From contig NC_043010.1 of NCBI RefSeq assembly GCF_006345805.1, forward strand, positions 67,828,001 to 67,892,000: a DNA stretch of 64,000 bases, read 5' to 3'. The notes beneath the pieces were generated by a model. It saw only the letters and a program-made list of their open reading frames with translations, made no database searches and was not told where the DNA came from. Origin of the DNA: Octopus sinensis (taxonomy: Eukaryota). Shown here piece by piece: positions 1-64,000 of this stretch (position 1 is the stretch's first letter; each line of letters starts with the position of its first letter). A program made the translations under genes and the position numbers.

Positions 1-54
1 CTCACGGCAAGTTCACTGTACCCCTTTCACTTTTTGTATATATACATATATATA

Positions 55-205
55 TATGATGGGCTTCTTTCAGTTTCTGTCTACCAAGTCTAGTCACAAG
101 GCTTTAGTCGGCCCAGGGCTATAGTTGAAGACACTTGTTCAAGGTGCCACATAAGAGGACTGAACCCAGAACCACGTGGTTGGGAAGCAAGCTTCTTACT
201 ACACA
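55..205 (-). mobile_element. SINE group B head (tRNA-derived, CORE-like, possibly OR2-related)
   Basis: Matches many other copies in the window. Carries a gtggcaccttgggcaagtgtctt-type core and pol III A/B-box-like head. The family name is from recall. Confidence 0.75.
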
Positions 206-234
206 CCCATGAAAAAAAAAAAAAAAAAAAAAGG

Positions 235-3200
235 GAGTACAAGGCCAGTAATTTTAGTAGGACCATTTCTCAAACTGGGACTTTTTTTTGACTTTGGAAG
301 GACGAGAGGATTTTTGTCTGATGCTGTAACTATTCTACCATCTCACCATCGTTAATAATAATAATAATAATCCTTTCTAATAAAAGCACAAGGCTCGAAA
401 TTTTTGGAGGAGGGGACTAATTGATTACATCAACCCCAGTACTTGACAGGTACTTATTGACCTCAAGGGGATGAAAATCAAAGTCAACCATGGTGGGATT
501 TGAACTCAGAACGTGAAGATGGATGAAATGCTGCTAAGCATACTGCCTGGTGTGCTAATGATTCTGCCAGCTCGCCCTCTTAATAATAATGCTTCTTGGC
601 ACAAGGCCAGCAATTTCGGGGAAGGAATGGGTTGATTAGGTTAACCCCAGTACTCAACTGGTACTTATTTTATCATTCCCCGGAAGGGTGAAAGGCAAAG
701 TCGACCGCAGCAGGATTTGAACTCAGAATGTAAAGACAGATGAAATACCACTAAGCAACTTGCCTGGCGTGCTAACGATTCTGCCAGCTCACTGCCTTAA
801 TAATAATAATAATAATAATAATCCTTTCTACCGAAAGCACACGGCCATGAAATTTTGTGGGAGGGGACTAGTTGATTACATCAACCCTAGTGTTTGACAA
901 GTTCTCAATTTATTGACCCCGAAAGGATGAAAGGCAAAGTTGACCTTGGTGTAATTTGAACTCAGAACGTAGTGACGGGTGAAATACCGCTAGGCATTTT
1001 GGTCGGTGTGCTAATGATTCTGCCAGCTCACCACCTTAATAATAATGATAACAACAACAACAACAATAATCTTTAAATAAGGATTTCTCAACATGAGACA
1101 TTGCCTTAAATTTCGAGGCTCAGAACAATCAATAAATATCGACCTCAGTATATTGCTGGTACTTTCTACTTTCTTCACCCCGCCTGCTGCCCCAGAAAGG
1201 ATGAAAGGCAAAGTCAACAACTATAGAATGAAAATATTAATAATGGTTTCTGGTTCCGGCACAAGGATAGCAAATTTAAAGGGGGGCATGGTAAAGCAGA
1301 TACCAACAGCCTGGTTGTTGACTGGTCCATTACTTTGGCAACACCCCTCCAAAAAGAAAAAAAAAAAGACATGAAAGGCATAGCTGACCTTGGCGGGAAT
1401 AATAATAATAATAATAATCCTTTCTACTATAGGCACAAGGCCTGGATTTTGTGAGGAGGGGGAACAGTCAATTACATCGACCCCAGTTTCAACTGGTACT
1501 TATTTTATCGACCCTGAAAGGGTGAAAGGCAAAGTCAACCTCAGCAGAATTTGAACTCAGAATGTAGCGAATGTGTGAAATACCGCTATGCATTTTGTCC
1601 AGCATGCTAACGATTCCGCCAGCTTGCCACCTTTATAATAATAATAATCTTTTCTACTATAGGTACAAGGCTTGAAATTTTTGGGGTGGGGAGCGGGGCT
1701 AGTTTATCATAGTGATCCCCAAAAGTATAAAAGGTGAAGTTGACTTCGGGAGATGAAATGCTGCTAAGCAATGTTGTCTGGTGTACTAAAGGTTCAACCT
1801 GCTAATTTAGATACAAGGCCAAGGGAGGTGGTTAGTTGATTACATTGGTCCCAGTATATGACTGGTACTCTTATTTTTTTTTTTTTTATCGACCAAGGAG
1901 AGATGAAAGGCAAAGTCGACCCCGGTAGGATTTGAACCCAGAAAGCAAAAAAAAAAAAAAAAATCAGAAGAAATACCACAAAGCATTGATCAAACACACT
2001 AAGAATTCTGCCGAACCACTGCCTGACTAATATTGACCCTTTCTACCAAAGGCACAGAGCCTGAAATTTTTGAGGAGGGGACAAGTTGATTATATCGTCC
2101 TGTGTTTCACTGGTCCTTAATTTATCAATCCTGGAAAGATGAAAGGCAAAGTCGACCTCAGCGGAATTTGAACTCAGATAATGCACACGGATGAAACGCC
2201 GCTAAGCATTTTGCCTGGTGTGCTAACAACCGTGCCAGCTTGCTGCCTTCACTGCCCTATTAATAATAAAAGTAATACTTTCTACTATAGGCACAAGGCC
2301 TGAAATTTTGGAAGAGAGCAGGTGGGGGGGGTCTAGTTGATTATATTGACAACCCAGTACACAACAGGTATTTGTTTCATCGACCCTGAAAGGATGAAAG
2401 GCAAAGTCGACCTCAGTGGAGTTTGAACTCAGAACGTAATAAATATTAAAAAATGCTGTTGAGTATTTTGTCCAGCACACAAACAATTCTGTCAGCTCAC
2501 CACCTTTAATAATAGAAATGATTTCTGATTTAGGTGTAAGGCCAACCATTTTGAGGAGGGGTGGTCAGTCAATAATAGTAATAATTATTATTTCTACTCT
2601 AGGCACAAGGCCTTGAAAATCTTTTGTTGGGGGAAGGGGGCAAGTCGATTACATCGACCCCAGTGCATAACTGGTACTTATTTCATCGACCCCCGAAAGG
2701 ATGAAAGGCAAAGTTGACCTCGGCGGAATTTGAACTCAGAACATAGCAGCAGACGAAATACCGCTAAGCATTTTGCCCGACGTGCTAACCATTCTGCCAG
2801 CTCGCTGCTAGTCCTTTCTACTATAGGCAAAAGGGCTGAAATTTGGTAGGAGTTGGGTAAGTCAATCACACTGACCTCAGTATTTGACTGGTACTTAATT
2901 TATAGACCCTGAAAAGATAAAAGGCAAAGTTGACCTCAGCGGAATTTGGACTCAGAATGTAAAGACAGACGAAATGCCCCTAAGCATTTCACCTGGCATG
3001 CTAACGAGTTTGCTAACTCGCCGCCTTAATAATAATAATAATAATAATAATAAGGATAATAATAATGGTTTCAAATTTTGCCACAAGGGCAGCAATTTTG
3101 GGGAGGAGATGAGTTGATCACATCAACCCCAGTGCTCAACTGGTACTTATTTTATCAACCTCGAAAGGATGACAGGTAAAGTCAACCTTGGTGGAATTTG

Positions 3201-3276
3201 AACTCAGAACGTAGCAGCAGATGAAATACTGCTAAGCATTTCACCCAGCATGCTAATGATTCTGCTAGCTCACCGC

Positions 3277-3320
<44 letters not shown>
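235..3320 (-). mobile_element. Head-to-tail pile of ~12 diverged SINE group A copies separated by (AAT)n
   Basis: Recurring ~210-bp unit (gaaaggatgaaaggcaaagtcgacctcggcggaatttgaactcagaac), all on one strand. The reverse complement has tggcagaatcg (A box) and gagttcaaattcc (B box). Confidence 0.9.
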
Positions 3321-3321
<1 letters not shown>

Positions 3322-3468
3322 CATGATATCAAGCATTTGAGGTATTTCTAGTTCTGCATCCCAATTACAACATTATTTTTGTTTTAGTTTCCATCTTTTA
3401 TATATAGATATATACACACACACACACATACATACATACATACTCACACATATGCGATGCAATGGAAA

Positions 3469-6400
3469 TTAGAAACGAGGCCATCTTTGATGGCATTTAA
3501 TGTGATTGGTGAAGTCATCTACTGTCTGAAATGTAAGGCCACAGCATTCAAACGTGAACTTGGTGTTGGAGCCATCATCTGTCTCTGAAGAATTGTCCTC
3601 GGCTCCAGACAGCTGGTCTTGGGTCTCCGAGACCATATCCACTTTGCTATTACTACTACTGCTACTACTACTCGGTCGAACAGCCGAGTGCTGTTCCGCG
3701 TACTTTTTCAAATGGTTGTGTTTCGCTGGTGATTTCTTCTTGGAATGTTTGTTGTTGTTGTTGGTGTCTCTGTTTCGGTAAGTCCGTGAAGAATTGCATA
3801 CAAGCAGGTGTTCGGACATTGGGCATTCGAGTTTTTCTCTGCAGTTGTAACATTTGTGGATGTCAATTTCTTTCGCATGGCTTTGGCGGTGCTCCAACAA
3901 CAAAGGTACACCAAGAAATGGCTTGCCACAAATGTCACAGGCAAACACGGCACAACGTTTGCTGACAGGATCTCCAACCCTCTGTTGTTGCCTCTGCAAG
4001 ACATTCGGTATTTTTAACTTTGGGGTTTTGTTAGCAGGAAGGGACTCGTGGAGGAGCATGTTCGGTTTATCTTTACGTAGAGAACAGTGAGTTAAATGGA
4101 TTCCTAAGTCATTCAGAGATTCGCAGACTTTTCTACAACATCTGCAGTGTAAGGTTGCCGTAAAAGACTCATTGTGGCACTGACGGTGTAGCAGCCCTTC
4201 CTTGATAGAAGGGAATTTCCTGCCACAAAAATCACATCTGAATAAACCCTTTGTTTGGTTCTGGTTTGGAGGAACAAATTTTGGACTAGAATCACTTAAA
4301 CTCTTTCCACTGGTGTAGTTTTCTCCACTACTCAGTCCAGACACTGAGGCACTACCACTTGCGACACATGTGAGCAAGTGTTCGGCCATACAACCTGGTT
4401 GGATGAAAACAGCTGAACACAAGCGGCATTTATAGGGCATCTCATTAGTATGGCCTCTTCGGTGACGCATAATCCAATTGCTACCTGCAAATGTCTTTCG
4501 GCAGAAATCACAGTGAAAAAGCCTTTGAAGTTTCTGTCGGTCTGCAAAGACAAACCGACGCCAGGAATGTGCTGTGCCGTTTCTGATTATCATCGGAGGT
4601 GATGTCACTGTTTTACCATTGGCTCTTGGAGAATCATAACCCGTACGCCGACTCAGGCAACAAGAAGCCAAATGATCAGCAAACACACCAGACCGGTAAA
4701 AAACTGTATCGCATCGGCGGCACCTAAATATTCCTTCCTCTTGTACGTGATCTTTGCGATGTTTCATGACTCGTAAGCTATGGCCGAACCTTTGGCTGCA
4801 GAAGTCACATTTATACATCTTATCGGAATTATGCTGTCTCAGAGATCCGTCAGAACTGCTGTCTTTTGATTGCAAACGGCACCAGCTGAGATGTTGGGCT
4901 AGATCCTGTGAGGTTGGCAAAATTCGCCTGCAGTTACGGCACCAAAGACTCGTGTCGCTGATGTGTTTTACTCGGTGTTTTATGAGATTAGCTGCAACGG
5001 CAAATGCTTCTTCGCAAAAGTCACACCGGAATTTCGACTTCTTGCAGATCAAATTGAGGCTTTCTGCAAACTTCTCCAGTGAACTACCATATTCACTGTC
5101 ATCAGAGCTGTGAGCATCGGTGCCTTTCTCATCACTTTTTAAAGCATTTTCTACACTTTGAGAAGGGCCTAAATTACAAAACGTAATTTCTTCTTTAAAA
5201 GGTAACACATTTTCTCTCCCACGATTTTCTTCCCGTTCTGAATGTCCAAAGTTTGTTTGGAGAGGTGAGTCGTTCTGACATTTTTCAAGATAATCTGTAT
5301 TATTCTTTATTGAGGGACAATCAGAGAGAGAAGTTTCTGCCTGAAGAGGAGTCTTTGGTAATAATGGTGCATTATATTCTTCAGTAGATGACAAATTGGC
5401 TTTTAATTGATGCTTATTTTCATTGTAGATATTCTGTTGATTTCCAGAATCTGAGGAAGCCAATAAATTTCCGGAACTTTCCCCTACCATCAACTTACAT
5501 TTTTTGTTAGGCTGTGTAAGCAACACCTCTTCATTTGATTGGTTAAAATAACTTTGATAGTCCAATGAACTCTTCCGCTTTTCGTTGGCTAGTTGCATTG
5601 ACGAGACAGTGGAGGAGAAGGAACTGAAATCAGATGGCTTGCCACTGCTGCTTGGCACTCTACTGGACGGAAGACTGGTACTTTCAGTCTCTGATGTGTT
5701 ATTTAGTTGATTTAAAGAAGGCAAAAGGTGAAGTTGGCTTTTAGCAGCCACATTATCATACGTATGTAATTTTAAATGTTGTTTTGATTCTTCACTCTGA
5801 GAGTGTCCAGTGTCTTTATTACAGCTGTTAGGAATGCTGTCTTTCCGTTGGTTTATCTTCCAAGGACGATGTATTTGTTGAATGCATAACCGACACTTTT
5901 TCTTCCCCTCCTCCACAACAGTCAGTTGCCTGCTGGGAAAATGTAAACCACAAAAATCACAAAGTGGAAATGTATTTAGAAAACGCTTACAATCGGCCGA
6001 CCGTCCAGCGGAACGCAGCTTAGAAGAGGCCAAAGCTTCAGAATTCATCAGCGCCCTCTTCGCTAATTTGTAATCTTTCTTTGTTGGGCGTCTGCAACTT
6101 GTTAAGTGTGATGCAATTTGGTGAGAGTGCACGAAGCCCTCCCCACAGACACGGCATTCAAATATCGTCTCTTGTGTGTGCAGCTTTCTGTGACGTATGA
6201 TCCAGTTATTGCTGCCGAAGTCTTTGCCGCAGAAATCACAAGTGTAAATAATTTTATTCTCCTGGTGGTTTTCTATTGTTGATGAGTCTGTCATTTTGTT
6301 ATTCATAAGAAATCCAATTTCTTTGCTCTGGTGTTGTTGATTGGGGCTTTGATTGGAATTTTCCTGGTTCGAATTAGAACGGTTTGGCAACTCTGAGTTT

Positions 6401-9400
6401 CCTTTCGTCGAAGTATGTTTACACACAATCAAATGAACGGCCATTTCGTGCGATATATCAAAACAGTCTCCGCAGTTGCGACAAGTGTAACGTGACTCTT
6501 TGGTGTGCAACCGCCGATGTCGCATAACCCAGTTGTTACTAGCGAATGCTTGTCCGCAGAAATCACAGTGAAATATTTTAGAATTTACTGGTTGGTTCCA
6601 CTGTTTCATTACAGAAGAAGCCACAGGTTTGCTAGGTTCGTTAACATTGTTAACGGAGCTGCCATCATCTGCAGACGTGTCTTTCGGAGTGTCGGCAGAA
6701 GGTTTGCTCAGTGGTTCTTCTTCAGCATCTTCCGTTGCTCTCATTTCGGCATTTGCACTACTGGAGATGCTGCTACTTGGCTTCTTAACAGACAAGTTCA
6801 GTGGTTTCATTGATACATTAAATTGCATGGAGCTCGAGGAATTAATCTCCATATGCACGTACTGGTGTTGTATCATTTGAGATTCCGTTGCAAACGCTTC
6901 GTTGCAAAATGTGCAGCGAAACAGATCTAAAGGATTTTTAAATATGTTGGGTTCCTGTTTGAATTGCTGTGGCTTCGGTAGCAGTTCTCTGTGACCGGGC
7001 AAAGGGTACAAATGTTTGGTATTGTTGCTAGTCTTGCAATTAACCCATGGACAGTGGCTGAGATGTTTGGCCATGTTTCCAGGGGTGCTTGCCACATACC
7101 CACATATCCTGCACAAGTATTTCTTCTCCGAAGTATGGAACCTACGGTGACGCATTATCCAATTACTCCCACCATATTCCTTCTGGCAGAAATCGCAACG
7201 ATATTGTTTCGTTTCAAACGAGGCGGGAACACTATGTTTTTTCGTTGGGCTACAAGGATGTGAGAAATGCACCGCCAAATCGTTTAAATTAATGAACAAC
7301 TTTCCACATCTACGGCAGTTCATCGACATTGTGTGCCGACACCGATGTCTAAGCAACGAACTGGCATTTGGGAAACCTTCAGAGCAATAGTCACACTTGT
7401 AACTATCCTTGGAAGCTATAGTATTAAGAGGCATTTTAGTGGGTGATGATGAAGGTTTAATCAAAGTACTGTTGTTAATGGTTAGTGATGGTTTTGCATT
7501 CCAAGACTCTTTCCTTTCCTTTGGACTAGTTTCTTTCAGACACTCTGAAAATTTAGCCGTTCCTTTTTCTTTCTTCAGCAAACAGGGGTCTTCGAGAGCA
7601 TTTCCTGAAAGTGAATAGTCATAAGGTTGAGAACTTTTCTGGGGACAGTCCTGCAAATGACCGGCCAATTCGTATTGGTTTTCTAAAATGCTTGCGCAGT
7701 CGGGACACTGATAAGGCAGAGACCCGTCCGGATGAGACTTCCGATGCTGCAGCAAGATCGACGGGAGCAGAAATGTTTCGGGACAGAAGTCACACTGCAG
7801 TACACGAGCAGTTAGTTGCTGCGATACAAGGGGAGGGGCAAATGTAGTAGGAGGAGGAGGAGGAGAAGGTAAAGAAGATGATGGAAGGGAAGGAGGAGGT
7901 ATACATGGAGGTGGAGGAGGAACTGAAGAAGGAAGAGAAGGAAGTGGAGGAAAGGCAGGAGGAGAAAGAGAAAGAGAAGGAAGTGGAGAACAAGCTTGAC
8001 GGCGGGGTTTGTCATTTGACATATTGTGAACAGTTCTGGTATCCTTGTTGATGGTCCTTGCTACTTCATTGTTGAAGCCAGCAGGGGAAGGGACAGTGAG
8101 GGCACTAGCACTAGGAGTGGTTGTGTATACCACTGCTGCTGTTTCAGATGTACCCCCAATGTGACTGCTGCTGTCTGTATTTTGATTGTGGAAGATTTTG
8201 ACATCGTCCTGCAGATGGCTTTCACTGCGTTTGACCAGATTCAAAGAATTTTCTGTTTTTGCACCAATGAAAGACTTCTTTCCTTTCTGTTGATTTTCGT
8301 AAATAACTTCACTCTGAGGCACTTCAGTGTTTGCGTGAATGGGGTTCCCTAAAACTATGACCGATTTTTGCCATAACGTGGGATCGGTATCAGAAACAAT
8401 TGGAGCTGAAGTTGTTACGGTTGAGGTCACATTTGGAATTTGGTTTAAAGTACTGTTCTGTTCAAAATTTTTCATTGCCATCGATGATGACGCATTCATC
8501 ATCAAAGAGTGGGGTTCCGTCGGAAGGTGGCAGGAACCAAGGTGTTTACTGATCTCGACTGATCTTGCGAAGACTTGGTGACAGTTTTGGCAAATGTAAG
8601 AATCGCCGTTGGAGTGGCTCCGTCGGTGCCGCATAACCCATCGGGCACTGGCGTAAGTCTGACCACAAAGGTCGCAAGAGAAAACCGATGTGTTTTCATC
8701 GTCTCGGATAAATGCCTCGGGCGAGTTTGGCTTGTGGCTGTAAGACGCTGCTGCTGCTGCCGCGGCCGATTCTGCGAACATCTGCGTAGAGCTGATCTGG
8801 GGACAAACAGCTAGATGCTTACCGAGGTCAGCAGACCGAGAAAACTGCCCACGACAGCGCTGACAAGTGAGGTTCTCTTCGGTGAAATGCTGTTTGCGAT
8901 GGCGTATGACCCAACGAGCATTTGCGAAGCTTTGGGGGCAGTAGTCACAGTGGAAATTGCTTTCCCACACCTGCTTGTTTTCACCTGTCGTTACTGTTTG
9001 ATTATCGTTAATCGCTATTGTTGTTGTTGCTGTGAGATTGGTATTGGTGTTGGTAGGGGTGGTGGTCACATTTGTCATATCTGTTTTAATAGTCGCACTG
9101 CTTTCATCAGAGTCGGCTATGGATTCTATCGAATTACATAATGTTGCCACATCTGGAGCATTGTCCTTGTTATTATTATTATTATTATTATCATCATCAT
9201 TTTCATTTTCACATAAAATCACATCGTCTGTAACATTATCACTCTCACACACAATTGCAATTTCCGATGTGTTATCCTTCTCGTATAAAGTCACATCATC
9301 GGCACCGTTATCGCTATCACACAGGGTTGTATCCGGAGTGTTATCGTTTTCACATATGGTGACATCATCTGGGGCGTTATCACTTTCGCACGCGCTAGTT

Positions 9401-11592
9401 GTAGTATCTGGAACATTGTCGAGTTTTCTCTTGTTCGTACAATCAGTCCCTAGATGTTTACCAAGCTCAACAGATTTTTCGAAGGGTTTGAAACAAAACT
9501 GGCAGACGGGATCGGAAGAATGAATTTTGCGATGACGAATCACCCAACGTGCTGACGCAAACAACTGCCAGCAATAATCACATTTGAACTTTCTTTCCTG
9601 CTCACTGGAGCTTTTCTTTGCGGTGGTGTCACTCACAGAGGAATCTTGTGTGCATGGAGTTTCTTCAGTTGAAAGCCTTTTCTTTGGACTTTCTTTCTTA
9701 GGTAGACTTACATCTGGCTTTGTTTCAGCAGATTTCAGCTGTTTGGACTTCAAAATGGTACAGACAGATAAATGTCGGCCAAATTCTGAAGATTTTTCAT
9801 ATACTTTACTGCAAACTTGACACTCGTAACTTGAAATATTTCTTGAGTGTTCTCGGCGATGACGCATAACCCACGACACCGAAGCAAAAGAAAGAAAGCA
9901 GAAATCACAAGTGTAGATTTTCCCTTGACCTTTACTGCTTCCCTCGGGTTTCGGTACTTTCTTTGGTACTTTATCAGCTACTACTACCATAGCAGGTTTA
10001 CCGGAATGGCACTTAGATAAATGATGACCAAGTTCGCAAGACCGAGAGAAAACATGTTTGCAGTTCTGGCATGTGAAAGACACTTCGGCATGATTTTTAC
10101 GATGGCGCATAATCCAAGTTACAGACCCAAACGTCAAGTGGCACACGTCACACTGGAAAATCTTCTTCTCTGTCGACTGACCATCTTCCTTGATAGTTGG
10201 ATCCATTTTACTTGAAATTTTTAATTTCTTAGCCAGTTTAGCACCAATTGTCTTTTTCAGGGTCGACTTTGTTATCCCGCTGGTCTTTGTTTTCGTCTTA
10301 AAACCAACCCGTCCGGTTTTCTTGGGTGCACCTTCAGTCTGTTTGGCATCGACAATGGTCACGTTTGTGTTTTCCTCATCAGACACCACATCGATGTTAA
10401 TTACCGCAGCACTCATGGTGGGTTTGTTATCATTGCATTTCTTCACGTCTGGAATCGTTACCTCAACAACAGCACAATCATCATCATCGTCGTCATCATC
10501 ATCATCACCACTACCACCATCATCCCTACCACCTCCGTCCTCATCATCGCCGTCATCTTCATCATCTCCCTCCTCCTCGTCAACATCCTTATGCTTATAA
10601 CTAGTAACACACATCCCGTTGTTGGTATTAAGCCCTTCGCACCGAAGAACGGTAACGTCCTCGTTTTCCGAATCCACATCACTAATCTCCACACTTTGAC
10701 TGAGGCATTCCTGGTGCTGTTTTACGACATCGTAACCTTCCGCTTGAACAGCAACATCGGGCATTTGATGGGACAGCACCAAACCGTCCAACATTGGCCT
10801 AAACGAGTCCTTTGTGCCAGCTTTATCCATTCCAGAGTCCAGTCTATTAGCTCTCAGTTCAGAAGCAACGGTCTCCAAAATACAGTCACAACTTGGACAG
10901 ATCACTTGATCTGACTCTGTCACATGGCACTGGCCTAGGTTGAAAGTAAAGCGACACGCCTCGCATTGATACATGCCTTCCGACCGCTGACTATCGACAG
11001 AGAAAGAGACACCCTTCTCTTTTTCTGCTGTGACAGGATTTTTCAGTTCAGATGATACATCAGTACTACTCATTGTGTTTAACGGCGACGCAGCATCAAA
11101 CGGCTTTGGCGTGGGATTAGGATTATCTTTGTTGGATTTATTACACTCGTCTTCTTCCATACATGTTGAGGCTGTATCAGTTTGCTCCGAATCAGAAGTG
11201 CATTGTGGCTGTGCGAGATGACTGCCGAGGAAAGTGCTATCGGGAAAGACATGCCCACAACAGTTGCAAGTTAAACTGGAGATGCCGTTTGTGTGCACAT
11301 TCAGGCGGTGTTCCATGGTTAGGGACAAATTTGAGAAAGTGTTTGTACAGAAGTCACAACGGAAGACCTTCTTGGTTTTTCTCTTCTTTTCTGTTTTTGG
11401 CTGTCGTTTGTGTCGAAGGCTGCGTCTGCGTGAATGAGAGTCAATGTGTTCGGACAGATTCGCCAAACCCCCGATCATCTTGGAACAGGTCAAGCAGCGA
11501 TAGACCTTGCCTCCGGGCGTCGACCACCGATGGATGTTGATTTCATACAACGTGGAAAATGTTTCAGAGCAGAGGTGACAGGTTTCATTTAA
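3469..11592 (-). CDS. Terminal coding exon (8124 nt, 2707 aa + stop) of a large multi-zinc-finger protein with dispersed C2H2+C2HC doublets
   Basis: 8-kb uninterrupted ORF in repeat-rich DNA, with many C-x2-C-x3-F-x8-H-x3-H motifs. The frame stays open 14 codons upstream of the track's TTG start (LNETCHLCSETFST) up to a polypyrimidine tract + CAG acceptor (tttctttctttcttcacag, AG at 11594-11593), phase 0. Confidence 0.93.
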   Translation of the reverse strand, partial: LNETCHLCSETFSTLYEINIHRWSTPGGKVYRCLTCSKMIGGLANLSEHIDSHSRRRSLRHKRQPKTEKKRKTKKVFRCDFCTNTFSNLSLTMEHRLNVHTNGISSLTCNCCGHVFPDSTFLGSHLAQPQCTSDSEQTDTASTCMEEDECNKSNKDNPNPTPKPFDAASPLNTMSSTDVSSELKNPVTAEKEKGVSFSVDSQRSEGMYQCEACRFTFNLGQCHVTESDQVICPSCDCILETVASELRANRLDSGMDKAGTKDSFRPMLDGLVLSHQMPDVAVQAEGYDVVKQHQECLSQSVEISDVDSENEDVTVLRCEGLNTNNGMCVTSYKHKDVDEEEGDDEDDGDDEDGGGRDDGGSGDDDDDDDDDDCAVVEVTIPDVKKCNDNKPTMSAAVINIDVVSDEENTNVTIVDAKQTEGAPKKTGRVGFKTKTKTSGITKSTLKKTIGAKLAKKLKISSKMDPTIKEDGQSTEKKIFQCDVCHLTFGSVTWIMRHRKNHAEVSFTCQNCKHVFSRSCELGHHLSKCHSGKPAMVVVADKVPKKVPKPEGSSKGQGKIYTCDFCFLSFASVSWVMRHRREHSRNISSYECQVCSKVYEKSSEFGRHLSVCTILKSKQLKSAETKPDVSLPKKESPKKRLSTEETPCTQDSSVSDTTAKKSSSEQERKFKCDYCWQLFASARWVIRHRKIHSSDPVCQFCFKPFEKSVELGKHLGTDCTNKRKLDNVPDTTTSACESDNAPDDVTICENDNTPDTTLCDSDNGADDVTLYEKDNTSEIAIVCESDNVTDDVILCENENDDDNNNNNNNKDNAPDVATLCNSIESIADSDESSATIKTDMTNVTTTPTNTNTNLTATTTIAINDNQTVTTGENKQVWESNFHCDYCPQSFANARWVIRHRKQHFTEENLTCQRCRGQFSRSADLGKHLAVCPQISSTQMFAESAAAAAAASYSHKPNSPEAFIRDDENTSVFSCDLCGQTYASARWVMRHRRSHSNGDSYICQNCHQVFARSVEISKHLGSCHLPTEPHSLMMNASSSMAMKNFEQNSTLNQIPNVTSTVTTSAPIVSDTDPTLWQKSVIVLGNPIHANTEVPQSEVIYENQQKGKKSFIGAKTENSLNLVKRSESHLQDDVKIFHNQNTDSSSHIGGTSETAAVVYTTTPSASALTVPSPAGFNNEVARTINKDTRTVHNMSNDKPRRQACSPLPSLSLSPPAFPPLPSLPSSVPPPPPCIPPPSLPSSSLPSPPPPPTTFAPPLVSQQLTARVLQCDFCPETFLLPSILLQHRKSHPDGSLPYQCPDCASILENQYELAGHLQDCPQKSSQPYDYSLSGNALEDPCLLKKEKGTAKFSECLKETSPKERKESWNAKPSLTINNSTLIKPSSSPTKMPLNTIASKDSYKCDYCSEGFPNASSLLRHRCRHTMSMNCRRCGKLFINLNDLAVHFSHPCSPTKKHSVPASFETKQYRCDFCQKEYGGSNWIMRHRRFHTSEKKYLCRICGYVASTPGNMAKHLSHCPWVNCKTSNNTKHLYPLPGHRELLPKPQQFKQEPNIFKNPLDLFRCTFCNEAFATESQMIQHQYVHMEINSSSSMQFNVSMKPLNLSVKKPSSSISSSANAEMRATEDAEEEPLSKPSADTPKDTSADDGSSVNNVNEPSKPVASSVMKQWNQPVNSKIFHCDFCGQAFASNNWVMRHRRLHTKESRYTCRNCGDCFDISHEMAVHLIVCKHTSTKGNSELPNRSNSNQENSNQSPNQQHQSKEIGFLMNNKMTDSSTIENHQENKIIYTCDFCGKDFGSNNWIIRHRKLHTQETIFECRVCGEGFVHSHQIASHLTSCRRPTKKDYKLAKRALMNSEALASSKLRSAGRSADCKRFLNTFPLCDFCGLHFPSRQLTVVEEGKKKCRLCIQQIHRPWKINQRKDSIPNSCNKDTGHSQSEESKQHLKLHTYDNVAAKSQLHLLPSLNQLNNTSETESTSLPSSRVPSSSGKPSDFSSFSSTVSSMQLANEKRKSSLDYQSYFNQSNEEVLLTQPNKKCKLMVGESSGNLLASSDSGNQQNIYNENKHQLKANLSSTEEYNAPLLPKTPLQAETSLSDCPSIKNNTDYLEKCQNDSPLQTNFGHSEREENRGRENVLPFKEEITFCNLGPSQSVENALKSDEKGTDAHSSDDSEYGSSLEKFAESLNLICKKSKFRCDFCEEAFAVAANLIKHRVKHISDTSLWCRNCRRILPTSQDLAQHLSWCRLQSKDSSSDGSLRQHNSDKMYKCDFCSQRFGHSLRVMKHRKDHVQEEGIFRCRRCDTVFYRSGVFADHLASCCLSRRTGYDSPRANGKTVTSPPMIIRNGTAHSWRRFVFADRQKLQRLFHCDFCRKTFAGSNWIMRHRRGHTNEMPYKCRLCSAVFIQPGCMAEHLLTCVASGSASVSGLSSGENYTSGKSLSDSSPKFVPPNQNQTKGLFRCDFCGRKFPSIKEGLLHRQCHNESFTATLHCRCCRKVCESLNDLGIHLTHCSLRKDKPNMLLHESLPANKTPKLKIPNVLQRQQQRVGDPVSKRCAVFACDICGKPFLGVPLLLEHRQSHAKEIDIHKCYNCREKLECPMSEHLLVCNSSRTYRNRDTNNNNKHSKKKSPAKHNHLKKYAEQHSAVRPSSSSSSSNSKVDMVSETQDQLSGAEDNSSETDDGSNTKFTFECCGLTFQTVDDFTNHIKCHQRWPRF

Positions 11593-11849
11593 CTGTGAAG
11601 AAAGAAAGAAAGAAAGAAAAAAAAGGGATTAGATTTAAGGGTCTATCAGATTAAATAACAAGATGTAAAGTAAAATAAAAACAAAAAAGGTAACTTATTT
11701 GTGGTTGTGTTGAAGTGCAAATGTGGTGGCATGGTAAGAAAGATTGCTTCCGAACCACATGCTTCTAGGTTCAATCCTACTTAATCCAGAACCACATGTG
11801 GCACCTTGGGGCAAATGTCCTTGACTATAGTGTAAAGTTAGTTATTACC

Positions 11850-12075
11850 TTTTTTTTTTACTGCCCACAAGGGGCTACACACAGATGGGACAAACAAGGA
11901 CAGACAAACGGATTAAGTCGATTGTATCGACCCCAGTGCGTAACTGGTACTTACTTAATCGACCCCGAAAGGATGAAAGGCAAAGTTGTCCTCGGCGTAA
12001 TTTGAACTCAGAACGTAGAGGCAGATGAAATACCGCTAAGCATTTCACCCGGCGTGCTAACGTTTCTGCCAGTTA
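11850..12075 (-). mobile_element. SINE group A, alternative (A2) tail
   Basis: Group A head and body, with tail tttgtccc..gtgt..agccccttgtgggcagtaaa. Confidence 0.8.
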
Positions 12076-12210
12076 CCTTCTCAAGCCATGCTGACTCACA
12101 AGGGCCGGTTTCTTGGTTTCTATGGTGTCTAAAATCCCCACCCCTGGATGGGATGCCGGCCTGTTGCAGGATTACTCCATTTTGCCAGCTGAGTGGACTG
12201 GAGCAACGTG

Positions 12211-12713
12211 AGGCACAGGAGTGGCTGTGTGGTAAGTAGCTTGCTTACGAATCACATGGATCCGGGTTCAGTCCCACTGCGTGGCACCTTTGGCAAGTGT
12301 CCGAAAGAAGCCCGTCGTATATATGTATCTATAATATATGTATGTCTGTGTTTGTCCCCCCAACATCGCTTGACAACCGATACTGGTGTGTTTACGTCCC
12401 TGTAACTTAGCAATTCAGCAAAAGAGACTGATAGAATAAGTACTAGGCTTACAAAGAATAAGTCCTGGGGTTGATTTGCTCAACTAAAGGCGGAACAAAC
12501 ACAGACACACAAACATATACACACTACCACATGTATATATACATATATACGACGGGTTTCTTTCAGTTTCTGCCTACCAAATCCACTCACAAAGCTTTGG
12601 TCAGCCCGGGGCTATAGTAGAAGGCACTTGCCCAAAGTACCACGCAGTGGGAATGAACCTGGAACCATGTGGTTGGTAAGCAAGCTACTTACCACACAGC
12701 CACTCCTGTGCCT
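12211..12713. mobile_element. Two SINE group B copies in opposite orientation (12211-12495 +, 12545-12713 -)
   Basis: aggcacaggagtggctgtgtggtaagtagc at 12211 and its reverse complement ending at 12713. Confidence 0.85.
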
Positions 12714-12892
12714 GAAATTTTGAGTGAACCTATCTGATTTTTGCAGTGAAAGGGTTAAGTTAGGGACTTATTCTGTTGGTCTCTTAAGCAGACTGCTAAG
12801 TTAAGGGGACATTGACAAACCAATATGAGTTGTCAAGCAGTAGGAGGCACAAATACATATATGTGTGACAGGTTCCCAGTTTCAACATCATC

Positions 12893-13095
12893 ATAATCAT
12901 CCTTATTTAGCGTTTGCTTTCCATGCTGGCATGGGTTGGACAGCTTCAAAGGAGCTGGCAAGCTGAAGGGCTGCCGAAGGCTCTAATTTTCTGATTCGGC
13001 ATGGTTTCTACAGCTTGATGCCCTTCCTAATACTAACCACTTTACAGAATGTACCGGGTGTTTTTATGTGGCACCAGCACAGGTGCTTCCAACCA
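12893..13095 (-). mobile_element. RTE LINE 3' UTR/tail fragment with (GAT)n end
   Basis: Same ccatgctagcatgg/ggatgcccttcct sequence that follows the RTE ORF remnant at 35280-36075. Confidence 0.7.
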
Positions 13096-13198
13096 CAAGG
13101 CATTGGCCAACCAGGTGCTATAATTGAAACCACTTGTCCTAGGTACTGCGCAGCAGGACTGAATCTAAAACTATGGGAATGCAAAGTGACTTATTTTC

Positions 13199-13638
13199 TT
13201 AACCCTTTCCTTACCAACCCGGCTGAAACTGGCTCTGGCTCTGAGTACAAATGTCTTGTTTTCATAAGTTTAGTCACAATTTATGCTGAATGATAACTAA
13301 GTTATTTTACTAAATTTTTAGTTATATTTAAAATTAATTGAAAGAAACACAGAGCATCTCAAAATAAATACAGTAATGAAAGGGTTAAAATATATAATAG
13401 AGAAGCAATTCTTAACCCTTTTGATACCAAGCTGGCTGAAACCAGCTCTGGCTCTGAGTACATATGTCTTGTTTTCATAAGTTTTGAATTAAAATCTTCC
13501 ACCAAACCTTAGCCACAATTTATGTTCCTAACACTAGCTGAATGATAACTAAGTTATTTTACTAAATTCTTTGTTATATTTAAAGTTATTGAAAGAACAC
13601 AGAGCATCTCAAAATAAATACAGTAATGAAAGGGTTAA
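13199..13638 (-). mobile_element. Two tandem piggyBac-like MITEs (family F): 13203-13384 and 13416-13634
   Basis: Each is bounded by TTAA|CCCTTT...AAAGGG|TTAA. Further copies at 25799 and 32990. Confidence 0.85.
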
Positions 13639-13783
13639 GGGACTCTGGATGGAAGGTGTTGACCTGGGGCTACACAATGACAAAATGCATAATTCAATAA
13701 CAAGAAAAATGTGAGTTTTGGTGGTGGTGGTGGTAATGAAGACATGGTGGAGAATAGGACAAGATAAGTTGTGCCTGTCATAC

Positions 13784-14209
13784 CTTAGTTACATCAACAT
13801 GTCTGTTGTTGCTGCTTTGTACACTATTGTCGTCCTCTTCCTCGTCTTCCTCTTCCTCATCCTCTTGGGAAGATGTCGCATTATTACTGCACAAATGGTG
13901 ATTCAGCCGAGTGGTTTCGCTGAAGGTCTGCAGACAGACCTGGCACTGGATCAAAACCTGCAGGCTGTGGCAGTGCCGCATGTGTATCCTGAACTTGCTC
14001 ATGGCTGTCGATGGGAATGTCTGGTGGCACAGAACGCAGCAAATGTCAGACTTCTCACAAGACACTGAAGAAGAGGATTTCGCCGGCTGTTCTTTGACTG
14101 TGGCATCATCAGCTTCCTGCTCTCCTAGCTTTGGGGTGTGGGTTCGCTTTTGCTGCCATTTTGAGGATGGTTCCTCTGACATGCCGTCTTCTGAAGAACA
14201 ATCTGCCAT
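13784..14209 (-). CDS. First coding exon (142 aa) of the same zinc-finger gene
   Basis: ATG at 14209 in gcaATGG context, with an in-frame upstream TGA at 14227-14225. Encodes a C2H2 (CVLC..HMRHCH) + C2HC (CQVC..HHLC) doublet and an acidic tract. Ends AAG|GTATGA, phase 0, matching the acceptor at 11592. Spliced product 2849 aa. Confidence 0.85.
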
Positions 14210-14354
14210 TGCTGGCTCAAATATTCAGTCTCTTCACAAATTTTTTTTGTACCTGTTCTATATTTTAAAATTTTTTGTGTCTTTTATATATTTCTTTTTA
14301 TTTCTGTTTCAAAGAATATCCAGTGACTTGTTTAGCAGTATCTGGAAACATCTC
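14210..14354 (-). other. Probable 5' UTR portion of the ATG exon, preceded by a splice acceptor (implies an unseen upstream non-coding exon)
   Basis: Strong polypyrimidine tract ttttttctcttttttttttatttgacAG, with AG at 14356-14355. Confidence 0.55.
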
Positions 14355-14425
14355 CTGTCAAATAAAAAAAAAGAGAAAAAATCAGAAAAGCATTCTAAAT
14401 TATTAAAATTTTATTTTACATAAAA

Positions 14426-14803
14426 TTAAACTTCAGTATTCAGATTACCCTGTCAAATATAATGTTTATTTAGTTACACTGTTTTGAATTAATCATGTAT
14501 TATACACAATCCCTATTGATCGTCCCCACTTTTTTTCCACGATCCCTGGAATTCGACCCTTTTTTTTCCTTCTCTTCTTCCCAAAAAGAAAAGTTCTACT
14601 TTGTATTTTGTCCCTTCTGTGTTTAGCCCTGTGTGGCCAATAAAGAAATCTATCTCATATCTTTGAAATTCTGATGGTATGATTGTTAATTTTTTTTAGA
14701 AAGACATTGTAGGATAGGCATAAGAGGCTGGATCTAGCCTGTTTGAATATAAAACAGAGAATATTCGGGCCAGATATTGTAGGTTTAAATGCTAAAGGGT
14801 TAA
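14426..14803 (+). mobile_element. piggyBac-like MITE (family G) interrupted by a ~145-bp retroposon tail
   Basis: Ends atgctaaagggttaa and is homologous to 60366-60591. Insert ~14505-14650 ends agccctgtgtggccaataaagaaat. Confidence 0.6.
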
Positions 14804-15531
14804 AAATGTCAAAGAAAAAAGAAGTAGAAGGATAATTATCATCAAGGTGTCATGCAGTGGGACTGAACCTGGAACCATGTGCTTGGTAAGCAAGCTACTT
14901 ACCACACAGCCACTCCTACGCCTATAAAAATTATCCTTTTAAAAGAGGTATTTTTGCCTATTTAGCACACACATTCATGCAACCCTTTCCAGCTATTTAA
15001 GGGCTGAGTTACCCAAATGAAGACAATATTATTGTAATGAAAGGTCACATGATGGCTTTAGGAAGAGAATAAAATGATTGTTTTTTTTGTTTAATAGTGG
15101 TAGTGGTGGTGGTGGTGGACTGAATTGTAAGACAGATGGACACACAGACAGACAAACAGATAATAAAACAATAATATTATTACAAACTCCAGCATGGTGG
15201 CGACGTAAAACTTCACACAAACTCATTGACGACCAGATTATATCTGGGTGATTAAAATGCTTTATTAATCACTTTAGTTGATGCGATACAGAGATTTGAG
15301 TTCCTCCCCCACTACCCCACCCCTTGACAACTGTCTCATCTTTATTACTCCCCTCTGCACCCCTGCCAACTCGCTCATCCACCCTTCAAACCCTACCCAT
15401 TTCGATAGTCTGTCTCCCCCACCCCACCGCACCTCCATCACCTCATTACAATCTTGCAAACCAATTTCTTCAACTCATCTTGTGCCTTGTGGGGCTACCA
15501 AGACATTATTATTATTATTATTATTATTATT

Positions 15532-16630
15532 AAGGTAGTGAGCTAGCACAATCATTAGCATGCTGGGCAAAACGCTTAGAGATATTTCTTCGTCTGCCGC
15601 CAACGTTCTGAGTTCAAATTCCACCAAGGTTGACTTTGCCTTTCATCCTTTCAGGGCCAATAAAATAAGTACCGGTTGTGCACTGGTGTCGATGTAACTG
15701 ACCTAACCCCTTCCCCAAAATTGCTGCTCTAGTGGCAAAATTTGAAGCCATTATTATTATTATTACTATTATTATCATCATTACTATTATTATCATTACT
15801 ATTATTATTATTATTATTATTACTATTATTATTATCATTACTATTATTATTATTACTATTATTATTACTATTATTATCATCATTACTATTATTATTATCA
15901 TTACTATTATTATTATTATTATTACTATTATTATTATTATTACTATTATTATTATTATGGCAGTGGGCTGGCAGAATCGTTAGCACACAGGGCAACATGC
16001 TTAACAGCATTTCGTCTGCCTGCATGATCTGAGTTCAAACTTCACTGAGGTTGACTTATCCTCTCAATATTGATAAATTAAGTACCAGTGAAACACTGGG
16101 GTTGATGTAATTGACTCGTCCCCTTGACACAAATTTCAGGCCTTGTGCCTTTAGCAGAAAGGCTAATTATCATTATCATTATCAAAGGCGGTGAGCTGGC
16201 GGAATCATTAGCATGCTGGGCGAAATGCTTAACTGTATTTTGTCTGCTGCTACATTCTGAGTTCAAATTCCGCCGAGGTCTACTTTGCCTTTCATCCTTT
16301 CGGGGTCGATAAATTAAATACCAGTTTCGCACAGGGGTTGATGTAATCGACTTAATCCCTTTGTCTGTCCTTGTTTGTCCCCTCTGTGTTTAGCCACTTG
16401 TGGGCAAAAAAAAAAAAAAAAGGCAGTGAACTGGCAGAATTGTTAGCATGCTGGGCAAAATGCTTAGCGGTATTTTGTCTGCTGCTACATTCTGAGTTCA
16501 AATTTCGCCAAGGTCGACTTTGCCTTTCATCTTTACGGGGTCGCTAAATTAAATAACAGTTGAGTACTGGGGTCGTTGTAATCGACTATCCCCCTCCCCC
16601 AAATTTCAGGCCTTGTGCCTATAGTATAAA
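15532..16630 (+). mobile_element. Cluster of four SINE group A copies (three tail types) around an (ATT)n tract at ~15750-15957
   Basis: Repeated head (consensus ggcggtgagctggcagaatcgttagc) and body, with differing 3' tails. Confidence 0.85.
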
Positions 16631-16904
16631 GGATCATCGTTATCATTCATCTCTTGCAATTCCCGCTGTTCATTTTCTCTTTCTCATCCTTTCCCCTACA
16701 AGTTGTGAGTAGCCTTGCAGATCCTTGACAACAGGGGTTCTCAACCAGAGTTCATATGGCCCTCAGGGTCCCACATAAGATTTTGTTGTTAAAGTTTATG
16801 TGCAATAAATTGCTTATGTTTCTACTATACACAAAATGTTTTAATAACATTGTTTATACACAGACAAAAAGTGGTTGAGTACCACTACTTCACAAGAAGC
16901 TATA

Positions 16905-17225
16905 CTCATCATCATTGTTCGACTGTGGTTGAGACAATGGAATTTACTATGTTACGCCAGACTTCACGGTCCATCATAGCATTACGGAGGTCCTGTTGCT
17001 GGATGCCTGTATCCCTGGAGATTACATCAGGGTAGGAGAGCGTGTGCCCTCTGGTATCGCGAGCAGATGGCTTCCAGAGGAGAAGAGCAGAAATTACCTC
17101 GTTTTTCAGCTCTACAACAATGTCCAGCAAACTGGACTCTTCTACCTTTCACAAGAGATGATACAGGTGGTAGTTTCCCATATATTTGTACTTTGGTTGG
17201 ATGGCACTTCCATGATTGCATGCAA
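16905..17225 (-). mobile_element. RTE/RTEX-clade LINE 3' fragment (frameshifted ORF C-terminus)
   Basis: Translates SWKCHPTKVQIYGKLPPVSSLVKGRRVQFAGHC / ISALLLWKP..YPDVISRDTG..MMDREVWR and ends in a TGATGATGA tail. Confidence 0.75.
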
Positions 17226-17467
17226 CAAGGTCTCTCAAGAAAGAAGCTATACTACCCTCACCCCAACCCTTCTCATAGTTCAATCTCTACATCACCTATC
17301 ACGAAGCCCCCACCTTACCCACCGGCTAAAGTTCAGCGAGCTGCATGGTGGCCTCACTAGTGTAAGCAGCATGTAAAAGGCACCAAGTCTGCGCAGTAAA
17401 GTGTGGGATGTTAAGAGCCTTCAGCCATGGAAATCATACCAATACAGGCACTGGAACAGATTGCAGT

Positions 17468-17660
17468 CCTTGACTTGACTTGAGACAGCATTCACCCGGG
17501 GTGGGTTGAGCTGGCTTCATTCATCCTCAATGCTGCATCTCTCACAAACGCCGACCAGGCCTGGCGATTTGAGGCTAACGACTGTGTGATCTCCAACCAC
17601 TCCTTATTCCAGCGGCGTATATTGGCGTTGCAGTCCTTGGGCCTCATTGGATCCAGTCAA
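17468..17660 (-). mobile_element. RTE-type LINE 3' end with (CAAGT)n tail
   Basis: Reverse complement of 18645-18790. Encodes WLEITQSLASNRQAWSAFVRDA..PG*. Confidence 0.7.
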
Positions 17661-18182
17661 ACTGTCCAACCCATTCCAGCATGGTAAAAAAAAAAATACA
17701 GACATTAAATGATGACAACTGTCTCACAACATATGTTCAATCAGAAAGGGAGAGCGTTTTGAAACTTGTGGCAGTAACAAAGAAGATTGACAACAAGGTT
17801 ATTAGAATTGCAAAACAGATACGATTTAAATAAGTATATGCTAACGATGTGTCACGATGTGAATACAGTCATAAGAAATAAATGGGTTATGGAAGGTGCC
17901 TTGTTTGAATCCTGCAGGTAGCTTTTCCCCCAACCCCAACTTTTTTAATTTTTTTCCCCATCCAAAGATCTCAATGGATTATAAAGAAGAAGAAGAATTT
18001 GCTTCAAGATGCAACATTAAATGAAGACATATTTACATATTTTTCAATGCATCTACATTGGTATTCTAAAAGTAATATAATTTAAAATTTATTAAGAATT
18101 ATATTGAGAGCTCATAGTATACTATATATATATATATATATATTGATAAAACGGTAAGATAACAAAAGAAAGAAAGAGACCT

Positions 18183-18380
18183 CAATATGTTACATTACTC
18201 GGTAGTCAAGATAAAACTCTGAGTTTCAGATGCCGAAGTGGAAATCCACAACACCATCTCTTCGGTTATCTGGCTATTTCCAGAAATAGCCAGATAACCG
18301 AAGAGATGGTGTTGTGGATTTCCACTTCGGCATCTGAAACTCAGAGTTTTATCTTGACTACCGAGTAATGTAACATATTG
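18183..18380. repeat. Perfect palindrome: 98-bp arms, 2-nt spacer, in (TA)n; probable Penelope-type terminal repeat
   Basis: 18183-18280 is the exact reverse complement of 18283-18380. A single unpaired copy lies at 50299-50387. Confidence 0.9.
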
Positions 18381-18644
18381 TATAGATATATATATATATA
18401 TATATATATATATCAACTGGTATGCATGTATGCACACACACACACACACACTGGTCTTCTTTTAGTTTCCATTACCAAGTACACTCACAAGGCTTTGGTT
18501 GGCCAGAAAACAATCGCCCAGTGACACACGGTGGGCCTGAACATGAAACCATGTGGTTGGGAAGCAAACTTCTTATTACACAGCCACATCTGCATATGCA
18601 TCACCTGATCTGGAACCCAACCTAGGCCCCCATATCTACGGCGT

Positions 18645-18790
18645 TTGCTGCTGGAATAAGGAGTGGTTGGAGATCACGCGGTCATTAGCCTCTAATCGCC
18701 AGATCTGGTCGGCATTTGTGAGAGATGCAGCATTGAGGATGAATGAAGCCAGCTCAACCCACCCCGGGTGAATGCTGTCTCAAGACAAGA
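18645..18790 (+). mobile_element. RTE-type LINE 3' end (same family as 17468-17660)
   Basis: Encodes WLEITRSLASNRQIWSAFVRDAALRMNEASSTHPG*, followed by gctgtctcaagacaaga. Confidence 0.7.
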
Positions 18791-18817
18791 AAGAGAAGAT
18801 ATACATATATCCATGAG

Positions 18818-19014
18818 TTAAGGAATGGAGTAGATAATATCCTGGCTACATATGTTTCATAGCGAGCGGGCCCCTTGGAAGTGGTAAATATCCCAGTGAG
18901 GTGTACAGCGCAGGCCACTCTTCAGTATACACCTCGCTTGCACATTTACCACTTCCGTGGTCCCACTTGCTATGAAACATATGTAGTCCGGATCTTTTGT
19001 GCTCCATTCCTTAA
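18818..19014. mobile_element. Foldback MITE with TTAA flanks and GG..CC termini (Kolobok-like)
   Basis: ttaa|GGAATGGAG...CTCCATTCC|ttaa, plus nested inner inverted repeats (ctacatatgtttcatagc, ggaagtggtaaat, gaggtgta). Confidence 0.65.
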
Positions 19015-19092
19015 CTCTTGTATTTTATTCACATAGCTGACAACTCAGCCTGCCTACTGTGAAATTTATTTTATTTATGCACCCTTTTTCAA

Positions 19093-19381
19093 GCCTAGCC
19101 ATGCTCATGGGCCTGGTTTCCCTGTTTCTATGGCGTATGTGTTCCTCCCCAGCTGGACGGTACGCCAGTCCATCGCAGCGTTACTCAAGAAACAGGAAGA
19201 AAGAGTGAGAGAAAGTTGGGGCGAAAGAGTACAACAGGGGTCTCCACCCCCCCAGCTGGAGCCTCGTGGAGCTTTGGGTGTTTTTGCTCAATAAGCACAC
19301 ACAACGCCCAGTCTGGGAATCGAAACCACGATCCTCCAACCACGAATCCGCTGCCCTAACCACTGGGCCATTGTGCCTCCA
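19093..19381 (-). mobile_element. SINE group C (tRNA-derived)
   Basis: Head gtggaggcacaatggcccagtggttaggg..ggtttcgattccc, related to 23810-24050. Confidence 0.7.
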
Positions 19382-19384
19382 CCT

Positions 19385-19570
19385 ATTTCTTTACTACCCA
19401 CAAGGGGCTAAACACAGAGAAGACAAACGGATTAAGTCGATTACATCGACCCCAGTGCGTAACTGGTACTTAATTTATCGACCCTTGAAAGGAATTTGAA
19501 CTCAGAACGTAACAGCAGACGAAATACGGCTACGCATTTCGCCCGGCGTGCTAACATTTCTACCAGCTCG
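19385..19570 (-). mobile_element. SINE group A (A2 tail, internal deletion)
   Basis: Matches the group A consensus in the window. Confidence 0.75.
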
Positions 19571-19856
19571 TCTCCACATTTTTTTCATTTCCCTGCATTT
19601 AATGCATCCATATTGTGTATGGGAGACCAAGTGTTGTAGACCAAGGAGCTGGATGAATATAAGTCCGCTAGGAACAATGATTGTTACTAACAATAAAGTA
19701 TTGACAACAAGCCAAAATATCAGAGTCAGAACACATTTATGGAAAATTGCTTACAGTGCATCGGCAGTTATGTGGAGAACTCATAGCATCTCATTCTACC
19801 TCCTTCCTCAGCATACATAATCAAAACTGGATATGTGGTTTACATTATTTAATGGC

Positions 19857-20260
19857 TCTCTTTACTCTTTTACTTGTTTCAGTCATTTGACTGCGGCCAT
19901 GCTGGAGCACCGCCTTTAAGCGAGCAACTCGACCCTGGGACTTATTCTTTTGTAAGCCTAGTACTTATTCTATTGGTCTCTTGTGCCGAACCGCTAAGTA
20001 ACGGGGACATAAACACACCAGCATCGGTTGTCAAGCAATGCTAGGGGGACAAACACATACACATAAACACAAACATGCATATATATATATATACATATAT
20101 ATGATGGGTTTCTTTCAGTTTCCGTCTACCAAATCCACTCACAAGGCTTTGGTCGGCTCGAGGCTGTAGTAGAAGACACTTGCCCAAGGTGCCACGCAGT
20201 GGGACTGAACCCGGAACCATGTGGTTGGTAAACAAGCTACTTACCACACAGCCACTCCTG
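19857..20260 (-). mobile_element. Full-length SINE group B (head, CORE-like domain, internal microsatellite, second module, gtaaaagag tail)
   Basis: Colinear with 28095-28635, 32475-32870, 33830-34200 and 52203-52612. Confidence 0.85.
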
Positions 20261-20292
20261 CTGTATTACTTTTAAGAAGCAGTCTTTTAATA

Positions 20293-20613
20293 ATCTAAAT
20301 CAGTGGTTCTCAAATGGTGTCCACACAAACAAAATAGTAAATAGGGAATCTGTAGCAATATATTAAGGATCCAAGAAAAAATTTTGCTTTAGACATATTT
20401 AATGCATCTACGTTTTTTTTTCCTAACATCTTATGTAGTTCAACCTACACAAGTGAATGTGTGAAAAAGAAAATAGGAATTTTGAAAGAAGTATCTATAA
20501 AACTAGTCAGTAAACATTGACTGGCAATGAGGGTCCACCAGAAAAGAATAGTGATTAAAGGGGTCCATAAGTAAAAAAAAAAAAAAAAATGGGTGAGAAC
20601 CACTGATCAAAAT
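20293..20613. mobile_element. hAT-like MITE (20301-20605)
   Basis: TIRs CAGTGGTTCTCA / TGAGAACCACTG, with 8-bp TSD atctaaat / atcaaaat (7 of 8 match). Confidence 0.8.
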
Positions 20614-20964
20614 GAACATTCTCCAAGAAAAGTGTAAAGAATATTAAACTTTCATCTGCCTTTCAAGCTATTTGCAACAAGTGGATGACAACAAAAACAT
20701 AGCAGTGGTGTGCCACCCTGGTGGCTGATTGCAATAATACAAAATATCACATCAAAAGTACAAGTTTTACATCCTGTACAGCAATTCTCTTAACCATCAT
20801 ACAAACAACTATAGAGATGACCTGACTAAACTGAAATACATTACTTATATAGGATAAATTAATGGTTTTCATAGCTTATTTCAGAAATACAATCACAGCA
20901 TTGAATTCACATAGATAGAATCATACCCCACTCTACTCCCCAAAAAACCTCTTTTAATAATCGT

Positions 20965-21482
20965 TTCTACTGATGACACAAAGCCTGAAATTTTGGGTGA
21001 GGGACTAGTCGATTACATCGACCCCCAAAAGGATGAAAGGCAAAGTCAACCTCGGAAGAATCTGAACTCAGAACGTAAAGACAGACAAAATGCTGCTAAG
21101 CATTTTGCTTGGTGTTTTAGCAATTCTGCCAGCTTGCCACTTCAGAATCAGAATAAGAAGAAGAATAAGAATGAGAATGAGAATGAGAAGGAGAAGAAGA
21201 AGAAGAAAAATAAGAAGAAAAATAATAAAATAATAAGAAAAATAAGATGAAAAAGAAGAAGAAGATGATCCTTTCTACTATAGGCACAAGGCCTGAAATT
21301 TGGAGGAGGAAGCTAGTCGATTATATTGACCCCAGTATTCAACTGGTACTTATTTCATCAACTCTGAAAGGATGAAAGGCAAAGTCAACCTCGGTGAAAT
21401 TTGAACTCAGAACATAGCAGCAGGCGAAATGCCGCTAAGCATCTCACCTGGCATGCTAACGATTCTGCCAGCTCATTGCCTT
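20965..21482 (-). mobile_element. Two SINE group A copies separated by an (AAG/AAT)n tract
   Basis: Match the group A consensus. Confidence 0.8.
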
Positions 21483-21784
21483 AAAACTTCTTTTAATAAT
21501 GTATGATGAAACATACAAAATTTGTTTGTTTTTTCTGAGAAAATATACTTGTGAAATAGTGGTGCATTTTTATACACCAACAGAGTATACACTAGTGTAT
21601 TACCTGTCATACAATGTGTGACTTTTGGAAATATTTCAGGAAATGTGGTATGCAATCATTATAATTTAACTTTCATCAAATTTATTGGTGCTTATAAAAA
21701 GAAAAAAAATATGATAAAATGAAAACTAATAATCAAATGAAAAATATGACCATAAAATAAAAACAAAAATAAACAAATTTCTTA

Positions 21785-22156
21785 TCTCTCTCTATATAAA
21801 CGGCAGTTTGTCTGTGTGTCTGTTAGGTTGTACCCTCACCCTGACCACGGCTTTCAATCGATTCTGATGAAACTCGACACACACATAGCCCAATGTCATA
21901 ATTCAAAACTAACGCAGCGAAAATTTTGAAAAGTTCCCCCAGTTCTGAAAAAAATCGATAAATTCGACATGGGGTCAAGAATCAGAAACACAAACCACAG
22001 ACTGTCTAGGGGACGCAACTCGACCTTTTTAACTCTCAAAAAAAGTTACCATCATTTTATTTACATTTTTTTTGCTGTTTTTTGGCTATAACTCTCTAAA
22101 AATGCTTTATAGTTATTTCCCTTACAAACCCGAGCAACGCCGGGCGATACTGCTAG
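21785..22156 (+). mobile_element. Non-autonomous Helitron
   Basis: A|TC 5' end, subterminal hairpin cccgagcaacgccggg, CTAG|T 3' end, no TSD. Confidence 0.85.
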
Positions 22157-22799
22157 TTTGTAATAAATGTTATTAAATAATGATGATAGTATTTTTCAAA
22201 ATTTTATCAACATAATTACTACCTACTCCATTGAGAAACTATATCTGCAAAAATTTCACAGAAAAATATATGTTTAAGTTACATTTTAGAGAAATTTCAT
22301 CACAATCATTTAAAAACTACCCCAAAGAAGAGGCAATGAAAACTATTTTATAGCTAAATAAATAAATAGAGGCATTTCCCCCTTCCATTTTTCAATGCAT
22401 TTGTGGAGACAAAAGATATTACAGAATTCTAAGATTTTACACTAGTTAATTTTGATGACCATTCACAACTTTTCTGCACTACCCCCATCCAGAAATCGAA
22501 AACAGAGAAAGATACACTCCACCCTTATTGTCTAAGATTCCATAAGCCAGAAAATATACGTACTTATTTTATTTGTTAATAGAACAGGTAGATTAATCGA
22601 AGCATGCATCATTACAGATACATTTCAGCTGATTTTATCAATCAGTTTTGCACTGATATCTGGATAACCAGATATCAGATAACAGTAGGCTTAAGAAACA
22701 CTCTCGGCTCTTTCCTTCTCTAAAGAGATCCCGTTATCTAATCCCAGTGGGACATTAATTGGCAGGATCAGCTGAAGTAGTCTGTAATACTGTATACTT

Positions 22800-22946
22800 T
22801 GATATATATGTGTGTGTATACATACATTATATATATATATATATAGATATATATATATATATGTACGTACATTATATATACATACATATATATATATATA
22901 CATAATATACATATACATACATATATACATATATATACATATATAC

Positions 22947-22993
<47 letters not shown>

Positions 22994-23050
22994 CATATAT
23001 ACATACATACATTATATATATATATACATATATACATATATACATTATAC

Positions 23051-23131
<81 letters not shown>

Positions 23132-23250
23132 TATCTATATATATATATATATTATATATATATACATATATATATATATATACATATATATACATATATA
23201 TATATATATATTATATATATATATACATATATGTATATATATATATATAG

Positions 23251-23281
<31 letters not shown>

Positions 23282-23302
23282 AATATATATATACATATAA
23301 TA

Positions 23303-23336
<34 letters not shown>

Positions 23337-23378
23337 CATATATATAATATACATATATATTATATATACATATATATA

Positions 23379-23427
<49 letters not shown>

Positions 23428-23428
23428 C

Positions 23429-23483
<55 letters not shown>

Positions 23484-23511
23484 CATATATATATATACAT
23501 ATATATATACA

Positions 23512-23584
<73 letters not shown>

Positions 23585-23808
23585 TGTATATATATATATA
23601 TATATATATACATATGTATATATATATGTATATATATATATATGTACGTACATTATATATACATGCATTATATATGCTTACATGTATTATATATACTTAC
23701 ATGCATTATATATATACATGCATTATATATATATACTTACATTATATATACATACATACATTATATATACATACATACATTATATATACATACATTATAT
23801 ATACACAG
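22800..23808. repeat. ~1-kb compound (TA)n/(TACA)n microsatellite
   Basis: Direct reading; it is the source of the YI-repeat ORFs. Confidence 0.95.
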
Positions 23809-23809
23809 T

Positions 23810-24050
23810 GTGGAGGCGCATGGCTTAGTGGCTAGGGTGTCAGCATCATGATCGTAAAATTGTGGTTTCGATTCCTGGACCGGGCGACGCGTTGTGTTCT
23901 TGTGCAAAACACTTCATTTGACGTGGCTCCAGTCCACTCAACTGGCAAAAATGAGTAACGCTGCGATGGACTGGCGTCCCGTCCAGCTGGGGAACACATA
24001 CACCATTGAAACCAGGAAACCGGGCCCATGAACCTGGGTAGGCTTTAAAA
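23810..24050 (+). mobile_element. SINE group C (tRNA head, CORE-like and V-domain-like segments)
   Basis: tggcttagtgg A box, ggtttcgattcc B box, gttgtgttcttg..aacacttcatt, ctgcgatggactggcgtcccgtccag. Domain names are from recall. Confidence 0.75.
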
Positions 24051-24082
24051 GGGTGCATTTATTTTATTATATATACATACAT

Positions 24083-24117
<35 letters not shown>

Positions 24118-24848
24118 TATATAGTAGGCTTAATAAGATATGTATTATTCTCTAAATTCATCCTGCCACAAATATAACAAGAGGAAAGAAAGTAATTATT
24201 TTGTTTTCTAGAATTGATATAAATTTGTTAAAAATGCTTTATCCTTTATGTTGGAAATCTATATGGTCATTTACGTCTGAGGAGAGTGGTTTCTTTCAAA
24301 TTGATGTAATGTTTTCAATGATCGATTAAATGCAGCCACTCGAAACGGCTGTAATGCATCAATATCTGGACATCCTTGTTACTTATTTACATTTTGTTCA
24401 CCTAACTTGGAGCTGCACAGATTATACCAAACTGGTGCTTGGTGCCTCAATTTAAGAAATACTTAATTCACCTGAATCTTAATTGCATATATATATGAGT
24501 GTGTGTGTATATATCAGACAAGAGATAATAAAGGAATAAATGATTACCTTAAGAACTTAATTAGCTAACTGTTAATTCCTTTGTCATCTCTTTTCTTATT
24601 ATTGCTCTGTACTCGACTAAAGCTTTGTTCAGAGGAATACATTTATTGAGTTTTACACCAGGTTATTAGTATCACAATGCCTAAGCCATGTGATTGGCTT
24701 GAAAATTTGTTAAGATATTGTCTTAAGATGAAACCAATAGTAGCCTTAATACACAAATAAAGAAATTTTATCCACTGATGTGGTGTTGAGCACTCATTAT
24801 CATTGTTTGATATTTATGTATGTATGTGTATGTGGGTGTGTGAATACA

Positions 24849-25082
24849 TACAAGGTTGGCCAAAAGACAGCTGACAGCAAATCAAAACCATTTAATTCCA
24901 AGATTTATTTATGATTTACAAATTATTGAATTTAATAAAAGCATCTACGAAACATCGTGAAAATTGTTCAAACTGAAGTCCTTCTCGAGTGACACATTTT
25001 CCCCATTTGAGTCAATACAGAATTAAAGATAGTATTTATGGCAGGTTGATTTATTGTCAGGTGACTTTTGGCCTACCTTGTA
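24849..25082. mobile_element. Tc1/mariner-type MITE (230 bp)
   Basis: TA|CAAGGTTGGCCAAAAGACAGCTGACA ... TGTCAGGTGACTTTTGGCCTACCTTG|TA (23 of 26 paired). Confidence 0.8.
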
Positions 25083-25794
25083 CATAAGAACATATACACA
25101 AGTGTGTGTATGTTTAGATGTCTAGACAATATTATTTTTCTTAATAGAGAAACAAAATGTGTTCAGTACACTTGTACAGAGAGTCTTGTGGAGAATAACA
25201 TGCATGTAAGAGAGAGAGAGAGAGAGAGAACTAGATAGATAGATGGATAGATAGAGAGAGAGAGAACTATATAGGTAGGTAGATAGAGAGAGAGAGAGAG
25301 AGAAAGAATAAGTGTATGTTTAGTAAACTGCTACATGTGTACCAAGACTTCACACCAATATCAAAGAATTTAGTCAAAGCAAGCGTCAGTGGACCATCTG
25401 GATACTGGCAATAAAATGCCATAGTAGGGACTTAATATAGGTTCCAAAATACACACGTTTATATATATTTATAAAATAACATATACACAAACATTAAAAT
25501 AATTTAGTCTTGTAATGAAAGAGATGCTGAGCTAAAAGACATACATTTGAATAGGATAAAATAGGACAGGATAATGACCCTTCCTGAGTCATAGAGATTT
25601 ATAGGGCAGGTTTCCTGGTTTCAGTAGTGTATATACCCCGCCCCCACTGGATGGGAAATGAAGTGTTTGCTCAAGAGCACAACGTGTCACCAATCCAGGA
25701 ATCGAAACCACAATCTTATGATCACGAGTCCACCACCCTAACCACTAATGCCATGCACCTCCACTTGAATAGCATACTATATCATCATCACTGT

Positions 25795-26024
25795 TTAACC
25801 CTTTCATTACTGTATTTATTTTGAAATGCTCTGTGTTTCTTTCAATTAATTTTAAATATAACAAAGAATTTAGTAAAATAACTTAGTTATCATTAAGCTA
25901 GTGTTAGGAATATAAATTGTGACTAAAGTTTGGTGGAAGATTTTAATTCAAAACTTATGAAAACAAGACATTTGTACTACAGAACCAGAGGCAGTTTCAG
26001 CCAGGTTGGTATCGAAAGGGTTAA
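25795..26024 (+). mobile_element. piggyBac-like MITE family F, solo copy
   Basis: TTAA|CCCTTTC...GAAAGGG|TTAA, homologous to 13416-13634. Confidence 0.85.
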
Positions 26025-26819
26025 TTTCCACTTGCTGTTGTTTGTCAACAACAACTTCCATTGTTTGTGCGTTTGTACTGGTTTTAAGGATTCTAGGGTT
26101 AGGGTTGTCATAAATAACAGTGACAAACGAAAAATACACCATTGGAAGTTCTTGTTGACAAACAACAGCAGTAATTTTATTCAGCTGAATGCACGTCATT
26201 GATTGGTTGAAATTACCGAAATATGACTACTTTAACATGAAATAACTTTGTAAATATAAGTTTTTCTCAAAAACGCTAAGAGTAAAAGATGTTTTATAAG
26301 ACACATTCTACCAGTGTCCGAAGTTTGAAAGTGTTCAGTTACAAAAAATTATTTTTTAATTCTGCAGGTCAAAAAGTAAAAATCCAGTGGAAAATAGTGG
26401 CCAACCCGTAACAATTTAGAAAACTGTTATTCATCTTGAGAAAGCATCTCGTATAGATGTATAGTGCTAAAAAGCACAGAAGTGCAACAGCAGCAAAAGA
26501 AAAGTTCAGGCTTTCTACATTTTATCTACCTTAAGATATACAGGATGCTATTCTGAACTAATACAGCTTCCATCACTAATAACAAATACATTTGAATACA
26601 TTTAGATATGTAGACAGTGAGATGCTTACACAGTGGGATTAATATGAAAAATTCTACTGGCAGAATATGAACAATAGTACTATATAGAATGCTGTATGGT
26701 AACAGCAGGGGCCACGCACGTTTATGAATGTGTGCAGACTTCATAGTTTTTAACTAATTTTTTTTTTATATAGCAATGGATAACTATATATACCAATTCA
26801 CCTGTGTGAATGTATACAT

Positions 26820-27145
26820 GCGTGAACACACACACACACATATATATGTATATATATATATACATACATACACATATATATATATATATAACCCATGCTA
26901 GCATGGAAAGCGGACGTTAAACGATGATGATATATATATATATACACATACATACAAACATACATATATATACATACATACAAACATACATATATATACA
27001 TACATACATACATACATATATATATACATACATATATATACATACAAACATATATATACATACATACATACATATATATATATACATACATACATACAAA
27101 CATACATACGTATATATATATATATATATATACATACATACATAC

Positions 27146-27176
<31 letters not shown>

Positions 27177-27284
27177 CATACAAACATACATACATATATA
27201 TATACATACAAACACATGCATATATATATATATACATACAAACATGCATATATATATATATATATTATATACATACATACATAC

Positions 27285-27315
<31 letters not shown>

Positions 27316-27385
27316 CATACAAACATACATACATATATATATACATACAAACACATGCATATATATATATATATACATACAAACA

Positions 27386-27420
<35 letters not shown>

Positions 27421-27485
27421 CATACATATATATAGTTACAAACATGCATACACACACACACACATATATATACACATACATACAT
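26820..27485. repeat. Compound (TA)n/(CATA)n microsatellite with recurring catacaaacat units
   Basis: Direct reading. Confidence 0.9.
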
Positions 27486-27687
27486 AAAAATCGTATTTTT
27501 CTGGCATGAATTTTTCAAACCAAAATTTACAGCAAAAAGCAAAAAAAAAAGGTAGGTTGGCTTATAGACAAACATGACATTGGAGGACCAGAGATTCCAT
27601 GTGAAATGCAGAAAGATAATGGAAAGATAGTGACGATGTTTGAATGTTTACACTCTATACTATGTTGGCTTGTATGCCAGAAAATAC

Positions 27688-27720
<33 letters not shown>

Positions 27721-27894
27721 ATACATACACATACATAAATGAAAAATCATATTTGGCCCTGAAAGGTGCCAACAACAATTTATACTGACATACACAAATA
27801 ATAAAATATGTACTCCCATATAACATGGACAATGATGGTGATATATATGTATATATGCATCAAATATATATAATATATATAGATCAGTAGCCAC

Positions 27895-28059
27895 TACACA
27901 CATTTTTTTCTCTCCTTGTTTCTTTATCTGTTCCTTTCTGTAGAAGAGCGTAGGCTCGAAACATTAAAGACTTTTTCAATTCCCGAGCGGTATACTAATA
28001 CATCTGTTTGTTTTCTACAACACCAGTCTTCGTCTTTTGTTTTTTTCGTGAATTCTCCC

Positions 28060-28060
<1 letters not shown>
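27895..28060 (+). mobile_element. ~200-bp (TA)n-associated repeat with hammerhead-like motif (Penelope-type terminal repeat)
   Basis: ctttCTGTAGAagagcgtaggctcGAAACATTaaag; homologous to 30345, 54165 and 62675. Confidence 0.65.
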
Positions 28061-28094
<34 letters not shown>

Positions 28095-28098
<4 letters not shown>

Positions 28099-28257
28099 CG
28101 TAGGAGTGGCTGTGTGGTAAGTAGCTTGTTTATGAACCACATGGTTCCAGGTTCAGTCCCACTGCGTGGCACCTTGGGGAAGCATCTTCTACTATGGCCT
28201 TGGGCCGACCAAAGCCTTGTGAGTGGATTTGGTAGATGGAAACTGAAAGAAGCCCGT

Positions 28258-28302
<45 letters not shown>

Positions 28303-28336
28303 CTGAAAAAATATATACACAACGGGCTTCTTTCAG

Positions 28337-28385
<49 letters not shown>

Positions 28386-28635
28386 TATAATATATGTATG
28401 TGTGTGTGTGTATATGTTTGTGTATCTGTGTTTGCCCCCCCACTCCAACCCTCCAATATCACTTGACAACCGATGGTGGTGTATTTACGTCCCTGTAACT
28501 TAGCAGTTTGGCAAACGAGACCGATAGAATAAGTATTAGGCTTACAAAGAATAAGTCCAGAGATCGATTTGCTTGACTAAAGACGGTGCTCCAGCATGGG
28601 CACAGTCAACATGACTGAAACAAGTAAAAGAGTAT
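28095..28635 (+). mobile_element. Full-length SINE group B with expanded internal (TA)n
   Basis: Colinear with the other group B copies. Confidence 0.85.
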
Positions 28636-29046
28636 ATATATATATATATATAGTACAAACATATACAGACATCTAGTGGTGGTGTGTCCTTGGGTATGTT
28701 CTGTGCATGTTATCCTTCTCCAGCCATTGGATAGGCTACTGGAACTATGGTCAGCCAAGATGAGACTTTGGGATGAATGCAGGAGAGGTTTCCTATTGCC
28801 GTCTCCAGGCAGGTGGGATTTGAACTGAGAATGCAGAGAGTGGGAAGATATACCGTAAAGGATTTCTGCCAACGTGCCAATGATTCTGGCACACTACCAC
28901 CTGGAGAGCAATGAGAAATGAGGTGTTTTTCTCAAGAGCACAACATGCTGCCCTGATCAGGAATTGAACCCATGATCTGGCAATTGTGAGTGTAACACCC
29001 TAACCACTAGGCCATGTGCTTTCAAATACACACACGTGTGTATATG

Positions 29047-29390
29047 TGAAGGTGCAATGGCTTAGTGGTTAGAGCATTGGGCTTCACAATCATGAGGCAG
29101 TGAGTTCAATTCCTGGACCAGACTGTGTGTTGTGTTCTTGGTAATGTGTAGTGTCCTCGACCCTGTTCACTCAGCCATGGAAATGAGTTCACTCAGCCAT
29201 AGGAATGAGTTGCAATGGCATTGATGCCAAGCTGTATCAGCCTTTGCCTTTCCCTTGGACAACATCAGTTGTATGGGGTGGGGCGAAGACTGGTACACAT
29301 GGGTGGCTGCTAGTCTTCCAGAAACAACCTTGCCTGGACTTATGCCTCGGAGAGGAACTTTCTATGACTGAAGGGGGTCTTTATCCTCTA
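29047..29390 (+). mobile_element. SINE group C variant with a different long tail
   Basis: Group C head, then cctttgcctttcccttggacaacatc...; the reverse complement of this tail occurs at ~35120-35250. Confidence 0.65.
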
Positions 29391-29762
29391 CCTGTGTGTG
29401 TGAGAAAATGTTCCTAATTATTTTTTTAAAGCCAAAACAATGCAATTTATAAAATAAAACTTAATAACAGAGGTCAGTGGTTTGTACTTTTACCTTGCAT
29501 TTTAATATTCCAGGGTCAGTACTCCTTCTTCAGGAAATCTTCAGAGAAAAGGTATTGCCACCTGACTTCTCTGAACAGATGTCCTGAAAAAGGAATCCTA
29601 ACCCTCAAAAATTAAAATACCAGGTAATAGCACCAACCACTTAGCTGTATCATTAATTTCTCATAACTTGCATTGCTTTGACTTTAAAGATACTCAGTGA
29701 CATAAAGTTACTGGAAAAAGGATATTAATATTTGCATTGGGAACTCCTTTCATTGAAAACTG

Positions 29763-29821
29763 GTGATTGTCGTACGCTGATGACGGGTCAATACCCAGAA
29801 ACTGCAGTCCGTGCGTATCAC
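29763..29821 (+). ncRNA. Minimal type I hammerhead ribozyme motif with canonical core
   Basis: Stem I CGUACG/CGUGCG (extended by GUGAU/AUCAC), core CUGAUGA, stem II GGGU-caau-ACCC, GAAA, palindromic stem III ACUGCAGU, cleavage triplet GUC ending at 29809. Confidence 0.75.
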
Positions 29822-30211
29822 TTAGGTTGACGAGGAAAGGATGACCTCCCTTTGCAAATACCAATAGGGCACAGAAAATGTGTCAATAGCCAGCTGGAGA
29901 TGATGTTCTCCTGGGGCTACAAGCTACAGTAACACCCACCCTTAGTGGTTAGCCATATTGAGAGGGCAAATATACCTCACATTAAGAATATATATATATA
30001 ATACATATATATCAAAAATAAGGGTGAAAAAATTGGATATTAATTTACTAACATCAATTTAACACCAAGTGGTTTAGCGCATAAAAACTGGGATTCAGTA
30101 AATATTAAAACACAAATATAAGAGAGAATCCACTATGTTGAGACCATTGCAGATCTATTTTTAGCGCAAGAGCATCCACATAGTGGATTCTCTCTTATAT
30201 TTGTATGTGTG

Positions 30212-30246
<35 letters not shown>

Positions 30247-30344
30247 CAATGGTTTATGAAAACTATACTACTCTGATATATATTTTTATGTATCTATCTA
30301 TCTCTACCTACTTACCAATCTATCTACATATATATATAAAGAGA

Positions 30345-31089
30345 AAGTTTTACGAAAATAAACAAAAGATGAAGGCAGGTGGTGTACAAACAAACAGATG
30401 TATTAGTATAACGCTCAGGAATAGAAAAAGTCTTTTATGTTTCGAGCCTATGCTCTTCGACAGAAAGATACACAGAAAAAAACAAGGAGAGACACAAGGA
30501 GAGAAAAAAAATGTGTGTAGCAGCTAACAATCTATCATGGCTCAAAATTTTACAAGAAAAAACAGAAGACAGAGCCAAGACAAGTGACATGAAACAAGGT
30601 GTATTAGTTTGACACCCAAGAAAAATGGAAGAGCCATTGATGTTTCAAGCTTACACTTTCTACAGAAAGGAATTATACATATATCGTATATATGATTTAA
30701 ACTTTTACAAAAAACAGAAGACATAGACAGGTGGCAAGGAACAAGGGGTATTAGTCTTAAGAACGAGGAAAAATAGTAGTCTTTGACATTTTGAGTCTAC
30801 GCTCTTCTACAGAAATGAATGAGGAAAAAAATAAAAACAGAGAGAGACAAAAAGCATGTCTGGATTAATGATTTCACATGTTGAATGAATGAATGAATAT
30901 ATATATATATAGTTAATCCAAACAAGAAAGCACAAAAAAACACAACAACGCGAGGATGTGGAACAAATATAGTATTATTGGACGCTCAGGAAAGAAGGAG
31001 GGTTTAACGTTTCGAGCGGAGCTCTTCATCGGAAATATAGGAGAAGGAAAGATCCAGAGAAGGGAAGACAGGAAAAAAAATCGCCAACG

Positions 31090-31090
<1 letters not shown>
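30345..31090 (-). mobile_element. Cluster of Penelope-type terminal repeats with hammerhead-like motifs (30431-30468, 31003-31035; degenerate at ~30640 and ~30790)
   Basis: Repeated stemI-CNG(N)NGA-a-GAGC-loop-GCUC-GAAAC arrangement next to (TA)n tracts. Confidence 0.6.
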
Positions 31091-31136
<46 letters not shown>

Positions 31137-31833
31137 AAAAATATATATAAAAATACAAAATGGGACAAGAACGCAAAACATTCAAATAGACGACACAAAA
31201 AAACAGATGGGTCATTCGAAGCCTCTAATCTTCAGTCAAGAACTGGATCATTCTCGACACGATTAATCTCATCTTATCAAATGATATATGTCTCACATTC
31301 AGGTCGATCATTCTGATTTGCTTTCATTCTTGCATGTCTTTGAGTATGACTTTCTGTGCCATGCATCCATCATGGTAGGAATTCATAAAATACAAAAATG
31401 GATAAGAAATGAAACGATAGTGAGACATCTGTACAGTATTGGATTTAAGTGACAAAAGCTTGTACGATACTTCTGCCGCTGTCTCGGTCACCGTAGTAGG
31501 TTCCATTGACAAAGCACTGCAAGATGTCTGGTACTATTTTGACTGCAAATTTCACGTCACAGAGTCATTTCCCCACAGTTTTGTCAAAAATAACGAGAGC
31601 CGCTTCTAGCACGATATATATACATAGGGTGCTAAGAGCACCATCCGAGCATGATTGTTGCCAGAGTGGCTAACTGGCCTCCGTGCCGGTGGCACATAAA
31701 TGGCACCATTCAAGCGTGATCGTTACCAGCATCGCCTTACTGGCACCCGTGCCGGTGGCATATGTAAAAAGATTCGAACAAGGTCGTTGCCAGTACCGCC
31801 TGACTGACCCCCATGTATATGTATATGTGTATG

Positions 31834-31886
<53 letters not shown>

Positions 31887-32474
31887 GTATATATACATAT
31901 ATGTATATATATACACATACTCTTTTACTTGTCAAATGATTGAAACAAGTAAAAGAATAAAAGAATAAAAGAATATGTGTGTGTGTGTAGGTACATACTT
32001 GCATATATATATATTTATACTTATAAAACATAACAAAACCCCTAAAAAACAACAAAAATATCCTACAACATAACATGTAAAAACAAAAAACACAGCATCC
32101 ATACTAAAAAACCCATCTTCAATGTATTGAGTGGTTATAACTGCAGTATGAGATTAGTGCAAATATCATTTCCTGCCCAACATGTCTGATTGGTCATGTG
32201 ACATTCCTTGGATTAACAAGATCCTCTCCAGCCATACCCCTCACCCCTCCACGATAATGTTAAACCTATGCTGCCATAAGTAATAATACAGTAGAACAAC
32301 CAGGGTGGGATTGGGGGAAAAGGGGTGAAAATATATTAGGATAATTGGATTTATAGTAATTAGGGTTTTTTAGAATTGAATGGGGTTTTTCTGATACCTA
32401 AGCTAAACTGTAAGAAACTCACACGAATAAACATGTGTTTGTTTGTGTTGTGTGTGTAATGTACATATATATAT

Positions 32475-32870
32475 TTTTTACTTGTTTCAGTAATTTGACT
32501 GTGGCCATGCTGGAGCACTGCCTTTAGTCGAGCAAATCGACCTCAGGACTTATTCTTTGTAAGCCTTAGTACTTATTCTTAGTACTTATACTTAGTACTT
32601 TTGTGCCGAACCTCTAAGTTACTGGGGATGTAAACACACCAGCATCGGTTGTCAAACGATGTTGGGGGGACAAACACAGACACACAAACATATACATACA
32701 TATATACGACGGGCTTCTTTCAGTTTCCGTCTACTAAATCCACTCATAAGGCTTTGGTCAGCACTAGGCTATAGTAGAAGACACTCGCCCAAGGTGTCAC
32801 GCAGTGGGACTGAACCTGGAACCATGTGGTTCGTTAGCAAGCTACTTACCACACAGCCACTCCTACGCCA
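32475..32870 (-). mobile_element. Full-length SINE group B
   Basis: Colinear with 19857-20260. Confidence 0.85.
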
Positions 32871-32899
32871 TATATATCTTTTACTTGTTTCAGTCAAAA

Positions 32900-33286
32900 C
32901 AAGACATTTGTTCTAAAGAGCCAGAGCCAGTTTCAGCCAGGTTGGTATCAAAAGGTTTAAGAATTATTAGTCTCTATTATATATTTTAACCCTTTCTTTT
33001 GAGATGCTCTGTGTTTCTTTCAATTAATTTCAAATATAACAAATAATTTAGTAAAACAACTTAGTTATCATTAAGCTGATGTTAGAAACATAAACTGTGA
33101 CTAAGGCTTGGTAGAAGATTTTAATTCAAAACTTATGAAAACAAGACATTTGTACTCAGAGCCAGAGGCAGTTTCAGCCGGGTTGGTAATGAAAGGGTTA
33201 ATTGTTTCTCTATTATATATTTTAACCCTTTCATTACTGTATTTATTTTGAGCCAGTTTCAGCCAGGTTGGTATCGAAAGGGTTAA
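32900..33286 (+). mobile_element. Tandem family F piggyBac-like MITEs: right-end fragment, 32990-33197, and a 57-bp mini copy 33226-33282
   Basis: TTAA|CCC...GGG|TTAA termini at the stated positions. Confidence 0.8.
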
Positions 33287-33829
33287 TAGCAGTTCTAAAA
33301 ACCCTGAAAGTAGGTAGCTGTCCTGGGTATAAAGGGAGAAGCAAAGCAGATGGTAAAATTTACAGATGTTCCAGCACTCTGACTCCGCACACACAGTAGA
33401 GAAATGAATTAACAGAGAGAGATAAACTAATAACATTCTCAGAGGAAAATAACTTCGTTAAGTTGATACTCAGCATGGCATAAGCTGCCTCACACAGCTG
33501 ACTGCTGCTGCTGCCGTGGCGATATGAGTGGATATTAAAGCAGCTGCTCAATCAGGCAAATGCAGATGCACTATGCCTGCACTCTGCCAAAGCTTTCAGC
33601 GATGTCGATTCTGAGTTACATCACAAGCTGAAGTTGAACGGTCAGTTGACAAAGTCGTTATAACAAACAGCACCTGGTGGATTACTTAGCAGCGTTTTGT
33701 CCAGGCTCAGTGAGCTTTGAGTTCAAATCCTACAGGATCAACTTTGCTCAATATTTTACATGTTTTTGTTTATAGCTTCACTGAGGTGGTGGTGAGCTGG
33801 CAGAACTGTTGGCATGCTGGGCAAAGTGT

Positions 33830-34200
33830 TTTCTCTTTTACTTGTTTCAGTCATGTGACCGTGGCCATACTGGAGCACCGCCTTTAGTCGAGCAAATCGA
33901 CCCCAGGCCTTATTCTTTGTAAGCCTAGTACTTATTCTATCTGTCTCTTTTGCCAGACAGCTAAGTTACGGGGATGCAAACACACCAGCATCAGTTGTCA
34001 AGCGATGTTGGAGGGACAAACACAGACACGCAAACACATACATGCAACGGGCTTCTTTCAGTTTCCGTCTAGTAAATCCACTCACAAGGCTTTGGTCAGC
34101 CCGAGGCTATAGTAGAAGACACTTGCCCAATGTGCCATGCAGTGGGACTGAACCCGGAACCATGTGGTTCATAAGCAAGCTACTTACCACACAGCCACCT
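33830..34200 (-). mobile_element. Full-length SINE group B
   Basis: Colinear with the other group B copies. Confidence 0.85.
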
Positions 34201-35279
34201 TTTTGTAGAGATTCAACATCTGCACACTATCTTGGCTTTGGGTGTAGCTGTCAGGTAAGAAGCTTGCTTCCCAATCACATGGCTTTGAGTTCAGTCCCAA
34301 TTGGGGCACTATGGGCAAGCATGTTCTACTATGAGCCCCAAGTTGACTTGAGAGTGGATTTGGCAGATGGAGACTGAAAGAAACGCATCATGTATATGTG
34401 TGTGTGTCTGTGTGTGAGTGCATGTGTAAGTGTGTGTGTGTGAATGTGCATGTCTGCTTGTCTTGACATTGTGCAATGGTTGTAAACATGAGTGTCATTG
34501 TCAAACAAGAGTCACTGTCAAACAAGAGTCATTGTCATACAAGAGTCATTAATTTCTAATATTCTGCAAAAAAACAAAAACAAAAAAAAAAACATGTGCC
34601 CATAGGGTAAGATTACCTTGCTGGGAAACAGGTGAGGGTTTAGCAACAAGAAAGATATCCTGCCATCGACAAGTCTGTCTCAATAAACTCCATCTGACCC
34701 ATGCAACCATGGAAAAGTGGACATTAAATGATGATAATGATATATATATATATACATACATACATATATATATACATACACACACACACACACATACACA
34801 AAATATAGGGGTTTAGTTCATAGGTGAACTGGTTCTAAACGACTAGGTACACTAGGTAAGTGCAGTACTGGATTATTAGGGCTCCAAAGGTATAACCAAG
34901 ATAGTAGTTATGGAGCCATTGCAGATTTCCAATGCAGCAGATATGTAATTGTTAAAGAGGACAATAAGCATTAAGGCAAGGCAAACATCTAAAGTCATAT
35001 ACAATATTATTTTTATTGGAAAAAAAAGAATCTTTTTTCCAATAATAATAATGTATATGACTTGAGATGTTTCCCTTGCCTTAATGTTTGTTTTCTTTAA
35101 CAATTTATATAACGGGGAAAGACTGCCCCCTCACCTTTGATCATGAATAATGATGGGTTTGCACCTACAGACTTCTCCTCTAAGGCACAAGTCTGGGCAA
35201 AGTTGTTCATGGAAGACCAGAAGTCACCCATGCATACTGGCCTCCCAACTCCAGTGTGCATGTTTGACAGAGTGTAAGC

Positions 35280-36075
35280 ATCTTGAGAGAAAAGTCAGGC
35301 GTAAGAGGCATCAGATGTGGTGTGCAAGATAGATGACTGTGCTGGCATGGTCTTGTGATGCTTATAGACGAGGACAGCTGTGTAAAGAAGTGCTGATCTC
35401 TAACTTGGAGGGAACCTGTGGTAGAGGTAGACCCAGAAAGACATGGGACAAGGTGGTGAAGCATGGTCTTTGAACTTTGAGCCTCAAAGAGACAATGATT
35501 AGTGACCAAGACCTTTGGCGATGTGCTGTGCTTGAAAGGACCTGTCAAGCCAAGTGAAATCATAGTTATGCTGGTGGCACGAAAAGAACACCTTTCGTGT
35601 GTTGGGCCTCACAGAGACAAAGTGACTGAGTTCCTTTTGAGTATTGGGCCTCACAAAGGCAAAGTGGTCTAGTTCCTTTCAAGCATTGGGCCTCAAGGAG
35701 GCGAAGTGGCTGAGTTCCTTTCGAGTGTTGGGCCTCACAGAGGCAATGACCGAGACCTTTGGCATTATGACATGCTTGAGAAGAAGACCCACCAAGCTGA
35801 GCAAAATCGCAGTCATGGCAGATACCGGTGCCATGCAAAGTGACACCCGTGCCAGTGGCATGTAAAAGCAACCTGGTATTATGTGAATGGCACCTGTGCC
35901 AGTGGCACATAAAAGCACCCATTACTCTCTTGGAGTGGTTAGTATTAGGAAGAGCATGCAGCTGTAGAAAGCCAAGCCAAATCAGACTGGAGTCTGGTGC
36001 AGCCTTCCAGTGTGCCAGCCCAGTCAAAACGTCCAACCCATGCCAATATGGACAACAGACATTAAATGATGATGA
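35280..36075 (+). mobile_element. RTE (BovB-like) LINE 3' remnant: decayed ORF end plus 3' UTR ending in (GAT)n
   Basis: Reads LREKSGVRGIRCGVQDR*LCWHG..EGTCGRGRPRKTWDKVVK..DQDLWRCAVLE, with stops and a frameshift. Confidence 0.8.
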
Positions 36076-36631
36076 TAACACATAAATATGTGTATATGTA
36101 CACATACAGATATATATGTAAAAATAGGAAACACAATGGTACAGCTTGTGTATTAAATATTTAGTTAGATCTTCGTATGTGAGTTTCATTAACAAAGGAT
36201 GATCAACAGCTATACAATATAAATTATATAACCAAACTGCAATGTGAAATCTTCAGAGATTTGTAACACTCATTCAAAAATTACTGCATTAGTGACAGTG
36301 TTATTCATAACTGGTTCAGAAATACAGGAATATACACACACACATTTATTCATAAGCATATACATATTTCTATACAAATACAAAAAAAATAAACACATGT
36401 ACATATATATTTATATATACACATATAGTAAATGATATAACATATGAATGTGTATATATGGTGCATATGAATATACAGACACAATCATAAACATACAAGT
36501 CTGTGTGTGTGTGTATATATATATACACATATAAATCCATATATACATATATTATATATATATATTTATTCATCGTTTTTAGAAAATATAAATCCAGAGA
36601 AGCACACTAAGATGTAGAACAGTGTACATTT

Positions 36632-36903
36632 TAATAGGGGAGACCGGTTTATGAGATTACCCTGGGTTTCCCGTTCATAAAGGGTTCAGCTTTATGGCAT
36701 ATCGTCAGACCCCAAAACCCGTTGGCCTAAGACCTCTTCAAAATACAGAGAGGGGGAAAGGCTTCACCGTGAGGTCTTACCCTACTCCATATTTTTAAGA
36801 GGTTTCAAGCCAACAGGTTTTGGGGTCTGACCATACGCCATAAAGCTGAACCCTTTATAGATGGGAAACCCACTATAATCTCATAAACCGGCCTCTCCCA
36901 TTA
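36632..36903. mobile_element. ~270-bp foldback MITE, unclassified
   Basis: Imperfect arms of ~115 bp (ccggtttatgagatta, ataaagggttcagctttatggc, tcagaccccaaaacc and their reverse complements). Confidence 0.75.
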
Positions 36904-36919
36904 CAAAAAAATAAATAAA

Positions 36920-37417
36920 TATATATATATATAATGCACACACACTTATACATATGTATATATATGTATAATATATAACATACAAATATAAGTGTATATA
37001 TATATATATATATATATATAATGCACACACACTTATACATATACATACATACATACATATATATATACATACATATACACATACATACATGCATACATAT
37101 ACATATATACATACATACATACATATACACATATATATATATACATACATATATATACACACACACACACATATACAAATACATCGTATAGGCGCATATA
37201 TATAACTGTTTATTATATGTAAATTTACTTGTATAGTCACACATACGCACGCAGACGAACACATATATACATTCGCCTACACACATTGTCACACATACAA
37301 ATTGGCATACACACACACAATACATAGTTAATTACAAAGTCGATTCGTTTAGCACCAAACATGCTTGCGCGTATGAATACACACACAGACAAGCACGCAC
37401 GCATATATATATGTATG

Positions 37418-37455
<38 letters not shown>

Positions 37456-38317
37456 CTAAATGTATGTAGACTTTTCGGCCATTTATCGCACACAATCAAA
37501 AAACTAATGTGACTAACTGAAATATTATACCTACATCCCATCCTATATATACACACACACACACACATATATACTATATATACAATATACACATACATAC
37601 ATAGTGCGTATAAGTCATAATATACACACGTAAATATAAATCTAATACGTACACAGAATAACTTCCTCGTACAAAGAGAAATTTACACAGCAAATCTCAC
37701 AACCCAGACACATACCTATGTGTATACACCCATTCACACACAAACACACATCATATATATATATGCTATGTATGTATGTATGTATGTGTGCATACATACA
37801 CATACACACATACATGATAAAGACTTTTACACGCAATGTGCAAAGTCTTGCGATATACTAATGCATATGACACATAATTAAATATACACTCACTCATACG
37901 CACCTATGCTTTTGCATATTCAAAACACACTAACACATAGACGCACGCACACATATAACGACACAAACACACACACACGCACACAGAACCAACGGCTACA
38001 GACATACGCAGTCAACAAACGCAAATAAATACATAGTGAACAAACACAAATGCCCACTGATATACATATATATATATATATATATTATATATATACACAC
38101 TTCTCTTTGTGTCTGTCTGTCTCAGTGCGCGCGCGAGAAAGGGAGAGAGAAAGAGTGAGGAGAGAGAGAGTGAGAAAGAGAGAGAGAGTGTGTGTGGACA
38201 AGAATCTCGTATAATTCTCTTTCCAGCTTTCACGTGTGTGTGTATTTATAGATAGATATTAACTTTCTCTGTGTGTGTGTATATATATACATATCTATGT
38301 ATGTATCTATCTATCTA

Positions 38318-38348
<31 letters not shown>

Positions 38349-38374
38349 TGTGTGTGTGTGTATACATATCTATG

Positions 38375-38409
<35 letters not shown>

Positions 38410-38554
38410 TTGTGTGTGTGTATACATATCTATGTATCTATCTATCTATATATATATGTGTGCGTGTGTATACATATCTATGTATCTATCTATATATGTG
38501 TGTGTGTGTGTATACATATCTATGTATCTATCTATATATATGTGTGTGTATACA

Positions 38555-38593
<39 letters not shown>

Positions 38594-38950
38594 ATACACA
38601 TCTCTCTATCTATATATATATATATGTGTGTGTGTATATCTATGTATCTATCTATCTCTATATGTATGTGTGTGTGTATACATATCTATCTATCTATCTC
38701 TCTATATATGTGTGTGTGTAAACTCGTCTAAGTATGCATAACACACACACATATATATATATACAAACACAAAACCATGTGTGTGTGTGTGTATATATAT
38801 ATACATACATACATGCACGCACGTAATAGCAATAGCAAATACAAAGAAACACACAATTCAACACACGCACGCACGCACACACACACACACACATACACGC
38901 AAGCACACCCACACTGATGTACTGGTTATACATACATTCAATGCTGGACA
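36920..38950. repeat. Compound (TA)/(CA)/(TATC)/(GA) microsatellite region
   Basis: Direct reading; includes a higher-order ~40-50-bp unit at 38270-38720. Confidence 0.85.
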
Positions 38951-39344
38951 CACACTAAACACACTGTTAGCCACAATATCTATCTGTATATGGTGACTCT
39001 CCTTCTCTCTCTCTCTCACACACATACAGGCATCAGCTATCTCTGTCACTATCTCTTTTCCTCTATCAGGCCAGTCATACTAAATCCTCCACAGATTAAT
39101 ATACATATATACATACATACAAATAAATAAATAAATATATCCTTGAGTATATATATATATATATATATACAGAGAAAAAAGGTTTCCCGGAATGGGATGC
39201 AGCCAAAAGTCCAGTGTATGGGTCTCAAACAAAACTTCCAAATTATATTGCTGTATAAATTGTATGGCATACGCTTCCTAAAAGTCAGTATCCGCTAGTA
39301 TTACATACATTACATTATGTGTGTACGTGTGTGTATATATAAAC

Positions 39345-39444
39345 NNNNNNNNNNNNNNNNNNNNNNNNNNNNNNNNNNNNNNNNNNNNNNNNNNNNNNNN
39401 NNNNNNNNNNNNNNNNNNNNNNNNNNNNNNNNNNNNNNNNNNNN
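39345..39444. other. Assembly gap (100 N)
   Basis: Run of N. Confidence 1.
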
Positions 39445-40188
39445 GTCTCTCAGATTTTGTGGGAGGACATTGAAGAGCTGTGGACCTTTGAAGCCCAAGC
39501 TGTTGCAGCATCTGGTCCTGTATCCTGACAGCAGTGTTTGGACCTTTGGTACCATGCAGTAGTGCCCCGTTCCTGCTGTTTGTGTAAGTAACAATGCTGA
39601 AGTTTAGTTAAGTTTTTCTAGGTTTTTCCAGATGTATATTATTGCTTACCTTTCCCACCTTTGCTTCAAGGACCAGAGCCTTAACTCTTTCAGTTTCTCC
39701 CAATAGCTGACATGTCGCAACATATTGATCTTCCTTGTGTAGCTTTTCTGAATTACCTCGAGCTTCCTTGTTAATTTTACACTGTTTCATGATCACAGTT
39801 GAGAGCAGTAATCCAGACAGCCGAGAGTGAAAGTCCTCAAGAGAACCATCTTGGTTTCTTTTTCTCTTGTCTTGAAAGTCTGAAGGATCCACCCGGCCAG
39901 TCGTCTGCATTTTATTGCCCACTTAGTAAAGTGCACCTGGAAATGTGCATCATTACTCATGTCGATGCCCAAGTCATGAACTGATTTTGATTCGGGGATT
40001 AGAATCCTTCCTGGGCCAGTGTATCCTATCTGCTTTTCATTGAGTTTCCTGTGTTGGTAGCACAGGCTTTGGAATTTTTCAGCATTAAACTGCATGTTAT
40101 ATTCCTCAGCCCACCTGTATATTGCATCCAACTCACATTGCAGGGTTTTGTATCCTCTGAGAGACTTTTGTATCATCTGCATAGCTAG
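39445..40188 (-). mobile_element. CR1/L2-like LINE fragment (C-terminal reverse transcriptase region, decayed)
   Basis: SYADDTK at 40186-40166, then LQCELDAIYRWAEEYNMQFNAEKF, DLGIDMS, LDYCSQL and GPQLFNVLPQNLRD, with frameshifts. Confidence 0.85.
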
Positions 40189-40371
40189 ATGATATATATA
40201 TGTGTGTATATGAAAGAGTGTATATGTATATTAGTATACTCTTACTTGTATACATTTATATATAAACAAATACATACATGCATATATATATATATATATA
40301 TATAATATATATTCAATATATATAGATATATATATATATAAGATATTATATATTATAATATATATATAGTA

Positions 40372-40417
<46 letters not shown>

Positions 40418-40589
40418 TATATATGTATGTATATAATATACACACGCACACACATACATACATATATATATGTAGATAATACAATTTACTGAATTTCAGA
40501 TTTTAATATGCTAGACCACTGGTGTTAAATTGATGTTGATTAAATTATGTTAATTAAATTGATGATAATTAAATATATATATATATATA

Positions 40590-41870
40590 TATCAGGTCAT
40601 CCCATAAGTTTTGTTCGATTTTACCTTATTTATAATTGAATAAAATTTAATAGTATTTTAGAATGTCTAATGGAATTAAAAATTATTTTTATGCATTTGT
40701 GTACATTTAAAGTAATTAAATATTATTTTACAGAATAATAGAATAAAAATTTCTTTGATTAAAACCCTTTCTAACATGGAAATATCCAAAGAGCATTTGA
40801 GGCACATAATGCTTTATGAGTTCAAAAAAGGAAACTCTGCAACCGAAGCGACTCGAAACATACACTCAGTTTATGGGAAAGAATGCTTGAATGAAAGAAC
40901 TTGCAGAAGATGGTTTGCAAAATTCTGAAGTGGAGATTTCAGCCTTGAAGATGAAGATAGAACAGGACATCCATTTGAGTTTGATGATAAGCTCCTTGAG
41001 GCATTATTTGAAGAAAATCCTGCATTATCAGTTGAAGAATTGGCAATAAAGCTTAGTTCAAACCATACAACTGTTTATCATCTTCAACAACTTGGAAAGT
41101 TTCCTAAACTTGAAAAACGGGTGCCTCATGAATTGTCCGAAGGCAACCGCAAATCCTGAGTTGACATCTGCTCTTCTCTCCATTCTCACGAACTCATTTC
41201 ACCCTTTTTGGACAGACTAGTGACAAAAAATGGATCTTCTATGGAAATATTAAATGTCATAAACAGTGACATGGTAAAAGGGAAAAAGCTCAACCACAAC
41301 TAAGAAGGGAACTTCATGGGAAAAAGGTTCTTCTCTTTATCTGGTGGGATTCCAAAGGAGTAATTCACTTTGAATTGTTACCACCTAATGCAACAATCAG
41401 TGCTCAAGTCAACTGTATGCAATTAGAGCGTTTGAACCAAGCTTTGAAGAAAAAAATACCCGCTTTAGTGAATCAAAACGGAGTGGTGTTTCATCAGGAC
41501 AATGCGTGACCCAACCCTGAAACAATTGCATCACAGAAGATCGAAGAGCTTGGTTGGGAAAATATTCCTCAACCACCTTACTCTCCCGACCTTGCTCCTT
41601 CAGACTACCATTTGTTTTTCGCAGTTTACAGAATCATTTGGGAGACACAACTTTTGCAAGTCAGGAGGAGGTCGAAATTGACATTTCAGAGTTCTTCGCT
41701 TTGAAACCAAAAGAGTTTGACATTGATTGAATTAAAAAGCTTGTAAATAGATGGACGGAAGTCATAGATAATCAGGGAAAGTACATTGATGATTAAATTT
41801 CAATTAAATATAACATTTGATCATTTGTTTTCTTTATTCAAAATTCGGACAGAACTTACGGGATGACCTG

Positions 41871-41873
<3 letters not shown>
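40590..41873 (+). mobile_element. Full-length (~1.28 kb) mariner transposon, inactive
   Basis: ~32-bp TIRs tcaggtcatcccataagttttgttcg / cggacagaacttacgggatgacctga (about 4 mismatches), with TA flanks. Confidence 0.92.
40776..41796 (+). pseudogene. Mariner (DD34D) transposase pseudogene
   Basis: MEISKEHLRHIMLYEF..RVPHEL..FHQDNA*..PPYSPDLAPSDYHL..GKYIDD*, with several stops and frameshifts. Confidence 0.9.
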
Positions 41874-41904
<31 letters not shown>

Positions 41905-42066
41905 CAGCCATGAAACGATCGTAGTGTTTTACTCATTATCTTTTATTAAACTTTTAATAATTTTGATATTTATTTAAAATAATATAAATTAATTAATTTT
42001 ATGTATTGGCTTAAGTTTTCATTGTTTGATTTGCCTAATAGTGTTTTTTATCTCTAATTTAATATA

Positions 42067-42105
<39 letters not shown>

Positions 42106-42993
42106 TATATAATATTATAGATATATATATATAATATATATAAGATATATATATATTTATTTATAGATATTTTATATATATGCATATGTATATATATATA
42201 GATATCAGTTGTGTGTGTGTGTGTGTATATAATATATGCATTATATATATGTAATATATATATATACATGTTATATATGTGTTGTATATGTGGTATGTAT
42301 AGTATATAGTATATAATTATATATAATATATATATATATATATCTATATATATATGCTATACACACACACATACATATATATAAACATTCAAACTTGTAT
42401 ACATACACATGTATAATAATCCATATGCATACAGGTGTATCTACATTTACTTGCATTAAACCATCATCATCATCTTCATCATAGTTTCAAGTATAATATA
42501 TAAGTATGTATTCATATGCACATATGTATATATAATTATGTGTATATGCACATATGTATATATAATTATGTGTATAAATATGGTAATAAAGGGTATAGTT
42601 AATTAAATAATTAATAATTATTAATTATCAATTATTAATGATTTTACCAAGTAGTTTCGGCATGTTAAAAGAACCATTATCAGTAAACTTAAACAACAAT
42701 TTTTTATAATTATGAGTTTAATTATAATTAGGGTTCAGCCAAAAAATTTGCTTCACCACATACCGAAAATTTAGAAATAGCAGCCAAACACCTAGCTATT
42801 TCTTTACCATAAGAGAATCTCCCAGATAACATATACTCAAAAACAATCCATGTTTGGTAAAGAGAAAATACCATGAAATTCACCCAGTAATTTGATTAAC
42901 TGTGGACGTGTTTTGGAGTTAGATAGATATGAAAAATGCAAAAATCACATCTTCATACTATCATTCTCTCTCATCAGCACAGTATTTTGAGAT

Positions 42994-43651
42994 ATAGTTT
43001 TGGATCTTTTCATTTTGAACGGCAGATGTCAACACAATTTCTAGTTAACTAAACACTTTTAAACTTCGTATACTGGTAGAATGTGTTTATAAAACATCAT
43101 TTTCTCTTGTTGTTTTATTGAGAAATTCTATAGTTTGTAAGATTTTCGTCTGAAAATCCGAGCATTTCGGCAATTTTAACCAATCGATTACCTCCATTCA
43201 ACTAACATCATTTGCTGCGTCTAAAACTGAAACAACATCCTGTAACTAACCCTAAACCTCCCCCCTAACCCTAACCCTAATTTTTTTTTTTTAATTGTTA
43301 AATTAATTTAATTCCATTGCTTTAGTTTTTTTTACACGCGTAACAATTAAATTAATTTAACAATTAAGAAAAAAAAAATTTAGGGTTAGTGTTAGGGGGG
43401 AAGTTTAGGGTTAGTTACAGGATGTTGTCTCAGTTTTAGATGCAGCAAATGATTTTAGCTCAAAAGAGAGCATAGGATTGGTTAAAATTCGAAAAATTAA
43501 ACTACGTTAAACAAACAAATTGCAATTTTCTCAAGAAAGCCAAGAGAAAAAAAATGTTTTATTTTGACACATTCTACCAGTATACGAAGTTTTAAAGTCT
43601 TTAGTTAACTAGAAATTGTCTGCCGTTCAAAAGGAAAAGATCCATAGTTTT
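42994..43651. mobile_element. 642-bp foldback element (43002-43643) with 8-bp TSD and internal inverted telomere-like repeats
   Basis: ATAGTTTT|GGATCTTTT..TTTTGAACGGCAGA ... TCTGCCGTTCAAAA..AAAAGATCC|ATAGTTTT; inner arms carry ccctaa/ttaggg units. Confidence 0.85.
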
Positions 43652-44247
43652 GTCTGGTGCCGCTTGGATTCAGACAGGTATGTTCAATTTTTCTAGTGCT
43701 CTCAAGTTTAAAATCTTATATCATATTATATTATATTATATGAATGTTTTTAATTATTTTTTTAAAAAGCCAAAACAATGCAAGTTATGAGAAACAAAAC
43801 AAGTTGATGTATTTCAATATTTCAGGGTAGGGACTTGTATTATTTCTCAGGAGTTGCCTTGTTTTGGCTTTATTAATTTATTCATTTTAGATAATATTCC
43901 AAGTCATCCGTAATACCTTACGATTTGAATCCCAGTACAGAAGCGGTGTGAGTACATCCAAACATGACACCACTTATCCAGCCCAAGGATCAAAGGGCTG
44001 TTTATATTTTCAAAGCATATTATCAGCAAATAACCTTTATTAAATTGATTGATGCAATAAACCGCAGCACTTCGTTCCATAATTTTAAGATACGTACCGT
44101 ACTTAGAATGCAATTAGGGAGTCACAAAAGGATACATAAAGGGTATCTGGGAGAAATGTGGTGAAATTGTATAAGAACAACTTGAAAGGCTTTCACATGT
44201 ACAGTGTTGCGTGTGACATTTGCAGAAAACTGTAGCATTTGAAATAG

Positions 44248-44835
44248 TATTGAGTTGTCCAGAAAGTTTGTGCTGATTTACCCTTAAGAATTTCATTACC
44301 CTTAAGAATTTCATTTTTACTCCACTTCAGGTAATTTACACCAGTTCACTGACTCCTGGTTTAAAAGGAAAGATTATTACAAAATCAGAAAATCAGAAAA
44401 TTTTTTTTAAATGTTGGGTTGTCCGGAAAGTTCGTGCCGATTTATAGTAGCTTACCTTTCGACTTATTTTAATATGATTTTAATATGATTTTATTTATGT
44501 CTAACGAATCCTCATTACCCCAAAGAAGTTCATTTTGACCCCACTTCAGGTAATTTACACCAGTTCACTGATCCCTGGTTTAAAAGCAAAGATTATTACA
44601 AAATCAGAAAATTTTTTTAAATATTGGGTTGTCCGGAAAGTTTGTGCCAATTTATAGTAGCTTACCTTTCGAATTATTTTAATATGATTTTAATATGATT
44701 TTATTTAATCCTCATTACCCCTAAGAATTTCATTTTTACCCCACTTCAGGTAATTTACACCAGTTCACTGACCCCTGGTTTAAAAGGAAAAATTATTACA
44801 AAATCAGAAAATTAAAAAAAAATATTGGATTGCAT
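44248..44835 (+). repeat. Tandem repeat (~164-210-bp units) containing a mariner left TIR
   Basis: tattgggttgtccggaaagtt-like starts at 44248, 44412, 44622 and 44823, separated by a shared cttcaggtaatttacaccagttcactga segment. Confidence 0.85.
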
Positions 44836-45003
44836 CCTGCTGTAGAAAATTTGCCTCAACAAATTCTATCTGATCTGAAGAGTAGATGTTAAAAATGATG
44901 GTGATGAGTGTATATTGAGGCATTCATTATCAAAAGGACATCCTTTTTAAGATGTACGGTGTAATTTGAGTGAGATTTAGTTGCTATTTCTTGCAGAACG
45001 AGC

Positions 45004-45573
45004 TATTGGGTTGTCCAGAAAGTTCATGCCGATTTATAGTAGCTTACCTTTCGACTTATTTTAGAACATGGTTGAGTTCATAAAATAGGATTTGACTACA
45101 CCTCCATTTAGAACACAGTTTAAGCTATCTTTTTGTGGAAGAAGGTTTATGTTCCTATAACCTGTGTTAATTCAGTAACCCTTTAAAATGGAAGATAAGA
45201 AAGTTCATTTTCGGCACTTGATGCTTTGGGAACCAGACAAAAATTGCTGCAGCTCGGCTGGGATGTGTTATCCCACCCTCCATATTTACCAAATATCGCT
45301 CCTTCGGATTTCCACTTATTCAGGTCTCTGCAGAAGAGTCTTAATAGTAAAAATTTCAATTCCTTGGATGACATAAAAAGATACCTTGATGAATTCTTTG
45401 CCATGAAACCACCTCAGTTCTGGGAAGAGGGTATTTTCAAGTTAAAGGAAAGATGGAGACACATTGAGCAACAAAATGGTTCATATTTGGTTGATTAAAA
45501 ATGTAATGGCAAGTATTTATTGATCTTTTTCTTTCCTTTGAAAATTGGCACAAACTTTCTGGACAACCCAATA
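45004..45573 (+). mobile_element. Internally deleted mariner (566 bp)
   Basis: TA|TTGGGTTGTCCAGAAAG...CTTTCTGGACAACCCAA|TA. Transposase N-terminus MEDKKVHFRHLMLWE is fused to the C-terminus LGWDVLSHPPYLPNIAPSDFHLF..NGSYLVD*. Confidence 0.92.
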
Positions 45574-46256
45574 GCTTGTAAGGTGAAGATGATAGCATTG
45601 GAGGGTTGTTAGTGACCGAGGACAAAGATGTGATGAATAAAGAGAAGACAGAACAGGGAAGGTAAGATACGGAAGAAGGAAGTGGGGTGGGTAGGACGGG
45701 GTAGGGGAGTTGGTGATTGAGTGATTGGTAAACCTAGTATGCTTACAACCAGACAGGTACAGGAGTGTCTGTAGCGTAAGAAGTTTAATTCTCATCCATA
45801 TGAGAATTATATAGCACTTTGGGTCTTTGTTCTCTACTGTATTCCCCAGCTGACCAAAGCCTTGTGAGTGAATTTTTTTTAGACACAAACTGAAAAAGAA
45901 CCCATCACACACACACACACACAACACACATGCAACACACAATGCACACACACAAACACACATATAACACACACACACACATACATAAATACACACATAC
46001 ACATGCACTTTATATATATATTTCTTTACTGCCCACAAGGGGCTAAACACAGAGGGGACAAACAAGGACAGACAAAGGGATTAAGTCGATTACATCGACG
46101 CCAGTGTGAAACTGGCTCTTTATTTATCGACCCCGAAAGGATGAAAGGCAAAGTCGAGCTCAGCAGAATTTGAACTCAGAACATAACGACAGACGAAATA
46201 CCACTAAGCATTTTGCCCGGCGTGCTAACGTTTCTGCCAGCTCGCCGCATTTTATA

Positions 46257-46311
46257 TATAATACATACATACATACATACATACATACACATATATATAT
46301 ATATACATACA

Positions 46312-46345
<34 letters not shown>

Positions 46346-46359
46346 CATACATACATACA

Positions 46360-46395
<36 letters not shown>

Positions 46396-46547
46396 TATAC
46401 ATACATACATACATACATACATACATACATACATACATACATACATACATACATACACATATATATATACATACATACATACATACATACATACAAATAT
46501 ACATACATACATACATACATACATACATACATACATACATACATACA

Positions 46548-46583
<36 letters not shown>

Positions 46584-46590
46584 TATAAAG
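46257..46590. repeat. (ACAT)n microsatellite
   Basis: Direct reading. Confidence 0.95.
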
Positions 46591-47568
46591 TTAATCCAAA
46601 CAAGAAAACACAGAAAAAAAGAGAAAAACACAGCAACGCGAGGACGTGGAACAATTAAAGTATTATTTGACACTCAGGAAAGAAGGGAACTGTTATTCTG
46701 TTGCTTGTTTCAATTATGTGACTGCGGCCATGCTGGGGCACCACTTTAAATCAACCCCAGGACATATTCTATCAGTTTCTTTTGCTGAACCATTAAGTTA
46801 TGGGGATGTAAACACACCAGCATTGGTTGTCAAGTGATAGTGGAAGGACAAACACAGACACAAACATATACATTAACACACACACACACACACACACTCA
46901 CACACACACACAATTTATGATGGGCTTCTTTCAGTTTCTGTCTACCAAACCCGCTCACAAGGCTTTGGTTGGCCCAATGCTATAGTAGAAGACACTTGCC
47001 CAAGGTGTTATGCAGTGGGATTGAACTCGGTACCATGTGGTTGGGAAGTAAGCTTCTTACTACATAGTCATGCCTATATATATAAAAGCAGTAACACAGA
47101 TGGGTTGAGGGTCACTACAGCTGTTTCAGACATGTTCTTTATTGATAAACAAGTATTACATCAGATAAATAAAAAAAACGTTTTCCTCAGGGGAATAAAA
47201 AGAAAATTGAACACAATTTACTTTGGCGAGTATGTATATGTCAGCACACATTATTAGCACACCATTATCATCATCATCAGACACTAAATGATGATGATGG
47301 TGTGCTATCTTTGACTTTTCCTTTGCGCTTTTACTATTTAGATACCTGATTCTATGAGATCCTGAAAATTTTATTATGTATATATATATAGGTACAGGAG
47401 TGGCTGTGTAGTAAGTAGCTTGCTTACCCACCACATGGTCTGGGTTCAGTCCCACTGCATGGCACCTTGGGCAAGTGTCTTCTGCTATAGCCTCAGGCCA
47501 ACCAAAGCCTCGTGAGTGGATTTGGTAGACGGAAACGGAAAAAAGCCCATCATATATATATATATATA

Positions 47569-47962
47569 CTAGCAATATCACCCGGCGTTGCTCGGGTTGT
47601 AAGGGAAATAACTATATAAGCATTTTTAGAGAGTTATAGCCAAAAAATAGCAAAAAAATGCATTAAAAATTGAAAAAAAATTAAGGTAAATTTTTTTTAA
47701 ATCGTTGACACATCGTAGATATTTTTAGAGAGTTACTTCCCTTATATAAAAGCGAAAAAATGCATTAAAATGGAAAAATATGATGGTAAATTTTTTTTTA
47801 AATCGTAGACTCATCGTAGACGCGCGCTAATACCCAGAAGGGCTCGATATGAATCACGACTATAAGATACCCGCTTTTGGTTAAACTGCACGGCAAAATG
47901 TGGGAGTAGTTACGAATCTAAATCGAAGGGGACAGACACACAACTTCACTCTTATATAAAGA
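47569..47962 (-). mobile_element. Non-autonomous Helitron
   Basis: Minus strand A|TC start at 47962, hairpin cccgagcaacgccggg, CTAG|T end at 47569. The 3' ~90 bp is shared with 21785-22156. Confidence 0.85.
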
Positions 47963-48292
47963 TGCTTTTTTTTTTTCAGTCATAGAGTTAGATTTATGAA
48001 GGTCTTCAGTAGAAAATCCTTCGAATTCTGACTCGCTGCTTGATATAATGAAATTCGTATCCATTTTTTGTCAGAATTACAAATTTTGAAAACACAATAG
48101 GAACAAATTTCGGAAAAAATCTCCCATAATTCACGGAATTAAAATTACACTTCAATTTTTGTACAAAACTGTATTTGAAGTGTTTACGAAGTATAATACG
48201 TGTTTTCACGAATGTACTAAAGAGATTTACTCTGATATTCTCATTTAAATATGAATAGGTAAATTCGGGCGGTTTGGTAACAAAAGGGTTTA
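47963..48292 (-). mobile_element. Left end of a piggyBac-like element with a possible transposase start
   Basis: taaa|CCCTTTTGTTACCAAACCGCCCGAA resembles a family F terminus. ATG at 48064 gives MDTNFIISSSESEFEGFSTEDL, an acidic N-terminus recalled as piggyBac-like. Confidence 0.45.
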
Positions 48293-48741
48293 TATAAGTG
48301 TCGTCTGTTTATACATAAACACTGTTTCATACTTTCACTTTAGTCTTCCTCAAATCACTGTCGCTAATTTACTCTCTTCCAAGAACATTTTCACTCACTG
48401 TTATCTGTTAGCTTCCCATACATTTTACTCATGTATCTATCAGCGTGATAGACAGAAACAAATATTACATTTACTTTCATTTTATTCGTCGCACACTGTG
48501 TGTGTGCGTTTGCGTGTGGTGTAAACCAGACTAAGAAAAGCATTTGACACACACACCAGAATGTGAGTTTTCTGTAAATTTTGCTTAATTGGAGTTTAAA
48601 TTTTAAAAACTGGATCTGGCATGACACGATGCATTGTACTCTTAAAACTGCTAGGTAAATTGTAATTGAAGAAATCCTATATTGTAGATTTCTATAACTC
48701 CCAAAGGGAGGCAGATAAAATCTGCCTTTTATAATAAGAGA
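48293..48741 (-). mobile_element. Probable Helitron 5' portion
   Basis: A|TCTCTTATTATAAAAGGCAG at 48741 resembles the 5' end A|TCTCTCTCTATATAAACGGCAG at 21785. Confidence 0.5.
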
Positions 48742-50975
48742 TATATATACATATATATATATATATGTATGTGCGTGTATATGTTTGTGTATCTGTGTTC
48801 ATCCCACAACATCACTTGACAACCGATGCTTGTGTGTTTACGTTCCCGTAACTTAACGGTTTGGCAAAATAGACCGATAGAATAAGTATTAGGCTTACAA
48901 AGAATAAGTCCTGGGCTTGATTTGCTCGACTAAAGGCAGTGCTCCAGCATGGCCACTGTCACATGACTGAAACACGTAAAAGAGTAAAAGAGAAAGAGAG
49001 TATATATACATTTATATATACATATATATACATATTTATATGTACATATATATATATATATATATATACATATATACATATATGTGTGTATGTGTGTGTG
49101 TGTGTGTGTGTGTATTTGGAAATGTAAATTCCTGACAATATTCATAATCCAGAGAAGCAAACCCAGATTTAACCATCAGAAGAATTGCAGTGGAATTGGT
49201 CATACTAGGAGAGCATTGATGTTCGTTAATACATGATGAGGTTAGCTGGAAACTGGAACATACCTGAGAGCCATATTCGTAGCTGGCTGGATAATTTATC
49301 CCTCTATACTCACCTTGCACGTGTAAAATGTCCCACCTGCCCGCCCACCCGCCAAAAGTTAGTATGACTATGACAGATATCTATATCTATCGTGGAATAT
49401 CAAGAGATGGAAACCAAGGAGACACAAATATACACCAACATCAATATTCAAAAAGACACACAAATACACTGTTATCATCATCATCAGCAGCAGCAGCAGC
49501 ATCGGCATCATCATCATCATCACCATCACCATCACCATCATCACCATCATCATCATCATCATCATCATTTATGTTCTTTTTCCCATGCTAGTTGATATGG
49601 ATGTTAAGAAGTGTCTATAACATCATTTCGTTAAATATAATACATTTACACATTCATACTAAGATCACTTGTGTTGTGCCCTGAAGAATATCCCATTAAT
49701 ATTCAAAGATCTATCCAAAATTCTTGGGGCCAGAATCAGTAATCACTTTCTTGATATTACCTCCCTTACTTGATGTTACCTCTTACTTCTACCACTGCCC
49801 AAGACGAAGAAGACAAGAGGAAGTCAACACCATCACCATTGTTTCATATCTTACTTTCCCATGCTTGTATGGGTCAGACGGAATTTGTTGAGGCAGATTT
49901 TTTACAGCCGGATGCCTTCCCTGTCGCCAACTCATACATCCCTTGGAAGATTGGAAATGAAGGACACTGGGTGCATGATGGTGACACTTGCTTACAAAAC
50001 GTTATGCAATGTCAATCAAGGAAGCAGTAAAACAGATACACGCACACACATATATGTATATTTGTGTGTATTTGTATATATCATCATCATCATCATCATT
50101 TAATGTCCGCTTTCCATGCTAGCATGGGTTGGACGGTTCAACTGGGGTCTGGGAAGCCCGAAGGCTGCACCAGGCCAGTCAGATCTGGCAGTGTTTCAAC
50201 AGCTGGATGCCCTTCCTAACCCCAACCAGTCCATGAGTGTAGTGGGTGCTTTTTACGTGCCACCAACACAGGTGCCAGGCGAGGCTGGCAACGGCCACGA
50301 TAACCGAAGAGATGGTGTTGTGGATTTCCACTTTGGCATCTGAAACTCAGAGTTTTATCTTGACTATTGAGTAATTGTAACATATTATTTTATATATATA
50401 TATATATATATATACATACACACACACATGAAACTGAGAATGTGTCAGTCAAATGAGTGAAACAAGTAGAAGAGTAAAAGAGAGAAAAGAGTATATATAT
50501 ATATATCTATCTATATATATAAATTTGACAGGCTTCTTTCAGTTTCTCACAATCAAATCCACTCACAAGGCTTTGGTGAGCCTGAGGCCATTGTAGAATG
50601 TCACTTGGCCAAGGTGTCACCAAATGGGATTGAACCCAGGGCCATGTGGTTGGGAAGCAAACTTCTTACCACACTGCTACCCAAACATCTCTTAATGTTT
50701 AAAAGTTTGTAAAGGAACAAACACCTTTCTCTTTATTTAATGGAACAAATTTTTTTTTCTTTAAATTAGGTTATTTTCTCTCCCGTGAAATAAAGAGGGA
50801 AAACGTTCAGAAATTCTAGAGTCCTTTGTTTGTTAATTCACCAAAAAAAGAAGAAAAAAAAGGAGCATTTTATTTTTTCATTTTTTTTTTCCATCAAATG
50901 AAATGTAAAATTCAAACAATGCCAACAGCAAGTGAAACACATCTGAAATAATCAAAAAGCAGAAATGATACTAGA

Positions 50976-50977
<2 letters not shown>

Positions 50978-51014
<37 letters not shown>

Positions 51015-51735
51015 AATGGCATTGATGATGATGATGATGATGGTATTGATGATGATTATGATGATTATGATGATGATGATGATGATGGTATTGATGATGA
51101 TGATGATGATGATGATGAAGATGATGAAGATGATGACGGTATTGATGATGATGATGGCATTGATGATGATGAGGATAATGCTGATGATTTTGGCAATGAT
51201 GATGATGATGACGGACAATGATGGCGATGATGATGATGATGATGATGATGAAGATGATGACAATAATGATGATAATGATGATGACGATGACAATGATGAT
51301 AACAATGATGATGATGATGATGATGGCATCGATGATGATGATAATAATGTTGCTGATGATTTTGATGATGATGATGATGGACACTGATGATGATGATGAC
51401 AATGACAACCATGACATTGATGACGTTGATGATGATTGAGATGATGACAACAATAACAATAATGATGGTAGTGGTGGCGGTGATAGTGGTGGTGGTGGTA
51501 AAGAGGATGAGGAAGAGTGGGAGAAATAATAACGGTGGTGATGGCAATGAAAGTAGCGGTGATGACGATAACGACGGTAATGATGATTTTATACTGATGG
51601 TAATGATGATGGTGAGGAAGATGACAGTGGTGATACTGATGCTGATGATGATGGTGATGAAGAAGAAGAAGGAGAAGAAGAACAATGGTGGTGATGACAA
51701 CGATGGTGATGATGGTATTGATAATGGTGATGACA
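50978..51735. repeat. Degenerate (GAT)n trinucleotide tract
   Basis: Direct reading; it yields poly-M/D/H/I/S pseudo-ORFs. Confidence 0.9.
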
Positions 51736-52091
51736 GCAAATCAGAGGAAATTTCCCATGTCAATATGTAATAAAGGAAGGAAAATTTCAATCAGTGTTTA
51801 TAATATAATATAATAAATATAATAATATATAATATAATATGATATAATATAATATAAATATTAGCGTCCGTTTTCCATGCTAGCATGGGTTGGACGGCCC
51901 CAGTTGAACCGTCCAACCATGCTAGCATGGAAAACGGACGCTAAATGATGATGATGATGATGATTGTCTGAGATTAAAAGAATAAGGCATGATAAAAAAA
52001 AAAAATATTTGATAATGACAAAAAATAAAATGTGGTAAGAAAACAGATGCAAAGAATAATAATAATAGTAGTAATAATAATAATAAAAATG

Positions 52092-52143
<52 letters not shown>

Positions 52144-52202
52144 TGATGATGATGATGATGATGAGAATAATAACAATAATAATAATAAAATAATAATAAT
52201 GA

Positions 52203-52612
52203 TAGGCACAGGAATGGCTGTGTGGTAAGTAGCTTGCTAACCAACCACATGGTTCCGGGTTCAGTCCCACTGTGTGGCATCTTGGGCAAGTGTCTTCTGC
52301 TATAGCCTCAGGCCGACCAATGCCTTGTGAGTGGATTTGGTAGACGGAAACTGAAAGAAGCCCGTCGTATATATGTATATATATGTATGTGCATGTGTGT
52401 TTGTGTGTCTGTGTTTGTCCCCCTAGCATTGCTTGACAACCGATGCTGGTGTGTTTATGTCGCCGTTACTTGGCGGTTCGGCAAAAGAGACCGATAGAAT
52501 AAGTACTGGGCTTACAAAAGAATAAGTCCCGGGGTCGAGTTGCTCGATTAAAGGCGGTGCTCCAGCATGGCCGCAGTCAAATGACTGAAACAAGTAAAAG
52601 AGTAAAAGAGAG
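52203..52612 (+). mobile_element. Full-length, well-preserved SINE group B
   Basis: Complete from head to (gtaaaaga) tail. Confidence 0.9.
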
Positions 52613-52618
52613 AGAGAG

Positions 52619-52678
<60 letters not shown>

Positions 52679-52680
52679 TA

Positions 52681-53240
52681 ATGCGAATCTGTAATGATGA
52701 GATTGAAACTCTAGACCACCTAATCTCAGGGTGTAGAGTCTTAGCACCTGTAGAATATAAAGCAAGACATGACAGAGTTGGCCAGTATTTACACTGGACA
52801 ATATGTTGGCATTATAAAATCAAAACCGCTGACAAATGGTATAAACACCATCCTGAAGCTGTGACAGGGAGAAAATGTGTCGATTCTATGGGACTTACCC
52901 GTACAGACCGACAAGACTATAAAAGCTAATAAGCCGGATATTATTATAAAAGATCAGACAAAAAAATGTGTTTGTTAATTAACATGAGTATTCCTTGCGA
53001 TCACAATATAGCGGCGAAAGAATTTGACAAGATCAGTAAATATAAAGACTTGCTGATAGAAATTGAAAAAAATGTGGCATCTCAAGGCAACTAGAGTATG
53101 AGTGATTGTAGGATCTCTAGGAATGATAAAAAAAGGTACTGAAACCTATTTGATAATGATACCAGGCTTGTTTCAGGAAATGCAAAAAATCGTGTTAACT
53201 GGAACGACTCATGTACTGAGAAGAGTGTTTATCGCTGTGA
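52681..53240 (+). mobile_element. R4/Dong-like non-LTR retrotransposon 3' fragment (CCHC knuckle + restriction-like endonuclease)
   Basis: CRICNDEIETLDHLISGC..RHDRVG.., then after a frameshift ILWDLPVQTD..NKPDIII..KYKDL..VIVGSLG; directly follows (AAT)n. Confidence 0.85.
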
Positions 53241-53999
53241 AAACAACATCCATTCATGAATTTATTTATTTATTAATTTTTTAAATACATATTTTACTTG
53301 TGAATTTGGATGTGTAATCTGGGAATACATACAATGAGCTTCTCTGCCCTAGGTGTATGGAAAACACTCGTCAAGAGATGAAAGAAAATTTGAAGAAAGA
53401 AGGAAAAAAAAAAACAATAATATTAATAATAATAATATAATAATAATAATAATAATATAATAATAATAATAATATAATAATAATAATAATAATAATAATG
53501 ATTTATTTCTTATAGCCCACAGGGGGCTAAACATAGATGGGATAATAATAATAATAACAAGAACACTCAGAGAGTGCAAATCTCTGCCAAGGCAACACCA
53601 ACGTCTTCTCAACGATTAGCCAGAGATGATCTTTAAAATGAGAATATCTGAAATAAACTCAACTGCTCTCAAAAATTAAGTAAAAAATTGGAAAAATAAT
53701 CCATAATCTTTGTCCAGTACCCGATCGATCTCAAAATCCAATCAGTTCGTGCCAGTTATGAGGACAAACAGCTTTGAAAGTTTCATCTGAATCGATCCAG
53801 CAGTCCCTCTTGGAAAGGGAAGAAGCCTTAATTAATTTCATCTAACTTGTCACCAATTGCATGCCTCTGACCTCTGACTTTATGCATGTATCACTGTAAA
53901 CTATGGTTATCATGCAACTCTTGGCTTCCTGAAACAGCTGTAGAGATATGTCATAAATATTAATCATATATAATATATATATATATATATATACATATA

Positions 54000-54400
54000 T
54001 AGGGAGAATTCACAAAAAAAAACCCCCAACAAAAGATGAAGACAGGTGGTGCAGAACACAGAAATAAACAAGGAGAGAAAATATAGAATGTGTAGCGGCT
54101 GGCGATCTATCATGGCCGTATATATATATATATATATATATCGCCACGCCATATATATATATAGATCGCCATGTTGATTCGCTAGCTTCTGCATGCATTT
54201 TTTTTCTCTTCGTGTTTTTTCTCTGTGTATCTTTCTGTTGAAGAGCGTAGGCTCGAAACGTAAAAGACTTGTTTTATTTATATTCCTGAGCGCCATACTA
54301 ATACAATTGTTTGTTTGTATTCCACCTGCCTTCGTCTTTTGTTTATTTCCGTAAACCTGCCTTCGTCTTTTGTCTATTTTCATAAAGCTTCCCGTTATAT
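54000..54400. mobile_element. Divergent pair of the ~200-bp hammerhead-bearing repeat (54000-54120 -, 54165-54400 +)
   Basis: Shared ccacctg.cttc.tctttt and gatagatcg segments in opposite orientation. Motif tctttCTGTTGAagagcgtaggctcGAAACGTAaaaga at 54230-54267. Confidence 0.7.
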
Positions 54401-54418
54401 ATATATATATATATATAT

Positions 54419-54590
54419 TATATAAAAGGGCTTAGTAAAATAAATTACTTTGCCGCATACTGAACTCATTAGAAATAGCAGCTAAAAAACTTTTTTAAAG
54501 CTATTTCTAATACTTAAAGAAAATCTCTCTCATATATAGTGTTTGCTTAATTCAACTCACAAAAGTTATTTTACTAAGCCCTTTTATATA
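54419..54590. repeat. 172-bp element with perfect 25-bp terminal inverted repeats in TA context
   Basis: tatataaaagggcttagtaaaataa / ttattttactaagcccttttatata. Confidence 0.8.
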
Positions 54591-54689
54591 ATGTAATAAT
54601 TTGAATTCGCCTTGAATGGTCCCTTTGCATACTGAACACTTGGTGAAATTGATTAATAATTAATTAATTTTGCCCTCAATTGTTGAAAT

Positions 54690-54720
<31 letters not shown>

Positions 54721-54755
54721 ATTCTTTATTTTGTATTTTTCTGCTCCATGTTAAA

Positions 54756-54798
<43 letters not shown>

Positions 54799-54949
54799 GT
54801 AATGATGATAGTAATAATGAATTTAAGTGGGGAAAAGAAGTTTTAGGGTGCTGTAATTAATTTAGGGTATCCCTGTGCCGCCTTTCTCCTTCTTTATCTC
54901 TAACAAGGACTTCAAGAGAGCATTGCTATTTATGTCATATTTCTGTTGG

Positions 54950-55328
54950 CTAAAATTTATGATGTTGCTGGTGTTGTTGTTATTGTTGTTGTATTGTTTG
55001 TTGTTGTTGTTGTTGTTGTTTGTTGTTGGCAATGTTGCTGCTGGTGAAGTTGGTGATGCAGTTACTTTATATTTTCCCTCCCGTTGCTGTTGTTGTTGTT
55101 GTTGACGTCGTTGCTGGTTGTCAGTGGTAGCAGTGGTGATGCTGTTACTGCTGCTGTTGTTGCAGACGTTGTTGTTGTTGTTGTTGTTGTCATTGCTGCT
55201 GCTGTTGTTGCAGACGTTGTTGTTGTTGTTGTTGTTGTTGTTCTTGCTGCTGCTGTTTCTTATGTTGTTATTGTTGCTGCTGCTGCTGTTGCTTATATTG
55301 TTGGTGTTGCTGTTGTTGCATCTATTAC

Positions 55329-55362
<34 letters not shown>

Positions 55363-56520
55363 CTTGTAGTCATTGCTGATGCTGCTGTTGCTTATGTTGT
55401 TGTTGCTGCTGCTGCTGCTGTTCTTGCTGCTTATGTTGTTGCTGCTGCTGCTGCTTTTGTTGCTGATGTGCTTGTCACTGCTGCTGCTGCTTATATTATT
55501 GTTGCTGATGGTGTTGTTAATGATGCTGCTTCAGATTCAGCTTCTGCTGCTGACACTGTTACTTTTCTTCTTGTTGTTGATGATGTTCCCTGTTGTTGTT
55601 GTTGTTATAATCGGCATCCTTGCAATTACTATTGTTCACGTTGTTGCTGTTGCTGATATTGTCAATGTGACTGATGTTGTTATTGTTTCTAATATTTCAC
55701 CTGATGTTCTTCTTATTCTGATTGCTGACACTGCAATTGGTGCTCTGTTGTTGATGCTATTGCCGTTGTTGTTGCTGTTGTTATCACTGTTGCCAATATC
55801 ATCATTGTGATTTGTTATCGTTGTTGTTGCTATCGTTGTGGTTTTTTGTTGTTGCAACTGCTGTTATTGTTGTTTGTTATTGTTGCTATTTTTGTTGTTG
55901 ATAATGTTTGTTGTTATTGTTGTCATTGCTGTTGTTATCATTGTTGCCATTATCATCATTGTGATTTGTTATCGTTGTTGCTATCGTTGTGGTTTTTTGT
56001 TGTTGCAACTGCTGTTATTGTTGTTTGTTATTGTTGCTATTTTTGTTGTTGATAATGTTTGTTGTTATTGTTGTCATTGCTGTTGTTATCATTGTTGCCA
56101 TTGTCGTCATTGTGATTTGTTATTGCTGTTGTTTGATATTGTTGTTGCTGCTATTGCTGTTATTGTTGCTATTTTTGTTGTTGTTGATAATGTTTGTTAT
56201 TGTTGTTGTGGCTATTGTTTTTGTGTTTGTTATTATTGTTGCTTGTCATTGTTGTTGTTTGTTATTGCTATTGTTGTTGTTGTTATTATTGTTGTCATTC
56301 TCATCATTGTCATTTGTCATTGCTGTTCTTTGTTATTGTTGCTATCGTTGTTTGTTATTGTTGCTGTTGTTGTTGATAATGTTTGTTATTGTTGCTATGG
56401 CTATTGTTGTCATTGTTTGTTATTGTTATTGCAGCTGTTGTTGTTATTGTGGTTGCATGTTATTATTGTTGTTGTTATTGTCATCATCACCATCATTGTT
56501 CTTCTTGTTGATGCTACCAA
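54950..56520. repeat. ~1.5-kb degenerate (GTT/GCT)n tract with an internal 151-bp duplication
   Basis: Direct reading; near-identical sequence restarts at 55838 and 55989. Confidence 0.9.
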
Positions 56521-56997
56521 ACATATCAGTGTGATTGTTTACACTGGTGCCACCATCTACAGAAATATCATTAAATTTTTTTTCTTTCATATGTTTGCTT
56601 TAAGACCTTCTTCTTCTTCTTTATTATTATTATTATTATTATTATTTATCTTTTGTATTTTATTTTTTCTGTTTATTCCCCCCCCCCCCTGTGTAGTTTA
56701 TCTTCAATTTCTGAATTTCTTCTTTGAGTAGGTGTTGATATGTTTATACATCTCCTGGCCATTTCAAACTAATGCAGAAAAAAAAAAAAAATTCCAGGAT
56801 GGCTTTTTTTTTTTACTCCCCCCAAAGCCAGGGGTAAAAAAAAAAGAAAGAAAGAAGAGAATATAGTTTCTCACCTTGGTATATACCAGGTGCACATGAC
56901 ATGACACAAAAAAAGAAATAAATGTCTTAATTGATAGGAAAAAAAAAACATTCCACCACAGGAGTGACATCTAATGATGTCTTACTAAGATAAGATG

Positions 56998-57029
<32 letters not shown>

Positions 57030-57043
57030 TAATAATAATAATC

Positions 57044-57310
57044 ATCGTTTAACGTCCGCTTTCCATGCTAGCATGGGTTGGACGATTTTGACAGAGGGCT
57101 GGCGAACTAGATGGCTGCACCAGGCTCCAATCTTGATCTGGTAGAGTTTCTACAGCTGGATGTCCTTCCTATCGCTAACCACCCCGAGAGTGTAGTGGGT
57201 GCTTTTACATACCACCGGCACGGAAGGGGGGGGGGCAGTCAAGTGGTACTGGCAACGACCTCACTCGAATCTTTTTACACGTGCCAGTAAGGCGATGCTG
57301 GTAGCAGTAT
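57044..57310 (-). mobile_element. RTE LINE 3' UTR/tail copy
   Basis: Near-identical to 59510-59692. Confidence 0.8.
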
Positions 57311-57691
57311 TTATTTCAGCCCATTGTATTCTGAGCTCAAGTGTTACAGGGATCGAATTTGCTTTCATCCTTTCAGTGGTGGTGGTGGTGGTGGTGGTGG
57401 GGTGGGGGGAGTCAATAAAATTAGTACCAGTTAAAAACTGGGGTCGATGTAATCAACTAGACCCCCCCTTCCCCACAAACTTTCATGCCTTGAGCCAATA
57501 GTGGAACAAAAGAATATTAATAATAATGATAACAATTTCTTTTATTTGCCATCAGAATAATGGATGAGGAGGATGATTCAAAACATACAAGATTGAATGT
57601 GGGGAAAATAAGCTTGGAGATGACCAGTCAAGAAGTTCTGCAGTGGTTAAAACTTTCCCGTCTACTGTAAGTCTTAATATGCAATATTTCA

Positions 57692-58565
57692 GGGTGGCGA
57701 GCTGCCAGAAACGTTAGCACGCCGGGCGAAATGCTTAGCGGTATTTCGTCTGCCGTTATGTTCTGAGTTCAAATTCCGCCGAGGTCGACTTTGCCTTTCA
57801 TCATTTCGGGGTCGATTAAATAAGTACCAGTTATGCACTGGGGTCGATATAATCGACTTAATACCTATGTCTGTCGAGTGGCGAGCTGCCAGATACGTTA
57901 GCACGCCGGGCGAAATGCTTAGCGGTATTTCGTCTGCCGTTATGTTCTGAGTTCAAATTCCGCCGAGGTCAACTTTGCCTTTCATCCTTTCGGGGTCGAT
58001 AAATTAAGTACCAGTTATGCACTGGGGTCGATGTAATCGACTTAATACCTATGTCTGTCCTTGTTTGTCCCCTCTGTGTTTAGCCCCTTGTGGGTAATAA
58101 AGAAATAGATATAATCGACTTAATCCGTCTGTCTGTCCTTGTTTGTCCTCTCTATGTTTAGCCCCTTGTGGGCAGTAAAGAAATAGGTATTTCGTCTGCC
58201 ATTACATTCTGAGTTCAAATTCCGCTGAGGTCAACTTTGTCTTTCATCCTTTCGGGGTAGATTAAATAAGTAGCAGTTATGCACTGGAGTTGATGTAATC
58301 GACTTCATCCCTTTGTTTGTCCCCTCTACATTTAGCCCCTTGTGGGCAATTAAGAAATAAGAAACGTTAGCATGCCGGCTGAAATGCTTAGCGGTATTTT
58401 GTCTGCCGCTACGTTCTGAGTTCAAATTCCACTGAGGTCGATTTTGTCTTTCATCCTTTCGGGGTCAATTAAATAAGTACCAGTTACACACTGGAATTGA
58501 TGTAATCGATTTCATCCCTTTGTTTGACCTCTCTGTTTAGCCCCTTGTGGGCAATAAAGAAATAA
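57692..58565 (+). mobile_element. Locally amplified tandem array of SINE group A (A2 tail), ~4 units plus a tail duplication
   Basis: Units at 57692 and 57876 are nearly identical and share private variants (gctgccaga, ttaatacctatgtctgtc). Confidence 0.85.
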
Positions 58566-59159
58566 CTATGCAATGTTTATTTGAATTGGATAAAACTGCT
58601 GCAGCATATTGCAGTCACTTTTCTGTTAATTTTTTTTTTTGAAAGAGTTTTTGTCACTTTGAGCTTTTGACTTTGCTGTTTTGCACCAAATCAATAATTC
58701 TTAACACCAATTTATTGTATCACTTTCTAGCATCATTTGATTTATCTCATCTTAATTTATTTATTTCATTTATTTAAAACTCATCCAACTTATTTTTCTT
58801 AGTGACTTATCTAAATTCTATTTTTTATTATCAACTCACATTTGAACAAGATTGTTAGAACATGTACATCTGCAGGTTGTAACATGCGTATTTATGCACA
58901 TGTGTGACTGTGTGGTAAGAAATTTGGTTCCCAACCACATGGTTTGGGGTTCAGTCTTACTGTGTAGAACTTTGGGCAAGTGCCTTTTACCATAGCCCTG
59001 GGTTAACCAAAGCCTTGTGAGTGGATAGTGGATTTGGTTGACGAAAAGTGAAAGAAGTTCATCATACATGTGGGTGTGTGTGCACACATGCAAATTCGTG
59101 TGTGTGTGTGTCATTGTATCCTTGTCTCGACTTCATGTGATAGTTGTAAATGAGTGCCA

Positions 59160-59692
59160 CTGTCATATGAGGAGTATCATTCATTTTCAATCTTCTGTGA
59201 AAATCTGTCTGTCTTGGAAAGAGGTGAGGGTTGGCAACAGGAAAGGACATCTGGACCTGGAAAAATTCACCTTGACAAATTCTATCTGATCCATGCAAAT
59301 ATGGAAAAAAGGACGTTGAAATGATGATACACATGCATTCCCATGCAGTGCCACATTAAAGCACCCAGCACATGCTGTAAGGTGGTTGGCATTAGGAAGG
59401 GCACCCAGCTGTAGAAACCATGCCAAAACAGACTGGAATTTGGCGCAGCTTGCCAGCTCTGGCCAAACCGTCCGACCCATGCCAGCATGGACAACAGACA
59501 TCATCATCATCATCATCGTTTAACGTCTGCTTTCCATGCTAGCATGGGTTGGACGATTTTGACTGAGGGCTGGCGAACCAGATGGCTGCACCAGGCCCCA
59601 ATCTTGATCTGGCAGAGTTTCTACAGCTGGATGCCCTTCCTATCGCCAACCACTCCGAGAGTGTAGTGGGTGCTTTTTACGTGCTACCGGCA
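59160..59692. mobile_element. Two RTE 3' UTR copies meeting tail-to-tail at a (CAT)n tract (~59499-59516)
   Basis: Plus copy ends ccatgccagcatggacaacagac; minus copy starts tttaacgtctgctttccatgctagc. Confidence 0.75.
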
Positions 59693-60365
59693 CATTAAAT
59701 AATACTGGTGAAGACGACACACATGGATTACACGGAAATGTATATGTACCTACACACAGGGGTTCTTAACCCCACAACACAAAAGCACCTCCCTACAGCA
59801 GCGCCCGAGGCAACAATGAAAAATGATGGTGGCAATAAAGACAACGCAATGATGACAGTACTGAAAATGATGACAAACACAAAACAAAATCACTTGACAA
59901 ATTTTATTGGCATTTTGGCTCAAATTTACAATGCTGTGTTGATTTGTGTATGCATGTCTGTATATGATGTGTGTGTGTGTTAGAATACATGTGTGAATAA
60001 AATTCATAATTATTTGCACTAATTAACCTCAACTTCAGAGATGAAACAATTTACTCTATTTATGCCTAGACTATGTTTCTGCTTGATTGATGTCCAGTTT
60101 CTCATCAGGTGTCACCACAGCTTGGAAAAAATAAAAGGTTCCTGGTTCATATCCTCCAGTTTGATATAACCATTGTACACATCCAGGAATAAGCTTTATT
60201 GAGACCTGATGATATTCTGAGATTGAAGATATTGAAACATATTGGAGATGTCAATGTTGGAGGAAAATAATAAAATAAAATAAAATAAAATAGAATAAAA
60301 TGAATTTTTTAGTATCTCTAAGAAAAATAGTCTTGAGAATTATAATATAAATTATATGTCATTAT

Positions 60366-60591
60366 TTAAACCTTTAGCGTCCAGATTTATCTGTCAAATG
60401 TAATATTTAGTTATTCACAGTTCTGAATTAGGCTTGCATTATGTAAGATTCAGGATTTCTACGATGCAATTGTTTATTTTCAGAATGATGTTGGTGGATA
60501 GGTATGTGAGAGGCTGGATCTGGCCAGTTTGAACATAAAACAGGTAGAATATTTTGGCTGGACATAGCTGGTTTAAATGCTAAGGGGTTAG
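60366..60591 (+). mobile_element. piggyBac-like MITE family G
   Basis: ttaa|acctttagc...gctaagggg|ttag, homologous to 14426-14803. Confidence 0.65.
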
Positions 60592-60679
60592 TAATATAAA
60601 ATTATACAATAAGATACTGTTATATAATAATATTCAATAATAAAATAAATCCTAATGAAATCATAATGATAATATATAT

Positions 60680-60863
60680 ATATATTTATATTATATAGAG
60701 GGCATCTCTATACATAAATGCCACACGCTAGGAGGGACTCTTAAAGTCAAAACTACCAAAATAAATAAATGTGTTTATTTATTTTGGTAGTTTTGACTTT
60801 AAGAGTCCCTCCTAGCGTGTGGCATTTATGTATAGTAATGCCCTCTATATAATATAAATATAT
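60680..60863. repeat. Palindrome: 90-bp arms (2 mismatches), 4-nt loop
   Basis: 60680-60769 pairs with 60774-60863. Confidence 0.9.
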
Positions 60864-61059
60864 TTAAGAGAAAAAAATTGGTGGATTTTTCTCTTATGAG
60901 GTTTTTTACTCTAACTACTTGATAAATTCTTATAAAGATTTTGTCCTATTTTTAAATTGTATAAATATATATATAAATAATATTAGGGAGTATAACTCCA
61001 AACTTACAGGGAAAAATTCTATTTAGTATTAAATCAAATTTCCCAATATAAATATATAA

Positions 61060-61238
61060 AATATGAATTAGAGATAAAACCACCATTATGCAACTCAAAC
61101 AGTGATAGACATAAACCAAAACATAAAAAACAAATAAAATATATTTTCATAAAACACACTTTATTTGTTATTTACGTTTTGGTTTATGTCTATCACTGTT
61201 TGAGTTGCATAATGGTAGTTTTATCTCTAATTCATATT
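61060..61238. repeat. Inverted repeat: ~63-bp near-perfect arms plus imperfect inner extension
   Basis: atatgaattagagataaaac..gacataaaccaaaac and its reverse complement. Confidence 0.85.
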
Positions 61239-61471
61239 ATATATATATAATATTTTTTTCTTGGAACTGAATTTCTTAACACATAAAATTATAAATAATA
61301 GCATGCAATTATTTATAGCTTTATGTGCTTTGAGCTCGTTTCAAAAATTAATTATTTCATGATCTCTCAAATGTTTGAAGATTTTTATGAAGTCAACAAT
61401 AAAACAAATTATAATAATATAATTAAGTTCTAAGAACTGTAATTTGATCAACTCATCTCAGACAACTGATA

Positions 61472-61534
<63 letters not shown>

Positions 61535-62183
61535 CGTGCGCACGCGATAGGAGCGGCTGTTATCTTTTCTACTCCTGTATATTTTTCTGCACAAATATTT
61601 CGTGTCAGTATTTTCAATATATAGCAACCACCAGATTCCTTCACATCAAAATATCAACAAAAAACGGCCGACTTGGTTAGCAGCTCTTTTTTCTAAGCAA
61701 GACTCCAGCACATCTTATACTATTAAAATTACACTAGTGTGATACAGAACAACAACTACTACAACTACTATTATTACTATTATCATTCTTCTTCTGAGTT
61801 CAAATACCGCAAAGGTTCCCTTTGCCTTTCAGTGTCGACAAAAATAAGTACCAGTCAAACACTGGGGTCAGTGTAATTGACTGGTCCCCTCCCCTGAAAT
61901 TTCAGGCTTTGTACCTATAAAGGAAAGGATTATTATAATTATTACAGTTATCATTATTATCATTGACCACCACCCCTTAAACCACATTGCTACCACATTT
62001 CTGCCTAAATTACTAATCCTTATTGAGTGGTCAATTAAATAAAGTAAGTCAAGAACAGGGGGTGATATAACCAAATCCCACACCTCAAAAATTGTCGGCC
62101 TTATGTCTGAATTAGAAACATTTAATTTACTAGTCCCCTCCACCTAAATTACTGCCATTGCATTTAAATTATTATTATTATTA

Positions 62184-62214
<31 letters not shown>

Positions 62215-62674
62215 TCAGTTGAAATACCACTGAGGTTGGTTTTGCTTTACATACTTTTAGGGTCAGTATAAGTATCATCAATTAAGTACTGGAAGCGGGG
62301 GCGGTCAGTGTAATTGACTGACCCCTTCTTCCAAAATGTATCTATAGTAGATTATTATTATTATTGTTGTTGATCTGTCAACAGGTATTGCATATCGCTC
62401 CCATACGTTTGTTATTGTTACATAGTCAAACTAATCAGGACCTTAGGGGCTATTTTGGTGTTTGTTTAGGCCAAAGTGCCTCTCTTTTTAAAAAAAAAAA
62501 ATGAAGAAAAAAAGAAAGTTGGTGAAGGAGAACTGTTCGTCCACTGAAAGGAACAGTTAGTCATTTGGAAAAATGAACAGCCATCACTCCTGGTGTGCTT
62601 ATAGAGACCAGATTAGAGAGTTAAGCGGGTGTTAAGAGGAGCAATTGTCCACAACAAATGGTGTCCGAAGTCAG

Positions 62675-62870
62675 GACGCCATGATAGATCGTTAGCCCCT
62701 ACACACATTTTTTTCTCTACTTGTTTTTTTCTGTATCTTTCTGTCGAAGAGTGTAGGCTCGAAACGTAAAAGACTTGTTCTATTTCTATTCCTGAGCGCC
62801 ATACTAATACATTTGTTTGTTTGTACTCCACCTGGCTTCGTCTTTTGTTTATTTTCGTAAACTTTCCCTT
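62675..62870 (+). mobile_element. ~200-bp hammerhead-bearing (TA)n-associated repeat, followed by a SINE B 3' half (62885-63112)
   Basis: tctttCTGTCGAagagtgtaggctcGAAACGTAaaaga at 62736-62773. Confidence 0.7.
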
Positions 62871-62906
<36 letters not shown>

Positions 62907-63561
62907 ATATATGTTTGTCGCCCCAGCATCGCTTGACAACTGATGCTGGTGTGTTTATGTCCCTGTAACTTAGCAGTTCGGCAAAAGAGACCAATAGAAT
63001 AAGTACTAGGCTTACAAAAGAATAAGTCCTTGGGTTGATTTGCTCGACTAAAGGTGGTGCTCTAGCATGGCCACAGTCAATTGAATGAAACAAATAAAAG
63101 AGTAAAGAGTAATGAAAGTGTTACTGTATTTTCTGGCAGATAAGTCAATGTAGCATATAGTCTAAGTATATATATTGTAAACACTGAAACACAGTCGTTA
63201 TCTTTCCAAACCCTGCTGCATTTCACTTGGAATTTTTGTCCTCTCAAGTAGTTTTTGTGAATAAGTGAACCCAGCTTTTATTGGATGCAAATTTTGGTCT
63301 GAAAAATTTGACTTATATGCTGGAAAATACGGTAATAATAATAATGATGGGGACAATGGGAAGGATGGTTTCCCTTTGCAAATACCAATAGGGCACAGAA
63401 TAGCCAGCTGGAGAAGATGTTCTCCTGGGGCTACAAGCTACAGTAACATCCACCCTTAGTGGTTAGCCACATTTAGGTGACAAATATACTTCACATTGTT
63501 GTGCAGTTACTGTTTATACCTCGTCCAGAGATTTATTATTAAGAATAATAATGATAATAAT

Positions 63562-63968
63562 AAAAGGTAATGGATGAAAAGGAGAAGGCAAAAATCCTCT
63601 GGGACTTTGACTGCCAGACAGAGAAGGTGTTAGAACAGTGAAGGCCGGATATAGTAACCTTTAGGAAGGACAAACAAAAGTGCCTAATAATTGACGTGGT
63701 GGTACCAGGAGATCAACAGATCATTATGAAAGAAAGAGAAAAGGTTGATAAATATGGAGACCTGAGGATTGGGATCGCTAAGATGTGGCAGCTACGAGAG
63801 TCAAACATAAAGTTATCCTTATTGTCATCAGAGCATTGGGTTCAATACCACCAAACCTGAAAAGAAAACATCTGGAAACTTTAGAAATACCCTACAATCT
63901 AGACGTATTGCAAAAATCAGCATTACTTGGAACTGTATGCAAGTTTCATAAAGTACTGTCTGTCTGAG
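63562..63968 (+). mobile_element. Second R4/Dong-like retrotransposon 3' fragment (endonuclease region)
   Basis: KILWDFDCQTEKVLEQ*RPDIVTF..IIDVVVPGD..KYGDL..ALGSIP..LQKSALLGT; follows an (AAT)-rich tract. Confidence 0.85.
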
Positions 63969-64000
63969 GTCCTTGTTGTGACTTGGCAAACAGTACAAAC

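What the first reader, a model, noticed from the sequence alone, without database searches (positions are those of the whole stretch)
3469..14209. Giant zinc-finger protein built from ~17 isolated C2H2+C2HC doublets
The protein repeats one two-finger cassette: CD[FY]C-x3-F-x8-HR-x2-H, a mostly 7-aa linker (TSEKKY, TNEMPY, TKESRY), then C-x2-C-x12-HL-x2/3-C. Cassettes are separated by long low-complexity spacers (mostly tens to a few hundred aa). This differs from the TGEKP-linked tandem arrays typical of the cephalopod C2H2 expansion. C2HC fingers are protein-binding modules in FOG/U-shaped, so a multivalent scaffold is plausible (inference). I do not recognise an orthologue.
Basis: partly seen in the sequence, partly recalled or inferred. 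Interest (0 to 1): 0.75.

Follow-up and report, generated by a model that had tools for sequence, protein, structure and literature searches.

The report
Giant cephalopod paired zinc-finger protein
A real, expressed octopus gene encodes a 2,849-residue protein made of 16 separate two-finger zinc-finger modules on floppy spacers; it is an uncharacterised variant of ordinary zinc-finger proteins, found so far only in octopuses, argonauts and cuttlefish, and it most likely binds chromatin at many points at once.

Summary
On the minus strand, two coding exons (14209-13784 and 11592-3469) splice in phase 0 to a 2,849-aa product. This product is identical to RefSeq XP_036365080.1, an uncharacterised protein of Octopus sinensis. 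It contains 16 canonical C2H2+C2HC doublets separated by 16-354 aa, and no cluster has more than two fingers.

Orthologues with the same doublets in the same order exist in O. bimaculoides, O. vulgaris, Argonauta hians, Sepia esculenta (a spliced, polyadenylated mRNA) and an unnamed relative of Sepia. Doublets are conserved (80% identity to Argonauta) while spacers drift (45%).

A doublet HMM run against 1.84 billion proteins finds no other family member. Fish ZNF1035 shares only the generic cassette.

Nine first fingers carry the same helix, with Trp at +3 and Arg at +6, a combination absent from 5,892 comparator fingers.

My best reading is inferred, not shown: a nuclear, multivalent DNA or chromatin binder that works like ZNF512B or Spalt. 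It is a new variant of a known kind and of moderate interest.

The parts
13784..14209 (-). Coding exon 1 (aa 1-142). ATG at 14209. Holds a degenerate finger pair (aa 57-107, window 13889-14041) and an acidic run.
   Evidence: The spliced product equals XP_036365080.1. The equivalent N-terminal part is joined in frame in the Sepia esculenta mRNA.
11593..13783 (-). Phase-0 intron of 2,191 nt (GT..AG), filled with SINE-like repeats.
   Evidence: The intron position is conserved: an acceptor TTTCAG|GTG lies at the same codon in the genomic contig L001, and the cuttlefish mRNA reads straight across it.
3469..11592 (-). Coding exon 2 (aa 143-2849 plus the stop codon). One 8.1-kb exon holding all 16 canonical doublets.
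   Evidence: It is also a single ORF in the decapodiform-like genomic contig L001.
11434..11589 (-). N-terminal atypical finger pair (aa 144-195): CHLC..HRW, then CLTC..H-x3-H.
   Evidence: It is among the best-conserved blocks from octopus to the cuttlefish relative.
11368..11430 (-). Basic stretch RRRSLRHKRQPKTEKKRKTKK (aa 197-217), which looks like a nuclear localisation signal.
   Evidence: the only window of 8 residues with at least 6 K/R. Basic in all orthologues. Its function is inferred.
11200..11364 (-). Doublet 1 (aa 219-273), non-Trp type, with H-x4-H and H-x5-C.
10879..10971 (-). CxxC-x19-CxxC motif (aa 350-380), a possible zinc ribbon.
   Evidence: Weak Zn_ribbon_8 match, E 0.009, below the Pfam cut-off.
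10339..10701 (-). Acidic spacer (aa 440-560) with three motifs that resemble SUMO-interaction motifs.
   Evidence: Conserved in Argonauta. Function not tested.
10009..10158 (-). Doublet 2 (aa 621-670), Trp type A.
9760..9915 (-). Doublet 3 (aa 702-753), Trp type A.
9439..9588 (-). Doublet 4 (aa 811-860), Trp type A.
8803..8955 (-). Doublet 5 (aa 1022-1072), Trp type A.
8530..8682 (-). Doublet 6 (aa 1113-1163), Trp type A.
7645..7800 (-). Doublet 7 (aa 1407-1458), non-Trp, net charge -5. Absent from the cuttlefish-type orthologues.
7252..7401 (-). Doublet 8 (aa 1540-1589), non-Trp.
7051..7203 (-). Doublet 9 (aa 1606-1656), Trp type B (GGSNWIMRHRR, linker TSEKKY). This is the doublet that was modelled.
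   Evidence: AlphaFold2 pLDDT 91.5, two beta-beta-alpha fingers.
6853..6921 (-). Lone C2H2 finger (aa 1700-1722). It is a full C2H2+C2HC doublet in the cuttlefish-type orthologues, so here it is a decayed doublet.
6421..6573 (-). Doublet 10 (aa 1816-1866), Trp type B.
6094..6246 (-). Doublet 11 (aa 1925-1975), Trp type B.
5875..5967 (-). Second CxxC-x19-CxxC motif (aa 2018-2048).
   Evidence: conserved from octopus to cuttlefish. No Pfam match.
4879..5031 (-). Doublet 12 (aa 2330-2380), preceded by the conserved segment SLEKFAESLNLICKK, which is predicted to be helical.
   Evidence: The helix comes from a low-confidence model.
4657..4815 (-). Doublet 13 (aa 2402-2454), the best conserved (96% identity to Argonauta).
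4366..4518 (-). Doublet 14 (aa 2501-2551), Trp type B (linker TNEMPY).
4084..4242 (-). Doublet 15 (aa 2593-2645), non-Trp.
3796..3945 (-). Doublet 16 (aa 2692-2741). The second finger is shortened (C-x2-C-x9-H-x3-C).
3490..3555 (-). Degenerate C-terminal finger FECCGLTFQ..HIKCH (aa 2822-2843), conserved in all orthologues.

Best explanation
What is shown. This is a real, transcribed gene with two coding exons (RefSeq LOC118766041 of Octopus sinensis). Its 2,849-aa protein is a string of 16 autonomous two-finger modules joined by disordered, fast-evolving spacers. Each module is a classical beta-beta-alpha C2H2 finger, a short linker of canonical length, and a second classical finger whose fourth zinc ligand is Cys. 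The modules arose by internal duplication before octopods and cuttlefish separated. They have been kept, one by one and in order, under purifying selection.

What is inferred. The protein is nuclear and binds nucleic acid, most likely DNA in chromatin, at many points at once. Each doublet alone would hold only a short site weakly. Nine doublets carry the same residues on the first finger's recognition helix (Ser/Gly/Asn at -1, Asn/Arg/Ser/Thr at +2, Trp at +3, Arg at +6, then H-R-R/K-x-H). They should therefore all prefer the same short target. Avidity from many weak, like-minded modules would direct the protein to clustered or repeated copies of that target, or let it bridge distant sites. 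In this it would work like the paired-finger chromatin aggregator ZNF512B or the AT-rich-DNA-binding doublets of Spalt proteins.
For: Gene and product:
- The splice sites and 2,849-aa product are identical to XP_036365080.1.

Expression:
- The Sepia esculenta orthologue is a 7,034-nt RNA-seq contig with exon 1 and exon 2 joined, an AATAAA signal and a poly(A) end.
- Run SRR19578101 is from a Sepia esculenta (golden cuttlefish) transcriptome study of juveniles/larvae.
- The intron position is conserved in a genomic contig.

Classical fingers:
- Pfam zf-C2H2 scores 74.9 bits (cut-off 25.2) and zf-H2C2_2 scores 67.9 bits (cut-off 40).
- AlphaFold2 models the doublet as two beta-beta-alpha units with pLDDT 91.5.
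- The doublet profile and the C2HC-finger profile both hit DNA-bound arrays best: ZNF568, Aart, CTCF, PRDM9, Gfi-1.
- The Foldseek list is made almost entirely of DNA-bound BCL11A, SALL3/4, CTCF, ZBTB7A and Kaiso fingers.

Selection:
- Identity to Argonauta is 80% in doublets against 45% in spacers.
- 12 of 16 doublets find their positional counterpart in cuttlefish, in collinear order.

Features consistent with DNA binding:
- The linker has the canonical 7 aa in 7 doublets, with TGEKP-like T-x-E-K (TSEKKY, TKESRY, TNEMPY). The motif T-x-E-K-x-Y is kept from octopus to cuttlefish in doublet 9.
- Finger 1 has R/K at the usual phosphate-contact position (H-R-R/K-x-H).
- 12 of 16 doublets are net positive, summing to +32.
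- There is one NLS-like basic stretch.

Shared specificity:
- Trp at +3 with Arg at +6 occurs in 9 of 16 first fingers here and in 0 of 5,892 comparator fingers. Trp at +3 alone occurs in 0.14% of those.

Functional precedent:
- In ZNF512B, pairs of C2HC and C2H2 fingers bind DNA, and chromatin aggregation scales with the number of pairs (PMC11602157).
Against: - No binding experiment or localisation data exist for this protein or any orthologue.
- Trp at helix +3 is almost never used in known base-contacting fingers (0.14% in the comparator set).
- Most second fingers carry Glu or Asp at +3. Neither residue is typical of a strong DNA reader.
- A conserved, identical helix face would suit a repeated protein or RNA ligand just as well.
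- The free AlphaFold2 model superposes poorly on DNA-bound pairs (RMSD 9-11 Å, TM about 0.4, no Foldseek E-value below 0.001).
- Three doublets are net negative.
- The three-doublet model has low confidence (pLDDT 49), so 'independent beads on a string' is only weakly shown.
Confidence: 0.5

Rival explanations
1. The protein is a multivalent protein-protein scaffold. The doublets would be protein-binding modules, as in the C2HC fingers of FOG/U-shaped or the two-finger dimerisation domain of Ikaros and Hunchback. The protein would gather many copies of one partner, or self-associate. The acidic spacers with SUMO-interaction-like motifs would add further protein contacts.
For: - The identical, conserved helix face (Trp +3, Arg +6) in 9 doublets is untypical of base-reading fingers.
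- The second finger has an acidic residue at +3.
- Five SIM-like motifs lie in acidic spacers and are conserved in Argonauta.
- AlphaFold2 gives the free doublet a defined inter-finger arrangement (pTM 0.72). Its best superposition by RMSD is Snail1 fingers bound to importin (RMSD 3.8 Å).
- From own knowledge: FOG C2HC fingers bind GATA fingers, and Ikaros C-terminal finger pairs dimerise.
Against: - No similarity to FOG beyond the generic finger. The C2HC profile retrieves fingers of classical, mostly DNA-binding, zinc-finger proteins, and no FOG chain is among the 60 listed matches.
- There is no PxDLS or RRKQxxP motif.
- C2HC is a common terminal-finger variant in ordinary zinc-finger proteins (17.6% of terminal against 2.0% of internal fingers).
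- The doublets are mostly basic, with a canonical-length, TGEKP-like linker.
- No partner is known.
Confidence: 0.25
2. The protein binds RNA. Widely spaced fingers on flexible spacers would bind structured or repeated RNA, as in TFIIIA fingers 4-6, WT1 or the dsRNA-binding JAZ/ZNF346 type. Trp would stack on bases.
For: - An aromatic residue on the helix face could stack on unpaired bases (inference).
- WT1 fingers bound to RNA appear in the Foldseek list (6wlh).
- Long spacers between finger units are typical of RNA-binding zinc-finger proteins (own knowledge).
Against: - Pfam assigns classical zf-C2H2, zf-H2C2_2 and zf-C2H2_4. There is only a sub-threshold zf-met match (10.7 bits, cut-off 21.2) and no jaz-type match.
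- Within each doublet the linker is short and DNA-type.
- There is no RNA-related domain or motif elsewhere in the protein.
Confidence: 0.12
3. The gene is an ordinary member of the lineage-specific cephalopod C2H2 expansion: a fast-evolving transcription factor or transposon repressor whose odd look is just degenerate tandem fingers.
For: - It is a C2H2 protein in an octopus genome known for C2H2 expansions (PMC12513265).
- O. vulgaris annotators called it 'finger 182-like'.
Against: - No cluster has more than two fingers.
- Only one representative per species was found, and no paralogue carrying the signature appears among 1.84 billion proteins.
- The doublets are orthologous by position between octopus and cuttlefish, so the array is old and stable rather than rapidly turning over.
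- Family doublets score 50-79 bits against the profile, while the best outsider scores less than 50.
Confidence: 0.05
4. The gene model is an annotation artefact or a pseudogene: a long ORF without function.
For: None beyond the low-complexity spacers and the lack of any named domain other than zinc fingers.
Against: - The 8.1-kb ORF is open in five species.
- The doublets are under purifying selection.
- A spliced, polyadenylated mRNA exists in cuttlefish.
Confidence: 0.01

Closest known systems
ZNF512B / ZNF512 (vertebrate paired C2HC + C2H2 finger proteins)
   Same: The fingers come in pairs that mix one C2HC and one C2H2 finger. A long intrinsically disordered region carrying an NLS separates the first pair from the second. 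In ZNF512B the pairs bind DNA, and chromatin aggregation scales with the number of pairs (PMC11602157). This is the best model for how the octopus protein might work.
   Different: ZNF512B has four pairs, and in each the atypical C2HC finger comes first. Here there are 16 pairs with a canonical C2H2 finger first and a C2HC finger of classical spacing second. No NuRD-interaction motif of the RRKQxxP type was found.
Spalt / SALL family (isolated C2H2 doublets)
   Same: These are large proteins with two-finger clusters separated by long spacers. SALL3 and SALL4 doublets bound to AT-rich DNA are among the top structural matches of the modelled doublet (7y3l, 7y3m, 7y3i, 8a4i).
   Different: The Foldseek E-values are not significant (0.016 or higher). 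SALL doublets are C2H2+C2H2 with a family-specific motif, and SALL proteins have far fewer clusters. No collinear similarity was seen in any search.
[quoted passage not shown]
   Same: The paired arrangement of fingers with long gaps is a recognised bilaterian architecture (PMC2889900).
   Different: That family has only 2-3 pairs (4 to 6 fingers). It did not appear in any sequence search here. Direct comparison was not run.
Fish 'zinc finger protein 1035' (uncharacterised giant zinc-finger protein)
   Same: It was the only non-cephalopod hit of the first search (Perca, E 2.8e-34). It is 2,100-3,000 aa long and has a central run of 5-8 C2H2+C2HC doublets.
   Different: Its doublets are embedded among 35-40 fingers that include 4-6-finger tandem arrays. 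The HSPs against the octopus protein are many, off-diagonal and only 20-24% identical. None of its doublets is among the best-scoring outsider domains, which are generic TGEKP pairs of at most 50 bits. It has no Trp-type helix. The two are therefore not orthologous.
FOG / U-shaped (C2HC fingers that bind GATA factors)
   Same: Both use classical-fold fingers with Cys as the fourth zinc ligand, and both are multi-finger proteins with spaced fingers.
   Different: From own knowledge, the protein-binding C2HC fingers of FOG are single fingers. Here each C2HC finger is the second half of a canonical pair. No FOG chain is among the 60 listed matches, and there is no CtBP or NuRD motif.
Tandem-array C2H2 proteins (KRAB-ZNF-like; cephalopod C2H2 expansions)
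   Same: Same finger fold and same intra-pair linker length. Each doublet scores 30-39 bits against ZNF568 pairs.
   Different: Arrays of three or more fingers are absent, the gene is single-copy per species, and the doublets are positionally conserved over the octopod-decapod split.

Membership tests
Classical C2H2 (Krüppel-type) zinc-finger superfamily | Spacing C-x2-4-C-x12-H-x3-5-H, with the conserved aromatic and aliphatic core positions | tested here: met
   All 16 first fingers fit the spacing. Pfam zf-C2H2 scores 74.9 bits against a cut-off of 25.2, zf-C2H2_4 scores 62.8 against 27, and zf-H2C2_2 scores 67.9 against 40.
Classical C2H2 (Krüppel-type) zinc-finger superfamily | Beta-beta-alpha fold for each finger | tested here: met
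   The AlphaFold2 model of doublet 9 has pLDDT 91.5 and an EE-EE-H pattern twice. This is a prediction, not an experiment.
Classical C2H2 (Krüppel-type) zinc-finger superfamily | Zinc binding by the four ligands, including the terminal Cys of finger 2 | not testable with these tools
   The four ligand columns are invariant in 16 paralogues and across orthologues. Metal binding needs experiment.
FOG / U-shaped | Sequence similarity of the C2HC fingers to FOG-type fingers | tested here: not met
   A profile of 28 second fingers run against all PDB sequences lists fingers of classical, mostly DNA-binding, zinc-finger proteins. No FOG or U-shaped chain is among the 60 shown out of 104 matches at E up to 1.
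FOG / U-shaped | CtBP-binding PxDLS motif and N-terminal NuRD-binding RRKQxxP motif | tested here: not met
   A regular-expression search found neither motif. The definitions of the motifs come from own knowledge.
FOG / U-shaped | Binding to GATA N-fingers | not testable with these tools
   This needs a binding assay.
Fish ZNF1035 | Collinear, full-length similarity (orthology) | tested here: not met
   BLASTP gives 30 or more overlapping off-diagonal HSPs of 18-25% identity. Per-doublet HMM scores are no higher than for generic pairs.
ZNF512 / ZNF512B | Pairs made of an atypical C2HC finger followed by a typical C2H2 finger | tested here: not met
   Here the order is C2H2 then C2HC in all 16 pairs. 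The ZNF512B order is as described in PMC11602157.
ZNF512 / ZNF512B | Sequence homology to ZNF512B | not tested
   No ZNF512B sequence was fetched. It did not surface.
Spalt / SALL | Family-specific doublet motif and collinear cluster arrangement | tested here: inconclusive
   There is only fold-level resemblance, at non-significant Foldseek E-values. No SALL protein appears among the sequence hits.
Disco / basonuclin | Two to three split pairs with family-specific fingers | not tested
   The architecture is known only from the literature (PMC2889900). No sequence comparison was run.
Cephalopod lineage-specific C2H2 expansion | Tandem finger arrays and many recent paralogues | tested here: not met
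   The largest finger cluster has 2 fingers. Only one cluster per species carries the signature among the best 150 of 1.84 billion proteins.
The new coleoid family itself (octopus, argonaut, cuttlefish orthologues) | Collinear C2H2+C2HC doublets, the W-[VI]-x-R-H-R helix, the shared N-terminal pair and C-terminal FECC finger, and a phase-0 intron before the big exon | tested here: met

The most novel reading that the evidence does not exclude
A coleoid-specific genome-architecture protein. Its nine identical-specificity Trp/Arg doublets would read one short motif that is repeated in cephalopod-specific repetitive DNA (SINE-like elements or satellites, which fill this very window). The protein would thereby cluster, compact or silence those repeats. 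That would make it a lineage-restricted, multivalent chromatin organiser that uses a recognition mode (Trp at helix +3) not described for zinc fingers.
Probability: 0.15. Interest if true: 0.65.

Novelty: new variant of a known kind. Interest (0 to 1): 0.35.

Why it matters
Almost all that is known about C2H2 proteins comes from tandem arrays that read long DNA words. A protein built almost only of isolated two-finger units, kept one by one since before octopuses and cuttlefish separated, is a natural test case. It asks how multivalency, rather than array length, gives targeting.

The conserved Trp(+3)/Arg(+6) helix is a recognition surface with no counterpart in the 5,892 comparator fingers examined here. 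Its ligand, whether DNA, RNA or protein, is a clear and cheap experimental question.

The protein also adds a single-copy, ancient, coleoid-restricted zinc-finger gene to a picture of cephalopod zinc-finger evolution that has been dominated by recent expansions.

If it turns out to be one more chromatin-bound zinc-finger protein, the gain is modest.

Tried and rejected
1. Orthology to fish ZNF1035, the only outside hit, was rejected. The HSPs are non-collinear, the per-doublet scores are no better than generic pairs, and there is no Trp helix.

2. FOG-type identity of the C2HC finger was rejected.

3. A search with a concatenated alignment of conserved blocks (A2) returned only generic zinc-finger proteins and did not even recover the family. 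The word-seeded search seems unsuited to such a pseudo-protein, so that call was wasted.

4. The first word-seeded search missed the decapodiform orthologues, probably because low-complexity words swamped the candidate list. They were found by the exhaustive HMM search and by using P0004 as the query.

5. AlphaFold2 of a 254-aa stretch with three doublets gave pLDDT 49. Only its secondary-structure pattern was used.

6. Foldseek E-values for a 57-aa model are not significant. The hit list was used only as a description of the fold.

7. No exon-1 homologue was found in the 2.4 kb upstream of the big exon in contig L001. The intron there is simply longer than the contig allows.

8. Rfam and tRNA scans of the window found nothing.

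9. Pfam scans of other ORF scraps in the window gave nothing above the cut-offs.

10. Literature searches for the gene identifiers found nothing.

11. RNA editing was not examined.


Full report
**1. The observation**

The window is octopus DNA. On the minus strand there is a 2,693-aa ORF (3469..11550) and a 143-aa ORF (13778..14209). Reading the sequence shows an ATG at 14209, a donor AAG|GTATGA after 13784, and a polypyrimidine tract with acceptor TTCACAG|TTA before 11592. Both junctions are in phase 0.

The product is identical, residue for residue, to RefSeq XP_036365080.1, 'uncharacterized protein LOC118766041 isoform X1' of Octopus sinensis. The locus is CM016872.1:67.83 Mb of assembly GCA_006345805.1.

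A pattern for C2H2, linker, C2HC finds 16 doublets. In 2,000 shuffles of the protein the mean count was 0.0005 and the maximum was 1. Aligned, the 16 copies share invariant C, D, C, H, R, H in finger 1 and C, C, H, C in finger 2.

Linkers are 5-9 aa; 7 is the commonest length, found in 7 of 16. Spacers are 16-354 aa and low in complexity.
- a pair in exon 1;
- a pair at aa 146-195;
- a lone finger at aa 1702;
- a C-terminal FECC finger.

No cluster has more than two fingers.

**2. What it is**

Pfam sees only classical fingers, well above its cut-offs (zf-C2H2 74.9 bits, zf-H2C2_2 67.9, zf-C2H2_4 62.8). A profile of the doublet matches ordinary TGEKP-linked finger pairs of solved DNA complexes at 30-39 bits per pair (ZNF568, Aart, CTCF, PRDM9). 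A profile of the C2HC finger alone again retrieves fingers of classical, mostly DNA-binding, zinc-finger proteins and no FOG chain among the 60 listed.

AlphaFold2 models doublet 9 as two beta-beta-alpha fingers with pLDDT 91.5. Foldseek lists DNA-bound BCL11A, SALL3/4, CTCF, ZBTB7A and Kaiso fingers, though none at a significant E-value for so small a model.

In 170 unrelated giant zinc-finger proteins, Cys as last ligand occurs in 17.6% of cluster-terminal fingers against 2.0% of internal ones. The cassette is thus a classical finger pair closed by the common 'terminal' C2HC variant.

**3. Relatives**

The same 90% cluster holds O. bimaculoides XP_014778481.1 (94% identical) and O. vulgaris CAI9733231.1 (99%). 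Argonauta hians has a 3,337-aa orthologue in which every doublet is present. Identity is 80% inside doublets and 45% outside, and spacers take large insertions.

The exhaustive doublet-HMM search of 1.84 billion representatives gave 133,281 hits at E up to 0.001. Only three proteins stand out: the octopus protein (1040 bits), Argonauta (893) and P0004 (801). After these come generic giant arrays. Only these three carry the W-[VI]-x-R-H-R helix.

P0004 lies on a 12.6-kb genomic contig as one uninterrupted ORF and is collinear with the octopus protein. Using it as a query found P0171, which is 73% identical to it. P0171 is encoded on a 7,034-nt contig of run SRR19578101. That run is from a Sepia esculenta (golden cuttlefish) transcriptome study of juveniles/larvae.

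The cuttlefish contig joins the exon-1 equivalent to the big exon and ends in AATAAA plus poly(A). In P0004's genomic contig, a polypyrimidine tract and TTTCAG acceptor sit at exactly the homologous codon. So the gene is transcribed and spliced as modelled, and the intron is old.

Twelve of 16 octopus doublets find their positional counterpart in cuttlefish, in collinear order. The array therefore predates the octopod-decapod split. Published molecular clocks put that split in the late Palaeozoic to early Mesozoic (own knowledge).

Family doublets not used to train the profile score 50-73 bits. The best outsider domain scores under 50 and is a generic TGEKP pair.

Fish ZNF1035, the only outside hit of the first search, has 5-8 such doublets among 35-40 fingers. 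It is neither collinear nor specially similar. I conclude that the family is, as far as these libraries show, restricted to coleoid cephalopods and single-copy. Whether the libraries include Nautilus is unknown.

**4. Anatomy that bears on function**

Nine first fingers share the helix [S/G/N]-x-[N/R/S/T]-W-[V/I]-[M/I]-R-H-R-[R/K]-x-H, and this is kept in all orthologues. Two subtypes appear:
- Doublets 2-6 pair this helix with a second finger carrying K/R at -1, E at +3 and K/R at +6.
- Doublets 9, 10, 11 and 14 have G-S-N-W and a different second finger.

Trp at +3 occurs in 0.14% of 5,892 comparator fingers, and Trp(+3) with Arg(+6) in none.

Seven doublets have the canonical 7-aa linker with TGEKP-like T-x-E-K. 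Twelve of 16 doublets are net positive (sum +32). There is one NLS-like basic stretch at aa 197-217. The N-terminal spacers are strongly acidic.

A three-doublet AlphaFold2 model is of low confidence (pLDDT 49). It shows three finger pairs, one helix in a conserved pre-finger segment, and disordered spacers.

**5. How it most likely works**

Shown: a conserved, expressed protein made of 16 classical two-finger modules on disordered spacers.

Inferred: it is nuclear and binds DNA in chromatin multivalently. Each pair is a weak reader of a short site, and nine pairs have the same specificity residues. Binding would therefore depend on avidity for clustered or repeated targets, or on bridging sites.

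The functional precedent is ZNF512B. Its C2HC/C2H2 pairs bind DNA, and stepwise deletion of pairs proportionally reduces chromatin aggregation (PMC11602157). Spalt doublets on AT-rich DNA are a second precedent. I put this reading at about 0.5.

Rivals:
- A protein-binding scaffold, about 0.25. The Trp face, the acidic +3 of finger 2 and the SIM-like motifs favour it.
- An RNA binder, about 0.12.
- An ordinary member of the recent C2H2 expansions, about 0.05.
- An artefact, about 0.01.

**6. Comparison and novelty**

The protein is a member of the classical C2H2 superfamily (features tested and met). It is not a member of FOG, ZNF1035 or ZNF512B, and it is not part of the tandem-array expansions (features tested and not met). 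Membership of Spalt and of Disco/basonuclin was not properly tested; no sequence search brought them up.

Three things are new:
- the architecture, built almost purely of isolated C2H2+C2HC pairs, 16 of them;
- the Trp/Arg helix signature;
- the restriction to coleoids.

The gene model itself is already in RefSeq, unnamed and unstudied. My verdict is a new variant of a known kind, of moderate interest.

Noticed in passing
window 5185-5223 (-), aa 2266-2278: RefSeq isoform X2 of O. sinensis and the O. bimaculoides model both lack the 13 residues NRGRENVLPFKEE. The 39 nt have no GT..AG ends and are flanked by GAAGAA on both sides. This looks like an indel or a model difference rather than a true alternative intron.
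   Followed up: partly
window 11593-13783 (intron): The intron is filled with repeats. There is an inverted pair of SINE-like elements (12211-12299 and 12625-12713, 91% complementary, 325 nt apart) that could fold into a long hairpin in the pre-mRNA. There is also a roughly 250-nt tandem duplication (13196-13638).
   Followed up: partly
window 10339-10701 and 9184-9393 (-), aa 440-560 and 876-945: The acidic spacers carry five short hydrophobic cores flanked by Asp/Glu/Ser (DVTVL, AVVEVTI, VTIVD, IAIV, DDVILC) that resemble SUMO-interaction motifs. Several are conserved in Argonauta. Their function is untested.
   Followed up: partly
window 10879-10971 and 5875-5967 (-), aa 350-380 and 2018-2048: There are two CxxC-x19-CxxC motifs outside the doublets. 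The second is conserved from octopus to cuttlefish. The first gives only a sub-threshold Zn_ribbon_8 match (E 0.009). They may be extra zinc knuckles of unknown role.
   Followed up: partly
P0002 (Argonauta hians), about aa 700-1085: A roughly 400-aa insertion of degenerate MKKVSKQQQQ repeats lies between doublets 2 and 3. This shows that spacers can expand freely while the doublets stay fixed.
   Followed up: no
window 6853-6921 (-), aa 1700-1722: The lone C2H2 finger in octopus and Argonauta is a complete C2H2+C2HC doublet in the cuttlefish-type orthologues. Conversely, doublet 7 (aa 1407-1458) is missing there. So there has been lineage-specific decay of single units.
   Followed up: partly
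170 unrelated giant zinc-finger proteins fetched: Cys as fourth ligand is about nine times more frequent in the last finger of a cluster (17.6%) than in internal fingers (2.0%). This is a general regularity that explains the C2HC half of the cassette. The sample is biased, because it was selected by the doublet profile.
   Followed up: partly
window 22802-23803, 26830-27486, 38411-38720, 46261-46585, 50976-51447, 55236-56287, 57694-58059: The rest of the window holds no evident gene but has large simple repeats: (AT)n of 1 kb, (ACAT)n, (ATAC)n, (GAT)n, a 151-nt GT-rich satellite, and a 184-nt tandem pair of SINE-like units. There are no Rfam families and no tRNA genes.
   Followed up: partly
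window 45199-45495 (+), 39796-40230 (-), 52606-52926 (+): These short ORF scraps look by eye like transposon remains (a mariner-type transposase tail and reverse-transcriptase fragments). Pfam gives only a sub-threshold RVT_1 match (E 0.067) for the second.
   Followed up: partly
window 3469-14209 within CM016872.1: The gene lies about 0.57 Mb from the end of a 68.4-Mb chromosome-scale scaffold (67,828,469-67,845,209).
   Followed up: no
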